From positions 46,029 to 110,028 of the forward strand of contig CAVRCA010000009.1 of NCBI GenBank assembly GCA_963719345.1: a stretch of 64,000 nucleotides of DNA, written 5' to 3'. This DNA is from an uncultured Alphaproteobacteria bacterium. GTDB taxonomy: Bacteria > Pseudomonadota > Alphaproteobacteria > Acetobacterales > Acetobacteraceae. The position numbers were made by a program, and so were the translations under genes. The notes below the pieces were generated by a model that was not told where the DNA came from, ran no database searches, and saw only the letters and a list, made by a program, of their open reading frames with translations. The stretch's first letter is position 1; every line of letters begins with the position of its first letter. Of the stretch, positions 1 to 64,000 are shown piece by piece.

Positions 1-256
1 GGCGTCGCGGTGGAGATCAACTTCCCACACACCTAGACGCGCGCCCTGTGGGGGGCGGCTGCGGCCGGTGAGCACGGCGGCAAGGAGCCAGCACCGCAAG
101 CAAGCGGGATGCTCGGTCCCGCACCCTTGCACCGTCGCGAGCCGCCGGGAGTAACGCCCCGGCGCCGCTGGGCGGGGCGGTCGCATCGGCCCCGCCCGCC
201 TTCTCCCTCGCCGCCTTCCGCTCTACTGTGCCGCCTGAAGAGCGAGGGGGGAGACA

Positions 257-1058
257 ATGCTGGATCTGGCCGGCAAGGTGGCCATCGTTTCGGGCGCGGG
301 TTCGGTGGGACCGGGCTGGGGCAACGGCCGCGCGACCGCGACCTTGTTCGCACGGCAGGGTGCGAAAGTGTTCCTGCTCGACATCAACCGCGAGGCGCTC
401 GACGAGACGCGCCGGATCATCGAGGAGGAAGGCAACACCTGCGAAACGCGGATCTCCGACGCCCTCGAATTCGGCGCAGGTCAAAGAGTCGATGGACGCC
501 TGCTTGGCCCGGTTCGGGCGCATCGACATCCTGGTGAACAACGTCGGCGGCTCCGCGCCCGGCGGGCCGGTCGAGATGTCGGAGGAGGTGTTCGACCGGC
601 AAATCGATCAGAACCTGAAAACCGCGTTTCTCGGCTGCAAGCACGTGCTGCCCGTCATGGAGAAGCAAGGCAAGGGAGCGATCGTCAACATCGCTTCCGT
701 TGCCGGCCTGCGCGACCATCTCGGCCGCACCCATGTCGGCTACAGCGCGAGCAAGGCCGGTGTGATCCAGCTCTCGCGCTCGACGGCGGTGAAATACGCG
801 CCGCTCGGCATCCGCGTGAACACCGTGGTTCCCGGGCTGATGAACACGCCCCTGGTGACGCATCGGCTGGCGCGCCAGATCGGCAACAACGACGCCGAGG
901 CACTGATCGCCGACCGCCACCGGCGCGTGCCGATGGGCCATATGGGCGATGGTTGGGACGTCGCGCACGCCGTGCTGTTCCTCGCTTCCGACGAGGCCCG
1001 CTTCATCACCGCGACCGAGATCATCGTCGATGGCGGCATGATCGCGACAATTCCATAA
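257..1058 (+). pseudogene. SDR family oxidoreductase, split by one frameshift (possible consensus error)
   Basis: The N-terminal Rossmann motif VAIVSGAGSVGPGWG lies in the frame of ORF 257. The rest (RIDILVNNVGG, catalytic YSASK, IVDGGMIATIP) lies in the frame of ORF 228. The frames join at the ccc run 462-464; removing one C gives DASNSAQVKESMD. Confidence 0.85.
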
Positions 1059-1075
1059 GGTAGGGAGACGAACAG

Positions 1076-1633
1076 ATGACCGAACGCTTTGGCCCGATCT
1101 CGCCGGAGACGATGACCGCCGAGCAGAAGCGCGTGGCGGAGACCATCGCCGGTGGACCGCGCGGCAGCTGGCAGCGTGGGCCGTTCAAGGCGTTGCTGCG
1201 CAGCCCGGAGATCGCCAACCGCATCCAGCACGTCGGCGAATACGTGCGCTTCAAGAGCTCGATCGAACCGCGGCTGAACGAGCTTGCCATTATCCTGTGC
1301 GCGCGCAAATGGACCGCGCAGTACGAATGGTACGCGCACCGCAAGCTGGCCCTGGAGGCGGGGTTGCGGCCGGAGATCGCCGACGCCGTTGCGGAGGGAA
1401 GGCGCCCGGACAACCTGCAGCCAGATGAAGCAACGGTGTACGATTTCGCGCACCAGCTCCTGCACACCGGGCAGGTGAGTGACGCGGCGTTCAATGCCGT
1501 CAAGGAAAAGTTCGGCGAGAACGGCGTGATCGATCTGATCGGTGCCGTCGGCTACTACACGATCGTTTCATTCGTTCTCAACGTCGACCGCGTTCCCCTG
1601 CCGGCCGACGCCACGCCGCTCAAGCCGCTCTGA
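1076..1633 (+). CDS. Carboxymuconolactone decarboxylase (AhpD-like) family protein
   Basis: 185-aa ORF. The pattern RSPEIANRIQHVGEYVRF...ELAIILCARKWTAQYEWYAH is typical of the CMD family. It sits 18 bp after the preceding gene. Confidence 0.7.
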   Translation: MTERFGPISPETMTAEQKRVAETIAGGPRGSWQRGPFKALLRSPEIANRIQHVGEYVRFKSSIEPRLNELAIILCARKWTAQYEWYAHRKLALEAGLRPEIADAVAEGRRPDNLQPDEATVYDFAHQLLHTGQVSDAAFNAVKEKFGENGVIDLIGAVGYYTIVSFVLNVDRVPLPADATPLKPL

Positions 1634-1645
1634 CGGGGAACGATC

Positions 1646-2141
1646 ATGCAAGACCTTCTGCCGATCGCCCAACGCATCGGCGCACGCCTGAAGGAGCGCG
1701 GCGAGACCGTGGCGGTGTTCGAGTTCCTCGACCGGCGGCCTGGTCTCGGCGGCGCTGCTTTCCGTGCCGGGAGCCTCGGCCTACTTCCTTGGCGGCGGCG
1801 TGATCTATACCCGCAAGGCGCGGGACGAGATCGCCGGCATTGACGACGCTGCGATGTCCGCAATGCGCGCGTCCACCGAGCCGTATGCGCGATTGCTCGC
1901 GCAACGGGCGCGGGCCAAGCTCGGGGCGACCTGGGGTGTGGGCGAAAGCGGCGCCACCGGACCGACCGGCAATCGTTACGGCGACGCCGCCGGGCATACC
2001 TGCTTCGCCATCGCCGGTCCGGCCGAAGCGGCGACGACGCTTGAAACCGGCAGCGACGACCGGGTGGCCAACATGCGCCGGTTCGCCAATGACGTGCTGG
2101 GGGCCCTCGAGCAGGCTCTTGGGGCGACTGGCCGCTCCTGA
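1646..2141 (+). pseudogene. CinA-family (PncC-like nicotinamide-nucleotide amidohydrolase domain) protein, one frameshift
   Basis: The N-terminus MQDLLPIAQRIGARLKERGETVAV is in the frame of ORF 1646. The remainder, SSSTGGLVSAALLSVPGASAYFLGGGVIYT...GESGATGPTGNRYGDAAGHTCFAI, is in the frame of ORF 1764. The shift is at gagttcc (about 1724), apparently one extra t. Confidence 0.8.
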
Positions 2142-3829
2142 CCTCGACCTATCGGGAGTTGCCGCCGCATACTTTCTCCAGCGGCCTGTGCCGGCGGCGC
2201 TCCGTCCAGCCGAACGCGCCAGATCGTGCGGTCATGGACCTGGCTGGCAGAGCAGGGCGTCGCGCGCATCACCGAGATCAAGGCCGTATAGAATGGGTGC
2301 GTCAAACCCGTCTGGCCCATTGCGGGTGCTGAGACTGAGCGAGTTGAACGGGATACCTCGTACCTGCCAGGGTACGTATCGCGGAGTTCATCCTCCCCTC
2401 GTATCAGCACCAGTGCCGGGGCGGGCGCGGTCGCCGCCACGCGCAGCGGCTCGCGAACGGCCGAGACCTGGAGATGCGCGAAGACCGAGTAGCTGAGCAC
2501 GAACCCGGCGTAGGCAGCGACCTGCAGGCCGGCCAGGCGCATCGGATCGAATCGCCAGCGGCCGAGCGCCCAAGGCACATTGCTGCCGAAGGCCCTCCCG
2601 AGGGTGAGCGGCACCGTCACCCAGCCGATGAACCAGTAGCGCGGGCCATACTGGTAACCGCCGAGGTCGGGGTAGAACAAAAAGAACAGGATGGTTGCCG
2701 GCAGCATCAGGTCGAACCAGCGCAGGGTCCGCTGCCGCACGCCGCGCCAGAGCGCGACGGCCACGAACGGCAGCAGCGCGGCGCAGGCAAACTCCATCCA
2801 CCATGACGATTGCCAAACCGTGCGCTCGAGCGCGCGGAAAGGGTTGCTCGGCCCTTCGATGCCGTGCCCATAAAGCCCGTAGGTGAGGTCGGGAAAGCCC
2901 CAGGAGAGGGTTGTGACGAACGGGCTGCCGGTGATGCGCCAGTTATACCAGGCAAACATCGCGACCACCGGCAGGGCGCCGAGTGCCGCCCACAGGGAGC
3001 GCCGGACGAACACCCGTCGCCGCCGTAGCAGCCCGTCGAGAACATAGAGCCCGAAGGCGAGAAGGAACGCTTCGTAGCGCGTGGTCAGCAGCACGGAAAA
3101 GGCGAAGCCGAGGGCGAGCTGAGCCCAGACCGTTGGCCGCCGCTCATCGCGTAGGCCGAGCCAGGCGACGGCAAGAATGCACGTTCCCGTCAAGGTGTGG
3201 TTGAAGAACGAGGCGTTGTTGAACAGCGTGAACGGCGCTAGGAGCGAGAGCGCCAACAACGCCCCGCCCCGCCCGCGTGTCACCCCGAGTTGCCGCAAAC
3301 CGAGGGCCAGGAACGCCGCCAAAAGAACTCCCAGCACGGGATTGGCTGCGGTCCGCAACCCGACCGAGGCAAACAAGGCGAGCACTGCTGGCCAGCCCGG
3401 CGGGTATTGCGACAGCCGCTTGCCGTCCTGGTCGGGCACGTACATCGTCTTGAGCACGTCGCCGAGCCCGGACGGCGCGGACGCGTTCCACAGTCGGCCG
3501 TGGCGCAATGTGTCGGCGAGGAAGTTATAGCCGTATTCGTCCGCCGAGACCGGATACGCTTGTAGCACGACATCGGCGAGCAGCAGCGGCACGACGAAGG
3601 CCAGCGCAAGTGTTGCTGCGGCGGCAAGGCCGGCGCCCGGGCGTTCCCGTTCCGGCACCGTGGTGCGCGCGCCCCATAGCACCAGCGCCGCGGCGCACAA
3701 CCCATAGAGCAGGTCCACCGCGACCGTCATCCCCTTGCCAGGATGCCAGAGTTCGGCCACCCCGGCGCCCAGGCCGAGCAGGAACAACACCGCCGCCAGC
3801 AGCGTCAGGAAGGAACGGGTTCGGACCAT
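1976..3829 (-). CDS. GT-C fold (ArnT/PMT-like) integral-membrane glycosyltransferase, tandem copy 1; 3' end scrambled
   Basis: Many hydrophobic segments. An acidic first-loop motif YPVSADEYGYNFLADTL follows TM1. Positions 2416-3829 align in phase with copy 2 at a +1812 offset. The last roughly 90 codons are homologous to copies 2/3 only across three different frames, and the ORF reads on into the 3' end of the cinA-like gene. Confidence 0.6.
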   Translation of the reverse strand: MVRTRSFLTLLAAVLFLLGLGAGVAELWHPGKGMTVAVDLLYGLCAAALVLWGARTTVPERERPGAGLAAAATLALAFVVPLLLADVVLQAYPVSADEYGYNFLADTLRHGRLWNASAPSGLGDVLKTMYVPDQDGKRLSQYPPGWPAVLALFASVGLRTAANPVLGVLLAAFLALGLRQLGVTRGRGGALLALSLLAPFTLFNNASFFNHTLTGTCILAVAWLGLRDERRPTVWAQLALGFAFSVLLTTRYEAFLLAFGLYVLDGLLRRRRVFVRRSLWAALGALPVVAMFAWYNWRITGSPFVTTLSWGFPDLTYGLYGHGIEGPSNPFRALERTVWQSSWWMEFACAALLPFVAVALWRGVRQRTLRWFDLMLPATILFFLFYPDLGGYQYGPRYWFIGWVTVPLTLGRAFGSNVPWALGRWRFDPMRLAGLQVAAYAGFVLSYSVFAHLQVSAVREPLRVAATAPAPALVLIRGEDELRDTYPGRYEVSRSTRSVSAPAMGQTGLTHPFYTALISVMRATPCSASQVHDRTIWRVRLDGAPPAQAAGESMRRQLPIGRGQERPVAPRACSRAPSTSLANRRMLATRSSLPVSSVVAASAGPAMAKQVCPAASP

Positions 3830-3952
3830 GGCGCCCTTGTAAGTGTTTGAGGCGACGCGCCGTCAAGCAATTAGGCTCTTGCAGCGTCCTCAACTGTGCG
3901 GTCCGGACATGGCGGCCGCTCAAGAAGCAGGCCCACACGCCCTTCCTGGTGG

Positions 3953-5641
3953 TCAGCCATGCTGATGGACCGCCGCCTGGGGTGTCCCGCACGCTGGCTC
4001 CAGCGTAGCTTTTGGGGGCGCTCCTTGCACACGGACGCGCCAGATCGTCCGGTCGTGGACCTGCCGGCAGAGCAGGGCGATGCGCGCCTCACCGAGATCG
4101 ATACCGTGTAGGATGGGACCAGTAAAACCATCCGGGCCGTTGCGGGTGGTATCTACCGCGTCGAAGTGGATTGGTCGGCTCTGCCAGGAGACGTATCGGA
4201 TTTCATCGCTGGCGATCAGCACCAGCGCCGGGGCGGGCGCGGTCGCCGCCGCGCGCAGCGGCTCGCGAACGGCCGAGACCTGGAGATGCGCGAAGACCGA
4301 GTAGCTGAGCACGAACCCGGCGTAGGCGGCGACCTGCAGGCCGGCCAGGCGCATCGGATCGAATCGCCAGCGGCCGAGCGCCCAAGGCACATTGCTGCGG
4401 AAGGCCCTCCCGAGGGTGAGCGGCACCGTCACCCAGCCGATGAACCAGTAGCGCGGGCCATACTGGTAACCGCCGGCGTCGGGATAGAACACGAAGAACA
4501 GGACGGTTGCCGGCAGCATCAGGTCGAACCAGCGCAGGGTTCGCTGCCGCACGCCGCGCCAGAGCGCGACGGCCACGAACGGGAGCAGCGCGGCGCAGGC
4601 AAACTCCATCCACCATGACGATTGCCAAACCGTGCGCTCGAGCGCGCGGAAAGGGTTGCTCGGCCCTTCGATGCCGTGCCCATAAAGCCCGTAGGTGAGG
4701 TCGGGAAAGCCCCAGGAGAGGGTGGTGACGAACGGGCTGCCGGTGATGCGCCAGTTATACCAGGCAAACATCGCGACCACCGGCAGGGCGCCGAGTGCCG
4801 CCCACAGGGAGCGCCGGACAAACACCCGTCGCCGCCGTAGCAGCCCGTCGAGAACATAGAGCCCGAAGGCGAGAAGGAACGCTTCGTAGCGCGTGGTCAG
4901 CAGCACGGAAAAGGCGAAGCCGAGGGCGAGCTGAGCCCAGACCGTTGGCCGCCGCTCATCGCGTAGGCCGAGCCAGGCGACGGCAAGAATGCACGTTCCC
5001 GTCAAGGTGTGGTTGAAGAACGAGGCGTTGTTGAACAGTGTGAACGGCGCTAGGAGCGAGAGCGCCAACAACGCCCCGCCCCGCCCGCGTGTCACCCCGA
5101 GTTGCCGCAAACCGAGGGCCAGGAACGCCGCCAAAAGAACTCCCAGCACGGGATTGGCTGCGGTCCGCAACCCGACCGAGGCAAACAAGGCGAGCACTGC
5201 TGGCCAGCCCGGCGGGTATTGCGACAGCCGCTTGCCGTCCAGGTCGGGCACGTACATTGTCTTGAGCACGTCGCCGAGCCCGGACGGCGCGGACGCGTTC
5301 CACAGTCGGCCGTGGCGCAATGTGTCGGCGAGGAAGTTATAGCCGTATTCGTCCGCCGAGACCGGATACGCTTGTAGCACGACATCGGCGAGCAGCAGCG
5401 GCACGACGAAGGCCAGCGCAAGTGTTGCTGCGGCGGCAAGGCCGGCGCCCGGGCGTTCCCGTTCCGGCACCGTGGTGCGCGCGCCCCATAGCACCAGCGC
5501 CGCGGCGCACAACCCATAGAGCAGGTCCACCGCGACCGTCATCCCCTTGCCAGGATGCCAGAGTTCGGCCACCCCGGCGCCCAGACCGAGCAGGAACAAC
5601 ACCGCCGCCAGCAGCGTCAGGAAGGAACGGGTTCGGACCAT
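3953..5641 (-). CDS. GT-C fold membrane glycosyltransferase, tandem copy 2 (chimeric: 5' part like copy 1, 3' part like copy 3)
   Basis: 562-aa ORF with ATG at 5641. The N-terminus MVRTRSFLTLLAAVLF is identical to copy 1. The C-terminal domain ASDEIRYVSWQSRPIHFDAV...AAVHQHG is identical to copy 3. Confidence 0.7.
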   Translation of the reverse strand: MVRTRSFLTLLAAVLFLLGLGAGVAELWHPGKGMTVAVDLLYGLCAAALVLWGARTTVPERERPGAGLAAAATLALAFVVPLLLADVVLQAYPVSADEYGYNFLADTLRHGRLWNASAPSGLGDVLKTMYVPDLDGKRLSQYPPGWPAVLALFASVGLRTAANPVLGVLLAAFLALGLRQLGVTRGRGGALLALSLLAPFTLFNNASFFNHTLTGTCILAVAWLGLRDERRPTVWAQLALGFAFSVLLTTRYEAFLLAFGLYVLDGLLRRRRVFVRRSLWAALGALPVVAMFAWYNWRITGSPFVTTLSWGFPDLTYGLYGHGIEGPSNPFRALERTVWQSSWWMEFACAALLPFVAVALWRGVRQRTLRWFDLMLPATVLFFVFYPDAGGYQYGPRYWFIGWVTVPLTLGRAFRSNVPWALGRWRFDPMRLAGLQVAAYAGFVLSYSVFAHLQVSAVREPLRAAATAPAPALVLIASDEIRYVSWQSRPIHFDAVDTTRNGPDGFTGPILHGIDLGEARIALLCRQVHDRTIWRVRVQGAPPKATLEPACGTPQAAVHQHG

Positions 5642-5764
5642 GGCGCCCTTGTAAGTGTTTGAGGCGACGCGCCGTCAAGCAATTAGGCTCTTGCAGCGTC
5701 CTCAACTGTGCGGTCCGGACATGGCGGCCGCTCAAGAAGCAGGCCCACACGCCCTTCCTGGTGG

Positions 5765-7453
5765 TCAGCCATGCTGATGGACCGCCGCCTGGGGTGTCCC
5801 GCACGCTGGCTCCAGCGTAGCTTTTGGGGGCGCTCCTTGCACACGGACGCGCCAGATCGTCCGGTCGTGGACCTGCCGGCAGAGCAGGGCGATGCGCGCC
5901 TCACCGAGATCGATACCGTGTAGGATGGGACCAGTAAAACCATCCGGGCCGTTGCGGGTGGTATCTACCGCGTCGAAGTGGATTGGTCGGCTCTGCCAGG
6001 AGACGTATCGGATTTCATCGCTGGCGATCAGCACCAGCGCCGGGGCGGGCGCGGTCGCCGCCGCGCGCAGCGGCTCGCGAACGGCCGAGACCTGGAGATG
6101 CGCGAAGACCGAGTAGCTGAGCACGAACCCGGCGTAGGCGGCGACCTGCAGGCCGGCCAGGCGCATCGGATCGAATTGCCAGCGGCCGAGCGCCCAAGGC
6201 ACATTGCTGCGGAAGGCCCTCCCGAGGGTGAGCGGCACAGTCACCCAGCCGATGAACCAGTAGCGCGGGCCATACTGGTAACCGCCGAGATCGGGGTACG
6301 CGAAAAAGAACAGGATGGTTGCCGGCAGCATCAGGTCGAACCAGCGCAGGGTCCGCTGCCGCACGCCGCGCCAGAGCGCGACGGCCACGAACGGCAGCAC
6401 CGCAACGCAGGCGAACTCCATCCACCACAGCGAGAACCAGACCGTGCGTTCCAAGGAGCGGAAAGGAGTGTTCGGTCCCTCGGTGCCGTACCCATAAAGC
6501 CCGTAGGTGAGGTCAGGAAAGCCCCAGGAGAGGGTTGTGACGAACGGGCTGCCGGTGATGCGCCAGTTATACCAGGCAAACATCGCGACCACCGGCAGGG
6601 CGCCGAGTGCCGCCCACAGGGAGCGCCGGACAAACACCCGTCGCCGCCGTAGCAGCCCGTCGAGAACATAGAGCCCGAAGGCGAGAAGGAACGCTTCGTA
6701 GCGCGTGGTCAGCAGCACGGAAAAGGCGAAGCCGAGGGCGAGCTGAGCCCAGACCGTTGGCCGCCGCTCATCGCGTAGGCCGAGCCAGGCGACGGCAAGA
6801 ATGCACGTTCCCGTCAAGGTGTGGTTGAAGAACGAGGCGTTGTTGAACAGTGTGAACGGCGCTAGGAGCGAGAGCGCCAACAACGCCCCGCCTCGCCCGC
6901 GTGTCACCCCGAGTTGCCGCAAACCGAGGGCCAGGAACGCCGCCAAAAGAACTCCCAGCACGGGATTGGCTGCGGTCCGCAACCCGACCGAGGCAAACAA
7001 GGCGAGCACTGCTGGCCAGCCCGGCGGGTATTGCGACAGCCGCTTGCCGTCCAGGTCGGGCACGTACATTGTCTTGAGCACGTCGCCGAGCCCGGACGGC
7101 GCGGACGCGTTCCACAGTCGGCCGTGGCGCAATGTGTCGGCGAGGAAGTTATAGCCGTATTCGTCCGCCGAGACTGGATACGCTTGTAGCACGACATCGG
7201 CGAGCAGCAGCGGCACGACGAAGGCCAGCGCAAGTGTTGCTGCGGCGGCAAGGCCGGCGCCCGGGCGTTCCCGTTCCGGCACCGTGGTGCGCGCGCCCCA
7301 TAGCACCAGCGCCGCGGCGCACAACCCATAGAGCAGGTCCACCGCGACCGTCATCCCCTTGCCAGGATGCCAGAGTTCGGCCACCCCGGCGCCCAGACCG
7401 AGCAGGAACAACGCTGCAGCGAGGCAGACCGGAAAGAAACGAATTCGTATCAT
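5765..7453 (-). CDS. GT-C fold membrane glycosyltransferase, tandem copy 3
   Basis: The ORF is tracked to 7519, but the ATG at 7453 (MIRIRFFPVCLAAALF) is exactly 1812 bp from the copy 2 start. This copy has a unique N-terminus and a divergent patch YGYGTEGPNTPFRSLERTVWFSLWW. Confidence 0.7.
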   Translation of the reverse strand: MIRIRFFPVCLAAALFLLGLGAGVAELWHPGKGMTVAVDLLYGLCAAALVLWGARTTVPERERPGAGLAAAATLALAFVVPLLLADVVLQAYPVSADEYGYNFLADTLRHGRLWNASAPSGLGDVLKTMYVPDLDGKRLSQYPPGWPAVLALFASVGLRTAANPVLGVLLAAFLALGLRQLGVTRGRGGALLALSLLAPFTLFNNASFFNHTLTGTCILAVAWLGLRDERRPTVWAQLALGFAFSVLLTTRYEAFLLAFGLYVLDGLLRRRRVFVRRSLWAALGALPVVAMFAWYNWRITGSPFVTTLSWGFPDLTYGLYGYGTEGPNTPFRSLERTVWFSLWWMEFACVAVLPFVAVALWRGVRQRTLRWFDLMLPATILFFFAYPDLGGYQYGPRYWFIGWVTVPLTLGRAFRSNVPWALGRWQFDPMRLAGLQVAAYAGFVLSYSVFAHLQVSAVREPLRAAATAPAPALVLIASDEIRYVSWQSRPIHFDAVDTTRNGPDGFTGPILHGIDLGEARIALLCRQVHDRTIWRVRVQGAPPKATLEPACGTPQAAVHQHG

Positions 7454-7624
7454 GCTGGTTTGATAAAGAAATGCTTGGGAGGCGCTCGTCAAGCCACAGA
7501 TTTGAGCGAAGCGCTCCATTCTGCGTGAGATGAAGGCAGGACAAGAGCCGAATCGTTCACTACAATCTCACGTGGAGCGATAAATCCCTTGGACTGCGCC
7601 ACTGGGATCGGGCAGAACCTCGCC

Positions 7625-8701
7625 ATGACCCCAGGTGCCGATCTAAGTCCGCCCATTCAGGAAAACCGTGCGGACCACGCACAGGCTGATGCTCCCCTGT
7701 TGCGATCCGAAGCCGCACGCCGCGTTGCGCAGACCGGCCCATCGGTGATGCCTCTCGGCAGGATCGCGGTCCTTATCCCGTGCTATAATGAAGAGGTCGC
7801 AATCGGCCATGTGGTCGCCGATTTCCGCGCCGCCCTGCCGCAGGCGACGATCCACGTCTACGACAACAATTCCACTGACGACACAGCCGCCTCCGCGCGT
7901 GCGGCGGGAGCGATCGTGCGGCGCGAGACCTTGCAGGGAAAAGGTCACGTGGTCCGGCGCATGTTCGCCGACGTGGAAGCCGACGTCTATGTCCTGGTCG
8001 ATGGCGACAACACGTACGATGCGAGCGTAAGCCCGGCCATGGTGCATACGCTAGTTGCCGACCAGCTCGACATGGTGACCGGCACGCGAGTGACCGACAT
8101 CGCCGCGGCCTACCGCCCAGGCCACCGGTTCGGCAACGCAATGTTGACCGGCATCGTCGGCTGGGTGTTCGGCAACCGCATCACCGACATGCTTTCGGGT
8201 TATCGTGCCTTCTCCCGCCGGTTCGTAAAGTCGTTTCCCGCCCTCGCGACCGGCTTCGAGACGGAGACCGAGTTCACCGTTCACGCGCTCGAGCTCAAAA
8301 TGCCGATCGGCGAGGTCAAGACTAGTTACCGGGATAGGCCGGTCGGCTCGGCGTCGAAACTGCACACGGTGCGCGACGGCGTCCGCATCCTGCGCACCAT
8401 CGTGATCCTGGTTAAGGAGGAGCGCCCGCTCCAATTCTTTTCCCTGACGGGACTGGTGCTGGCGCTGCTGGCACTCGCGATCGGCGTGCCGGTCATCGTC
8501 GAGTTCCTGCACAGCGGCTTGGTGCCGCGGCTGCCGACCGCCGTGCTTGCCGCGAGCCTGACGTTGCTTTGTTTCCTGTCGATCGCCTGTGGACTGATCC
8601 TCGATTCGGTGTCCCGCGGCCGCAAGGAGATCAAGCGGCTTGCATACCTCGCCATTCCGGCGGCCGGAGCAAGCTCGACTTCCGGTGCTCCCCCGGTCTG
8701 A
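7625..8701 (+). CDS. GT2 family glycosyltransferase with C-terminal TM helices (polyprenyl-phosphate sugar synthase-like: DPM1/ArnC/GtrB type)
   Basis: Motifs: IAVLIPCYNEE, VYDNNSTDDT, and DGD in VLVDGDNTYD. The C-terminus has two hydrophobic helices (FFSLTGLVLALLALAIGV..., LAASLTLLCFLSIACGLIL). The start is uncertain: TTG 7589, ATG 7625 or ATG 7748. Confidence 0.8.
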   Translation: MTPGADLSPPIQENRADHAQADAPLLRSEAARRVAQTGPSVMPLGRIAVLIPCYNEEVAIGHVVADFRAALPQATIHVYDNNSTDDTAASARAAGAIVRRETLQGKGHVVRRMFADVEADVYVLVDGDNTYDASVSPAMVHTLVADQLDMVTGTRVTDIAAAYRPGHRFGNAMLTGIVGWVFGNRITDMLSGYRAFSRRFVKSFPALATGFETETEFTVHALELKMPIGEVKTSYRDRPVGSASKLHTVRDGVRILRTIVILVKEERPLQFFSLTGLVLALLALAIGVPVIVEFLHSGLVPRLPTAVLAASLTLLCFLSIACGLILDSVSRGRKEIKRLAYLAIPAAGASSTSGAPPV

Positions 8702-8709
8702 CGGAATAC

Positions 8710-9498
8710 TCAGCGGCTCGGATGCGGCTGGTCTGCCATTAGCCGGGAAAGTGTCGGTTCGATCACGCCGGCCAGCCTCTCCTGCGCCTGCGCGGTGGGA
8801 TGCAGCGGCGGCTCCGGGGGAGTGAGCAGCGGGTCGAAATAGAGGCTCCGGTCAAGTCGGCCATTCCGCATGAACAGGGACGTCACATCAAAAAACGTCG
8901 GGTCCCCACCAGAAGGGTAGCGCGAAGCGAGCGCGCGGTTGATCGCCACCGTGGTGTCGCTGGCCCAAGCCGACCGCTCGCTCGGCAGCACGCTCAACAA
9001 CAGCAGCTTGGTTTGCGGCAGACGGCGGTGCAACTCGTCGATGTTGGCGGCAATACCGGTGGTGGTGGCCTCGGCTGACCAGTGCACCCGACCGAGATTG
9101 TTGGCGCCGATCAGGACGACCGCGACCTTGGGCGCGATGCCGTCCACCTCGCCGTTGCGGATGCGCCATAACAGGTTGGCCGTCGTGTCGCCCTTGAAGC
9201 CGAGATTGACCGCGTTGCGATCGCCATAGAAGCGGTTCCACCCGGGTCTGAAATCCGCCCAGTCCGGGGGACCGACGCGCTCCCAGTCCTCGGTGATCGA
9301 GTCGCCGAGGAAGATCAGGTCGACCCTGCCTTGGCGCAGCCGTTCGAGCGCGGCGAGGTGCCGGGCGCGCCACCAGGGAAGGTCGAGGCGCGAGATCGGG
9401 GTAGCGGCGAGCGGCTCGTGCGAGTGGGTGCTCGGCGCGGCGGCAAGGAGCGGGAGCGCTGCGGCGAGCGTCAGTGCGAGGCGGCGCAGGCTTGTCAC
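8710..9498 (-). CDS. Secreted SGNH/GDSL-type hydrolase (PAF-acetylhydrolase-like esterase)
   Basis: Signal peptide MTSLRRLALTLAAALPLLAAAP. Block I is FLGDSITE, followed by GFKGDTT and GANN. The GTG start overlaps the stop of the upstream CoA-transferase gene (GTGA). Confidence 0.8.
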   Translation of the reverse strand: MTSLRRLALTLAAALPLLAAAPSTHSHEPLAATPISRLDLPWWRARHLAALERLRQGRVDLIFLGDSITEDWERVGPPDWADFRPGWNRFYGDRNAVNLGFKGDTTANLLWRIRNGEVDGIAPKVAVVLIGANNLGRVHWSAEATTTGIAANIDELHRRLPQTKLLLLSVLPSERSAWASDTTVAINRALASRYPSGGDPTFFDVTSLFMRNGRLDRSLYFDPLLTPPEPPLHPTAQAQERLAGVIEPTLSRLMADQPHPSR

Positions 9499-10682
9499 GC
9501 TCCCGTAATCTCGGCGATCTCCGCCTCACCATAGCCGGCTTCTCGCAGCACCTCCGTCGTGTGCTCGCCGAGGCCGGGCGGCAGGCGACGGATCGAGGGC
9601 GGCGAGGCGGAGAAGGCGGCCGGAACCGCGGTCAGGACCGTGCGGCCGTTGGTCGGGTGATCGACTTCCTGGAAAAAGCCGGTTTCGCGCAAATAGGGAT
9701 TGTCCAGCAACTCCGGCAGGGTGCCGGCCTCGCCACAGGGGATATCGGCTCGCTGCAGGATGTCCAGCCACTCGGCGGTGGTGCGAGACTGCATCCCTTC
9801 CGTCAGCACGGCATAGACGGCGTCCACGTTCTCCGTGCGCGCGCCGATGCTGGCGAAGCGCGAATCCTCGATCAGCTCGGGGCGGCCGATCGCCGCGAAG
9901 ATGCGCGCCCACTGGATGTCGCTCACGGCAATGACCGAGACGTACCCATCCCTGGTCCGATAGGGCCGGCGATGTGGCGTCAGCATCCTGGGGTAGCCCA
10001 TGCCCCGTTCGGGCTCGCCGATCGCCGCACCCCAGAGGTGCTCGACCAGCATGAAGTTCAGCATCGTCTCCATCATCGGCACATGCACTTCCTGGCCCTC
10101 GCCGGTGCGCTCCCGGTGGAACAGAGCCATGCCGATCATCGAGGCCAGCATGTGTCCGCTCACCTTGTCGGCGGCGACGGTCGGAAAGTAGCGCGGCGCG
10201 CCATCCGGCCCGGCGTTCAGCGAGGCCGTGCCGCTGAGCCCCTGGATCAGATCGTCATAGGCCGGGCTGTCCTGCAGCGAGCTGCCTTTGCGAAACCCGC
10301 TCGCGCAGGCCAGGATGACGCGCCGGTTCTGCGCGGCGAGGCTGGCGTAGTCGAGCCCGAGCCGCTCGGCGGCACCCAGCCGCATGTTGTGCACCACGAC
10401 GTCCGCCGCCGCGATCAGCCGGTCCAGCGCCGCGCGGGCCGGCTTGCGCTTGAGGTCAAGCACGATGCTGCGCTTGTTGCGGTTCAGTGCGACGAAGTAG
10501 GCGCCCATGTCCGGGGCGCGCGAAGGGCCGATATGCCGGCAATTGTCGCCGGCCGGGGTCTCCACCTTGATCACGTCGGCGCCCATGTCGCCGAGGATCT
10601 GGGTCGCGAACGGGCCAAGCACCACGGTCGTCAAATCGACGACGCGGATACCGGCGAGCGGGCCGCGGTTTTCGTCCGTCAT
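9495..10682 (-). CDS. CoA-transferase family III (CaiB/BaiF-like)
   Basis: GIRVVDLTTVVLGPFATQILGDMGADVIKVE is characteristic. Start chosen at MTDENRG (10682) so the gene does not overlap uppP; the tracked ORF extends to 10742. Confidence 0.85.
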   Translation of the reverse strand: MTDENRGPLAGIRVVDLTTVVLGPFATQILGDMGADVIKVETPAGDNCRHIGPSRAPDMGAYFVALNRNKRSIVLDLKRKPARAALDRLIAAADVVVHNMRLGAAERLGLDYASLAAQNRRVILACASGFRKGSSLQDSPAYDDLIQGLSGTASLNAGPDGAPRYFPTVAADKVSGHMLASMIGMALFHRERTGEGQEVHVPMMETMLNFMLVEHLWGAAIGEPERGMGYPRMLTPHRRPYRTRDGYVSVIAVSDIQWARIFAAIGRPELIEDSRFASIGARTENVDAVYAVLTEGMQSRTTAEWLDILQRADIPCGEAGTLPELLDNPYLRETGFFQEVDHPTNGRTVLTAVPAAFSASPPSIRRLPPGLGEHTTEVLREAGYGEAEIAEITGA

Positions 10683-10707
10683 CGGGCGGCTTTCCGAACC
10701 GTGTGGG

Positions 10708-11547
10708 TCACGCGACGAGATACAGCACGGCCAGGCTGCCAAGGCCGAACACGATGCAGTAGTAGGCGAACGGGTTCAGCGCCCAGGCATCATTGGTGCG
10801 GAAGTAGCGCATCAGGAAGGCGGTGCTCGCGAACGCGGTCACGCCGGCCAGGATCGCGGCGACGACGGAGAGCTGGAGCACGCCCGGCGCGATGTCCTCG
10901 TGCAGCAGCTTGGGCAGTTCCAGTACGGTCGCGCCGAGGATGACCGGCGTGGCGATCAGGAACGAGAAATGGGCGGCGCCCTCATGCCCGACGCCACGCA
11001 GCAGCCCGCCGACGATGGTGGCGCCGGAGCGGGAAATGCCGGGGATCAGCGCGAGGCATTGCCAGCAGCCGATTATCAGTGCGTCGATGGCGGTGAGGCT
11101 GGACAGCGGCCGGCTGCGTGCCGCGCCGCGCAGCCGCTCACCGAACAGCAGCATCGCGCCGTTCACGACCAGGAACACCGCCGCGACCACGGGCGAGCCG
11201 AACAGCGTGCGCAGGAATTTTTCAAGCAGGAAGCCGACGATCACGGCGGGAATGGTCGCGAGGACCACGAGCACGAACACCCTCCGGCTCTCCTTGACCT
11301 TGTGGGGGGAGCCGATGCCGAGCACGCCCGAAAGCAGCGCCCACCAGTCTTTCCAGAAATAGAGCAGCAGGGCGGCGGCGGTGCCGAGGTGGAGGGTGAC
11401 CAGGAAAGGCAGGAAGGCGGCCGAACGCTGATCGATGCTCCAGCCGAGCAGCGGCGGTAGGACGACGGCATGGCCGAGGCTGCTGACCGGGAACAGCTCG
11501 GTCGCCCCCTGCAGGATGGCGATGACGATCGCTTGCAGCGTCGTCAT
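10708..11547 (-). CDS. uppP: Undecaprenyl-diphosphate phosphatase
   Basis: 279 aa, polytopic. N-terminal motif ILQGATELFPVSSLGH, and ISRSGATI later in the protein. Confidence 0.9.
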   Translation of the reverse strand: MTTLQAIVIAILQGATELFPVSSLGHAVVLPPLLGWSIDQRSAAFLPFLVTLHLGTAAALLLYFWKDWWALLSGVLGIGSPHKVKESRRVFVLVVLATIPAVIVGFLLEKFLRTLFGSPVVAAVFLVVNGAMLLFGERLRGAARSRPLSSLTAIDALIIGCWQCLALIPGISRSGATIVGGLLRGVGHEGAAHFSFLIATPVILGATVLELPKLLHEDIAPGVLQLSVVAAILAGVTAFASTAFLMRYFRTNDAWALNPFAYYCIVFGLGSLAVLYLVA

Positions 11548-11727
11548 GGCGCGCGGGCCTCGCAGCCGAGCGCTGCCGCCGGCGTTCGGTGCATCGCCAT
11601 TCGACGTATTCCCTTGGGTCCGGATTCCGCTGACCGCGTTGCCGCGGCCTGGTGTTCCTGGCCGAAAGCTTCGTCCATTGCAACCCGAACGCGACCGGCG
11701 GACAGCACCAGGCGGGAGGCCGGCGCG

Positions 11728-12828
11728 TCAGTCGTTCATGGGGTAGGACGCCATGAGCTGGCGCTGCCGACGCCACAGCCGGAACATCTCGGTGAGGCCG
11801 CACGGCCGGTAGCCGCGGGCCCGATTAGCCGCCCCGATGCGCCACGCCCAGCCGTAATGCACGAACTGGGCGCGCCACGCCGCCCGGAGCGTAGTGGCGG
11901 GGTCCCAGACGTGGGTCGCCTCCGACCCGGCGCCGTTGATCTCGATAATGCGAAACCCCTCGCCGCGGCGGAATGCGGCCAGCGATTCGAAGCGGACGTC
12001 GAACCGCCCGAAGTGGAATTCGGGCATAGCACGGGCGATCCGCTCGATGGCCTCGGTCAGCGCCGGGGTCGCCTCGCGCGTCGCGTCCTCGAACAGCGAC
12101 CCTTTGCAGTGATTGCCGACGAAGACGAGCCGGACCCGCTCGCCCTGGGCGGGAACGTCCGCCAGCCGAGCTGCCAGGCGCGGCAGATAAAGATGCGGGA
12201 CCAGGCCGGCGCGTGGGTCGGCCAACACGAGCTGCTGCAAGGTGGAACGGCCATCCCCGATCACGTAGGGCGCGTGCTTGAACGTGATCGAGGTGATCCG
12301 ACCCTGCGCCCGCCCAGGCTGGCGCACGTAGAAGATGCCGGCCTCGCCTTCCTCCGGTGCGAACGCCTGCAGCATGAGCCGGCAGCCGCCGGGGAACTCG
12401 CGGAGGTAGCGCGCCAGTCCGGCTTGGTCCTCGATCAGCCGAACGCCGGTCCCGTTGCAGCCGATGTCGGGCTTGGCGACCACCGGCCAGTCGATCGCCG
12501 CAGCGCGCAGCTGCCGCTCCGCCTGCGCGAGCGCCTGCTCCGGAGTACCGGTCACTTCGAGGCTCGTGTAGGGAACCAGCCGGGAGCGTTCGCCCACGCC
12601 GACCTGATCGAGGATCGATATTTTCGACTCGCCGCACAGGCCGCCGGCGGTGATCCGCGGGTTGGCCGCCGTCGGCAGGCTCATGTCGCCGTAACGCAGC
12701 CCGAGCGCGATCCACTGCACGACGATCGGGGTGTAGAACATCCAGGACGGCCAGAACTCGAAATGCGAGACAGGCTTGTCCTGCGCGACCGCCGGCTGGG
12801 CGGTGCCGAGCGCCGTTTCGACCGTCAT
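11728..12828 (-). CDS. ATP-grasp domain protein (carboxylate-amine ligase-like) with a hydrophobic N-terminal segment
   Basis: WPVVAKPDIGCNGTGVRLI and FRIIEINGAGSEATHVWD match ATP-grasp nucleotide-binding strands. The N-terminus FWPSWMFYTPIVVQWIALGL is hydrophobic. Confidence 0.65.
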   Translation of the reverse strand: MTVETALGTAQPAVAQDKPVSHFEFWPSWMFYTPIVVQWIALGLRYGDMSLPTAANPRITAGGLCGESKISILDQVGVGERSRLVPYTSLEVTGTPEQALAQAERQLRAAAIDWPVVAKPDIGCNGTGVRLIEDQAGLARYLREFPGGCRLMLQAFAPEEGEAGIFYVRQPGRAQGRITSITFKHAPYVIGDGRSTLQQLVLADPRAGLVPHLYLPRLAARLADVPAQGERVRLVFVGNHCKGSLFEDATREATPALTEAIERIARAMPEFHFGRFDVRFESLAAFRRGEGFRIIEINGAGSEATHVWDPATTLRAAWRAQFVHYGWAWRIGAANRARGYRPCGLTEMFRLWRRQRQLMASYPMND

Positions 12829-12889
12829 GCCGGCCCCGTCGGCGAGGCGTCCGCTTCCGGGCCGCTCCGTGGGCCGTTCGCCGGGCCGC

Positions 12890-13468
12890 TCACTGAGGGG
12901 CGCCCTGCAGTCGGGTGGCGACCCGGCCGACGACGAAGAGGGTCACCGCGAACCCGGCCGCACCCGCCCAGCGCCAGGCGCCGAAATGATCGATGAGCAC
13001 CTGACCGATCCGGAGCGAAACCGCGAACAGCAGGGTGGTCCAGACCAGGGTCGCCGCGATTGCCGCCAAGGTGAACTGCCGGAAGTCGGCCCGCAGGAAG
13101 CCGCAGGCCGTGTAGGCGGGCAGCCGCATGCCCGGCAGGAACCGGCTGATCAGCACGACCCGAAACACGCGGCCCCGCACCCACTCGCCGAGCGCGCGCG
13201 AGCGCTCGGGCGGGACCAGCCGGGCGATCCAGCCGATACGGCTCGACAGGCGGCCGAGACCGTAAAGCCCCAGATCACCGAGCACGACGCCCGCATAGAG
13301 CGCGACCAGCGCCACCCAAACGGCGATGCCGCCCTCGTCGGCCCGCATGGCGGCGAGCACCGTCGCGGCGTCCTCCAGGACGAATGTGCCAAGGATGATC
13401 GCCACTGCCTGGGCAAGGGGACTCGTGCCGGCCAGCTTGAGGAGGATGACGAGGGAGTTGCCGACCAT
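12890..13468 (-). CDS. DedA/VTT-domain family membrane protein
   Basis: 192 aa with several TM segments. LEDAATVLAAM...GDLGLYGLGR...ISRFLPGMRLPAY resembles the VTT/SNARE-associated core. Confidence 0.65.
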   Translation of the reverse strand: MVGNSLVILLKLAGTSPLAQAVAIILGTFVLEDAATVLAAMRADEGGIAVWVALVALYAGVVLGDLGLYGLGRLSSRIGWIARLVPPERSRALGEWVRGRVFRVVLISRFLPGMRLPAYTACGFLRADFRQFTLAAIAATLVWTTLLFAVSLRIGQVLIDHFGAWRWAGAAGFAVTLFVVGRVATRLQGAPQ

Positions 13469-13634
13469 TCCGCCCGGACGAAGTGAGATCGCGTTACAAG
13501 GCTCTCCCGAGACCGGGGTTCGGCCGGAAGACGATCAGCACCCTGTGATAGCCTCGCCGGGTTTGACCGCGCAAGAGGCCGCCATTTAAGCTGAAATCGC
13601 TCCGCGGATCGGGGCGCAGGGGGCAAGAGCGCGG

Positions 13635-14579
13635 ATGAGCGGGCACCACCACGCCCTCGGCCACGACCATGCCGGCCCGTCGCACGGCGACCACCATCAC
13701 GGCCCCGGTTCGTACGACCGCGCGTTCGCGGTTGGGGTGTTTCTGAACGCGGCGTTCGTCGTGGCCGAGATCGGGTTCGGCCTGGCCGCCAATTCGGTCG
13801 TTCTGGTCGCCGACGCCGCGCACAATCTGGGCGATGTGCTCGGGTTGCTGCTCGCTTGGGGGGCGAGCTGGCTGGCGCGTCGGCCGCCCACGCCACGGCG
13901 GACCTATGGCTGGGGCCGCAGCTCGATCCTTGCCGCGCTGGTGAACTCGGTGGTGTTGCTGGTCAGCGTCGGCGCCATCGCCTTCGAGGCCGCGCGTCGC
14001 CTCTTCCATCCCGAGCCGGTCGGCGAACTTACCGTGACCGGCGTCGCGGCGGCCGGCATCGTCGTCAATGGCGTCACGGCTTGGCTTTTCATGCGCGGGC
14101 GCAAGGACGACCTCAACATCCGCGCGGCGTTCCTGCATCTAGCCGGCGATGCGGCGGTCTCCGCCGGCGTGGTACTCACCGGTCTGCTGATCGCGCTCAC
14201 CGGCTGGTTCTGGCTCGACCCGCTGGCGAGCCTCGCCATCGCGGCGGTGATCCTGCTCAGCACCTGGGGCGTGCTGCGCGATGCCGCCGATATGGCGATG
14301 GACGCGGTGCCCGGCGGGGTCAGGCCCGAGGCGGTCGAGGACTACCTGCGGCGACTGCCGGGCATCGTCGAGGTGCATGACCTGCACATCTGGGCCTTGA
14401 GCACCACCGAGACGGCGCTGACGGCCCATCTCGTCTCCGTGCGCGAACGGGATCGCGACAGCCTGAGCGGGATTGCGGCCGAAATCCGCCAGCGCTTCCG
14501 CATCGGACACACGACCTTTCAGGTCGAGACCATCGCGGATGCGGAAGCTTGCGAACTGCGCCCGCACCACGTCGTGTAA
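13635..14579 (+). CDS. czcD: Cation diffusion facilitator family Zn/Co/Cd efflux transporter
   Basis: His-rich N-terminus HHHALGHDHAGPSHGDHHH. Also LVADAAHNLGDV, HLAGDAAVS, and a C-terminal cytoplasmic domain containing VHDLHIWALS. Confidence 0.9.
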   Translation: MSGHHHALGHDHAGPSHGDHHHGPGSYDRAFAVGVFLNAAFVVAEIGFGLAANSVVLVADAAHNLGDVLGLLLAWGASWLARRPPTPRRTYGWGRSSILAALVNSVVLLVSVGAIAFEAARRLFHPEPVGELTVTGVAAAGIVVNGVTAWLFMRGRKDDLNIRAAFLHLAGDAAVSAGVVLTGLLIALTGWFWLDPLASLAIAAVILLSTWGVLRDAADMAMDAVPGGVRPEAVEDYLRRLPGIVEVHDLHIWALSTTETALTAHLVSVRERDRDSLSGIAAEIRQRFRIGHTTFQVETIADAEACELRPHHVV

Positions 14580-14605
14580 TCACCGCGAGAGTTGGGACAC
14601 CAGCC

Positions 14606-15358
14606 ATGGACCTGCAACTCGGCGATAAAACCGCTTTGGTGACCGGGGCCAGCATGGGCATCGGCCGGGCCATCGCGCGGGGTCTCGCCGCCGAGGGCGT
14701 GCGGGTCGCCGCAGTCGCGCGGCGCGAGGAGCTGCTGCGCACCCTCGCCGCGGAGATCGAGGCGGCCGGCGGGCCGGCCCCGGCGCTGATCGCCCAAGAC
14801 ATCATGGACGAGCACGCGGTGGCACGACTGCGAGAGGCCGCACAGGCGGCACTGGGCCAGGTCGACATCCTGGTCAACTGCGCCGGCGGCAGCCGCGTGC
14901 TGCCGGTCGACGCCCCCGAGGAGCGGTGGACCGAGGCAATGACCCTCAACTTCACCCGCCAGCGGCAGATCGCGCACGCGCTGCTGCCCGGCATGATCGA
15001 GCGGCGCTGGGGTCGCATTATCAACATCACCGGCAAGTCCGAGCCGGAACACCTCAACGCCGCCTTCGCCGCCAAGGCCGCCATGCACGCCTGGGCGAAG
15101 GGCCTGTCGCGCGAGGTGGGCCAGCACGGGATTACGGTCAACTCCATCCCGCCCGGGCGGATAATGAGTGAGCAGATCCGCCGCAACTACCCCGAGGACT
15201 ATCGTCGCGCCTTCGCCGAAGCCGAGATTCCGGTGCGCTATTGGGGCGAGCCGGAGGACTTGGCCGTGCTGGCGGTCTTCTTGGCCTCGCCCCTTGCCCG
15301 CTATATCACCGGGGCCGTCATTCCAGTCGACGGCGGCTTGCGGCGCTACCAGTTTTGA
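14606..15358 (+). CDS. SDR family protein with atypical active-site motif
   Basis: ALVTGASMGIGRAIA and ILVNCAGG are present. Where YxxxK is expected the sequence reads NAAFAAKAA. The ATG at 14606 follows the czcD stop. Confidence 0.8.
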   Translation: MDLQLGDKTALVTGASMGIGRAIARGLAAEGVRVAAVARREELLRTLAAEIEAAGGPAPALIAQDIMDEHAVARLREAAQAALGQVDILVNCAGGSRVLPVDAPEERWTEAMTLNFTRQRQIAHALLPGMIERRWGRIINITGKSEPEHLNAAFAAKAAMHAWAKGLSREVGQHGITVNSIPPGRIMSEQIRRNYPEDYRRAFAEAEIPVRYWGEPEDLAVLAVFLASPLARYITGAVIPVDGGLRRYQF

Positions 15359-15437
15359 GGGTGCATCCCGTCTGGGCTTGCCGCGTTAGGTTGCAGTCGT
15401 GCTAGTTCACTGCTGACGATCAACTAGGGAGTTCGCT

Positions 15438-15590
15438 ATGCGGAAGCGTTTGGCTTTTGGCCTATCGATGCTGATGTTGCTGGGTGCCTCGTCCATGCTC
15501 GTGGGCTGCAACACCACCGCCGGGGCCGGCAAGGATCTCTCCAATACCGGCAAGGTCATCACCAACCAGGCGGACAAGAACAAGCCCTGA
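15438..15590 (+). CDS. Entericidin EcnA/B-like small lipoprotein (50 aa; not in the ORF track)
   Basis: Translation: MRKRLAFGLSMLMLLGASSMLVGCNTTAGAGKDLSNTGKVITNQADKNKP. Lipobox LVGC. An aggga Shine-Dalgarno sits 7 nt upstream of the ATG; the tga stop is at 15588-15590. Confidence 0.75.
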   Translation: MRKRLAFGLSMLMLLGASSMLVGCNTTAGAGKDLSNTGKVITNQADKNKP

Positions 15591-15671
15591 TCGCCGGCTC
15601 GGACTACCCGCCACGCCGTCGGCCTGACCGGCCGGGGCGCGGCGGGAACCCGACAACCTTTGGAGAGCACC

Positions 15672-16526
15672 ATGAACCTCGGCCGGCTCGGCGTATGGTA
15701 TGCGGTCGACCGGCTCAAGGGCGACCAGGTCCGCCAATTCCTAAGCACCGTCGAGGGCCTGGGCTACGACGCGCTCTGGTACCCGGAGGCGCGGGGCTTC
15801 GAGTTGCTGTCGGTCGGCAGCTTCATGCTGGCCAATACGACCAAGCTCAAACTGGGCAGCTCGATCGCCAGCATCTATGCCCGTGATTTCTTCACTGCCC
15901 AGCGCGGGCTCATCACATTGCGCGATCTCTACGCGGACCGTTTCATCCTTGGCCTCGGGGTCAGTCACCTGCCGATGGTCGAGGGGCTCCGCGGACACCG
16001 CTACGAAAAGCCGGTGCCGGCAATGCGGGCCTACCTGGACGGGATCGCGCGCGACCAGACCGACGATCTGCCCGTCGCGGTCGCGGCGCTGGGGCCGAAG
16101 ATGCTGGCGCTCGCCGCGGAGCGCAGCCGGGGCGCGCTCCCGTACAACGTAACTCCCGAGCACACGGCACAGGCGAAAGCCATCCTCGGCCCGGCGAAAT
16201 GGCTCGCGGTGGAACAGAAGGTATGCCTCGAGACCGACCCGGCCCGCGCGCGGACGTTGGGCCGTGAGGAGCTGCGCCGCTACATGGGCTTGCCGAACTA
16301 CCGCAATAATTGGCTCCGCATCGGCTTCTCGGAAGCCGATCTGGCCGACGGTGGCAGCGACCAGTTCATCGACGGCATGGTCGCCTGGGGCGACGCGGCC
16401 ACCATCAAGGCCAAGCTGCGGGCGCATTTCGAGGCTGGTGCTACGCATGTCTGCGTGCAGCCGGTCCACGCTCCGGAGGATTTTGACGCCCGGGACGCGA
16501 CGCTCAAGGCACTGGCCGACACCTGA
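15672..16526 (+). CDS. Luciferase-like monooxygenase (LLM class, F420/flavin-dependent) oxidoreductase
   Basis: MNLGRLGVWYAVD...LGYDALWYPE...LGLGVSH...LPYNVTPEH is a typical LLM pattern. A ggagag Shine-Dalgarno precedes ATG 15672. Confidence 0.75.
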   Translation: MNLGRLGVWYAVDRLKGDQVRQFLSTVEGLGYDALWYPEARGFELLSVGSFMLANTTKLKLGSSIASIYARDFFTAQRGLITLRDLYADRFILGLGVSHLPMVEGLRGHRYEKPVPAMRAYLDGIARDQTDDLPVAVAALGPKMLALAAERSRGALPYNVTPEHTAQAKAILGPAKWLAVEQKVCLETDPARARTLGREELRRYMGLPNYRNNWLRIGFSEADLADGGSDQFIDGMVAWGDAATIKAKLRAHFEAGATHVCVQPVHAPEDFDARDATLKALADT

Positions 16527-16598
16527 CGGCAAGCGCCAATCACCCCTGACCCCGGCCCTCTCCCGCACGGTTGCGCGCGGGGGGGTTCCCGTGTCTCA

Positions 16599-17543
16599 TT
16601 GTCGCAGCGGGCACCCGAGGGGAGTCAGATCATGAACGACAATGCGATGTCCAATCGCTTCGACCGGACGCTTGAGGATCTCGGCAATGTCGTCGAGCTT
16701 GGTCATGTGAACGTCACGGTGCCGGACCAGCGGCTCGCGACGCTATTCTATATCAGCGGGCTTGGCCTGACCCGCGATCCCTATCTGATGACCGGGGTCG
16801 ACAACATGTGGGCCAATGTCGGCCGCGCCCAGTTCCATCTGCCGACCCGCGCGGCGCAGGTGGTGCGCGGCGTCACCGGACTGGTTCTCAACGATCGGGA
16901 GGCGCTGCTCAACCGCCTCGCCAACGTGCGCAAGCTCCTGGAGGGAACCAAGTTCTCGTTCAAGGAGACCGATGACGGGGTGGAGACGACCTGCCCATGG
17001 GGCAACCGCATCCGCTGTCATGCCCCCGACGAGGCTCGGTTCGGACCGCTGCGGGTCGGCATGCCGTACGTCGAGTTCGACGTGCCGCCCGGCTCGTTGG
17101 ACGGCATCGTGCGCTTCTATCGCGAGATCCTGGAAGGCACGGCCGGGATCGCGACCGACACCAAGGGCAAGCACGCCAGGGCCGTGGTCGGTGACGGCAA
17201 CGTGTTGATCTTCCGGGAGGCCGAGGTGGAACTGCCGGAGTTCGACGGACATCATATCCAGATCAGTCTGGTCGACTTCTCCGGGCCGCACCGGCGGCTT
17301 CTCGAACGTGGCCTGATCACCGAGGAGAGCGACCAGCACCAGTACCGTTTCCAGGACATCGTCGACCCGCAGGACGGGAAGGTCATCTTCACGGTCGAGC
17401 ATGAGGTGCGCAGCACCAAACACCCCATGTTCATGCGGCCGCTGGTCAACAGGGATCCGACGATCAACAACCGGAACTACAAGCCAGGGCACGAGGCGCT
17501 GCCCTGGTCGGTGTCGCATCGGGCTGCCGGGCAACTGCACTAG
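16599..17543 (+). CDS. Hypothetical protein, possibly VOC (glyoxalase/dioxygenase)-like fold
   Basis: Clean 314-aa ORF. GHVNVTVPDQRLATLFYISGLGL resembles a VOC beta-alpha-beta start. No confident family assignment; the start may be ATG 16632. Confidence 0.4.
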   Translation: MSQRAPEGSQIMNDNAMSNRFDRTLEDLGNVVELGHVNVTVPDQRLATLFYISGLGLTRDPYLMTGVDNMWANVGRAQFHLPTRAAQVVRGVTGLVLNDREALLNRLANVRKLLEGTKFSFKETDDGVETTCPWGNRIRCHAPDEARFGPLRVGMPYVEFDVPPGSLDGIVRFYREILEGTAGIATDTKGKHARAVVGDGNVLIFREAEVELPEFDGHHIQISLVDFSGPHRRLLERGLITEESDQHQYRFQDIVDPQDGKVIFTVEHEVRSTKHPMFMRPLVNRDPTINNRNYKPGHEALPWSVSHRAAGQLH

Positions 17544-17630
17544 ACTGTTTGCGGCTGACCCTGGCGGCCGGCGTCCGCCAGATGAAGGCGCAGAGGTGAA
17601 AAGGCGCCAGAGGTGAAAGAGGATCGACCG

Positions 17631-19715
17631 ATGTCGTCGTCTGAGCTCGACCTGCTTTGCATCAACACCATGCGCACCCTGGCCATGGATGCGGTCCAGA
17701 AAGCCAATTCCGGGCACCCCGGAACGCCGATGGGGTTGGCTCCCGTCGCCTACACGCTTTGGAACGAGCGGCTGGTCTACGATCCGGTGGATGCGACCTG
17801 GCCCAACCGGGACCGCTTCGTGCTGTCGGTCGGCCACGCCTCCATGCTGCTCTATTCATTGCTGCACCTCGCGCAAGTGCAGGCGCGGGACAAGCACGAT
17901 GCGCCGCTGCACCGTCCAAGCGTGACCCTCGACGACATCAAGAAGTTCCGCCAGCTCGACAGCAATACGCCGGGTCATCCCGAGTACCACATGACCACCG
18001 GGGTCGAGTGCACGACCGGTCCGCTCGGCCAAGGGGTGTCCAACAGCGTCGGCATGGCGATCGCCGAGCGCTGGCTCGCCGCCTACTTCAACCGGCCGGA
18101 CCTGCCGCTGATCGGCTACAATATCTACGCGCTATGCGGCGACGGCGACATGATGGAGGGCGTCGCCAGCGAGGCCGCCTCGCTCGCCGGGCATCTGCGT
18201 CTCTCCAATCTGTGCTGGATCTACGATTCCAACCGCATCAGCATCGAGGGCTCCACCTCGCTTGCCTTCAGCGAGGATGTCGGCACGCGCTTCCTGGCCT
18301 ATGGCTGGAACGTGCTGCGGGTGCGCGACGCCAACGACACCAAGGCGATCCGCACCGCGCTCGACGAGTTCGAGCGCGAGACCAGTCGGCCGACCTTCAT
18401 CCTGGTCGAAAGTCATATCGCCTACGGCGCGCCGCACAAGCAGGATACCAAGGAGGCACACGGCGAGCCGCTGGGCGAGGACGAGGTCAGGCTCACCAAG
18501 GCGGCCTATGGGTGGCCGGAGGACGCGAAGTTCCTGGTGCCCGACGGCGTGTATGAGCATTTTCGCCAGGGTATCGGGGAGCGCGGGGCGGCGGCGCGAG
18601 AGGGATGGATCGCCCTCTTCGATCGCTACCGCCAAGCGCATCCGGACCTCGCCAAGCAGTTCGAGACGATGCAGCGCTGGGACCTGCCCGATGGCTGGGA
18701 AGGCGCGCTGCCGACCTTCCCGGCAGACCCGAAAGGGGTCGCCAGCCGCGATTCCTCGGGCAAGACGCTGAACGCGCTCGCCGAGCGGATTCCCTGGCTG
18801 CTTGGTGGTGCGGCGGATCTCGCGCCTTCGACCAAGACGAAACTGGCGTTCGGCGGCGCGGGCGAGTTCGAGGCCACCAATTACCTCGGCCGCAACTTCC
18901 ACTTCGGCGTGCGCGAGCACGGGATGGGAGCCATCTGCAACGGCATGGCGGTGTCGAAGCTGCGGCCGTTCGGCTCGGGCTTCCTCATCTTCTCCGATTA
19001 CATGCGGGGCGCGATCCGGCTGTCCGCCATCGAGGAAATCCCCGTTGTGTGGATATTTACGCACGACTCGATCGGTGTCGGCGAGGACGGGCCGACGCAC
19101 CAGCCGATCGAGCAACTCGCGTCGCTGCGCGGCATCCCCGGCCTGCACACCATCCGCCCCTGCGATGCCAACGAGGTGGCCGAGGCGTGGCGAGTGGCGC
19201 TGCGCGAGAAGCACGGACCGAGCGTCCTTGTTCTGAGCCGCCAGCCGCTGCCCACGCTTGACCGGGCGAAATACGCCGCCGCCTCGGGGCTCGCGCGCGG
19301 CGCCTACGTGCTTGCCGATCCGCCGGACGGCGCGCGCCCCGAGGTCATCCTGATGGGGACCGGCAGCGAAGTCTCGCTGTGCGTTGGCGCCTACGAGCAG
19401 CTTACTCAGGAAGGCGTGCGCGCCCGCGTCGTCAGCATGCCGTGCTGGGATCTTTTCGAGCAGCAGGATGAGGATTATCGCACCTCGGTTTTCCCCGACG
19501 ACGTGCTCGCACGGGTGGCGGTGGAACAGGCAGCGACGCTCGGCTGGGATCGCTATGCCGGCCTGCATGGCAAGATCATCGGCATGCACACGTTCGGCGC
19601 CTCTGCCCCGCTCAAGGATCTGCTGGTGAAGTTCGGCTTCACCGCGGACGGCGTCTTGAGCGCCGCCAAGGAGCAGCTGGCGCGCCACGCACGGATGGCG
19701 AAGGCGGCCGAATGA
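17631..19715 (+). CDS. tkt: Transketolase
   Basis: Motifs: [48 protein letters not shown]. An aagagga Shine-Dalgarno precedes ATG 17631. Confidence 0.95.
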
Positions 19716-21304
19716 TGCCCGACCAGCAAGCGCCTGGCACCCGCGTGCTCGCTACTCCGGCGCGCAAATCCGCGCAGCCGCCTGGTCCGTGTGCGATGGT
19801 GATCTTCGGGGCGGGAGGCGATCTGACCCATCGCCTGCTGTTTCCGGCGCTCTATAATCTCGCGACCACCCGGCTGATCCCGGAGAAATTCGCCATCGTC
19901 GGAGTCGACATCGCCGACCGGACCGTGGAGGACTGGCGTAATAGCCTGCTCGACAAGCTCAAAGGTTTCGTCGGCAACAAGGCGAGCGAGGACGACATCC
20001 CGAACGTCGATCAAGGCGCGTGGGATCGGCTCACCAGCAACATGTCCTATGTGCAGGGCGATCTGAACGACCCTGCGCTCTACAACAAGCTGAGTCAGCA
20101 CCTATCGGACGTCGCACAAAAGGCGGGCACCGGCGGCAACGTGCTGTTCTACCTTGCCATTGCCGACCGGTTTTTTGCTCCCGTCGTGGAGAACCTGGGC
20201 AAGGCGGGGCTTGCCCGCGAGGATGGCCAGAACTGGCGGCGCGTGGTCATCGAGAAACCGTTCGGACACAGCCTGCAATCCGCCAAAGACCTGAACGCGC
20301 GTGTCCTGCGGGTGCTGAACGAGAGCCAGGTCTATCGGATCGACCATTTCCTCGGAAAGGAAACGGTTCAGAACATCATTGCGTTCCGGTTCGCCAACGG
20401 ACTGTTTGAGCCGATCTGGAACCGCGACCGCATTGATCACGTGCAGATAACCGTCGCCGAGACGGTCGGCGTAGAACATCGCGGCCGGTTCTACGAGCAT
20501 ACCGGCGCGCTGCGCGACATGGTGCCGAACCATGTGTTCCAGCTGGTCGCGATGGTGGCGATGGAGCCGCCGGTCGGTCTCGATGAGAACGCGATCCGGA
20601 CCAGGAAGGCCGACGTGTTCGCGTCCATCAAGCCGCTCGGAAAGGACGACGTGGTGCGCGGGCAGTACGGGGCTGGCACCGTGCTCGGCCAGTCCGCTAT
20701 TGCGTATCGCGAGGAGCCGGATGTCGCGCCGGATTCCAATGTCGAGACCTACGTCGCGATGCGGCTGCATATCGACAACTGGCGCTGGGCCGGGGTGCCG
20801 ATTTTTCTCCGCACGGGCAAGCACCTCGCGCGGCGGACGACCGAGATCGCCATCCGCTTCAAGCAGGCGCCGTACGCGCCGTTCGAGGATACGCCGGTCG
20901 ATGACCTTCGGCCGAACTGGTTGGTGCTGCAGATCCAGCCGGACGAGGGCATCTCGCTGCAATTCGAGGTCAAGCGTCCCGGTCCCTTGGTCCAGCTCGC
21001 TCCCGTGCGGATGACGTTCCGTTACAGCGACTGGTTCCCGCCGGAACCGAACGTCGGCTACGAGACCCTGATCTATGATTGCATGATCGGGGACCCGACG
21101 CTGTTCCAGCGAGCCGACATGGTGGAAGCCACGTGGCGGGTAGTGCAATCGATCCTCGATCTATGGGAAATTTCCGAGCCGCGGCATTTTCCGAACTACG
21201 CCTCCGGCTCGGAGGGACCGACCTCGGCGGATGCCCTGATTGCCCAGGACGCGCCGCGTCGGAAATGGCGGCCGATCGCGGCGCAGAATGGTGGCCGTCG
21301 CTGA
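19712..21304 (+). CDS. zwf: Glucose-6-phosphate 1-dehydrogenase
   Basis: Motifs: MVIFGAGGDLTHRLLFPALYNL, RIDHFLGKE, IFLRTGK. The ATGA start overlaps the tkt stop. Confidence 0.95.
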   Translation: MMPDQQAPGTRVLATPARKSAQPPGPCAMVIFGAGGDLTHRLLFPALYNLATTRLIPEKFAIVGVDIADRTVEDWRNSLLDKLKGFVGNKASEDDIPNVDQGAWDRLTSNMSYVQGDLNDPALYNKLSQHLSDVAQKAGTGGNVLFYLAIADRFFAPVVENLGKAGLAREDGQNWRRVVIEKPFGHSLQSAKDLNARVLRVLNESQVYRIDHFLGKETVQNIIAFRFANGLFEPIWNRDRIDHVQITVAETVGVEHRGRFYEHTGALRDMVPNHVFQLVAMVAMEPPVGLDENAIRTRKADVFASIKPLGKDDVVRGQYGAGTVLGQSAIAYREEPDVAPDSNVETYVAMRLHIDNWRWAGVPIFLRTGKHLARRTTEIAIRFKQAPYAPFEDTPVDDLRPNWLVLQIQPDEGISLQFEVKRPGPLVQLAPVRMTFRYSDWFPPEPNVGYETLIYDCMIGDPTLFQRADMVEATWRVVQSILDLWEISEPRHFPNYASGSEGPTSADALIAQDAPRRKWRPIAAQNGGRR

Positions 21305-21319
21305 CGGGGAGAGCATCGC

Positions 21320-22054
21320 ATGACGCCAGCACGCGGCACGCTCAAGGTGTTCGATGATCCGCAGGCGCTCGCCCGCGACGGCGCGCGGTTCCTGCTAGAA
21401 CGCGCGGGCGCGGCAACGGGTCCCTTCGTGATCGCGATGTCGGGCGGTTCGACCCCCAAGCCGATGTATGAGCTGCTCGGCGAATCGCCGATCCGGGAGG
21501 CGTTTCCCTGGGATCGCGTGCATTGGATTTTGGGTGACGAACGCTTCGTCGATATTGCCGACCCGGCGAGCAATTTCGGCATGGCCTGTGCCGCCTTCCT
21601 GTCCAAGGTTCCCGCCCCGCGCGACAACCTGCATCCGGTGCCGTTCGCGGGGCTGACGCCTGAGCAGGGCGCGGCGGAATACGCCAAGGTGCTGCAACGA
21701 CTCTATGGCGCGGACACGCTGGATCCGGCGCGGCCGCTGATCGACATCGATCTGCTGGGGATGGGCGAGGACGGGCATACCGCGTCGCTGCTGCCGGGCC
21801 AGCCGGTGCTCGAGGATCGCCGCCAGTGGACTGCGGCGGTGCTGCACGGGCGTTCCGAGCCGCGCGTTACCCTGACCTATCCCGCGCTCGAGAGCAGCCG
21901 GACGACGGTGTTCCTCGTCGCCGGAGCGGGCAAGCGGGACATGCTGGACCAGGTGCTGTCGGGCACGAGCAACGTGCCTGCGGCGCGCCTGCGGCCCATG
22001 GGCGAGTTGCTCTGGTTTGTCGACCGCGCCGCCGCCGGGCGCTGGGCCACCTGA
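21320..22054 (+). CDS. pgl: 6-phosphogluconolactonase
   Basis: IAMSGGSTPKPMYELL and LLGMGEDGHTASL. Confidence 0.9.
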   Translation: MTPARGTLKVFDDPQALARDGARFLLERAGAATGPFVIAMSGGSTPKPMYELLGESPIREAFPWDRVHWILGDERFVDIADPASNFGMACAAFLSKVPAPRDNLHPVPFAGLTPEQGAAEYAKVLQRLYGADTLDPARPLIDIDLLGMGEDGHTASLLPGQPVLEDRRQWTAAVLHGRSEPRVTLTYPALESSRTTVFLVAGAGKRDMLDQVLSGTSNVPAARLRPMGELLWFVDRAAAGRWAT

Positions 22055-22058
22055 GCCG

Positions 22059-22754
22059 GTGAACGTGCAGGACCCGGCCAAGCGGGCGGCCGCCGAGGCC
22101 GCCGTGGCGCTCGTGCAGGATGACATGCTGCTCGGTCTCGGCACCGGGTCGACCGCCTGGTTCGCCGTCGAGGCGGTCGGCCGTCGGGTGCGCCAGGAGG
22201 GGTTGCGCGTGCGGGCGGTGCCGACCTCGATCGAGACGATGCAGCATGCGACGGAGTTGGGGATTCCGCTGGTCGAACTCGGGTCGGTTGCGGCGCTCGA
22301 CCTCGCCATCGACGGCGCCGACGAGATCGAGCGTGGCACCCTCGGGCTGATCAAGGGTCTCGGGGGAGCCCTGTTGCGGGAGAAGATCGTCGCCCAGGCG
22401 GCCCGCCGGTTCGTGGTGATCGGCGATGCGGGGAAGGTCGTCGATCAGCTCGGCGAGCACGCCGCGCTGCCGGTCGAGGTGACTCAGTTCGCGCACGAAG
22501 CGACCGCGCGCCGGCTACCTGGCCAAGCCGCGCTGCGGCGGCGGCCGGACGGGACGCCGTTCGTCACCGACAACGGCAACCTTATCTATGATTGCGGCGC
22601 TCCGTTCGTCTCCGCCGCGCCTGAAGCGGTCGCGGCCAGCTTGCAGGAGATCGCCGGCGTGATCGGCCACGGGCTGTTCCTCGGCTGCACGGAGGCCGCG
22701 ATGATCGGCTTCTCCGACGGCACGGTGCAGGTGATGCGGCCGGAGGCCCCCTGA
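22059..22754 (+). CDS. rpiA: Ribose-5-phosphate isomerase A
   Basis: Motifs: LGLGTGSTAWFAVE, AIDGADEI, KGLGGALLREKIV. GTG at 22059 is chosen as the first start after the pgl stop; the tracked ORF begins at 22017. Confidence 0.85.
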   Translation: MNVQDPAKRAAAEAAVALVQDDMLLGLGTGSTAWFAVEAVGRRVRQEGLRVRAVPTSIETMQHATELGIPLVELGSVAALDLAIDGADEIERGTLGLIKGLGGALLREKIVAQAARRFVVIGDAGKVVDQLGEHAALPVEVTQFAHEATARRLPGQAALRRRPDGTPFVTDNGNLIYDCGAPFVSAAPEAVAASLQEIAGVIGHGLFLGCTEAAMIGFSDGTVQVMRPEAP

Positions 22755-22761
22755 GCTGGCA

Positions 22762-23319
<558 letters not shown>

Positions 23320-23370
23320 CGGGCCCGATGCCCCCGACTACGATCCGCAATCAACACCCGGGGAACGTCC

Positions 23371-24309
23371 ATGTGGCAGCCGCACCTGCAATATCCCGAT
23401 CCGTCCGTTCGTGTCCTCGACCCGAGCTTCGCGCCCTATCGCCTGGCGCTGGCTTCAGTCGAGCGGCTGGCGGAAGGCTGCCGCTGGTCGGAAGGGCCGG
23501 TGTGGTTCGGTGACGCCCGATGCGTGTTGTGGAGCGACATCCCGAACAACCGCATCCTGCGCTGGGACGAGGCGACCGGGGCGGTGTCCCCCTACCGGCA
23601 ACCGTCCAACAACGCGAACGGCAACACCCGCGACCGGCAGGGGCGGCTCGTCACCTGCGAGCATGACGCGCGGCGCGTCATCCGCACCGAGTACGACGGC
23701 AGCATCACGGTGCTGCTCGATCGGCATGAGGGCAGAAGCCTCAATTCTCCAAATGACGTGGTGGTCAAGTCGGACGGGTCGATCTGGTTCACTGACCCGA
23801 CCTTCGGGATTCTCGGCTACTACGAAGGCCATAAGGCCGAGCAGGAGCGGCCGCCGGCGGTCTACCGCATCGACGGGCAGACGGGCGCGGCCAGCGTCGT
23901 TGCCGACGACATCGAGGGCCCCAACGGTCTGGCGTTCTCGCCCGACGAATTGGTCCTCTACGTTGTCGCTTCGCGTGCCAATCCGCGCACCCTGGTCGCC
24001 TATGACGTCGTAACGGACGGCCGCAAGCTGGCGAACGGGCGGATTTTCATCGACGCCGGCCCAGGCACGCCGGACGGGTTCCGCGTCGATGTCGACGGCA
24101 ATCTCTGGTGCGGCTGGGGCATGGGCGATCCCGAACTGGATGGGGTGCGCGTGTTCAATCGCGACGGCGCCCCGATCGGCCACATCGGCCTGCCTGAGCG
24201 CTGCGCCAACCTCTGTTTCGGCGGTCGCTACCGCAACCGGCTGTTCATGGCCGCCAGCCACTCGCTGTATTCGCTCTACGTGAACACCCAGGGCGCGCCG
24301 GGCGGCTGA
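23371..24309 (+). CDS. SMP-30/gluconolactonase/LRE family protein
   Basis: Pattern: SEGPVWFGD...LWSDIPNNRILRWD...NSPNDVVVKSDGSIWFTDP...PNGLAFSPDE...PDGFRVDVDGNLW. Confidence 0.85.
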   Translation: MWQPHLQYPDPSVRVLDPSFAPYRLALASVERLAEGCRWSEGPVWFGDARCVLWSDIPNNRILRWDEATGAVSPYRQPSNNANGNTRDRQGRLVTCEHDARRVIRTEYDGSITVLLDRHEGRSLNSPNDVVVKSDGSIWFTDPTFGILGYYEGHKAEQERPPAVYRIDGQTGAASVVADDIEGPNGLAFSPDELVLYVVASRANPRTLVAYDVVTDGRKLANGRIFIDAGPGTPDGFRVDVDGNLWCGWGMGDPELDGVRVFNRDGAPIGHIGLPERCANLCFGGRYRNRLFMAASHSLYSLYVNTQGAPGG

Positions 24310-24319
24310 TCGGTCCGGC

Positions 24320-24970
24320 TCAGTCCCGAAGACGGGCGGCCTTGGCTCGCCGGTGCAGCCATATCGCGCCTGCCGCACAGACGAGCAGTGCGCTCCCCGT
24401 GATCATCGCATTCCGCCAATCGCCTGCCTGCAGCTGCTCCAGCGACAGGCCGGCGAACTGCGCCGGAAGCACGTGCGCGGGCGCCCAGACGAAGGCCGAG
24501 CAGATATTTGCGATCAGGAAACGGTTGCGGCGCATGCCGGCCATCCCGGCGACCAGCGGCACGGTGGACCGCAGCACCGGGACGAAGCGGCACAACGCCA
24601 CGCTCATCGCGCCGTAGCGGTCGAAAAAGGCTTCCGCCTTCTTCATCAGGATCGGTCGCGTGGCGAACGGCCAGACGCCGCGCAGGCGATGCCGATAGCG
24701 GTGGCCAATCCAGAACGAAATGCCGTCGCCGATCACCGCGCCGAGGATCGAGACGATCAGGATGGGCACCATCGGCAGTCCGGCCATCGCTGCCGCTCCG
24801 GCAACCGCCATCAGGATCGGTGTCCCGGGGATCAGGATGCCAAGTACGGCGACCGCCTCGACCACGGCGGCGGCGAACGCGACCAAGATGGCGGCGCCCG
24901 GATGCTGCGCCACCAGATCCGCCGCTCGGGCGATGATGTCCCACACCGGGGTCACCCGCGCATGCCGCAA
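24320..24970 (-). CDS. DedA family membrane protein
   Basis: Pattern: LGILIPGTPILMAVAGAAA...GDGISFWIGHRY...FFDRYGAMSVALCRFVPVLRSTVPLVAG. Confidence 0.85.
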   Translation of the reverse strand: MRHARVTPVWDIIARAADLVAQHPGAAILVAFAAAVVEAVAVLGILIPGTPILMAVAGAAAMAGLPMVPILIVSILGAVIGDGISFWIGHRYRHRLRGVWPFATRPILMKKAEAFFDRYGAMSVALCRFVPVLRSTVPLVAGMAGMRRNRFLIANICSAFVWAPAHVLPAQFAGLSLEQLQAGDWRNAMITGSALLVCAAGAIWLHRRAKAARLRD

Positions 24971-25131
24971 GGCTGTCCGGAAGCAGCCATGTCTGAAAAA
25001 CCATCCATCATCTCAGAGTTGAGCGTAACACTTCGTTGCGCCGCTGGGGAGGCCTCCTTGCGGCTAAATCCGGGGACTTTCCGGCTTGCCGGACCGGGAT
25101 TAGATCGATCCGGACGGGCGGGAGAAAGTGA

Positions 25132-26238
25132 GTGGAGACGATCGATTGCGTGGTCGCCGGAGCGGGCGTGGTCGGGCTCGCGGTCGCCCGGGCGCTCGCG
25201 CTGGCGGGGCGCGACGTGATCGTGCTCGAAGCGGCCGAGGCCATCGGCACGGAAACGTCGTCGCGCAACAGCGAGGTCATTCATGCCGGCATCTACTACC
25301 CGGCCGGTAGCGTCATGGCGCGCACCTGCGTCGAGGGACGGCGCGCCCTGTATCGCTATTGCGGCGAGCGCGGCGTGCCGTTCAACAATTGCGGCAAGCT
25401 GATCGTTGCAACGTCCGAGGTCGAGGACGGCATGCTCGCCGCGATCCAGCGACGGGCCGAAGTGAACGGCGTCGAGGGCATGCGCGTGCTGACCGGCGAG
25501 GAGGCACGGGCGATGGAGCCGAACCTCGCCTGTACCAGCGCGCTGCTGTCGCCCACCACCGGCGTCGTTGACAGCCATTCGTTCATGGTGGCGTTGCAGG
25601 GCGACACCGAGAACGCCGGCGGCGTGCTTGTTTTTCACAGTCCGATCGAGCAGGCGCGCGTGCGGGACCGCGGGCTCGAAATCGACGTGGGGGGCACCGA
25701 TCCGATGACGGTACGCTGCCGGTTGCTCGTCAACTCGGCCGGCCTGCACGCGCCCGCTCTCGCCCGCCGGATCGACGGCATGCCGCCCGAGCGGGTGCCG
25801 ACGGCCTACTATGCCAAGGGAAACTACTTCACCCTGTCCGGCCGCTCGCCGTTCTCGCGGCTCATTTATCCGGTGCCGGTGCCGGGCGGCCTCGGCGTGC
25901 ATCTGACCGTCGATCTCGGCGGCCAGGCGCGCTTCGGCCCCGATGTGGAATGGCTCGACCGCATCGACTACACGGTCGATCCGGCGCGCTCGCAATCGTT
26001 CTACGCCGCGGTCCGCCGGTATTGGCCGGCGTTGAAGGATGGCGCGTTGCAACCGGGCTATGCCGGCATCCGCCCAAAGATTGTCGGACCCGGTGCGCGC
26101 GGTCAGGATTTTGTGGTGCAAGGCCCGCAAACGCATGGGGTGCCGGGGCTGGTCAACCTGTTCGGTATCGAAAGCCCAGGGCTGACAGCGGCGCTGGCGC
26201 TCGCGGACCACGTCGCGGAGGTCGCGTTGACCGGCTAA
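25132..26238 (+). CDS. FAD-dependent oxidoreductase (L-2-hydroxyglutarate oxidase/DAO-like)
   Basis: [29 protein letters not shown] dinucleotide fold, then [14 protein letters not shown] and a C-terminal [11 protein letters not shown] start preceded by gggagaaag. Confidence 0.8.
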
Positions 26239-26423
26239 CCCACGCTCACCGTGGTGATCTGAGGACGTGTCGCTGAACCTTACAGTTCCGGGAACGTCCT
26301 GCTACACCGTTTCGATGGACAGCAGCTAACCTACTGAAGTTTACTTTGTTTTTGAGAGAGCTTTGTCTGGCCCGCGGATTGCAATCTCCTTTTTGAGCCA
26401 ATCGTGGTTCGAGGCAGGAGAAT

Positions 26424-27152
26424 GTGATGTTCGGCAAAGTACTGTTGGCGGGTGTGGCGTCACTTGGTTTGGCGATGGCGTTCGGCACACCGGCATGGGC
26501 GGGCAGTATTCAGATTGGACCGTTCGGCTCCGACACGCTGACGGCGACCGTCGCCAGCGGGCAACCGGCGCCGTTCATGCTGGGCGACTTCGGTGTGGCC
26601 AGCACACCCGGACTGGTGTCCACGGCGCCGATCCAAATTGCCTATGGGGGCCAGATCACTTTCAGCCCCAATGCGACGCAGCCTTATGGCGGTGTGTACT
26701 TTGGCGATACGCCGAACGTCGCGCTGTCGCCGTTCGACGGCACCCGCCTGCCGCAGCAGAACTACCTGGTCGCCGAGAAGAACGACCCGGTGACGATCAG
26801 CTATCCGCTCCTGTCGTCAAGCAACAAGTTCAGCCTGCTCTGGGGCTCGGTCGACTCCTACAACACGCTCGACCTGAAGTTCTATCTTGGCTCGGCTCAG
26901 ATCGAGGATCTGACGGTGACCGGCAGCGAGGTGGAGAGAGCGGCGGGTATCACCTCGGGCGGGGCAGCCTCGGCGTTCGTGACGGTTCAGGAGGGAGCCC
27001 TTCAAGGCTACGATCGGATCGTGCTCACCTCGTCGCAGGCCGCCTTCGAGTTTGATCCCAGCGTGCAGGTGCCGGAGCCGGCCTCCATGGCGCTGCTCGG
27101 TGCGGGTCTCGTCGGCATGGGCGTGGTACGGCGCCGCAAAAAGGCGCAGTAA
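26424..27152 (+). CDS. PEP-CTERM sorting-domain secreted protein
   Basis: Signal peptide MMFGKVLLAGVASLGLAMAFGTPAWA. The C-terminal VPEPASMALLGAGLVGMGVVRRRKKAQ has the form PEP motif, then TM helix, then basic tail. Confidence 0.85.
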   Translation: MMFGKVLLAGVASLGLAMAFGTPAWAGSIQIGPFGSDTLTATVASGQPAPFMLGDFGVASTPGLVSTAPIQIAYGGQITFSPNATQPYGGVYFGDTPNVALSPFDGTRLPQQNYLVAEKNDPVTISYPLLSSSNKFSLLWGSVDSYNTLDLKFYLGSAQIEDLTVTGSEVERAAGITSGGAASAFVTVQEGALQGYDRIVLTSSQAAFEFDPSVQVPEPASMALLGAGLVGMGVVRRRKKAQ

Positions 27153-27174
27153 GCCGCGCACTGGGTGGACAACG

Positions 27175-27198
27175 GAGCGGCGCTGAGGAGCGCCGCTC
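27175..27198. terminator. Hairpin between convergent genes (candidate bidirectional terminator)
   Basis: gagcggcgct-gagg-agcgccgctc: a perfect 10-bp stem, lying between the PEP-CTERM stop (27152) and the ggt stop (27206). The T-tract is weak. Confidence 0.5.
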
Positions 27199-27205
27199 TT
27201 CGCTG

Positions 27206-28904
27206 TCACGCACTTGGCCGCACGTCAGGCCAGAACCGCACACCCTCCCGTGCGAGGCCACCGCCAAGTGCAGCGGGCGTTCCGTCCGCCCGCCAGCAGG
27301 CGGCTCCGGTCAACAGTCCCTCCGTCCCGAACCGGACCGCGCACATCCCGCCGCCGACATGCGGCACCGGAACGACGTCGTGCCCGCGCTCGCGCAACGC
27401 TTGGCGCACCTCGGCTGAAAACCCGGTCTCCACCTCGAGACCGAACCCCTGCGTCCAGAGGCGCGGCGCCTCGACCGCCTCCTGCAAGGACATCCCGTGG
27501 TCGATCAGGTTGATCACCGCCTGCATTGCGGAGCCGAAGATGCGCAGGCCGCCGGGCAAGCCGAGCGCGAAGGCCGGTTTGCCGCCGCGGAGCGCAATGA
27601 GCGGGGCCATCGAGGTCGTGACCCGCTTGCCGGCTGCCACCGATAACGCACGGCCCGGGCGAGGGTCGAACAGGTGCATGTAGTTGTTCGGGATCATGCC
27701 TGTGCCGGGCACGATGAAGCGCGCGCCGAACAGGCTGTTGATCGTTTGCGTGCTGGCAACGATGTTGCCCGCTTCGTCTGCCACCGTGACATGGGTGGTG
27801 TGGGACGAGCTCGGCCGCGGGGACGCCGGCGGTCCATGATTGAGCCCGCCGCATGTCGATCGTGGCGCGGCGCTCGGCCGCGTAGCCGCTGTCGGTGAGA
27901 CGCGCAACCGGCACGTCGACGAACGCCGGATCGGCGGTCGCGGCTTGGCGGTCGGCAAAGGCGATCTTCAGCACCTCGGCAAGCAGGTGCAGCGCGTCGG
28001 CGGAGCCGAATCCTATGCCGCGCACGTCGAATCCCTGCAGGATTTTCAGCATCTGCACGATATGGACCCCGCTCGAGGCAGGCGGCGGCGGCCCGACGAT
28101 TTCGTGGTCGCGGTAGGCGCCGTGAACCACTGCACGGTCGATGACGCGATAGCGGCCGAGGTCGTCCACGGTGATGAAGCCGCCACTCCTCGCCATGTGG
28201 TCGACGAGCGCACGTCCGAGGGCGCCGTCGTACAGGAAACCCGGCCCTTCCTTCGCGATCGCCGCGAGGGTGTCGGCGTAGGCACCCTGGACCAGCCGGG
28301 CGCCGGCGGCGATCGGCCGACCATCCGGCATGAACAGAGCGGCGATCTCGGCATCACGGGCGAGATCGGCGGCGCTCTCGCTGGCGCATTCGTGCAGATA
28401 GGGGGTGACGCGAAAGCCGCGCGCCGCGTGACGAATTGCCGGTTCGAGCACGTCGGCGAGCGGAAAGGTGCCGAACCGCGCCAAGGTGTCGCACCACGCC
28501 TTGAGGGTGCCCGGCACGGCCACCGCGGCGGGACCGACGGCGTTCCGCCGGCCGAGCGCGTCCATCGTCCCCGGCGCCGCGGCCGGGTCGGGGTGGAACG
28601 TCTCCGGCCCGGTCGCCAACGGTGCGGTGCCCAGGCCGTCGACCACGACGTGGCGTCCGTCGGCGAGACGCAGATGCGCGATCCCGCCTCCCGCGATGCC
28701 GACCATCATCGGCTCGACCACGGTCAGGGTGAAGAGAGCCGCGATGGCGGCGTCGATCGCATTGCCGCCTGCGGCCAGCATCTCGACGCCGGCCGCGGAC
28801 GCCAGCGGATGATTGGTGACGACCATCCCGCGCGCGCCCTCGGCCGGTTGCTTCTCGCAGGTAAAAAGCGTGCCCGCTCGTTCACGCCATCCGGACTTGC
28901 TCAT
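27206..28904 (-). pseudogene. ggt: Gamma-glutamyltransferase, one frameshift
   Basis: The N-terminal part, MSKSGWRERAGTLF...GMVVTNHPLASAAGVEMLAAGGNAIDAA, runs from ATG 28904. The C-terminal part, TTHVTVADEAGNIVASTQTINSLFG...GLPGG, is in the frame of ORF 27206. The join is at gtcccacacc (about 27803); adding one C to the C run gives VPHTTHVTV. Confidence 0.85.
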
Positions 28905-28982
28905 GCTTGCTCTCCCGCCGGTGGTGGCCAAGTGCGGCAGCCTGCATGACAATGTCCGTCGCGTGAACCGACAGGAGACCCC

Positions 28983-29744
28983 ATGGAGCTGAACGGACAG
29001 GCCGCCATCGTAACCGGCGGCGCCTCGGGCCTGGGGGCGGCGACGGCGACGGCGCTGGCCGGGGCCGGATGCAAGGTGACGGTCGTCGACCTCAACGAGG
29101 CGGCTGCGACGGGCGTCGCCGAGCGGATCGGCGGACTGGCGGCGGCATGCGACGTGGCCGACGCGGCCTCGGCCGAGGCCGCCTTCGCCCGCTCCCGCGC
29201 GGCGCATGGAGCGGCCCGCGTGCTGGTCAACTGCGCCGGCATCGGCGTCGCCGGCCGGATCGTCGGCCGGGAAGGACCGATGAAGCTTGCCGACTTCGAG
29301 CGGGTGATCCGCATTAACCTGACCGGCACCTTCAACATGCTGCGGCTCGCGGCGGCGGAGATGAGCGCGCTTGAGCCGGGCGCGGACGGCGAGCGCGGGC
29401 TGATCGTCAACACCGCGTCGATTGCCGGATACGAGGGACAGGTCGGGCAGGCGGCCTATGCCGCCTCGAAGGCCGGCGTGATCGGCCTGACGATCCAGGC
29501 GGCTCGCGAGCTGGCGCGATCCGGCGTGCGCGTGATGACGATTGCGCCGGGGTTGATCGAAACCCCGATGTTCGGCGGACTGCCGGACGAAGTCCGGCAA
29601 GGGCTTGCCGCGTCGGTGCCGTTTCCGGCGCGGCTCGGCATGCCGGAGGAATACGCCGCCCTGGTGCTGCACATCGCGGCAAACCGGTTCCTCAACGGCG
29701 AGACGATCCGGCTCGACGGCGCGCTCCGGATGGCACCGCGGTAG
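28983..29744 (+). CDS. SDR family 3-hydroxyacyl-CoA dehydrogenase-like oxidoreductase
   Basis: Motifs: AAIVTGGASGLGAA, LVNCAGIG, YAASKAGVIGLT, and a C-terminal IRLDGALRMAPR. Confidence 0.85.
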   Translation: MELNGQAAIVTGGASGLGAATATALAGAGCKVTVVDLNEAAATGVAERIGGLAAACDVADAASAEAAFARSRAAHGAARVLVNCAGIGVAGRIVGREGPMKLADFERVIRINLTGTFNMLRLAAAEMSALEPGADGERGLIVNTASIAGYEGQVGQAAYAASKAGVIGLTIQAARELARSGVRVMTIAPGLIETPMFGGLPDEVRQGLAASVPFPARLGMPEEYAALVLHIAANRFLNGETIRLDGALRMAPR

Positions 29745-29747
29745 TCG

Positions 29748-29779
29748 CCCGACCCTCTCCGCGGGTGGAGAGGGTCGGG
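29748..29779. terminator. Perfect 13-bp-stem hairpin between convergent genes (REP-like, candidate terminator)
   Basis: cccgaccctctcc-gcgggt-ggagagggtcggg. It starts 4 nt after the SDR stop and ends 10 nt before the stop of the repeat-protein gene. Confidence 0.55.
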
Positions 29780-29788
29780 GTTAAGCAC

Positions 29789-30163
29789 TCAGACGGCCCG
29801 ACCGTTGTCGACGCCGGTCTGCTCGCTGGCGACGCGGTAGGTGGTGTCGACCCCATTCTGCTCGCTGGCCGTGCGGTAGCTGGTGCCGACGCCGTTCTGC
29901 TCACTGGCCGTGCGGTAGCTGGTGCCGACGCCGTTCTGCTCGCTGGCGATGCGGTAAGCGGTGCCGACGCCGTTCTGCTCACTGGCGGTGCGGTAGCTGG
30001 TGCCGACGCCGTTCTGCTCGCTGGCGATGCGGTAACCGGTCTCGACGCCGGTCGCTTCGCTCGCCGTGCGGACCGCGCGGCTCTGCGTGTCCGTTACGGC
30101 TCCCTGGAACCTGCCATCCCAGCAGTCCGACCAGAGCGACGGTGGCCAACATGGCTGTGCGCA
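29789..30163 (-). pseudogene. Small secreted protein built of 13-aa tandem repeats; signal peptide and repeats lie in different frames
   Basis: A strong aaggagg RBS sits 6 nt before ATG 30163, which encodes MRTAMLATVALVGLLG. The only long open frame over the repeats (tracked ORF 29789..30214) gives YRIASEQNGVGTS-type units and is offset by one nt. The shift lies somewhere between about 30090 and 30163. Confidence 0.6.
29811..30083. repeat. 39-bp tandem repeat, 7 units
   Basis: Units start at 29811, 29850, 29889, 29928, 29967, 30006 and 30045. Consensus: acgccgttctgctcgctggccgtgcggtagctggtgccg. The outer units are more diverged. Confidence 0.9.
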
Positions 30164-30296
30164 TTTGATGCCTCCTTGGTGCTTGGTTGCTGGATGACCC
30201 TTCATCCAATGCACCGGTTATGGAGGCTTCCCGCTCCGCCAGTCGGTGACGCACGTCACACAGTTGCGGATTCTCGAATTTTCTTGGCGATCGTCC

Positions 30297-32459
30297 TTAT
30301 GCGCCCTTCGCCTCCCGCCGGCGGCTGTGCAGGATGAACTCCGTGTAGCCGTTCGGCTGCTCGCGGCCCTTGAAGATCAAGTCGCAGGCGGCGGCGAAGG
30401 CGGGGCCCTCAAACGTCGGCGCCATCGGCCGGTAGGCGGGATCGCCGGCGTTCTGGCGGTCGACCACCTCGGCCATGCGCCTGAGCGTGGCCATGACCTG
30501 ATCCTGGCTGACCACTCCCTGGTGCAGCCAGTTGGCGATGTGCTGGCTCGAGATGCGCAGGGTGGCGCGATCCTCCATCAGCCCGACATCGTGGATATCG
30601 GGCACTTTCGAGCAGCCGACGCCCTGGTCGATCCAGCGCACCACGTAGCCGAGAATGCCCTGGCAGTTGTTGTCGAGTTCCTGCGCGATGTCGTCCGGCG
30701 ACCAGTTCGGCCGGTCAGCGACCGGGATGGTCAGCAGGTCGGACAGCGGCGCGCGCGGACGCTTCGCCAGCTCGCTCTGGCGCGCCGCCACGTCGACCTC
30801 GTGGTAGTGCAGCGCGTGCAACGTCGCGGCCGTCGGCGAGGGGACCCAGGCGGTGTTGGCGCCGGCCTTCGGGTGGCCGATCTTCTGCGCCAGCATGTCC
30901 GCCATCCGATCCGGCGCCGCCCACATCCCCTTGCCGATCTGGGCCCGGCCGCGCAGGCCGCAGGAGAGGCCGATGTCGACGTTCTGGTCCTCGTACGCCT
31001 TGATCCACGGCGTGTTCCGCATGTCGTTCTTGCGGATCATCGGCCCGGCTTCCATCGAGGTGTGGATCTCGTCGCCGGTGCGGTCGAGGAAACCGGTGTT
31101 GATGAACACCACCCGGTCCTTCACCGCGAAGATGCATGCCTTTAGGTTGGCCGAGGTGCGGCGCTCCTCGTCCATGATGCCCATCTTGAGCGTGTTGCGT
31201 GCCAGCCCGAGCAGATCTTCCACCCGGTCGAAGATCTCGCCCGCGAAAGCGACCTCCTCCGGCCCATGCATCTTCGGTTTGACGATGTAGACGGAGCCCG
31301 TGCGGCTGTTGTGGATCGGTCCGCCGCCGCGAATGTCGTGCAGGGCGATCAGGCTGGTGATCGCGCAGTCGAGCATGCCTTCGGGGATTTCCGCACCGTC
31401 CCGGTCGAGCACCGTGTCGGTAAACATGTGGTGGCCGACATTGCGCACCAGCATCAGGCTGCGGCCCGGCAGGGTGAGGCTGCCGCCCGACGGCGTGGTG
31501 TAGCGCCGGTCGGTGTGCAGCCGCCGCGTCATCGGCCGGCCGCCCTTCTCGAAGGTGTCCTGGAGAGTGCCCTTCATCAGGCCGAGCCAGTTGCGATAGG
31601 CGAGCACCTTGTCCTCGGCGTCCACCGTGGCGACGGAGTCCTCGCAATCCTGGATCGTCGTGACCGCGGCCTCCATGACGATGTCGGCGAGACCCGCCGG
31701 GTCGTCGCGGCCGATCGGATTGGTCCGGTCGATGCGCAACTCGAGGTGCAGGCCGTTGTGCTTGAGCAGGATCGCCGAAAGGGCGGTCACGTCGCCGACA
31801 TAGCCGACGAACTGCGCTGGGTCGGCAAGCCCGGTCGTCCTGCCGTCCGTGAGAGCGACGGTGAGCGCGCCGCCGGCAAGCGCATATCTGGTCGCTTCGG
31901 CGTGGCTGCCGGACGCGAGCGGCACCGCCTGGTCGAGCACCGCCCGGGCGCGGGCGATGACCCGCTCGCCCCGCATCTTGTTGTAGCCGCCCGCGCGCGT
32001 GGCGCCACCGTCCTCGGGGATCACGTCGGTGCCGTAGAGCGCGTCGTAGAGGCTGCCCCACCTTGCGTTGGCGGCGTTCAGGGCATAGCGCGCGTTGGTC
32101 ACCGGCACGACGAGCTGTGGCCCGGCGATGCTGGCGATCTCCGGATCGACGCCGGTCGTGGTCACGGCAAAGTCGGCCGGCTCGGGGCGCAGATAGCCGA
32201 TGCCGCGCAGGAATTCCTCGTAGGTGGACTGGTCGAACGGCTTGCCGCGGTTGTCCCGGTGCCACTCGTCGAGCTTGGCCTGCAACGCATCGCGCTCAGC
32301 GAGCAGGGCCTTGTTGCGCGGGGCGAGGTCGTGGACGAGAGCGGAAAAGCCCGCCCAGAACGCGTTGGGCGCGACGCCGGTGCCCGCGATCGCCTCGTTG
32401 ACGACGAACTCGTGCAGGGTCTTGGCAATCCGCAGTCCGCCGGCTTCGATTGCATCCAT
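30297..32459 (-). CDS. glcB: Malate synthase G
   Basis: 720 aa. The N-terminus [21 protein letters not shown] and length are typical of GlcB, with conserved stretches such as [16 protein letters not shown] and [20 protein letters not shown]. Confidence 0.9.
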
Positions 32460-32613
32460 GACGCGCGCTCCTCCAGTCTGGCGTGCCTGTCTGCCTCAAT
32501 CGGGTTCCATTGGCGAGAGGCGTCCCAAGCCGGAAAGAGCAGGAGCGTGTGTTGACCGCGTTGTCGCCCGTGCGGTTGCATTCTAAAGTTGCTTCAACAA
32601 TCGGGAGGATAGG

Positions 32614-33810
32614 ATGGCGGACCGCTTCGGCACGACGCGACGTGGGCTGCTGGGAGGAGTGCTCGGCGGGGCGTCCGCTTTGGCTCTTGGGGGCACGGGA
32701 CGGGCTCAATCCCTGCCGCTTCCTGCCGCTCCCGTCGCCTTGAACGTCATCGACGTGGGCGGCCAGCTGCAACTGGTCCGCGACGCGATCGAGGCGTATC
32801 GCACCTCCCACGCGAAGCTCGTGTCCGGCATCACCTACAGCCAGGCACCGGCGCCGGAGCTGCCTGGCAAGCTGAAGGCGCAGCAATCGGCGGGACGGGT
32901 CGATATCGACCTCGTGCTGACCGGCACCGACGGGCTTTCGGCCGGGATTGAGCAGAACCTTTGGGAGCCCCTTGTCACGGCGCACGCGGCGAGCTTGCCG
33001 AAACTGGAGGACATCTATCAGCCGGCTGCCTGGGCGATGCAGGGCCTCGCGCAGGGGCAGGCGGTCTGCACGGTGTTCTGCCCCGCCGGTCCGCTGCTGG
33101 AATATATGCCGGATCGCGTGAAGAAACCGCCCACCAGCGTCGAGGAACTGCTCGAGTGGACGCGCGCCAATCCGCAGCGATTCTTCTACGCCCGCCCCGC
33201 CAACTCCGGCCCCGGCCGGACCTGGCTCCAGGGCCTGCCCTACCTGCTGGGCGACAAGGACCCCAAAGACCCGAAGGACGGCTGGGGCAAGACCTGGAGC
33301 TATCTCGCCGAGCTTGGCAAGAACATCGAGTACTACCCGACCGGAACGACGGACACGATGAAGGAGCTGGCCGAGGGCTCGCGCGACATGATCACGACGA
33401 TGACCGGCTGGGACATCAATCCGCGCTCGCTCGGCATCGTGCCGAAGGAGGCGGAGGTGGGCACGTTGAAGGGGTTCCACTGGGTGACGGACGCCCAGTA
33501 TTTCGCCGTCCCTCGGGGCGTCGCGCCGGACAAGCTCGCGGTGGTGCTCGACCTGACGAGCTTCATGCTGACCAAGCCGGCGCAGGCGACCACGTACGAC
33601 CGCGGCTTCTTCTACCCGGGGCCGGCGGCGAAGGACGTGCCGCTCTCGGCCGCGCCGCCGGAGAGCCAGGCCATCATCAAGGAGTTCGGGCGGCCGGTCT
33701 ATGACAAGCTGATCGCCGAGGTGCCGATGGAAACGCCGCTGCCGGCGGACAAGCTCGTCTATGCGTTCACGCGCTGGGACCAGGAGATCGGCGCGAAAGT
33801 CGGCCGGTGA
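32614..33810 (+). CDS. ABC transporter periplasmic substrate-binding protein (Tat-type signal)
   Basis: TTRRGLLGGVLGGASALALGGTGRAQS signal. About 400 aa of extracellular solute-binding-like sequence, first gene of the ABC operon. Confidence 0.7.
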   Translation: MADRFGTTRRGLLGGVLGGASALALGGTGRAQSLPLPAAPVALNVIDVGGQLQLVRDAIEAYRTSHAKLVSGITYSQAPAPELPGKLKAQQSAGRVDIDLVLTGTDGLSAGIEQNLWEPLVTAHAASLPKLEDIYQPAAWAMQGLAQGQAVCTVFCPAGPLLEYMPDRVKKPPTSVEELLEWTRANPQRFFYARPANSGPGRTWLQGLPYLLGDKDPKDPKDGWGKTWSYLAELGKNIEYYPTGTTDTMKELAEGSRDMITTMTGWDINPRSLGIVPKEAEVGTLKGFHWVTDAQYFAVPRGVAPDKLAVVLDLTSFMLTKPAQATTYDRGFFYPGPAAKDVPLSAAPPESQAIIKEFGRPVYDKLIAEVPMETPLPADKLVYAFTRWDQEIGAKVGR

Positions 33811-34868
33811 TGGCGATCGCGGCGCCCGGGTTCCGTGAATTGCGGCTCGAACGCATGAGCCGCGATTTCGGCCTGCTCAATGCGCTGCGGGACGTGAACC
33901 TGACGGTGCGGCGCGGCGAGTTCATCGCCCTGCTCGGACCGTCCGGCTGCGGCAAGTCGACCGCGCTGAACTGCTTGGCCGGCCTGCTGCCCCTCACCGC
34001 TGGCGCGATCTGGCTGGACGACCGGCGGATCGACCCGCTGGCCCCGGAGCAGCGCGGCTTCGGCATGGTGTTCCAGAACTACGCGCTGTTTCCGCACATG
34101 ACGGTGCGCGGCAATATCGGCTTCGGCCTGCAGATGCAGCGCCGGCCCAGAGAGGAAATCGCCCGACGTGTCGAGGAGGCTCTGCAACTGGTCCGCCTGG
34201 GCGAGCAGGCCGACAAGCTGCCCGGCCAGATCTCCGGCGGCCAGCAGCAGCGGGTGGCGATCGCGCGCGCCATCGTCGTCGAGCCGCCGCTCGTGCTGAT
34301 GGACGAGCCGCTGTCCAATCTCGACGCCAAGCTGCGGCTGGAGATGCGCGCCGAGATCCGTCGCATCCACGCCCTGCTCGGCTGCTCGACGATCTACGTC
34401 ACGCACGACCAGGACGAGGCGTTGTCGCTCGCCGACCGCATCGTCGTGCTGCGCGCCGGCGAGGTGCGCCAGATCGGCACGCCGGAGGAGCTGTATGCGC
34501 GTCCCGCGCACGCCGACGTCGCCGAGTTCATGGGGTTCCGCAATCTGCTGGCGACGGAGGCGAGCCAGGCGCCCGGGGGCCTCGCGGCGATCGCGGTCGG
34601 CGGGGCAGGGATGCTCGGAACCCCCGTCGAGATGCTGCGGACCGGCGCTGCCCGCGCGGCGATCCGGCCGGAGGACCTGACCCCGAGCGATGACGGCCCG
34701 ATCGCCGCGACGGTCGAGACGATCGAGTATCGCGGTCGGGACTTCTACGGCCTCGCGCGCGCGGCCGACGGGACGGAGCTGTTCTTCCGCTCCGAACGGC
34801 GGCTCGCTGCCGGCGAGACGGTGCGGCTCGGCGCCGCGCCCGAGCGCGTCCTGGTCTATGCCGCATGA
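33807..34868 (+). CDS. ABC transporter ATP-binding protein (PotA/MalK-like)
   Basis: Walker A GPSGCGKST, signature ISGGQQQRVAIARA, Walker B LVLMDEP. The start overlaps the SBP stop. Confidence 0.9.
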   Translation: MMAIAAPGFRELRLERMSRDFGLLNALRDVNLTVRRGEFIALLGPSGCGKSTALNCLAGLLPLTAGAIWLDDRRIDPLAPEQRGFGMVFQNYALFPHMTVRGNIGFGLQMQRRPREEIARRVEEALQLVRLGEQADKLPGQISGGQQQRVAIARAIVVEPPLVLMDEPLSNLDAKLRLEMRAEIRRIHALLGCSTIYVTHDQDEALSLADRIVVLRAGEVRQIGTPEELYARPAHADVAEFMGFRNLLATEASQAPGGLAAIAVGGAGMLGTPVEMLRTGAARAAIRPEDLTPSDDGPIAATVETIEYRGRDFYGLARAADGTELFFRSERRLAAGETVRLGAAPERVLVYAA

Positions 34869-35747
34869 CGGACCGGGGCGGCCTGCGCCAGCGCCTCGCG
34901 CGACGCGGGCTCGACGGGGCGACATTGCTCGTGCTGCCGGCCGTGGTGTTCGTGCTGGCGCTGTTCGTCTATCCGTTTCTCTACGGACTCGTGCTGTCGT
35001 TCCGACCGAAGGAGGGCGGCGCATTCGCCAACTATGCGCGGTTTTTTGCCGATCCGTTCCTCTACGACACGATCGGCACGACCTTGCTGATCGCCGTGCC
35101 GGTGACGCTGCTCAACATCGTCATCTCCGTGCCGGTGGCGCTCCGCGTGCGGCTGATGCGCCGACCGCGTTTGCTTACGACGCATCCTGGTGGTTCCGAT
35201 CACCTTGGGAACGGTGCTGGTCGCCGAGGGATTGCTCAATTACCTGGGTCCGCGCGGCTGGCTGAACCGCGTGCTGCTTGAAAGCGGGCTGGTGGCGCAT
35301 CCGGTGCGCCTCGTCCACAACTATTGGGGCGTTTTTCTTTCACTCGTGATCACCGGCTTTCCGTTCACCTTTCTGCTCACCTTGTCCTACGTGACGGGCA
35401 TCGACCCGGCGCTCGAACAGGCCGCGGCGATGCTCGGGGCGCGGGCACGGGCGCGCTTCGCGCGCGTCCTGCTGCCGCTGCTGATACCAGGATTGGTGAT
35501 CACGCTCTGCCTGTCGTTCGTGCAGGCGTTCTCGGTGTTTCCGTCCGCGGTGCTGCTCGGTGCGCCCGCCGGGCCGACGCGGGTGATCTCGATCGCGGCC
35601 TATCAGGCGGCGTTCGAGCAGTACGACTACTCGATGGCCTCGGCGATCGCGATGATCATGGCGCTGGTGCTGGTCATCATCGTGGGCCTGCTGCTCGGCC
35701 TGCAGGGAATGGCGTATCGCGGGCCGGCCGGGGGCGGGAAGGGGTGA
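34865..35747 (+). pseudogene. ABC transporter permease, one frameshift
   Basis: ORF 34865..35281 carries the N-terminal TM segments. ORF 35190..35747 carries the rest, including the EAA-like loop ALEQAAAMLGARARARF. The join is near acgacgcatcctgg (about 35182); removing one c gives TTILVVPITLG. Confidence 0.8.
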
Positions 35748-36640
35748 GCGATTTGGCGCAACCCTCGCCCCGACCCTCTGCCGGAGGCAGAGGGAGCAAG
35801 AAGCCCTCTCCTTTCGGGAGAGGGTTGGGTGAGAGCCTTTGGGCGTTCGCGGTTTGGGTGCTGGTCGGGTTCTTCGTGGTCAATCTGCTGGCCATGATCG
35901 CGGCAGTGCTGATGAATTCGTTCTCCACCCGCTGGTTCACGACCTGGCTGCCGGTCGGCTACACGCCGCATTGGTACGCGCTGGCCTGGGACGAGTTCCA
36001 GCTCCCGGATATCCTGCTCGTGACCATCGAGGTGGTTGGTGCCGTCGTTCTGCTGTCGGCGCTGCTCGGCGTCCCCGCCGCCTACGCGCTGGCACGGCGC
36101 GATTTCCCGGGCAAGCGGGCGATCATGCTGCTGTTCCTGCTGCCGCTGCTGGTGCCGCCGATCACCTACGGCATCCCGCTGGCGACGGTGCTGTACCAAA
36201 CCGGGTTCGCCGGCACGATCTGGGGCGTGATCATCGCCAACCTGGTACCCGCCGTGCCGTTCGTCGTGTTCATCATGATCCCGTTCATCGAACAGCTCGA
36301 TCCGCGGATCGAAGCGGCGGCGCGGGTGTTCGGCGCCGGGCTGCCGCGGATGTTCGTCCGCGTGCTGCTACCGCTGCTGCTGCCTGGAATGCTGGCGGCA
36401 CTGCTGCTGGTGCTGGTGCGCACGGTGGCGATGTTCGAGCTCACGTTCCTCACCGCCGGGTCGGGCAGCCAGACGCTGGTAGTGGCGCTCTATTATGCGG
36501 TGTTCGCCGCCGGCGTGCGCGCCGGGCAGTCGATCGACGCAATGGCAGTTGTGTACATGGTCACCACGCTGGTGTGGCTGCTGATCGCGCTCCGCTTCGT
36601 CAACCCGACGCAGATCGTCACGCGGGCACGACGGAGCTGA
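35744..36640 (+). CDS. ABC transporter permease (second membrane component)
   Basis: The frame of ORF 35324 carries TM segments from LWAFAVWVLVGFFVVNLL onward and an EAA-like loop DPRIEAAARVFGAG. GTG 35744 overlaps the upstream stop (GTGA). The start is uncertain because a palindromic element occupies the first roughly 90 nt. Confidence 0.7.
   Translation: MSDLAQPSPRPSAGGRGSKKPSPFGRGLGESLWAFAVWVLVGFFVVNLLAMIAAVLMNSFSTRWFTTWLPVGYTPHWYALAWDEFQLPDILLVTIEVVGAVVLLSALLGVPAAYALARRDFPGKRAIMLLFLLPLLVPPITYGIPLATVLYQTGFAGTIWGVIIANLVPAVPFVVFIMIPFIEQLDPRIEAAARVFGAGLPRMFVRVLLPLLLPGMLAALLLVLVRTVAMFELTFLTAGSGSQTLVVALYYAVFAAGVRAGQSIDAMAVVYMVTTLVWLLIALRFVNPTQIVTRARRS
35774..35824. repeat. Two adjacent GC-rich hairpins (REP-like element) at the permease-permease junction
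   Basis: Hairpin 1: ccctctgcc-gga-ggcagaggg (35774-35794). Hairpin 2: ccctctcc-tttcg-ggagaggg (35804-35824). They share the core ccctctcc/ggagaggg with the hairpin at 29748-29779. Confidence 0.75.
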
Positions 36641-36658
36641 GCCGACATTCAAGGAAAG

Positions 36659-38048
36659 TCACGCGGCGGCGAACTTGCCCAGCAGCCGGACGTGCGAGCG
36701 GATGCCGTGGTGGAAGCAGCGCAGCTCGAATTTTTCGTTGGGGCTGTGGATCTGGTCGTCGTCGAGCCCAAACCCCATCAGCAGCGAGTTGATCCCGAGC
36801 TGGCGGCGCAGCGACTGAACCACCGGGATCGAGCCGCCGCTGCCGATCAGCACGGCCGGGCGTCCGTATTCCTCCGCCAAGGCCGCTTCCGCGGCGCGCA
36901 CCCAGGGCGAGTTGGTTGGCACCTCGATGCCCGGCGAGCCGCCCGACCCGGACCTCCACCCGTGCGCCTGGCGGCGTGCGCGCGTCGAGGAAGCGCCGCA
37001 CCCCGGTAATGATCGCCTGCGGCTCCTGGCCCGGCACCAATCGGAACGAGAGCTTGGCCGACGCCTCGGAGGCGATCACGGTTTTTGTTCCCGGCCCGGT
37101 GTAGCCGCCCCAGATGCCGTTGATGTCGGCGGTCGGCCGCGCCCACAGGCGTTCGAGCGCCGGCCGGCCCGTCTCGCCCGCCGGATGCGCCAGCCCGATG
37201 CCGCCGAGGAACGCCGCCTCGTCGAAGCCGAGCGCCTCCCATTGGCGCGCCTGCTCCGGCGCGAGCGGTTTTACGCCGTCGTAGAAGCCCGGGATCTGCA
37301 CGCGCCCGTCCGCATCGTGCAGCTCGCCGAGGATGCGGGTGAGCGCGTTGATCGGGTTGAGTGCCGAGCCGCCGAACAGGCCGGAGTGGAGGTCGCGGCT
37401 CGGCCCTTTCAGGGTGATTTCGGCGAAGACGAGGCCGCGCAGGCGCGTCGTGATCGCCGGGGTGTCGATGTCCCACATGCCGGTGTCGCTGATCAGCGCC
37501 AGATCGGCCGCCAGCGCGTCCCGGTTGGCCGCCAGGAACGGCTCGAGGTTGACGCTGCCGACCTCCTCCTCGCCCTCGATCAGCACGGTGAGGCGCGCTG
37601 GGATGCCGCCACCTGCCGCGTGCCAGGCGCGAAGCGCCTCGACGAACATCATCACCTGGCCTTTGTCGTCGACCGCGCCGCGCGCGACGATGCGCTTGCC
37701 GCGCGGCCCGTCAACCAGCTGTGGCTCGAAGGGCGGGCTGGTCCAGAGATCGAGCGGGTCGGCCGGCTGCACGTCGTAGTGGCCGTAGAACAGGATGTGC
37801 GGCCCCTGGTAACCGGGCGGTCCCGGATGGTGCGCCAGCACGACGGGGTGCCCCTCCGTCTCGCGCAGTCCCGCCTCGAATCCGAGCCCCGTCAGTTCAG
37901 CGCGGAGCCACTCGGCGGCGCGGCGGCAATCGGGCTTGTGCGCCGGTTGCGCGCTGATGCTGGGGATGCGGAGCAGCGCGAACAGGGTTTCGCGCGACCG
38001 ATCGAGTTCCGTATCGACATGCTGCAGGATGGGGTCGATGGCGTGCAT
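36659..38048 (-). pseudogene. M20 family metallopeptidase (dipeptidase/ArgE-DapE-like), one frameshift
   Basis: From ATG 38048 the sequence reads MHAIDPILQHVDTELDRSRETLFALLRIPSIS...FYGHYDVQPADP...GAVDDKGQ...LIEGEEEVGS. The C-terminal 87 aa (GSGGSIPVV...DDQIHSPNEKF) is in the frame of ORF 36659. The join is at about 36935. Confidence 0.85.
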
Positions 38049-38050
38049 GC

Positions 38051-38941
38051 CTACTCCGCTGCCACGGCCTGGGGCGCGGTTAGCCCGTGGCCTCGGATGG
38101 TGGTGCGGCGCAGGTCGCGCACCTCGCCGAGGTCGTCGTAACGCCGGCCGCGGTGCATGGTCTGGCGGTTGTCCCACATCACGAGGTCGTTCACCCGCCA
38201 CTTGTGGACATGGACGAACTCCGGCTGCGTCGCGTGCTCGGTGAGGTCGCGGATGAAGGCGCGCGCTTCCGGCATCGGCCAGCCGACGATGGCGCCGATA
38301 TGGGCCGAGAGGTACAGCGACTTGCGCCCGGTCACCGGATGGGTGCGGACCAGGCGGTGGCGCACCGGCGCCGTGCGGCTGGCGTAGTCGCCGAACTCGG
38401 TGAAGCCGAGTTCCGCCCGCGAGTAGGCGATCGAGTGCTCGGTGACGAGATCCTCGATCTCCGCCTTGGTCGCCGGGTCGAGCGCATCGTAGGCGGCCCG
38501 CATGTCGGCGAACTCGGTGTCGCCGCCGGCGGACGGCACCGCGCGGGCGGACAGCAGCGAGTAGGTGGCGCCGGTCGCCCGGAACGACGCATCCGAGTGC
38601 CACAGGCGGTTGCCGAGGGAGTAGAGCCGCTTGAGGTCGTCGCGGGCGCGTCGCCGGTTCTCCTTGTCGAGGTTGGAGACATCGGCGAGTTGCTGCGAAA
38701 GGCGATACTCGCCCGGTTTGGCCATCTCGCCCGCAACCGAACCTTCAAGCTCGCCGAAATTGAGCGTGAAGGCGACCTGCTGCTCGTCGGTGAGCGGCTG
38801 GTCGCGGAACACGAGCACGGCGTAGCGGTCCATCCCAGCCTCGACCGCCGCGACCCTCTCGGTGCTCAGCGTGCGGCTGAGGTCGATGCCCGACATTTCG
38901 CCGGCGAAATGCGGGTTGAGTGGGTGAAATGTGATGCTCAT
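38051..38941 (-). CDS. TauD/TfdA family Fe(II)/2-oxoglutarate-dependent dioxygenase
   Basis: MSITFHPLNPHFAGEMSGIDLS...WHSDASF...GGDTEFADM...LVMWDNRQTMHRG. An aggag Shine-Dalgarno precedes ATG 38941. The tracked 550-aa ORF is a read-through composite. Confidence 0.85.
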   Translation of the reverse strand: MSITFHPLNPHFAGEMSGIDLSRTLSTERVAAVEAGMDRYAVLVFRDQPLTDEQQVAFTLNFGELEGSVAGEMAKPGEYRLSQQLADVSNLDKENRRRARDDLKRLYSLGNRLWHSDASFRATGATYSLLSARAVPSAGGDTEFADMRAAYDALDPATKAEIEDLVTEHSIAYSRAELGFTEFGDYASRTAPVRHRLVRTHPVTGRKSLYLSAHIGAIVGWPMPEARAFIRDLTEHATQPEFVHVHKWRVNDLVMWDNRQTMHRGRRYDDLGEVRDLRRTTIRGHGLTAPQAVAAE

Positions 38942-38951
38942 GCGGGCTCCT

Positions 38952-39785
38952 CTAAGCGGGTTTTGTTGCCTTGAGCGAGAACGATAACGGCAGCCACGGC
39001 TTGTCGGGCCAGTGATAGGTGCCATCGGGTTGCGGAACCAAGCCCTCGAACATGCGCCATGTGACGCGTTCGTGCTCATGCAGGAACGCGAGCGTAAGAC
39101 CGGCCTCAAGCAGGCTGGTGACGATCGTGCCGAGGGGGTGGAGCCAGATGATCTCCGTGCGGTTCCGAAGTTCCACCGAGTTGTTGATGTAGTCGTGCGG
39201 GTTGTCGAGGACCAGCGGATCGGCCGAGAAATAGGGTGCGAAGAACCCGGGCCTGCCGTCCGGCGATCGCGTCGCGTCGTCAAACACGAGCGCGATCGGG
39301 TGTTGCTCGGCAAGGTAGAGCGCACCACCCGGCTTGAGGAAGTGCGCAACGATTTCCGCCCAGCCCTTGATGTCGGGCAGCCAGTTGATCGCGCCCCAGG
39401 TGACGAACACACGGTCGAACGCGCCGGGCTCGCCGATTGCGGCGCGGGCGTCGTAGAGGTCGGCCTCGACGAAGCGCGACCGGTCCGCAAGGCCCAGCTC
39501 GGCGGCAAGCGTCCGTGCCGCGGTGATCGCCGAGGGCGAGAAATCGAGGCCGACCACTTCGGCGCCGCGCTGGGCCAATGCGAGGGTGTCGTTGCCGAAA
39601 TGGCATTGCAGATGCAGAACGCGCAATCCGCGCACGTCGCCCAGTTCCGCCTCGACGATCGGGTCGAAGCGGGCGTGGCGGGCGCGCAGCGAAGCGACGT
39701 CATAGCCGCCGGGTGCGAGGTGGATGCCGACCAGCTCGTCCCACCGCGCCCGGTTCGACGCGCGCCAATCAGTTTCCTCCGGCAC
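38952..39785 (-). CDS. Class I SAM-dependent methyltransferase
   Basis: LRVLHLQCHFGNDTLALAQRGAEVVGLDFSPSAI (motif I and post-I), then FDRVFVTWGAINWL and LKPGGALY. Confidence 0.8.
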   Translation of the reverse strand: MPEETDWRASNRARWDELVGIHLAPGGYDVASLRARHARFDPIVEAELGDVRGLRVLHLQCHFGNDTLALAQRGAEVVGLDFSPSAITAARTLAAELGLADRSRFVEADLYDARAAIGEPGAFDRVFVTWGAINWLPDIKGWAEIVAHFLKPGGALYLAEQHPIALVFDDATRSPDGRPGFFAPYFSADPLVLDNPHDYINNSVELRNRTEIIWLHPLGTIVTSLLEAGLTLAFLHEHERVTWRMFEGLVPQPDGTYHWPDKPWLPLSFSLKATKPA

Positions 39786-39790
39786 CAGAA

Positions 39791-41151
39791 CTATCCTGCG
39801 CAGAGTTCCATCACGCCGCGGATGTCGGGCAGCGTGTCGAGGCCGTTCACCGCGCCGATGATCTGCTCGGCGCGCGCGCCGAGCAGCGGTGCGACGAGGG
39901 CGGAAAACTTCGCCTCGATGCGGCCGCCCTGCGCCGCCACATCCTCGGCCGGCACACCCGAATCGTGACGATGGGTCACGCGCTTGCCATCCATAAGCTC
40001 GAGTTCCACCTCGGCCAGGGTATGCGGCCAGCCGGACTGGAATTCCATCTCGACCTGGTCGCGCAACGCGATCAGGCGGGGATCGGCGGCGGTCGCCTCG
40101 CTGTAGCTGTCGAGCGCCTCGGTGGGCACGCCGGCGAGTGCCATCGCCACCGCAAGGCGCAGGCTGAACTTGGCTTCGAGCCCGGTACGCGGTGCGGCGA
40201 TGTTGCAGACCCGGTCGGTCGCCTGATCGACCCGCAATCGCACGCTGCTGATCTGTTCAGGTTTCAGATCATGCTTGTTCCGCAGCGTGCGCGCAGCCTC
40301 GATCGGGCCGTGCACGAGGTAACAAGCGGCATGATACTTGAACAGGTTGGCAAAGATGTGCCACCCGCGCTCCGGTGTCGGTGAACGCGCGCTCGGGCAC
40401 GAAATCGGCGCTGTGTGTGCGGGCGAAACCCTGCGCGCACTCAAGCGCGTCCGCCCGGCTGGTGAAGCCACGGCTGGCGAGCTTGGCGGCGAGCAGCCCG
40501 TTGGAGGCGGCTTTGCCGGCGTGCAGCGGCTTGCACATCGTGCCGAACATCGACTTGAGCCCGGCGGCCTGGGTCGCCGCGATGCCGAGCGCCGTCGCGG
40601 TGGCGGCGGCATCGAGCCCGAGCAGGTGCGCGCAGGCCGCCGCCGCGCCGAAGCTGCCCACCGTCGCCGTGGCGTGGAAGCCGAGCCCGTCGTAGTGCCC
40701 AGGCGCGATCGTGCGGCCGAGCCGGCATTGCAGCTCGTAGCCGGCGACGAAGGCGGCGAGTATTTCGGCGCCGCTGGCGCCGCGTTCCTCTGCCAGAGCC
40801 AGCAGGCCGGGCAGGATGGCGACCGAGGGATGGCCGGGCATCGCCATGTTCACGTCGTCGAAATCGAGCGCGTGCGAGGCGCTGCCGTTGACCAGCGCGG
40901 CGGCGAGCGGCGGCAGGCGCACCGCACTGGCCGATGACGGTGGCGGACGGAGTGCCGCCCTGCTCGGTCATCTCGGCAAGCACGATCCCCACGAGCGGAT
41001 CGTTGGCGCCGGCCAGGGTGACGGCGAGATAGTCGAGCACGCATTGCCGCGCCAGCGCGCGTACGTCCGGCGGGAGGTCGGCCAAGGTGAGCGAACTCGC
41101 CTGTTCGGCCAACGCGCGCGTCAGGCCCGCGCTCTGCGTCATCACGTTCAC
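39791..41151 (-). pseudogene. MmgE/PrpD family protein (2-methylcitrate dehydratase-like), at least two frameshifts
   Basis: Three ORF pieces in three frames. Piece 1: VLDYLAVTLAGANDP. Piece 2: NGSASHALDFDDVNMAMPGHPS...GFHATATVG...MCKPLHAGKAA. Piece 3: WHIFANLFKYHAACYLVHGPIEA. The joins are at about 40925 and about 40365. Confidence 0.8.
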
Positions 41152-41169
41152 GGCTTTTTTGTCCCTGAC

Positions 41170-41971
41170 TCATCGTCCCTGGAAATTCGGCTTGCGCTTC
41201 TCGTTGAAGGCGCCGGACGCCTTCGCGCCGGTCCTCGGTCGGCACCATGCGGTTATACGCCTCGATCTCGAACATCGAGCCGCGCTGTAGAGGTCCATCT
41301 GCAGGCCCATGATGGATCGCGTGCTTGGCCTGGCGCACCGAGATCGGCGCGTTGGCGGCGATCGTGGCAGCCGTGTCCAGCGCCGTCGTCGAGCAGCCGT
41401 CGGCGGCGCGCAGACGCGGTTGACCATGCCCCATTCGTAGCCCTGGGCGGCGGTGAACGGCTCGCCGGTGAGGATGATCTCCTTGGCCCGCCGCTCGCCG
41501 ACGGCGCGCGGCAGGTTCTGCGTGCCGCCGGCGCCCGGCATGATGCCGAGCGTCACCTCGGTCAAGCGCGAAGCGCGCGCTGCTCGGCGGCGTAGATGAA
41601 GTCGCAGCACAAGCGCGAGTCTCGCAGCCGCCGCCGAAGGCCGCGCCGTTGACCGCCGCGATCACCGGCACCGGGCAGCCGATCAGCGCCCGGATGCCGC
41701 GCTCGAAGATCAGGTGCTGCGCCTGCCACTCGCGTCGGTCATGCCGTGGCGCTCCTTGAGGTCGCCGCCGGCGCAGAAGACGCGCTCGCCGGCGCCGGTC
41801 AGCACGATGCAGCGAAACTCGCGCGGGTCGGCGTTCAGCCGTCCCACAGACCAGCAGATCGCGGCCCATCTGCGTGTTCATGGCGTTCGCCGATTCCGGC
41901 CGGTTCAGCGTCACCAGCAGGGTGTGCTCGCGGGGCTCGTCCAGGCGGAGGGTCTCGTAGGTCTTCGCCAT
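41170..41971 (-). pseudogene. Enoyl-CoA hydratase/isomerase (crotonase) family, about ten frameshifts
   Basis: Readable only by hopping between frames. The successive segments are MAKTYETLRLDEP...GRDLL, LNADPREFRCIVLTGAGERVFCAGGD, EWQAQHLIF...AAVNGAAFGGGCE, LAL, CDFIYAAEQ, ARFAL, TEVTLGIMPGAGGTQNLPR...EWGMVNRV, LDTAATIAANAPISVRQAKHAIHHG, LQMDLYS, MFEIEAYNRMVPTEDRREGV and AFNEKRKPNFQGR. Confidence 0.8.
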
Positions 41972-42105
41972 GTCGCCCGTCCGGTGCTCAGCCGGATCGG
42001 ACGCTAACAAGCGGGTTCCGCAGGGTCAAACCGCTGCGATTACGGGCGGCGGGGTGGCCGTCGCCGGGTGCTCTGGTATGATCCGGCAAGAAGGGTCCGG
42101 AAGTA

Positions 42106-42827
42106 ATGAAAATGGCGAAAGGAGTGAGACTTCGACCGGGCAGCCCGGCGTGCCGCCCTGCTTGCCAGTCCGCTGTTCCAGGCGATGTCGCCGGCCGAAC
42201 TGGACCAGGTGCTGAAGTTCTCCCTGGAGCGCAGAGGTGGCCGCGCGGCGAGATCATATTCCAGCAGGGCGACGAGGGGTCGAGCATGATGGCCGTGCTC
42301 AGCGGCCGCGTGCGGGTCGGCACGATCTCCGCCGAAGGGCGGGAGTTCACGTTCAACACGATCGGTCCCGGCGAGGTGGTCGGCGAGATCGCGCTGCTCG
42401 ACGGCAAGCCGCGCAGCGCCGAGCGTCGCCAGCGAGGATACCCAGCTGCTCGTGGTCGAGCGCCGAAATTTCATCCCGTTCCTGCGTCACAACGACGACC
42501 TCTACCTTCGGCTGCTGGCGGTGCTGTGCGAGCGGCTGCGGCGGACCAGCGTGGTGCTCGAGGAGCTGGCCCTGCTCGAGTTCCCCGCCCGGCTGGCCCG
42601 GCTGCTGCTCAAGTTTGCCGACAATTTCGGCCAGCCCGACGGGCGGGGGGTGCGCATCCAGCTCAAGCTGGTCGCATGGCGACTCGGCCAGGCAGGTCGG
42701 GGCCTCGGCGCGGAGTTGGTCGCCAAGGAACTCAAGAAGTGGGAGCGCGAGGGCCTGCTGCGGCAGGAGCGTGCTGGCTACTACGTGGTGGTGAAAGCCG
42801 GGCGAACTGCGCCGACTGGCGGGCTGA
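42106..42827 (+). pseudogene. Crp/Fnr family transcriptional regulator, at least five frameshifts
   Basis: The segments lie in different frames: LLASPLFQAMSPAELDQVLKFSLERR, RGEIIFQQGDEGSSMMAVLSGRVRVGTISAEGREFTFNTIGPGEVVGEIALLDGKPRSA, LVVERRNFIPFL...LEELALLEFPARLARLLL, KELKKWEREGLLRQERAGYYVV and ELRRLAG-stop (tga 42825-42827). Confidence 0.75.
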
Positions 42828-42882
42828 AACCCAGTCCGGGCGATTGGGTTTCGCGTCGGATCAGTGCGCAAGGAGCCCCCCA

Positions 42883-44151
42883 ATGCCGGTTGACCCCAGC
42901 GGCGTGACCTCACGCGGCGCACCTTGTTCGGCTACCGGCGCGGCTGGGCTCGCCGGCCTGGGCATCGCCGCGGCCCAGGCCGCACAGCCGTCCGACATGC
43001 TCGGCAAGGTCGCCGACGGTCAGGTGAGTCTGCCTTCCCTCGGGCCGGGTGACCCGGGCGGCCCGGTCAGCGCCCGGACCCTACGCCTCGCCGGCTGGGC
43101 ATTGCCGTGGTCGGTCTCGGGCACTTGGCGCTGCAGGAGATCCTGCCGGCGTTCGGCGAGGCCAGGCACGTCCGCGTTACGGCGCTGGTCAGCGGCGAAG
43201 CGGCCAAGGCCCGGGCTGTCGCCGCCCAGTACGGCGTGCCGGAGAAGAGCCTCTACGATTACAAGAGCTTCGACGGACTGCGCGACAATCCCGAGGTGGA
43301 CGTCGTCTACATCGTGCTGCCGAACGCCATGCACGCCGAATACACGGTGCGGGCGGCGCAGGCCGGTAAGCACGTGCTGTGCGAAAAGCCGATGGCGACC
43401 TCGGTGGCCGACGCCCAGTCGATGATCGACGCCTGCCGCAGCGCCGGGCGCAAGCTGATGATCGCCTATCGCTGCCAGTATGAACCTTATAACCGCGCCC
43501 TGACCGCGCTGGCCCGCTCGGGCGAGTATGGCAAGGTGCGGCTGATCGAGGCGGTGAACGGCCAGAACAGCGCCAATAACGGCCAGTGGCGGCTAGATCG
43601 GGCCATGGCGGGCGGCGGCTCGCTGCCCGATGTCGGCCTCTATTGCCTGAAACGCCGCGCGCTACCTCACGGGCGAGGAGCCGGTCGAGATCAGCGCCCG
43701 AATGACGCAGCCGAAGGACGATCCGCGATTTCGCGAAGTGGAGGACGTCGCCACCTTCACCCTCGGATTTCCGAGCGGCGCCGAGGCGGTCTGCACCTCG
43801 GGCTACAGTTTCTATGAAAGCCGGCGGTGTCGGGTCATGGCCGAGCGGGCCTGGTTCGAACTCGACCCCGCTTTTTCCTATAAGGGCCTGCGGCTGCGGA
43901 TCGGCCGGGCGCAAAGCGGGGCCGGCGTGGTCGAGGAGCGCCACTACCAGAGTGGCAGCCAGTTTGCCCTGGAGATGGACCAGTTCGCCCAGGCGATCCG
44001 CGACAACCGCACGCCGCGCACCCCGGGCGAAGAGGGGCTGCAGGATCAGAAGCTGATCGCGGCGATCTACCAGGCGGCGGCCGGCGGCGGCGTGCTGAAG
44101 CTGCCGGAGGTCGCCGGGCGCGACGTCACGCGCGGGCCGATGCCGGGGTGA
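42883..44151 (+). pseudogene. Gfo/Idh/MocA family oxidoreductase with twin-arginine signal, at least four frameshifts
   Basis: aaggag RBS and ATG 42883. LTRRTLFG and ATGAAGLAGLGIAAAQAA lie in two different frames. RRLGIAVVGLGHLALQEILPAF...VLCEKPMA is in the frame of ORF 43107, and the C-terminal part is in the frame of ORF 43702. That last join is at about 43650 (DVGLYCL / ARYLTGEEPVEISARMTQ). Confidence 0.75.
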
Positions 44152-44214
44152 GGGGTCTTTGCGGAACGCTAACATCGATTGACAGGTCACACCGGCGACT
44201 AGGCATAAGGCGCC

Positions 44215-45078
44215 ATGCGGTCTGGCCTGTGTCTGCCGATTGCCTGTATGCTGCTCGCCTGCGTCGGGTTGGCCCACGGGCAGCCGGCGCAGGACCGCAG
44301 CTTCGTCACCAGCGACGGCGTGCGGCTGCATTACATCGAGGCCGGCCCGCCGCATGGGCATACGCTCGTGCTTATACCCGGCTGGACCATGCCCGCCTGG
44401 ATCTGGAGCCCGCAAATCCGTGACTTCGCGGCCGGCTATCACGTGATCGCCTTGGACCCGAGAGGACAGGGCGACTCCGAAGTCGCTCCGTCGGGCTACG
44501 AGCCGATCCGCCGGGGGCAGGACATCGCCGAACTCGTCGCCCGACTCGGGCCGGAGCCCGTGCTGCTGGTCGGCTGGTCGCTCGGCGTGCTCGACACGCT
44601 GGCCTACGTCCATACCAGCGGCGACCGGCGGATCGCCGGATTGGTTTTGGTCGACAACTCGATCGGTGAGGATCCGCCGCCGGTGATCTCCGAGGTGCGG
44701 CTCCATCACGGTCCCAGATTGCCGGCCGACGTGCTGATGCGTCGCTTCGTCCGCAGCCTGTTCCACAAACCGCAGAACCAGGCCTATCTCGACGTGCTGA
44801 CCGCGGTCGCCCTGCGCACGCCGGAATACGCCCGTCATGCGCTGCTCGCCTATCCGATGCCGCGCAGGTACTGGCGGGAAGCGGTGTATTCGACCGCCAA
44901 GCCGATTTTCTATGCCGTCCGCCCGCTCTGGGCGGGACAGGCCGCCAATTTCCAGCGCAATCACCCCGGCGCCGAGACCGCGGTGTTCGCCGATGCCGGT
45001 CACGCGCTGTTCGTCGACGATGCGGCGCGCTTCGACACGCTGCTCGTCAGCTTCATTCGCCGCCGGATCTGGCCTTGA
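44215..45078 (+). CDS. Secreted alpha/beta-fold hydrolase
   Basis: Signal peptide MRSGLCLPIACMLLACVGLAHG. Then HTLVLIPGWTM, ALDPRGQGDSE, and the nucleophile elbow VGWSLGV. Confidence 0.8.
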   Translation: MRSGLCLPIACMLLACVGLAHGQPAQDRSFVTSDGVRLHYIEAGPPHGHTLVLIPGWTMPAWIWSPQIRDFAAGYHVIALDPRGQGDSEVAPSGYEPIRRGQDIAELVARLGPEPVLLVGWSLGVLDTLAYVHTSGDRRIAGLVLVDNSIGEDPPPVISEVRLHHGPRLPADVLMRRFVRSLFHKPQNQAYLDVLTAVALRTPEYARHALLAYPMPRRYWREAVYSTAKPIFYAVRPLWAGQAANFQRNHPGAETAVFADAGHALFVDDAARFDTLLVSFIRRRIWP

Positions 45079-47567
45079 CCTCGGCTCCTGCCCCTCGGGC
45101 ATCCCGGGGGACCGCGTTGCTGCCGCTGTTCCTCATCTCCGCCGCCTCGATCGGCTACGAGATCGCGCTCACCCGGTATTTCGCCGTCGCGAAATGGTCC
45201 GAGTATGGCTACTGGGTGATCTCCATCGTCATGGTCGGCTTCGCGCTGAGCGGGGTGGTCCTGGCGCTATTCCGGGACGCCTTCGCGCGCAACGCCGGTT
45301 GGCTGCTCCCCATCCTGCCGGCGACGCTGATCGCCGCCGCCGCGATCGGCTACCACTTCACCACGACGAATCCGTTCAACCCACTGCAATTGCAGAATGA
45401 GGCGACCTGGTCGGCGCAGCTCGGCAACATCGCCGCCTATTATGCCTGCCTACTGCCGTTCTTCTTCCTGACCGGCCTCTACATCAGCCTGAGTTTTGTC
45501 CTCAACGCGGACCGGATCGGGCGGGTATACGGGTTCGATCTGACCGGCGCCGGCGCCGGCGCCGCCTTCGTGCTGCTGCTGATGTTCGTCGTGCATCCGT
45601 TCATGCTGGTCCCGGCGCTGCTGCCGCTGATCGCCCTCGGCGGCCTCATTCCGGTGGCCGAGCGGAGGGGGCGCTGGCGACGGACAGGGGCGGCCGCCGC
45701 TCTCGTGGCACTGCTCGCGGCCGAGGCGGTATTGATCTGGGACAGCCAGGCGGCCTTCAATGATTTCAAGCCGATCTACGCCCCACTGAACACGCCGGGT
45801 GCAAAGGTGCTGGCCGCGCGCCGCGCGCCGCGCGGCTTCTATCAGTTGCTCGACGACTTCACCGAGCGCGTCGACACCGATATTTCCAACGATGCCGGGA
45901 TGCTTGGTCTGCCCGGCCCGCCACAGACCTTCGGTCTCTACCGGGACGGCACTCGGATCGCGGCACTGCCGAAGCCCGGCGCGCTCGACGCGCGCTACGG
46001 GCCGGCGTCGCTCGACGCCCTGCCGTACACCTTGCTGCGTGCGCCGCACGTGCTTCTCGCCGGCGCGTCGGGCGGGTTCCGCATCGCCGAGGCGGTCAGT
46101 CTCGGCGCCGGGCGCGTCGAGGCGGTAGAGCCCGAGCCGGTGCTGCTCGAGGCGCTGCGCCACGGTTTCGGCCCGTCTCCCCCACAACCCGAAAGCGCCC
46201 GGGTCAGCATCTCCGGCCGATCGCCGATCGCCGCGGCGCGCGCCGACGGTCCCTTCGACCTGGTCGATGTGTCGGCCGATTTCCTCGATAGCGCGGAGGC
46301 CAACGGCACCGCGTTTGCCGCCGAGGCGATCGCCACTTACCTGCGTGCGCTGAGCCCGGCGGGTATCGTCTCGCTGCCGGCCTCGATCCGGGATTTTCCG
46401 GTCTACGCGCTGCGGCTTCTCGCGACCGGGCGGGAGGCGCTGATCAAGGTCGGGATCGATGACCCGGCGGCGCATGTCCTGGCCTATCGCTCGGCGTGGA
46501 GCGTACGGGTGCTGCTGTCGCGGCAGCCCTGGAGCGCCGAGCGCATCGCCGCCGCCAAGGCGTTCTGCGATGCTCGCTCCTTCGATATCGCCTACTTTCC
46601 CGGGATCGACGTCCAGGCGGCAAGGGCGAGCCTTTACAATGATTTGCCGGCGGTCTCGTTCGACGCGGGCGAGGTCACTTCGGGTGGCCCGGCCGACGCC
46701 ATAGCCGACGAGGCGCGCGCTGTGCTCGACGGCGCACCGACCGCCTCGGCCCGCGCGTTCAACCTGGAGCCGATCACCTTCGACCGGCCGTTCTATTATT
46801 CGGTTCTGCGGCTCGGCCATCTCGATACCCTCCTGCGGCGGCTGGAAATCTTGCCGCAGGCGGAAATCGGCGCGCTGGTGAACCTCGCCGTGCTCGCGCA
46901 GGCGCTGGTGATCGCGGCCGTGGTGCTTGTCGTGCCGCTCGCGGCGCGTCGGCGGCTGCGTGGGGGCAGCGGTGGATTGTTACGGGCGGCAATCTATTTC
47001 CCAGCCTTGGGCCTTGGCTTCCTGTTCATCGAAATCTTCCTGATCGAACGTGCCTCCTTCTACCTGAACGATCGCAGCACTGCGTTCGCCCTCGTGCTGA
47101 CCGGCATGCTCGTGGGTTCCGGCCTCGGCAGCATGGCCATCGAGCGCGTCCGACCCGACCCGCGCCGCGCGACGGCGATCGCCTGCGCCATTGCGGTCGC
47201 CTGGTGCGTGCTGCTGGTGCTGGTGTCGCAGCCGTTGATGCTCGCCACGTTGTCGCTGCCTTGGTTGCTGCGTGGCGCCCTGGTACTGCTGTCGCTCGCG
47301 CCGGTTTCGGTCGCACTCGGAATGCCGTTCCCCCTCGGACTGGCACGAGCGGGGACCGGCGGTCTGCTGCCCTGGGCCTGGGCACTCAACGGAGCATTTT
47401 CGGTCGTCGCTACCCCCCTTGCCAACCTGATCGCCCGGGAGGCAGGCATCAGCAGGGTTCTACTCGCCGCCGCTGTGCTGTATGGGCTCGCCCTGATAAC
47501 GTTTCCGCTCATGAGGAAAAGCAGTCAGTGGCAGGACATTCCGGAAGCATCACCCGTCGGGGACTGA
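45075..47567 (+). CDS. Large polytopic membrane protein with central spermidine-synthase-like (SAM-MTase fold) domain
   Basis: 830 aa. TM bundles at both ends share similar lead-in motifs (LFLISAASIGYEIALTRYF at the N-end, LGFLFIEIFLIERASFYL at the C-end). The central soluble part contains VLLAGASGGFRIAEAVSLGAGRVEAVEPEP and FDLVDVSADF. The TTG start overlaps the hydrolase stop (TTGA). Confidence 0.6.
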   Translation: MTSAPAPRASRGTALLPLFLISAASIGYEIALTRYFAVAKWSEYGYWVISIVMVGFALSGVVLALFRDAFARNAGWLLPILPATLIAAAAIGYHFTTTNPFNPLQLQNEATWSAQLGNIAAYYACLLPFFFLTGLYISLSFVLNADRIGRVYGFDLTGAGAGAAFVLLLMFVVHPFMLVPALLPLIALGGLIPVAERRGRWRRTGAAAALVALLAAEAVLIWDSQAAFNDFKPIYAPLNTPGAKVLAARRAPRGFYQLLDDFTERVDTDISNDAGMLGLPGPPQTFGLYRDGTRIAALPKPGALDARYGPASLDALPYTLLRAPHVLLAGASGGFRIAEAVSLGAGRVEAVEPEPVLLEALRHGFGPSPPQPESARVSISGRSPIAAARADGPFDLVDVSADFLDSAEANGTAFAAEAIATYLRALSPAGIVSLPASIRDFPVYALRLLATGREALIKVGIDDPAAHVLAYRSAWSVRVLLSRQPWSAERIAAAKAFCDARSFDIAYFPGIDVQAARASLYNDLPAVSFDAGEVTSGGPADAIADEARAVLDGAPTASARAFNLEPITFDRPFYYSVLRLGHLDTLLRRLEILPQAEIGALVNLAVLAQALVIAAVVLVVPLAARRRLRGGSGGLLRAAIYFPALGLGFLFIEIFLIERASFYLNDRSTAFALVLTGMLVGSGLGSMAIERVRPDPRRATAIACAIAVAWCVLLVLVSQPLMLATLSLPWLLRGALVLLSLAPVSVALGMPFPLGLARAGTGGLLPWAWALNGAFSVVATPLANLIAREAGISRVLLAAAVLYGLALITFPLMRKSSQWQDIPEASPVGD

Positions 47568-48457
47568 TAGCGACGGCTTCGGCCGCTGTCCTGGCCTCGT
47601 CCGGTCGCGCGCGTGCGGCGTCCGCGCCCTGGACCCGCGAGGCATTCGAGCAGGCGATGCACCGCTCCGGCCGGCCGGTGAGCCTGACCGACGAGCAGTT
47701 CGAGGCAATCCAGGCGCGCAAGCCGGCCGCCCTCAAACTGATCGACCATTACTTGACGGAGCGGCTGGGGGCGGCCGACCCGAAGGTGATGGCCGCCTTC
47801 GAGACGGTGCCCCGCGAGTACTTTCATTATGTCTACTCGGAGCATCGGGCGACGCCAGGGGACGCGTACGAGGATACGCCCAAGCCTTGGGCGCTCGGCT
47901 ACGGATCGGCGCTGTCGGACTATCTCGGCCAAGCTTACATGACGCAGGTCGCGAAACCCGGCGTGAACGACGTCACCCTGGAGATCGGCACCGGCAGCGG
48001 GTTCCAGAGCGCGCTGCTGTCGCGCATCGTCAAGCAGGCCTACTCGATCGAGATCATCGAACCGCTTGGTCACGCGGTCGGAAAAATCTTTTCGCCGCTC
48101 GGCTACGACAACGTCCATACCCGCGTGGGCGACGGCTATTTCGGCTGGCCGGAGGTGAACGGCGGGTTCGACATCATCATCGTGACGTGCGCCGCCCAGT
48201 ATGCGCCGCCCGAGTTGTTCAAGCAGATGAAGCCGGGCGGACGGATGATCATTCCGATCGGCCAGCCGTTCAAGCGCGGCCAGGTGCTGTACGTCTATAC
48301 CAAGGATGGAAACGGCAAAATCCATTCCCGGCGCGATGTCGGGGTATTCTTTATTCCGATGACCGGGGCGATGATGAAGAACCCTGCGCCGTCCGCGACG
48401 CCGGTGGCGGCGGCCACCGAACCTGCGCCCGCCGGGGCCAAGCCGGGGTCCGAATAG
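47528..48457 (+). CDS. Protein-L-isoaspartate O-methyltransferase-like protein with N-terminal twin-arginine-type signal
   Basis: VAGHSGSITRRGLIATASAAVLASSGRARAASAP, then FETVPREYF, LEIGTGSGFQSALLS, GDGYFGWPE, IIVTCAA and LKPGGRMIIPIG-like blocks. GTG 47528 is the most plausible start and overlaps the upstream gene by 40 nt. Confidence 0.75.
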   Translation: MAGHSGSITRRGLIATASAAVLASSGRARAASAPWTREAFEQAMHRSGRPVSLTDEQFEAIQARKPAALKLIDHYLTERLGAADPKVMAAFETVPREYFHYVYSEHRATPGDAYEDTPKPWALGYGSALSDYLGQAYMTQVAKPGVNDVTLEIGTGSGFQSALLSRIVKQAYSIEIIEPLGHAVGKIFSPLGYDNVHTRVGDGYFGWPEVNGGFDIIIVTCAAQYAPPELFKQMKPGGRMIIPIGQPFKRGQVLYVYTKDGNGKIHSRRDVGVFFIPMTGAMMKNPAPSATPVAAATEPAPAGAKPGSE

Positions 48458-48460
48458 ACG

Positions 48461-48961
48461 CTACTGGAGGGCGCCCCAGCGCTCGACCGCCGGCTCTGCG
48501 GTGGCCCATTTCCATCGTTCAGCCTGCCGGCAGATCGACGCGGTGTACCAACTCCTCGACGCGCCGTCATCGACCGAAAAGACGATCTCCTTGCACGCGG
48601 CGAGCGGGGTGCTGATGTCGCGGACTACACGCAACTGGCCCTGTTCGTCGCCGATCGGGATGTCGTGCCGGATGCGCCAGGTCGTGACGCCGTTCGGGCC
48701 GAGGCCGGCCGCGGCCTCCGCGATCGCGTCCTGCTCGGCTTGGTGGCGCGAGCGGCCGACGTAGCGCACGGTCGCGTCGGTTACCGCGTCAACCGCAATG
48801 CCGACCGCAAGACCCACCGCCAGATTGCCCGAGGCGCCCCCGGCGATGCCGCCGCCGATCACGCCGGCGATCTCCGGGACCGCTTTGCAGCCGGCCAGTG
48901 CCGAGACGAGAGCGGCCACGACAAGCAGCCGCGAAGTGGCGATCACTGCAGCGAGCCCCAT
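48461..48961 (-). CDS. Lipoprotein, paralog B (Gly-rich segment plus Cys-containing C-terminal domain; surface-antigen-like)
   Basis: MGLAAVIATSRLLVVAALVSALAGC lipobox. Gly-rich IAGVIGGGIAGGASGNLAVGLAVGIA. C-terminal part: WRIRHDIPIGDEQGQLRVV...CKEIVFSVD...CRQAERWKWATAEPAVERWGALQ. Confidence 0.65.
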   Translation of the reverse strand: MGLAAVIATSRLLVVAALVSALAGCKAVPEIAGVIGGGIAGGASGNLAVGLAVGIAVDAVTDATVRYVGRSRHQAEQDAIAEAAAGLGPNGVTTWRIRHDIPIGDEQGQLRVVRDISTPLAACKEIVFSVDDGASRSWYTASICRQAERWKWATAEPAVERWGALQ

Positions 48962-49473
48962 CGCTCGGTCGCCGGTTCGGCGGACGCCCACTTCCAGACC
49001 TCGCCGTCGCGGCAGACGGTGGCGAGGTAGAACGCCCGTTGCGGTTTGTCGCGCGCGTTCGTATCGACCGAAAACACGATTTCCTTGCAGGTGAAGTCCT
49101 GCCCACCCAGCAAGCGGACGACGACGAGGTCGCCGTGCTCGTTGTTTTCGATCGGGATATCGTGGACGACGCGCCAGTGGCCGACGGCGCCTTCGGCGAG
49201 CGGGCCGGCGGCTTCGGCGATGCGATCCTGCTCGGCTCGGTGGACGACGCGCTGAGCATAGTCGAGTCCGGCCCGCGCGCCGGCGGCGACCCCCAGGCCG
49301 ATGCCGGTGGTGATTGCGGCATTGTTGGTAACGGCCCGTGAAATACCGCCGCCGGCAACGCCGGCAAGGTCGGCCGTCGAGGCGCTCAACAGCGCGTTAC
49401 AGCCTCCGGTCGCGAAGACGCCCATAAGGGCGAGACTTGCTCGTCCGAGCGCCGTCCGCGTCAACGCTCGCAT
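48943..49473 (-). CDS. Lipoprotein, paralog A
   Basis: MRALTRTALGRASLALMGVFATGGC lipobox and a Gly-rich segment. C-terminal part: WRVVHDIPIENNEHGDLVVV...CKEIVFSVD...CRDGEVWKWASAEPATERWGSLQ. Its stop lies 19 nt inside paralog B. Confidence 0.65.
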   Translation of the reverse strand: MRALTRTALGRASLALMGVFATGGCNALLSASTADLAGVAGGGISRAVTNNAAITTGIGLGVAAGARAGLDYAQRVVHRAEQDRIAEAAGPLAEGAVGHWRVVHDIPIENNEHGDLVVVRLLGGQDFTCKEIVFSVDTNARDKPQRAFYLATVCRDGEVWKWASAEPATERWGSLQ

Positions 49474-49713
49474 GCCATTCCAAACCGCTTCCCTGTATGC
49501 CCAAGGCTCGGCGCCTAGCAGCGAGTTGGATTCGCCGACAAGGGAGGCGGCACGGGAAGAGCATCGATGCCCCAAGCAGGGCCGAAAGGACCTGCTTCTC
49601 TGCTCCTGAACCATCATGCTGGTCATGGCGGGACGGCATCAAGACGCCGAGCGGACGGCCGGGCAGGTGGCTGGCGGCCGGATCCACGCTCGGCTCGGAC
49701 CGCCGCTCGGCCG

Positions 49714-50628
49714 TCAGGCGGTCTGCGTAGACGCCTCCAAATCAGCCGATGACGACCTTCCCTCCACCCTGCTTGCTGTCCCGAAGGGCCCCCGCGCCAA
49801 GGTGCAAAGCCCCGCTTTCATGAGGGCATGCCAGAACGGTGCATACTCGACGATGCACCGGTAGCCGATGCGTCGGGGCTCGCGCGCAAGGCGATAGAGC
49901 CAGCGCAAATTGAGCTTGTCGACGAGGGCGGGGTAGAAGTTGAAGCGCTCTCCGAGGTGGTCGAAATAGCCGCCACAAGTGAAGCCGATCCCGGACCAGC
50001 CGGAACTCGACAACGCCACCAGAAAGGCTTCCTGCCGAGGAGCGCCCATTCCGCAAATCACGATCTCGGGATCGACGGTCATCACCTCTCGTTTCAGTGC
50101 GTGTTCCGGGGCGTATCCATCGAAGGCGCCGACGACTCGAATGCCGGGATAGACATCCTCGATTTGTCGAGCCGCGGTCTCGGCTATGCCTGGGCGTCCG
50201 CCGACCAGCGCAATTCGCATCCGACGATCGCGGGCGAAAGCGAAGACCCACGGGGCGAGTGAAGTGCTATCGAAACTGATCCGCTGAACTCGAGCGCCTC
50301 GGCACCAGCCGGCCGCTACCGCGAGAGCGATACCGTCGCAGAAAACTGCGTCCATCCGGTTCAGAGCCTCACGATATCGGCGGTCCGCCTTGAGCAGGCC
50401 GACGCTCTGCGGGTTCGCAAAGGTCGTTAAAAAGGCTCGCGAGCGACGCGTCGTGAGCGCCCTTTCAAGGAGCAGAGTGGCGCTGGCGAGTGAGTTGGCC
50501 CTGGACAAAGCAAGTCCCAGAACATCAGGCCCCAGCATACCCGGTAACTCATCGGACCCGCGGAGGTTTGAAGGTCGCTCGAAGCCTCGGCTGCCTGAAG
50601 CCGCTTCCGCGATGTTCGAGCGGTTCAT
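49714..50628 (-). CDS. WecB/TagA/CpsF family (GT26) glycosyltransferase
   Basis: Pattern: FANPQSV...AVFCDGIALAV...IALVGGRPG...VICGMGAPRQE...GFTCGGYFD...RWLYRLAREPRR. Confidence 0.8.
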   Translation of the reverse strand: MNRSNIAEAASGSRGFERPSNLRGSDELPGMLGPDVLGLALSRANSLASATLLLERALTTRRSRAFLTTFANPQSVGLLKADRRYREALNRMDAVFCDGIALAVAAGWCRGARVQRISFDSTSLAPWVFAFARDRRMRIALVGGRPGIAETAARQIEDVYPGIRVVGAFDGYAPEHALKREVMTVDPEIVICGMGAPRQEAFLVALSSSGWSGIGFTCGGYFDHLGERFNFYPALVDKLNLRWLYRLAREPRRIGYRCIVEYAPFWHALMKAGLCTLARGPFGTASRVEGRSSSADLEASTQTA

Positions 50629-50935
50629 CTGGAGGATTGCAATGACACGCGGCCCCTGTAGAGGATCTTTAACGATCTATATACCTAATTTTAACCTGTA
50701 GATCAAGAAAACGAGACGACAAAACGGAAATGGATACGTCTGCTTCCGTTGCGTTCTGGAGAGCGACCCGGGACGGCCGGCTGGCCATTTGGCCGATGTC
50801 GCGAGTTCGCAGGGGACGGAACGACTGTCGACCCCGAGTGCGGCACCGGTGTCGCAACGAGGAGCGGGCTTGTCTGGCGGCCGAGGCGGCCTAGCCTGGA
50901 AGGCGGCCAGGCAAATTCGGGGGGACGCTGTCGCG

Positions 50936-52486
50936 GTGTCGAAACTGACGGATTATACAAGCTACCGGGACGCGCAGCGCCTATTCGCGCCGGCGCGGCT
51001 ATGGGAGCTGTTCGACGGCGACAAGGCGAGGCTGAACGTCGCCCATGAGTGCATCGACCGGCATGCAACGGATCCGACGCGGGTCGCGATCTGGGTGGCA
51101 TTTGCCGATGGCCACGACGAACCGATTACGTTTCGCGCAATCTCCGACCTCTCCTCGCAGTTCGCCCAATGGCTTGCCGCGCGCAGTATCGGCAAAGGCG
51201 ATCGGGTGGCGATCATGCTCGAGCCGTCATTGGTTTTCTACGCGGCGCTGTTCGGTGCAATGAAGGTGGGTGCCGTCGCCGTGCCGTTGTTCACGCTGTT
51301 CGGCCCGGATGGCGTTCGGCTGAGACTCGACGACTGCGATGCATGTCTGCTGCTGACCAATGCAGAAAAGGCCGAGGAACTCGGGATGCTGGGGCTCCCC
51401 GTCGTGGTCTGCGGCACGGGGCTGATGCACGAGCTTGCCGCGTTTCCGGCCCGCTTCGAGCCGCAGACAAGCGCCGATGATATGGCGATTTTCCAGTACA
51501 CGTCGGGCACAACCCGCCAGCTGCCGCAGGCCGTGCGGCATACCCATCGTGCTCTCGTCGTGCTCATGGTCGCGGCCCTATACGGCACCGGCATCCGGCC
51601 CGGCGACCGGTTCTTTTGCCCGTCATCCCCCGCCTGGGGCCATGGTTTATGGCACGGCACGCTGGCACCTCTTGCGCTGGGCGTGCAGACGGGGACCTAC
51701 TCCGGCCGGTTCGACGCCGAGCGGCTGCTGCGCGCGCTCCAGGCCTCCAGGACGACGAACCTGTCGGCGGCGGCGACGCACTACCGGCTCTTGAAGAACA
51801 GCGGGGTGGCACATCGCTACAACATCGGCTTGGAAAAGATGTCTTTCACCGGCGAGCCGATCGACGCCGACACCCTCGCCTTTGTGGAAAACCAATTCGG
51901 CACCGCGTTGTGCAGCATGTATGGCACCACCGAGGTCGGCGTGCTGCTGGTGAACTATCCCGGCGCGGCCGACTTCCGCGTCAAGCCAGGCTCGCTCGGG
52001 AAGCCGGTGCCGGGAGTGCGCGTCGAGGTGCAGGCGGCAGACGGCACGCGCTGCGGGCCGGACCAAGTCGGCGAGATCAAGGTCTGGCGGCACGGCGCTT
52101 GGTTTCCGACCAAGGACCGCGGTCGCATCGACGCGGACGGCCATTTCTACCACGGTGGGCGCGCCGACGACGTCATCATCTCGGCCGGCTGGACGATCGG
52201 CGCGGTCGAGGTGGAGGACGCGCTGCTTAGGCATCCCGCAGTGCAGGAGGCCGCGGTGATCGGCGTTCCGGACGCCACGCGCGGACAGGTGGTGAAAGCC
52301 TTCATTGTCACCGATTGCGCGCCGGAGGTGACGCTGGCCGCGGAGATCCAGGAGTTCGTCCGCACCCGGCTCAGCCATCACGAGTACCCCCGCGTCGTCG
52401 CCTTTGTGACGGAGCTGCCCAAGACGCCGGCGGGGAAAGTGAACCGCAAGATTCTGCGCGACCGCGAAGGGTCGCCTGCTGCCTGA
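50936..52486 (+). CDS. AMP-dependent synthetase/ligase (acyl-CoA synthetase family)
   Basis: AMP-binding motif FQYTSGTTRQLPQ, YGTTEVG, DRGRIDADGHFYHGGRADDVI, and a C-terminal PKTPAGKVNRK. The tracked ORF starts at 50789; GTG 50936 (VSKLTDYTSYRDA) is the more likely start. Confidence 0.85.
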   Translation: MSKLTDYTSYRDAQRLFAPARLWELFDGDKARLNVAHECIDRHATDPTRVAIWVAFADGHDEPITFRAISDLSSQFAQWLAARSIGKGDRVAIMLEPSLVFYAALFGAMKVGAVAVPLFTLFGPDGVRLRLDDCDACLLLTNAEKAEELGMLGLPVVVCGTGLMHELAAFPARFEPQTSADDMAIFQYTSGTTRQLPQAVRHTHRALVVLMVAALYGTGIRPGDRFFCPSSPAWGHGLWHGTLAPLALGVQTGTYSGRFDAERLLRALQASRTTNLSAAATHYRLLKNSGVAHRYNIGLEKMSFTGEPIDADTLAFVENQFGTALCSMYGTTEVGVLLVNYPGAADFRVKPGSLGKPVPGVRVEVQAADGTRCGPDQVGEIKVWRHGAWFPTKDRGRIDADGHFYHGGRADDVIISAGWTIGAVEVEDALLRHPAVQEAAVIGVPDATRGQVVKAFIVTDCAPEVTLAAEIQEFVRTRLSHHEYPRVVAFVTELPKTPAGKVNRKILRDREGSPAA

Positions 52487-52501
52487 CACGGAGCTATCCC
52501 A

Positions 52502-53644
52502 ATGCCATCCGACGCCACGCGCCACTTCCCGAAGATCACCGACGAGGCGCTGGACAGCCTGCGAAAGCGCATCGGCGTTCCGATCGAGAACACGGCCGAG
52601 CCCTGGTGTTACGAGGCGACGCGGGACAACATCCGTCACTACGCGCACGGGATCGGTGACGACAACCCGCTCTGGTGCGACCCCGCCTACGCGGCCAAGA
52701 CGCGTTACGGCGGGATCATTGCCCTGCCGAGCTTCCTGTTCGCGACCAGCCGGATCGTCTCGGGGTATGTTGGCGGCCTTCCGGGGGTGCACGCGATGTG
52801 GGCGGGAGCTGAGTGGACTTGGCACAGACCGGTGCTGCGCAACGATACGATCACGACGGAAGCGTCGCTCAAGGAGCTGATCGAGCACCAGACGCGCTTT
52901 GCCGGACGAGCAATCCAGCAGATCTACCGGGTCAAGTTCTTCAATCAGCGCGGCGACGAGGTGGCGGAGGCGGAGAGCTGGTGTTTCCGGACCGACCGCG
53001 ACGAGGCGCGCGAAAAGGGGACGAAATACGCCGAGGTCCGGGCCAAGCCGCAGACGGCATATACCGACGACCAGCTCGCTGACATCTACAAGCACTATGA
53101 AGACGAGAATGTGCGCGGCGCGACGCCGCGGTACTGGGAGGATGTCGCGGTCGGCGAGGCGCTGCCGACGATGGTGAAAGGGCCGATGACCGTAACGGGC
53201 TTCATTGCCTATGCCCAGGGCTGGGGTGGTCTCTATATCCGCGCGAACAAGCTGGCGTGGAAACTGGTCCACGCCCATCCGGGCCTCGGCATAAAAAACC
53301 GCTTCGGCATCCTTGATTGCCCCGAGCGGGTGCATTGGGAAGAGGAGTTCGCGCTCATGGTCGGTGCCCCCGGGGCCTATGATTACGGGCCCGAGCGCTG
53401 CTCGTGGCTGACCCATCACCTGACGAACTGGATGGGCGATGACGGCTTTCTGCGCCAGGCGACGTCACGGATCCGCCGCCACAACCCGGCCGGTGACACG
53501 TTGTTCATCAGGGGGCACGTGACTCGCAAGTTCGCGGCGGATGGACGGTATCTGGTCCAGATCGCGCAGGAGGCCCGCAACCAGGACGGTGAACTGTCGG
53601 CGACGGGCAGCGGCGTGGTCGAACTACCGTCGCGCGCACCCTAA
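52502..53644 (+). CDS. Double hot-dog fold (MaoC-like/FAS1-type) acyl dehydratase
   Basis: 380 aa. The N-half has IRHYAHGIGDDNPLWCDPAYA. The C-half has GAPGAYDYGPERCSWLTHHLTNWMGDDGFL and a hot-dog end LFIRGHVTRK...IAQEARNQDGEL. Confidence 0.7.
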   Translation: MPSDATRHFPKITDEALDSLRKRIGVPIENTAEPWCYEATRDNIRHYAHGIGDDNPLWCDPAYAAKTRYGGIIALPSFLFATSRIVSGYVGGLPGVHAMWAGAEWTWHRPVLRNDTITTEASLKELIEHQTRFAGRAIQQIYRVKFFNQRGDEVAEAESWCFRTDRDEAREKGTKYAEVRAKPQTAYTDDQLADIYKHYEDENVRGATPRYWEDVAVGEALPTMVKGPMTVTGFIAYAQGWGGLYIRANKLAWKLVHAHPGLGIKNRFGILDCPERVHWEEEFALMVGAPGAYDYGPERCSWLTHHLTNWMGDDGFLRQATSRIRRHNPAGDTLFIRGHVTRKFAADGRYLVQIAQEARNQDGELSATGSGVVELPSRAP

Positions 53645-53749
53645 GACGGCTGATGTCTCGCGTGGCCGCCGGGCCGCTCTCAAGTCCCGAAAGGTTCAGG
53701 CGCGGCTGAGCAGGTGGAGCGAGTTCGGCGGCCTCGACTGCCGTTCGCC

Positions 53750-53924
53750 AATACCGCATTCAGGCGTTTGAGGCGCCGCTCAAGAAGACCCCCTCGGCGT
53801 TCCTTGGATCGAACCGGAGGACGTGGCGCCTGCCGTCGTGTTCTTCGCCTCGGATCGGGGCGAGGATGGTGGCGGTGTCACCCACGATGTCACCGGCGGC
53901 GACGGCGCGTATCACTCGGCCTAA
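53750..53924 (+). pseudogene. Orphan 3' fragment of an SDR gene
   Basis: IEPEDVAPAVVFFASDRGEDGGGVTHDVTGGDGAYHSA-stop resembles an SDR C-terminus. The upstream stretch QAFEAPLKKTP is in another frame. No N-terminal Rossmann part is present. Confidence 0.5.
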
Positions 53925-54697
53925 CGCGAGCCACGTCTTGCGATGTGCGGCTGGACAGAGGCAGCCGTCTCGGGCGTGCGCTTGGTCGTCCTGTTGAACC
54001 CTTCTCCGTTGAAGACTTTCCTGAGCCTCCGGATATGGCGAAGAACAGGCGAGGCGCCGTCCTCCCAGGAGCGTTCCCAGAAGTGGACGGCCAGTGTGCA
54101 ATCCTGAATGCAGCTCTCCTCGAACGCCTCGTCCCAGGAGAAAGGAAAAAAGACCGGAGTTGGAAGGATACAGATGTCCTTGACGTAGCAGCCCCCAGAT
54201 ACATGCCCCTGTAGTCCGTGTTCACGCAACAGCCGCGTTATGAGTTTGGGGCCGTAGCGAGTCGGCCGATCCAGACCGCAAGGAACGGTCCGCATGCCCA
54301 ACAGTCTCTGCAGGGCCAGCGCGACGAACCAGTGTCCGGGGCCGGCACCGAACACACTGTTGGCGACGAGGTCGGAGACCTGCCTCTCGTTTTGGAAGGC
54401 GAAAAAGCAACGGTGTTTGAGAACGGGGTCAAGCGGGCGACGGACTTCTATGTCTGTGTCGAGATAAACGCCGCCATGTCTGTGGACCGCCATCAGTCGG
54501 ACGATATCAGCCACCTTCGCCCATTTACGATGCCGGTAAGCCTCACTGACGAGTGGTGCCGAAAAGTCGATGTTGGTCTCGTTCCAACATACGAGTTCCC
54601 AGTCGGGATTGTGAGCCTTCCAGGTTGCAATGCACGCCCGTTGCTTCTCGGGCATCGCACTGCCGACCCAGACATGGTGAAGCGTCTTTGGCAGCAT
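53921..54697 (-). CDS. GT32-type glycosyltransferase (sugar-binding region with DXD motif)
   Basis: MLPKTLHHVWVGSAMPEKQRACIATWKAHNPDWELVCWNE...KWAKVADIVRLMAVHRHGGVYLDTDIEV. The tracked ORF extends to 54862; the ATG at 54697 directly precedes the conserved block, and ATG 54736 is also possible. Confidence 0.75.
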   Translation of the reverse strand: MLPKTLHHVWVGSAMPEKQRACIATWKAHNPDWELVCWNETNIDFSAPLVSEAYRHRKWAKVADIVRLMAVHRHGGVYLDTDIEVRRPLDPVLKHRCFFAFQNERQVSDLVANSVFGAGPGHWFVALALQRLLGMRTVPCGLDRPTRYGPKLITRLLREHGLQGHVSGGCYVKDICILPTPVFFPFSWDEAFEESCIQDCTLAVHFWERSWEDGASPVLRHIRRLRKVFNGEGFNRTTKRTPETAASVQPHIARRGSR

Positions 54698-54831
54698 CTG
54701 GCGCTCTCTTTCCCCCAAAGGCTGATCGAACGGCATGGGGTCTAACTCGTATTTTTGGATAGTGGCTAAAAATGCTTGTGAGAGCCAGAGAATTCCAATA
54801 TATGGACGCTTGAACATTGGAGAGGCGAACG

Positions 54832-56082
54832 GTGGACGTCGTTGTAATCGGTGCGGGCCCATACGGTCTCTCCGTGGCCGCTCATCTCCGCGGGCTCCAG
54901 ATCCCCTTCCGGGTTTTCGGCAAGCCGATGTCGCTGTGGCAGGACCACATGCCCAAGGGCATGCTTCTCAAGTCCGACGCCTTCTCCAGCAACCTGTCCG
55001 CGCCGGACAATTCCTTTCCGCTGGAGCGGTTTTACCGTGAGACCGGCCGGACGAATTACTCGCATCTCGGTCTGCGGGTTCCCGCCGAAACGCTGATCGA
55101 GTATGGCCACGAGTTTCAGCGCCGCTATGTGGGCGAGGTGGGAAGGGAACACGTCGTCGGGGTGGCGAGAACCGGCGGACGGCTTGAAGTTACCCTTGAC
55201 ACCGGCGAACAGGTCTCCGCGCGAAAAGTGATCGTCGCGGCGGGTCCATTGTCCCTGCGTCATGTTCCCGACAGTTTTTCGATGTTGCCGCCCGCAATGC
55301 TGTCCCACAGTTCGGCCCACCACGATCTGGCCAAGTTCCGCGGGCGGCGCGTGATCGTCGTCGGCGGGGGACAAACCGCTTGCGAAACATCAGCCTTGCT
55401 GAACGAGCAGGGCGCTGCGGTCACCATACTGACCCGACGCCCGATGTTTTGGTTCAAACCCGAAAACGAGGATAACCCGCGCGCGCACCGCAGCGCATGG
55501 CGGCGGCTTCGGCGTCCGAACTTCAGCTTGGGACCAGGTTGGCGTACATGGTTCTGGTCCGAGGCGCCCTATCAGTTCAGTTATCTTCCGAGCGGCATGC
55601 GCCACGCCAACGCCTACACCACGTTCGGTCCCGCGGGTTCGGGCTGGTTGAAGCATCGGGTCGACGGTGTAGTGCCGATCTACACCGGCGGTCTACGCAA
55701 CGTTCAGGCACGCGGCGACGAGGTGCGCCTGTCGGTGGAGACGAGCGACGGACCGATCGAGCTTGCTGCCGACCATGTGATTGCGGCGACCGGCTACAAA
55801 GCCGATTTCCGGCGCCTGTCGTTCCTCGACCCCGTGCAGAGCGAAATCCGGTCGGTCGGCGGCGTCCCGGTGCTCAACCGGGCTTTCGAGTCGACCGCAC
55901 GGGGGATTCATTTCGTCGGCTATCTGAGCGCACCGACGTTCGGCCCGTCCATGCGGTTCATCCACGGCACCGGGTTCACGGCAAATCGGATTTCTTGGAA
56001 GCTGGCCCACCTCGGCGCCGGCAGACAGCGTGCGGACGGGTTTGCCGTACGACAGCCGACAACGGTCCACGCCTCCTCATAA
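54832..56082 (+). CDS. FAD/NAD(P)-binding oxidoreductase (flavin monooxygenase-like, two dinucleotide motifs)
   Basis: VVVIGAGPYGLSVAAHL and VIVVGGGQTACETSALL, with ATGY near the C-terminus. A ggagag Shine-Dalgarno precedes GTG 54832; the tracked ORF starts at TTG 54817. Confidence 0.75.
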   Translation: MDVVVIGAGPYGLSVAAHLRGLQIPFRVFGKPMSLWQDHMPKGMLLKSDAFSSNLSAPDNSFPLERFYRETGRTNYSHLGLRVPAETLIEYGHEFQRRYVGEVGREHVVGVARTGGRLEVTLDTGEQVSARKVIVAAGPLSLRHVPDSFSMLPPAMLSHSSAHHDLAKFRGRRVIVVGGGQTACETSALLNEQGAAVTILTRRPMFWFKPENEDNPRAHRSAWRRLRRPNFSLGPGWRTWFWSEAPYQFSYLPSGMRHANAYTTFGPAGSGWLKHRVDGVVPIYTGGLRNVQARGDEVRLSVETSDGPIELAADHVIAATGYKADFRRLSFLDPVQSEIRSVGGVPVLNRAFESTARGIHFVGYLSAPTFGPSMRFIHGTGFTANRISWKLAHLGAGRQRADGFAVRQPTTVHASS

Positions 56083-56102
56083 CTTCTATCAGGCGTTACC
56101 AC

Positions 56103-57306
56103 GTGCAAGTCATTAAAAGAGATCTGCAAGCAGGCGCCTTGGCAACTCCGGCGCCGCTTGACCGAACCCCCGTTGCCGCGGCGCCAAAGTCCCGGCGGCT
56201 GAAAGTGGTTCTGCTTTGCCACTATGGTCGGACCGGATACAACATCCTGAGGGCACTCAACAGTATCCGAGCAAGGACGTTCCTCATCCATGATGACCGC
56301 TCTGCATCCTTGCGTTTCTCACGTTCCTGCAAGGTCGTGCACGCAACGAGTCATATCGGCTGCGCCGATCCTGCGACGGTCATAGCGATCATCAACGATT
56401 TGCATAAGTCGTACGGCATCGATAGCGTTATGGCCAGCGATGTCGAGAGTCTCACATTCTTAGCCCGGATCAGGGACCGTCTGCTTCCGCCGGTTTTTCC
56501 CACCGCCGATCCCGAGACCTTGGTGAAGCTCGATAACAAGTGGGAATTCTACAAGCTTTGCCAAGCAATTGGCGTCCCAGTGCCGAAAACCTTGTTTTTT
56601 CCCAAGAGAGCCTCGATCGATCCGGACATCGTCGATCGGGAGCTTGGTTTCCCGGTTGTTGTGAAGCCTGCCGCGCTTTATGGACAGCGGGGCATCAAAA
56701 TCATTGCCGACAAGGCGGCCCTCCAAGCTGACTTGTCGAGTGATAACCTGTATGACCATAAAGGCTTGGTCATCCAGGAGTACGTTGAAGGACAGGACTG
56801 GGCTCTCAGCGTCTTCGCCCGCCACGGAGTGGTGGAACACTGGACGGCTTGGCTTTGTCCTGGGCAACTGGACAGGAATTACGGGGGCGGTCGGTTCATG
56901 GCAACCGAATTTCACGGCCGCGAAGACTTACTGCAGATGGGCCGCAACATCGTAGCGGCAACAGGTTTTTCCGGCGTAGCCAATTTTGATGCACGCCTGG
57001 ACTTCTCAATCCGATACGATGAAGTTGTTTGAGTGCAATCCGCGGTTCTTTAACCGCATGCTGGCTGCCCGGCTTTGTGGACTGGACTTCGTAAGAGCCG
57101 GTCTTCCTTACAACGGAACTCAGCGATCGAGTCTGGCGGAGGGTCAATACTATTCTTGGCACGAGCTGTTCTCCAGCCGGGGGGTGCGGCGTTTTCTCGC
57201 CGGGAAATGGCGATTGGCACCTGTAGCTCAGGACGTATTCGAAATGTTTTGCGATCCGCTGCCTCCACTGATGCGCAAGGCTCGGCGCGAGGACTCGCAC
57301 CAATGA
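56103..57306 (+). pseudogene. ATP-grasp domain protein, one frameshift
   Basis: DNKWEFYKLCQAIGVPVPKT...FPVVVKPAALYGQRGI...LVIQEYVEGQDW...GVANFDARLD is in one frame. TMKLFECNPRFFNRM...(to 57306) is in the frame of ORF 56986. The join is at about 57010. The start is uncertain (GTG 56103, or an internal GTG near 56204). Confidence 0.7.
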
Positions 57307-57591
57307 TCGTTATATCGCAACCGCCAGCGTCTCCTTTGAACCGTGCCGGGTTTGCCGGAGGCTGGCTTTCCTGAGTCACGCCGCCATCGGGAGTGTCTCA
57401 AGTTCGGCATAGTATCGCGCTTCGGCTTCAGCCGGAGGCATGTTTCCGATCGGTTCGAGGAGGCGGCGGTTGTTGAACCACTCGACCCATTCGAGGGTGG
57501 CGAACTCGACGGCTTCGAGCGAGCGCCAGGGTCCGCGTCTGCGGATCACCTCGGTCTTGTAGAGTCCGTTGGTGCTCTCCGCCAAAGCGTT

Positions 57592-58701
57592 GATGCTCCT
57601 ATATCGGTCAAGGGGCATTTGTTGCGGCAGAGGCAGTTTTTGGCGGGTTGCGGAGATAGCCGAAGATTTCTCTTGCTACGTATCGCTTGAGGCAGCGGAT
57701 GATCTCTGATTTGCTCCTGCCCTCCGCCGTGCGGCGCCGGACGTAGTCCACGGTTCGCTGATGGCCACGCATGCGAACGATGACAACACGGTAGAGAGCT
57801 GCATTGGCCTGTCGATTACCGCCGCGGTTGAGCCGGTGACGGTTGGTTTTGCCGCTGGACGCCGGGATCGGACAGGCGCCGCACATCTTGGCGAAAGCTG
57901 CTTCCGATTTGATGCGCTCGGGATTGTCGCCAACCAGCAGCAGCATATCAGCGGCGGTGCCGGTGGCGATGCCCGTCATCTTGCCCTGGATAGCATCGAG
58001 CTGCTCACGCAAGGCGGCCGGGGCGCTGACGATGATTGCTTTCAGGGTCTGCATGGCCTGACTGCGACCTTTCACGGCGGTGTCGCGCGCGACCTTGAGG
58101 TGACGGATCATCTCGACCGAGCTGGTGCCGGACTTCGGACAACTGGCGGCCTGACCGCTCAGCACGGCGCGCGCCGCACTTTCGGCATCGACGGTATCGC
58201 TTTTGCCTTTCTGATGGCGGAGTTGGCGATTGGGGCGGTTGACCTCGAGCACGACTTGCCCCTACTCACGGAGGAAGCGCGACAATCCGGCGCCATACGA
58301 GCCTGTGCCTTCAATCCCGATGGTCTGGATCGAGCCGAGCGCGGTCGCCCAGGCCTCGAGTGCCTGGTAACCGGTCCGGTTGGCCGGAAAGGTGGCGGCA
58401 GCCAATCGTGCGCCCAGGCTGTTGATCGCGACGGCGGCGTGGACATCCTTGTGGGTATCGACGCCGATGATGACGTCGGGAACGTGGGTCGTAGTCACGG
58501 TAAACGTCTCCAGGCCGGTTGTGATGGCCTGACGATCCAGCGGGCGAACAGGACTGTGACGGGAAGGCGCCCCTCAAGCTCCTATGAGGCCACGCGTCGC
58601 GGACCGGCAGGTGCTGCCCGGAAAGCCGACAAGTCAACGCAAGGACACGGGGTCACTCGTAGGCTGGGATCAGGCTTTCCAGGCAGCACTGTAAACTCAC
58701 A
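57592..58701 (-). mobile_element. IS110-family element (degenerate), inserted exactly between the Asp and Asn codons of IS3 orfB
   Basis: The flanks agctacgac | ... | aacgctttggcggag rejoin to give GDSYDNALAES. The element is 1110 bp with no terminal inverted repeats, as expected for IS110. Confidence 0.8.
57608..58498 (-). pseudogene. IS110-family (DEDD) transposase with in-frame TAG and probable internal deletion
   Basis: MTTTHVPDVIIGVDTHKDVHAAVA...GIEGTGSYGAGLSRFLRE-TAG-GQVVLEVNRPN...GDNPERIKSEAAFAKMCGACPIPASSGKTNRHRLNRGGNRQAN...RCLKRYVAREI. The stop codon is at 58259-58261. The total of about 293 codons is short for this family. Confidence 0.85.
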
Positions 58702-59160
58702 GTCGTAGCTGTCGCCGACACTGCCGACGGAAGGTTCGATGCCCGCCTCGGCGAGCCGCTCGGTGTAGCGGATCGAGACATACTGGGCGCCGCGGTCACT
58801 GTGATGAATCAGGTCGCCGCTCTCGATGGGCTGGCGCGCGTGCAAGGCTTGTTCCAAGGCGTCGAGCACGAGCCGGCATGGGCGGTGCGCGAGGCGCGCC
58901 AGCCGACGATCCGGCGCGCGTAGGCGTCGATCACGAACGCCACGTAGACGAAACCCGACCAGGTCGCGACGTAGGTAAAGTCCGACACCCACAGTGCATT
59001 CGGGCAAGGCGCGCGGAACTGGCGGTTGACCCGGTCCCGCGGGAACGGCGTCGATGGATTGCCGATCGTGGTCCGAACCGACTTGCCGCGCACAACCCCT
59101 TGCAGTATCAAGCGACATCCGGAGTTGGACAGTTACGACAGCGAGAACTGGACAGTGACA

Positions 59161-59952
59161 TCACGCCGATCCGGCCGCCGGATTTGCTTCGCTGTTCCGC
59201 TTCAGCAGACCGGATCGCCGCTTCTCGCGGAGGCGGTAGCTGTCGCCCCGGATGGTGACGACGTGGCTGTGGTGCAGAAGCCTGTCCAGGATCGCGGTGG
59301 CGACGACTGGGTCGTTCAGGATCGTTCCCCACTCACCGACGCTGCGGTTGCTGGTCACCAAGATGCTGCCACGCTCATAGCGGCGGCTGACCAGGGCAAA
59401 GAACAGGTGCGCGGCCTGCGGCTCGAGAGGCAGATACCCAAGTTCGTCGATGATCAGCAGCTTCGGCTTCGAGTAGCGGATCAGCTTCTCCTCCAGTCTT
59501 CCTTCCGCCTGCCCCTTCACCAGCGTGGTGACCAGCGCCATGGCCGGGGTGAACAGCACCGAGTAGCCGTTGCGGATCGCTTCGCGGCCGAGGCCGACTG
59601 AAAGATGGGTCTTGCCGACGCCCGGTGGCCCCTGGATCAACAACGTGTCGCCGTTCGCCACCCAACGGCAGGCGGCAAGGTCGCGGATCTGCTTGGGGTC
59701 GAGCGACGGCTGGGCCGCGAAGTCGAAGCTCTCCAGCGTGCGCACAAAGGGGAACTTGGCGATGCCCAGCCCCATTTGGATGCGCCGCTCCTCCCGGTGC
59801 GTCACTTCGGCCTCGCACAACAGGCCCAGCGTCTCGGGCAGCGTCATCTCCCGGCGCGCCGCCTCATCGAGCAGGCTGTCCAGCCGGTCGCGCATCGCGG
59901 TCAGCTTCAACCGGCCCAGCATCTCGGGCAGGGCGGCCCCCACCGCGCTCAC
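59161..59952 (-). CDS. istB: IS21-family helper ATPase IstB
   Basis: Walker A GPPGVGKTHL, Walker B LLIIDELGY, C-terminal AILDRLLHHSHVV. Confidence 0.9.
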   Translation of the reverse strand: MSAVGAALPEMLGRLKLTAMRDRLDSLLDEAARREMTLPETLGLLCEAEVTHREERRIQMGLGIAKFPFVRTLESFDFAAQPSLDPKQIRDLAACRWVANGDTLLIQGPPGVGKTHLSVGLGREAIRNGYSVLFTPAMALVTTLVKGQAEGRLEEKLIRYSKPKLLIIDELGYLPLEPQAAHLFFALVSRRYERGSILVTSNRSVGEWGTILNDPVVATAILDRLLHHSHVVTIRGDSYRLREKRRSGLLKRNSEANPAAGSA

Positions 59953-61235
59953 CAGCCACCCCCAACCGCCTGCTCATACTCAGCCAATGGGCGCAGCAAC
60001 GCACTGGCCGGAGCCAGGAGGTCGGCGGCAGGCGCAGGCTTCGCGTCAGCGACGATGCCGCGCAGATGGGCCGCCATGACGGACCGCTCGCGTCGTCCTT
60101 GTCGCTCGGCATGGCGCGCAACCTCCGCGCCGGCGTGCAGGATCCGCACCTCGCTGCCGCAGACCAGCACGCTGACACCGGCATCGATCAGCTGCCACGG
60201 CACGCTGTAATGGTTGGTGTCGACGTTGACGCAGCCGTCGTTCTGCACCCGGCGCGCCAGCTCGCGCAGCTGGCCGAACGGCGGCCGGTCCCGAAGCGGG
60301 CGCAGGTTCGCTGCCTCGTCACGCTCGAAGCGCCCGATCGGCGTCTCGCCTGTCGTGCCGTGCAGGCGAACATCCGCCACCTCGCGCATCCACCAGGCCA
60401 GGTGCGCCTCCAGTGCCGCCCAGCTGGCGAAGCAGCGGCCGGCGATGGCGTTGTGCTTCACGTAGCCGACGCCGCGCTCGTCTTTGCCTTTGGTGCGCGC
60501 CCGGTAGGGAGCACAGGCTTGCGGACGCACGTCCCAGTAGCGGGCAAAGGCGGAGAAGCGTTCGTTGAACAGCACCTCGCGCGTCTGCCCGTCGTGCCGC
60601 TGGACCAGGGCCCGGGCATTGTCGAGCAGGATCTCCCGCGGCAGCCCGCCGAAGTGCCGGAACGCGCCCTCCAGACCCTGGAACCAGGAGGTTTGCCGCT
60701 CATGGCGGAACGCCTGCACATACACACGCCGCGAGTAGCCCAGCGTCGCGACGAACAGGTAGGCCCGCACGCTCTCCTCACCGATCTGGACTTGCCGCTC
60801 ACCAAAGTCGATCTGCAGCTGCTGCCCAGGTGGCGTCTCAAACCGGACCGTCGCCCGCGCCTCAGCCAGAAGCTCCCGCCGCAGATGTGCCACCGCCCGC
60901 TCTACCGTGCGCAGGCTGATCCTGAGGCCGTGCTCCGCCGCCAGCTCCTGACGAACCACGTCCGCATTGCCCCGATGTTGCCGAAAGCGCTCCGACAACC
61001 AACCCTGCAGCCCTGATAGAACACTGTCCCGTGGCGATGCCCGGAACGGCACCCAGCCCTCCGCAGCAACATAACGCTGCACCGTCGTCGGGCTGCAGCC
61101 AACCTCACGCGCAATCCGCCGCAACCCCCAGCCAAGCCGATACAGGTGCAGCATCGCTGCCACCTCGTCCGGCATCCTCATCACCCCACTCCGCGGCTGT
61201 TCCACCCGCGGGCACTGCACCACGTCCAACATCAA
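59949..61235 (-). CDS. istA: IS21-family transposase IstA
   Basis: HTH region GWGLRRIAREVGCSPTTVQRYV and DDE region QLQIDFGE...LGYSRRVYV...LLDNARALV...RTKGKDERGV. Its stop overlaps the istB start. The true start may be the internal ATG at about 61181. Confidence 0.9.
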   Translation of the reverse strand: MMLDVVQCPRVEQPRSGVMRMPDEVAAMLHLYRLGWGLRRIAREVGCSPTTVQRYVAAEGWVPFRASPRDSVLSGLQGWLSERFRQHRGNADVVRQELAAEHGLRISLRTVERAVAHLRRELLAEARATVRFETPPGQQLQIDFGERQVQIGEESVRAYLFVATLGYSRRVYVQAFRHERQTSWFQGLEGAFRHFGGLPREILLDNARALVQRHDGQTREVLFNERFSAFARYWDVRPQACAPYRARTKGKDERGVGYVKHNAIAGRCFASWAALEAHLAWWMREVADVRLHGTTGETPIGRFERDEAANLRPLRDRPPFGQLRELARRVQNDGCVNVDTNHYSVPWQLIDAGVSVLVCGSEVRILHAGAEVARHAERQGRRERSVMAAHLRGIVADAKPAPAADLLAPASALLRPLAEYEQAVGGGW

Positions 61236-61394
61236 CCCGAACTCCCACCCTCATAGGTGTCCAGTTCTGCCTGTCGCCCGTGTCCAGTTTCTCATGTCGC
61301 CCAACAGCAGGCCCATCTGCCGCATCAGCCGGGCCACGGTGCAGCGTGCGGCGGCGATGCCCTCGCAGCCGAGCTGCCGCCACACCTTGCGAGC

Positions 61395-61850
61395 GAGTGG
61401 AAGACGCCTCGCTTGAGACGTTGTTTGGTGAGTTTGGCGAAGAAGCTTTCGACGGCGTTCAGCCAAGAGGCCGACGTCGGCGTGAAGTGGAAGGTGAAGC
61501 GCGGGTAGCGACCGAGCCACTCGATCACCTTGGGATGCTTGTGGGCAGCGTAGTTGTCCAAAATCACATGGATCAGCTTGCCCGCGGGGACCTCGCGCTC
61601 AATGGCGTTGAGGAAGCGGATGAACTCCTGGTGCCGATGACGCTGCATGCAGCGTCCGATCACGCGGCCTGCCGCAATGTCCAAGGCGGCAAACAGCGTG
61701 GTCGTGCCGCTCCTGATGTAGTCATACGTCATCGTGCCGGAGCGGCCGCGCTTGAGCGGCAGTCCGGGCTGAGTGCGATCAAGCGCCTGGATCTGGCTCT
61801 TCTCGTCCACCGAGAGCACCACGGCACGCAGAGGCCCGTCTTATGCACCT
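61395..61850 (-). mobile_element. IS630-family transposase fragment (truncated at both ends)
   Basis: [49 protein letters not shown]...[10 protein letters not shown]...[11 protein letters not shown]...[18 protein letters not shown]. There is no N-terminal HTH part. The C-terminus is cut off where IS3 orfB sequence begins, at about 61392-61398. Confidence 0.8.
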
Positions 61851-61878
61851 CCCCTCGCTGGCCCTTCAGCTGACGCTG

Positions 61879-63313
61879 TTACCGGGCCCAGGCCACTCCG
61901 CGCAACCGGTGGAGAATGGGTGCGCGGAGCTCCAGCACGTTCAGGGCCAAAGCCGCCACGCAGAATGCCAGACCGCCAAGACAGACCTGGAGAGCAAAGA
62001 CTACGGGTCCGTGGCCAAATATGTTGAGGGGAACAACAACCAAGCTCATCACAGCCAAGGCGATAGCGACGCGCGCGAAAACTTGCCAAGGCAGCGGTAG
62101 GGTATAGGCGCGCTGCCCAAGAATCCAGCTCACGAAGCAGGACACGAACATGGCGACCGTCATCCCAATGCCCGCACCCGTCGGTCCCAAGCGCGGAACC
62201 AGGTGGAGGGTCAAAATTACTGAGACTACTGCCGCGACCACCAAAACCCAGATCAGATCCTGCGATTTCTTTCCTAGCTGAAACGCATGATCAAGATAAC
62301 AGGTGCGCATGGAGCTGAAGAACTGCGTTGCAGCAAGCCATGGCGTCAGGCGAGCGACCTCGGAGGCATAATTCGCGCCGACTAGCGTATGAGCAAGCCC
62401 ATTTGCGGTAAGCACCATGCCCAGCGAAGCCGGCGCGAGAATAGCGAAGAGAACGCTCACATTCGCCGTAAGCTGGCGATCGGCGGCAACCGAATCATTC
62501 GAACTCGACGGCCCGCACGGCAAGCTGGTACCCCGCCGCCGTGAGTCCGTAGGCGATTACCCCAAGGCTGTTCTGCGCTAGAATATAGGCTGCGGTATAG
62601 TAACCTAAGGCCTCCGTGCCGTCGAGGCTATCTACCAGCCACCGGGTCCCCGTGGTCGCTACGCCACTCAGGATGAAGCACGCTGCAATCGGCAGTCCAT
62701 AGCGGCAGATCTCGATCGCCAACGTGCGATCGAAGCCGCGCGGGTGCAAGCTCCAGCGTCGCGACCGTCCCAGCCACGACGCCGCGAGCATGCCAATTCC
62801 ATATCCCTCCGCCGTCCAAAGAGGGTCGTCGGTCAACCAAGCTGCGCCGCACGCGGCGACCAGGACGAAGAATGACCGGCCTAGGCACATCAGGAGATAA
62901 ACGCCGGGCTGGAAATCGGCGACTTCGAAGCTGGCGATCAGCTCGAACCATGCATACGCCCAGATAAGCGTGACGCCCACTCCATACACAGCAGCCGAGT
63001 CCCCGTGGAACACGCCCAGCGCCCACGCGAGCGCCGTGATCAGGACGGTTCCGGCGGCCAGCAAGAAATAGATCTGGACAAAGGTTGAGAGCGTTCGCGG
63101 GTCGTCCCGTCGAGACTGGTAAAGTCGTGCAAACGACGCGTTTATCCAGTCGAAGAATATGGTCGTTCCGAAGGTCATCACGACGAGAGCCAGCCCGTAC
63201 CGACCATACGCTGCGGGAGGAAGCAAGCGGGTCAGGATGGCCGTGGTGCCCAGGGCGATGAGGCCGACCAGAAGACGCGCGGCGACGTAAATCGCGCTGT
63301 GCTGAAGCAGCAT
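61879..63313 (-). pseudogene. Wzx-like polysaccharide/oligosaccharide flippase (MOP/PST family), one frameshift
   Basis: ORF 62495..63313 is the N-half (MLLQHSAIYVAARLLVGLIALGTTAILTRLLPPAAYGRYGLA) and ORF 61879..62523 is the C-half; both are polytopic. The join is at gtcgagttcgaatgat (about 62505). Confidence 0.7.
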
Positions 63314-63660
63314 GGCGCGCCTATAAGTCCACTGCAGCAGGTGATCGGAGAAGGGCCGCCGACAGCCAAGGCCGCTTCAAATCGCACTTGCGGTTCGACC
63401 AACCGGGCGTCTCAGGGGCAAACGCTCCGGCCTGGGCGCGCCACGCACGTGCAAGAACGCCTGTGCCCTCATTGGGGCTGGCTGGATTGGCGCTGGTCAT
63501 GAAAAGTAAATCCAATTCGTTCGGATGAGAAACGGTGCCGCCATAGCGACCCGGTCGGTCCACTTACGGTCATGCGTCGCGGGACACGCGATAGCGGGAT
63601 CCGGCTTCAAGATGATATCGTACATGCGCTGAGCTCGCGTTCCTCGATACCACCCTGCGA

Positions 63661-64000
63661 TCAGGAGACTTGGGAAACCAGAGCACGGTAGCGACCCGCA
63701 ATCGCCGCCGCCGAGAAGTCATTGGCGCGGGCCCTCAGTGCGACCGGATCAGTACCGATCATGCAGAGCCGCGACAATGGCGCCGGCGATGGCGGCGGGA
63801 TCTGCAGAATGAACGAGCCGACCCCACCTACCGCCGTCCAGGATCTCGGCCGGTCCATACTCGCAGTCAACGCTCACGACCGGCAGGCCGGTTGCCATTG
63901 CCTCGACAAGCACGTTGCCGAACCCTTCATATCGCGAGGTCAAAACCAGCAACCGGGCCCGCGCCATATATCGCCAAGGATTGGGATCGTTGCCGAGCAA
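63661..64000 (-). pseudogene. GT1/GT4-family glycosyltransferase, 3' part only (runs off the window), one frameshift
   Basis: LLVLTSRYEGFGNVLVEAMATGLPVVSVD (the EX7E region) is in the frame of ORF 63749. The tail TDPVALRARANDFSAAAIAGRYRALV is in the frame of ORF 63661. The join is at about 63755. Confidence 0.7.

Follow-up and report, generated by a model that had tools for sequence, protein, structure and literature searches.

Layout of the array

The minus strand of the 64,000-nt stretch of DNA analysed here (the window) carries three head-to-tail units, each exactly 1812 bp long, with ATG codons at positions 3829, 5641 and 7453. The open reading frames of the units are 1976-3829 (617 aa), 3953-5641 (562 aa) and 5765-7453 (562 aa; extendable to 7519), and the direct repeats are spaced at exactly 1812 nt. 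The array is missing from the TRF output because the maximum TRF period is 500. Since the 250 nt preceding the copy-1 ATG are identical to those preceding the copy-2 ATG (250/250), the two 123-bp spacers, 3830-3952 and 5642-5764, do not differ. Reading frames, repeat spacing and upstream identity thus bear out the preliminary description, which had placed the start codons 1812 bp apart and found the spacers alike. Sequence upstream of copy 3 is unrelated to that of copies 1 and 2 (68/250); the protein encoded by copy 3 is identical to database protein P0001. No terminator-like site was found in spacer 2. The elements of the locus are as follows.

5765-7453, minus strand: copy 3 (paralogue type Y), intact, 562 aa, with its own 5' end (MIRIRFFPVCL) and its own upstream region
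6400-6515, minus strand: old-divergence island of copy 3 (gene nt 939-1054, aa 313-352), 24 differences from copies 1 and 2
5586-6176, minus strand: junction segment, second copy, 591 nt (3' part of copy 3, spacer, first 56 nt of copy 2)
5642-5764, minus strand: spacer 2, 123 bp, between copies 3 and 2, identical to spacer 1
3953-5641, minus strand: copy 2, a chimera, intact, 562 aa; X-type over nt 1 to about 1277 and Y-type between about nt 1314 and the stop
4476-4583, minus strand: micro-patch in which all three copies differ (gene nt 1059-1166), holding 8 of the 9 substitutions private to copy 2
4329-4364, minus strand: interval in which copy 2 changes from X to Y (gene nt 1278-1313), between the last site shared with copy 1 (nt 1277) and the start of the continuous match to copy 3 (nt 1314)
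3774-4364, minus strand: junction segment, 591 nt (3' part of copy 2, spacer, first 56 nt of copy 1), identical to 5586-6176
3830-3952, minus strand: spacer 1, 123 bp, between copies 2 and 1, identical to spacer 2
2149-3829, minus strand: copy 1 (paralogue type X), frame-corrected; 1976-3829 and 617 aa as assembled
7589-8701, plus strand: GT2 glycosyltransferase with C-terminal TM helices (Pfam PF00535), divergent neighbour of the array

Differences among the copies and the origin of copy 2

Comparison of copies 2 and 3 yields 59 ungapped mismatches. Seventeen lie in nt 1-41, at sites where copy 3 departs from both other copies, the rest fall mostly in nt 939-1166, and none lies past nt 1277. 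Copies 1 and 2 show 18 mismatches before nt 1428; beyond this point they diverge, with indels. The preliminary description had held that differences fall in short patches rather than being evenly scattered, and pairwise comparison agrees: the densest 120-nt window contains 24 of the 59 differences between copies 2 and 3, a concentration matched in 0 of 5000 permutations. The peptides it quoted were all found, as were its markers Q/L (aa 134), G/R (aa 415) and R/Q (aa 426). The island of copy 3 has its homologous positions at 2776-2891 in copy 1 and 4588-4703 in copy 2. The micro-patch flanks a conserved YPD..GG.QYGPRYW motif and reads FF[L/V/F][F/F/A]YPD[L/A/L]GG in the three copies; no donor for the eight copy-2-private changes clustered in its 108 nt is present in the window.

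Sorted by pattern, copy 2 agrees with copy 1 at 50 sites, with copy 3 at 56 and with neither at 9. A single breakpoint, in gene nt 1278-1313, fits 100 of the 106 informative sites (matched in 0 of 20000 permutations). In addition, the 591-nt junction, which runs from the 3' end of an upstream copy through the spacer into the 5' end of the copy that follows it, is present twice with zero differences. Read as transcribed, the array runs Y (copy 3), X5'-Y3' hybrid (copy 2), X (copy 1). At the level of sequence, the single breakpoint and the duplicated junction support the view, already advanced in the preliminary description, that copy 2 is a recombinant of neighbouring copies produced by unequal crossing-over. 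The hybrid label used there, Y5'-X3', was at odds with its own account of the copy and is to be read X5'-Y3'. That account, a copy-1 N-terminus joined to the C-terminal ~90 aa of copy 3, stands, with the proviso that the C-terminus of copy 1 is distinct partly on account of a frameshift.

Copies 1 and 2 nevertheless differ at 15 sites in nt 42-1277, despite the identity of the two 591-nt junctions (estimated P about 0.003). Because a recent crossover should have left them identical over nt 1-1277, these differences count against a recent event. The scattered single-site discordances could have been created by read mis-mapping during polishing, and the true array could consist of one or two copies, the third copy or the fine mosaic having been created in assembly or polishing from noisy long reads or mixed strains across a 97-99% identical repeat. 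In the assembly, frameshifts also affect at least five further genes of the window (SDR, CinA, M20 peptidase, PrpD twice, and ECH), which makes the consensus quality of the window doubtful. Furthermore, the array sequence is seen on this contig only, and the comparison of copy number in relatives proposed in the preliminary description showed 66 of 67 related loci to be single-copy; one locus of another lineage (L005) carries an independent tandem duplicate, 69% identical. Yet unique sequence on both flanks places the array away from a contig end, and the nine private substitutions make copy 2 more than a blend of copies 1 and 3. Exactly 1812-bp units and two intact 562-aa reading frames are unlike a noisy expansion, and the coherence of the large blocks (5' end, patch, 3' domain) is more than polishing noise would give. 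An artefact appears quite improbable.

Divergence between X and Y is very uneven, with dS values of 0.012-0.024 in nt 43-936, 0.65 in nt 937-1056 and 1.4 in nt 1-42, and a 3' block that is 80% identical, with indels. It is this unevenness that supports gene conversion. The preliminary description had reached the same conclusion from its mosaic markers; conversion is supported, but three lone markers are poor evidence since private changes or consensus errors could produce them. The frame-corrected C-terminal domain of copy 1 is 68% identical to that of copy 2, against 53-63% for outgroups compared with either, suggesting that X and Y are old sister paralogues. Altogether, the pattern is consistent with two old paralogues that gene conversion homogenised before a recent unequal crossover took place.

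Paralogues Y and X, today's copies 3 and 1, would have arisen by an old tandem duplication. Repeated gene conversion would then have made most of the coding sequence near-identical, leaving as remnants the divergence islands at the 5' end, in the loop-coding patch and in the YPD-side micro-patch, as well as the whole C-terminal domain. A recent X-Y crossover in the switch interval would have generated the X5'-Y3' hybrid and, at the same time, a second copy of the junction in which the spacer links the Y 3' end to the X 5' end. Extra short conversion or recombination events, or else consensus errors, are needed to account for the 15 differences between copies 1 and 2 alongside identical junctions.

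Frameshifts in copy 1

As assembled, copy 1 contains three indels relative to copy 2 in the C-terminal domain (+2, +1 and +1 nt), which the preliminary description had missed.

2382-2386, minus strand: indel site 1, CTCCG versus ATC in copy 2, +2 nt
2243-2246, minus strand: indel site 2, CAGC versus CGG in copy 2, +1 nt; frame 0 restored
2185-2191, minus strand: indel site 3, GCACAGG versus AAAGCT in copy 2, +1 nt; homologous stop lost

With the homologous stop lost, the reading frame continues into CinA, antisense to that gene. Once corrected, the frame gives RYVPWQ...TRNGPDG...LLC, followed by QVHDRTIWRV and finally PLEKVCGGNSR, with the stop at 2149-2151. The C-terminal domain of copy 1 may thus be non-functional. 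One could go further and regard the whole array as decaying: copy 1 would be a pseudogene whose C-terminal domain is broken by the three frameshifts and whose 5' 1.4 kb looks fresh through conversion from functional copies, the extra copies being redundant and transient, as in gene-dosage amplification or neutral duplication. Indeed, three indels and the lost stop are packed in the last 250 nt of copy 1 while the other 4.8 kb of the array have none, the second tandem copy at L005 has decayed by internal deletion and so sets a precedent in the family, and dN/dS below 1 together with near-identity elsewhere gives no sign of new function. Against decay, the corrected domain retains the invariant RNG motif and the consensus RYVPWQ, and its similarity to outgroups (53-63%) is like that of the intact copy-2 domain (53-59%); therefore, inactivation would have to be very recent, or the indels are sequencing errors. 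Given how common frameshifts are among the other genes of the window, assembly indels are as likely as decay for copy 1. We consider decay of the array unlikely.

Protein fold, gene context and proposed role

The array protein has no match in Pfam, be it PF13231, PF02366 or any other model, and distant members of its family carry PF13231. An AlphaFold model of copy 2 (pLDDT 94.2, pTM 0.93) used in a Foldseek search returned GT-C enzymes in 23 of 23 matches at E<=1e-3 (Pmt4, ArnT, ALG9/12, PglB, Emb), with ArnT 5ezm at TM 0.51 and a Foldseek probability of 1.0; identity to solved GT-C enzymes is 10-17%. Residues D97-E98 are invariant within a SADEYGY motif in the first predicted periplasmic loop, and the topology model, with 13 predicted TM helices, obeys the positive-inside rule. 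Modelling therefore supports a GT-C fold glycosyltransferase as the product (~562 aa). The GT-C label of the preliminary description agrees with the fold search and the DE motif but could not be derived from Pfam. With 920 representatives at E<=1e-30, the family is large; it is also widespread and uncharacterised, and centred on Acetobacteraceae-like Alphaproteobacteria.

The preliminary description had raised the question of whether the variable patches lie in periplasmic loops, and predicted topology does put the variable residues on the periplasmic side: the copy-3 island maps to the long TM9-TM10 loop, and of the 17 amino-acid differences in residues 1-475 (N-terminal helix excluded), 14 are periplasmic, lying in this loop or where TM11 meets the periplasm, next to YPD..GG.QYGPRYW. 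The C-terminal periplasmic domain differs too, and the micro-patch is distinct in every copy. Such a distribution would fit three isoenzymes maintained with different acceptor or donor specificity, in which selection shields the islands from conversion. However, no sign of positive selection was seen in the patches (dN/dS 0.22 for the main patch and at most 0.38 for the micro-patch), the patch region is poorly conserved across the family so that weak constraint gives the same picture, the C-terminal domains of copies 2 and 3 are identical, and relatives get by with one copy. Selected diversification is possible but rather doubtful.

The GT2 gene next to the array matches NCBIfam AglJ with an E value of 1e-60, below the cut-off, and resembles AglJ/DPM/PpgS-like polyprenyl-phosphate sugar synthases. 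In 20 related loci its orthologues (60-74% identity) lie no more than 6 kb from the GT-C gene, in varying orientations. Judging from this resemblance and association, the GT2 enzyme is probably the partner that makes a lipid-linked sugar donor for the GT-C copies. On the cytoplasmic side of the membrane, it would load a sugar onto polyprenyl phosphate; once the product had been flipped, each GT-C isoenzyme would move the sugar to a periplasmic acceptor, as fold and gene context suggest. Among possible acceptors, envelope glycoconjugates, for example lipid A or the LPS core, are the most plausible. Most of the variation among the copies sits in predicted periplasmic loops and in the periplasmic C-terminal domain, so that their acceptor preferences may not be the same; alternatively, the copies may be plainly redundant. 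To the whole reading, combining the origin of the array by old duplication, conversion and recent crossover with this GT2/GT-C model of sugar transfer, we assign a probability of roughly two in three.

The GT-C fold links the array protein to ArnT (GT83), with ArnC, and to the PMT_2 (PF13231) group, as do an acidic motif of the DE type in periplasmic loop 1, a periplasmic domain at the C-terminus and some 13 TM helices with an inside N-terminus; like ArnT with ArnC, the array protein is also paired with a GT2, one resembling polyprenyl-phosphate sugar synthases. Unlike that group, the array protein lacks a PF13231/PF02366 match and is far in sequence from the solved enzymes. It also has two additional N-terminal TM helices ahead of the DE loop, and no aminoarabinose pathway genes lie near the array. 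The Gtr system (GtrA flippase, GtrB GT2, GtrC-type GT-C) follows the same logic, with a GT2-made lipid-linked monosaccharide transferred in the periplasm by a polytopic GT-C enzyme, and GtrA-like genes accompany the array family in five related loci. In contrast to Gtr, the array has no GtrA-like gene within 16 kb in the window and no prophage context, and its GT-C family is different.

The genes rgtA and rgtB are adjacent, and their polyprenyl-phosphate-GalA donor is made by the GT2 enzyme RgtE. In Rhizobium leguminosarum, an alphaproteobacterial host as here, the LPS inner core receives GalA from the membrane glycosyltransferases RgtA and RgtB, two paralogues that act on Kdo and set a precedent for GT-C enzymes using one donor on different acceptors (PMC4402001). 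The divergence of the Rgt paralogues is old and clear, whereas the array copies are 96-99% identical and include a chimera. A like precedent comes from mycobacterial embC-embA-embB, encoding three paralogous GT-C enzymes (EmbA, EmbB, EmbC) where the related genus Corynebacterium carries just one emb gene; that work describes no recent recombinant copy (PMC6053596). Emb structures are among the fold matches of the array protein, but Emb proteins are larger (about 1,050-1,090 residues in the solved structures matched), serve actinobacterial cell-wall arabinan synthesis, and are anciently diverged and functionally distinct paralogues.

The array shares with the general concerted evolution of tandem paralogues its direct tandem orientation, long identical tracts broken by high-dS islands, a hybrid middle copy and duplicated identical junctions; in mechanism there is no difference. 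Read from its sequence, the locus is a case of ordinary duplication and copy-to-copy correction, and its novelty relative to known concerted evolution lies in the gene family involved and in nothing else.

An array of three copies with a recombinant middle member

The gene encoding a membrane glycosyltransferase of the GT-C type occurs three times in direct orientation; nucleotide and residue numbers within each copy are counted from its own start codon (3829, 5641 and 7453).

1976..3829, minus strand: copy 1 ORF, 617 aa as assembled
3953..5641, minus strand: copy 2 ORF, 562 aa
5765..7453, minus strand: copy 3 ORF, 562 aa

Direct-repeat analysis returned three units whose starts are exactly 1812 nt apart, as stated in the preliminary description. 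The sameness of the two 123-bp spacers was also borne out, the 250 nt 5' of the ATGs at 3829 and 5641 being identical; the sequence 5' of copy 3 is unrelated to that upstream of copies 1 and 2. The array was not reported by TRF because its period exceeds the maximum of 500 used by this program. The only record of the array sequence is one contig of 118,328 bp, and a protein cluster look-up yielded no proteins other than the three of the window, all from a single NCBI contig. No terminator was found in the spacers, the promoter/terminator scan performing no better than on shuffled sequences, and the fold of the spacer RNA is not unusual (z -0.36). Scans of the window for tRNA and Rfam families were empty. 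Published accounts of gene conversion in tandem GT-C arrays were searched for, and nothing relevant emerged.

To describe the composition of copy 2, the paralogue types represented by copies 1 and 3 are designated X and Y, respectively. When the units are compared without gaps, copies 2 and 3 differ at 59 sites, none of which lies beyond gene nt 1277; copies 1 and 2 differ at 18 sites before nt 1428, and indels are needed thereafter. In the aligned coding sequences, copy 2 agrees with copy 1 at 50 sites and with copy 3 at 56, and has 9 changes of its own. One breakpoint, with copy 2 resembling copy 1 on the left and copy 3 on the right, fits 100 of the 106 informative sites, a result matched in none of 20000 permutations. 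Thus, the middle copy is chimeric, as had been proposed, and switches from X to Y between nt 1277 and 1314 (window 4329-4364; breakpoint nt 1278-1313). Positions 3774-4364 and 5586-6176 contain the same 591 nt, identical at every site; the segment spans the 3' part of a copy, the spacer that follows and the initial 56 nt of the copy after it. The array therefore combines a definable breakpoint with a duplicated junction, as expected of a recombinant copy in a concerted tandem array. Read in the sense of transcription, the array runs Y (copy 3), X5'-Y3' hybrid (copy 2), X (copy 1). This is exactly the order that a Y-X pair yields when its two members undergo unequal crossing-over, the event envisaged from inspection of the sequence.

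Judging from the distribution of differences, a single recent crossover does not account for everything. Such an event predicts identity of copies 1 and 2 over nt 1-1277; 15 differing sites are found in nt 42-1277, against none in the 591-nt junction copies (P about 0.003, by our own estimate). Furthermore, eight of the nine changes private to copy 2 are packed into 108 nt (window 4476-4583, gene nt 1059-1166), and all three copies differ at the micro-patch FF[L/V/F][F/F/A]YPD[L/A/L]GG. In the same 108 nt, changes private to copy 2 are interleaved within a few nucleotides with changes private to copy 3. A fourth paralogue that might have donated the copy 2 tract was sought in the window and none was found. 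To explain both the differences between copies 1 and 2 and the cluster of private changes, one must invoke additional short tracts of conversion, recombination involving another allele, or errors in the consensus.

The differences are clustered rather than evenly scattered: the densest 120-nt window holds 24 of the 59 between copies 2 and 3, a density reached in none of 5000 permutations. The peptide examples and single-residue markers quoted in the preliminary description are all present. Divergence along the gene is strongly uneven.

Divergence between copies along the gene
gene nt 1-42, copies 1 and 2 versus copy 3: dS 1.4
gene nt 43-936, between copies: dS 0.012-0.024
gene nt 937-1056, copies 1 and 2 versus copy 3: dS 0.65, dN/dS 0.22
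after gene nt 1427, copy 1 versus copies 2 and 3: 80% identical, 45 gap columns

In the C-terminal domain, copy 1 (frame-corrected) and copy 2 are 68% identical, and either copy shares 53-63% identity with the nearest outgroups. X and Y are thus sister paralogues, of an age close to that of the split from their nearest known relatives. Over the remaining length of the gene, near-identity has been maintained between copies. Near-identical tracts (dS 0.012-0.024) lying beside islands of high divergence (dS 0.65-1.4) are the signature of concerted evolution with escaped islands, in agreement with the gene conversion originally suggested.

Copy 1 and frameshifts in the window

The assembled copy 1 falls short of an intact paralogue, with three indels relative to copy 2:

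2382-2386, minus strand: indel 1, +2 nt
2243-2246, minus strand: indel 2, +1 nt
2185-2191, minus strand: indel 3, +1 nt

Between the first and second indels, some 45 codons of the conserved C-terminal domain, including the family-invariant RNG motif, are out of frame. Beyond the third, the homologous stop codon (TAG, 2149-2151) is missed and the ORF continues antisense into the convergent CinA gene, to position 1976. The 617-aa annotation thus arises only from frameshifts and is to be treated with caution; many genes in the window are frameshifted. In the corrected frame, copy 1 reads RYVPWQ...TRNGPDG...LLC, then QVHDRTIWRV, then PLEKVC, and fits the family consensus as well as copy 2 does. 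Therefore, either inactivation is very recent or the indels are errors. Sequencing or assembly errors are plausible because other genes of the window are also frameshifted: besides copy 1, at least five have consecutive parts of one Pfam domain in different frames.

228-1063, plus strand: SDR, frameshifted
1634-2141, plus strand: CinA/PncC, frameshifted
36618-38744 (about 37.0 kb), minus strand: M20 peptidase, frameshifted
39791-41169, minus strand: MmgE/PrpD, two shifts
40850-42025 (gene at 41.2-42.0 kb), minus strand: enoyl-CoA hydratase, frameshifted

The abundance of frameshifts reflects either an indel-prone assembly or a pseudogene-rich genome. That copy 1 is an old pseudogene became less likely in view of its conservation in the corrected frame and of the frequency of frameshifts in the window; it is either a recent pseudogene or an intact gene with assembly indels.

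Fold, family and genetic neighbourhood

All three copies were run through hmmscan against Pfam-A, and no family appeared at E<=0.01. The copies thus match neither PF13231 (PMT_2) nor PF02366 (PMT) nor the ArnT-like GT83/GT39 families; PF13231 is carried only by distant family members (26-36% identity). NCBIfam model NF047440 (LA_3751/LA_3752 putative glycosyltransferase) gave 39.2 and 35.3 bits (E 4e-10 and 6e-9) in a partial match, covering profile positions 73-343 of 460 and falling below the cut-off of 200 bits; the copies are remote relatives of this family and fall outside it. A sequence search of the PDB produced a chance match alone (E 0.7). A homologue search recovered 85 proteins, the nearest non-self one at 64% identity. 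When 1.84 billion representatives were searched with a profile, 920 reached E<=1e-30 and 4534 reached E<=1e-10, most of them full-length. This is, then, a sizeable family without a curated model. Residues invariant in an alignment of 43 sequences are D97-E98 (SADEYGY), R251, T300-G301, D373, G395-P396-R397 and R500-N501.

The AlphaFold (AF2) model obtained from the family alignment has a pLDDT of 94.2 and a pTM of 0.93. In a Foldseek search of the PDB (E<=1e-3), all 23 matches were GT-C enzymes (Pmt4, ArnT, ALG12, ALG9, AglB, PglB, STT3, EmbA/B/C and AftB), with TM scores of up to 0.51 (ArnT, 5ezm). The model thus has the polytopic fold common to ArnT, PMT, PglB/STT3, ALG and Emb proteins. The predicted topology comprises 13 TM segments, with the N-terminus inside and the C-terminus outside, and agrees with the helices of the model and with the positive-inside rule. 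D97-E98 follows TM3 in the first long loop, which is predicted to be periplasmic, as is the C-terminal domain; conserved acidic residues in the first periplasmic or luminal loop are typical of GT-C enzymes. Because of the fold matches and of this topology with its DE motif, the GT-C label used from the outset holds at the level of the fold, whereas membership of the curated ArnT and PMT sequence families is unsupported. The enzyme class is known; the family is uncharacterised.

The neighbouring genes bear on the putative sugar donor and acceptor. Those closest to the array are:

7589-8701, plus strand: GT2, divergent from and next to copy 3; PF00535 plus C-terminal TM helices
8710-9498, minus strand: secreted GDSL/SGNH hydrolase, directly downstream of GT2 on the opposite strand
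10708-11547, minus strand: UppP/BacA (undecaprenyl-diphosphate phosphatase), 2-5 kb from the GT2/GT-C module
12890-13468, minus strand: DedA/VTT-domain protein, 2-5 kb from the GT2/GT-C module

Among NCBIfam models, the glycosyltransferase GT2 scores best with AglJ, dolichyl-phosphate hexose transferase and PpgS, in each case below the cut-off. Genome assemblies, most of them MAGs with the label Acetobacteraceae or Alphaproteobacteria, supplied 67 related loci. A 60-74% identical GT2 adjoins the GT-C gene in about 14 of these (tblastn), and a GT2 lies within 6 kb of it in 20 (clustering), in varying orientation. GtrA-like proteins of 130 aa occur in five related loci, and other polytopic proteins in a few. 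The arrangement resembles the Gtr-type three-component system in having a GtrB-like GT2 beside the GT-C gene, but differs from it in that the cluster of GtrA-like small flippases has no member in window 1-16000. By the usual logic of GT-C systems, GT2 would load polyprenyl phosphate with a sugar, the loaded lipid would be flipped, and the GT-C enzyme would glycosylate a periplasmic acceptor. Gene context points to a polyprenyl-phosphate-linked sugar as the putative donor. Leads to the acceptor come from analogy. In the phosphate-free lipid A of Acetobacter pasteurianus, positions 1 and 4' are occupied instead by glucuronic acid and mannose (PMC7956469), and Rhizobium RgtA and RgtB add GalA to Kdo (PMC4402001).

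The UppP and DedA families both handle polyprenyl phosphate. UppP was considered as a conserved partner and rejected, since it was not found beside the GT-C gene in related loci. The GDSL/SGNH hydrolase could be an esterase or acyltransferase acting on envelope glycan or lipid; one tblastn search gave no match to it in the related loci. The other neighbours are housekeeping genes, and no mobile-element or prophage context was seen among the neighbouring genes scanned. Elsewhere in the window, a 39-nt tandem repeat (29809-30050; 6.2 copies, 87% matches) lies in ORF 29789-30214 on the minus strand, whose 141-aa product contains the corresponding 13-aa unit YR[TI]ASEQNGVGTS.

Variation among copies and significance of the array

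The copies show 24 amino-acid differences in their first 475 residues, seven of them in the N-terminal helix; the C-terminal domain is identical in copies 2 and 3. By the predicted topology, 14 of the 17 differences outside this helix are on the periplasmic side, where the preliminary description had suggested that the variable patches might lie: at aa 134, at aa 322-352 in the TM9-TM10 loop, and at aa 380-389, which adjoin the conserved YPD..GG.QYGPRYW motif. This predicted placement would fit variation on the acceptor side. Against such a reading speak dN/dS values of 0.22-0.38, which give no support to positive selection on the patches, the variability of the main patch among family members in general, and the C-terminal domain shared by copies 2 and 3.

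The GT-C gene is single-copy in 66 of the 67 related loci. The remaining one (L005, MAG MFD09603.bin.1.255), in a distant relative, is an independent tandem duplicate: a full copy (9926-11674) is followed by an internally deleted second copy (11800-12699), which is 69% identical to it in the N-terminal 247 aa. Duplication in tandem is thus a recurrent event in the family, and the extra copy can decay. In another locus (L006, from a Lichenicoccus sp. MAG), a 489-aa multi-TM ORF (8456-9925) separates the GT-C gene from the GT2 orthologue. This ORF was discarded as a family member for want of detectable homology and has no Pfam match; it may be another membrane glycosyltransferase-like partner.

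One could imagine the array as a small cassette system by which an envelope glycan is varied, with one or two of the copies expressed. Short conversion tracts would pass into the loop patches (aa 313-352 and 380-389) and the C-terminal domain from a silent or defective copy and from unseen alleles. If so, the acceptor specificity of a periplasmic glycosyltransferase, hence the surface sugar pattern, would switch at high frequency within the population. The sole hints in this direction are the tract private to copy 2, which has no donor in the window, and the differences between copies 1 and 2 set against the identical junctions, and we consider such a system highly improbable.

Altogether, the array and its chimeric copy are real as assembled, and the preliminary description was essentially right. 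Their mechanism is a textbook one of tandem paralogues, gene conversion and unequal crossover. The array offers a clean, datable case of concerted evolution and unequal crossover in a bacterial membrane enzyme. As for the family, with no Pfam model of its own, the confident structural model, the invariant DE motif and the conserved GT2 partner make it a defined target for the biochemistry of envelope glycans in Acetobacteraceae-like bacteria.
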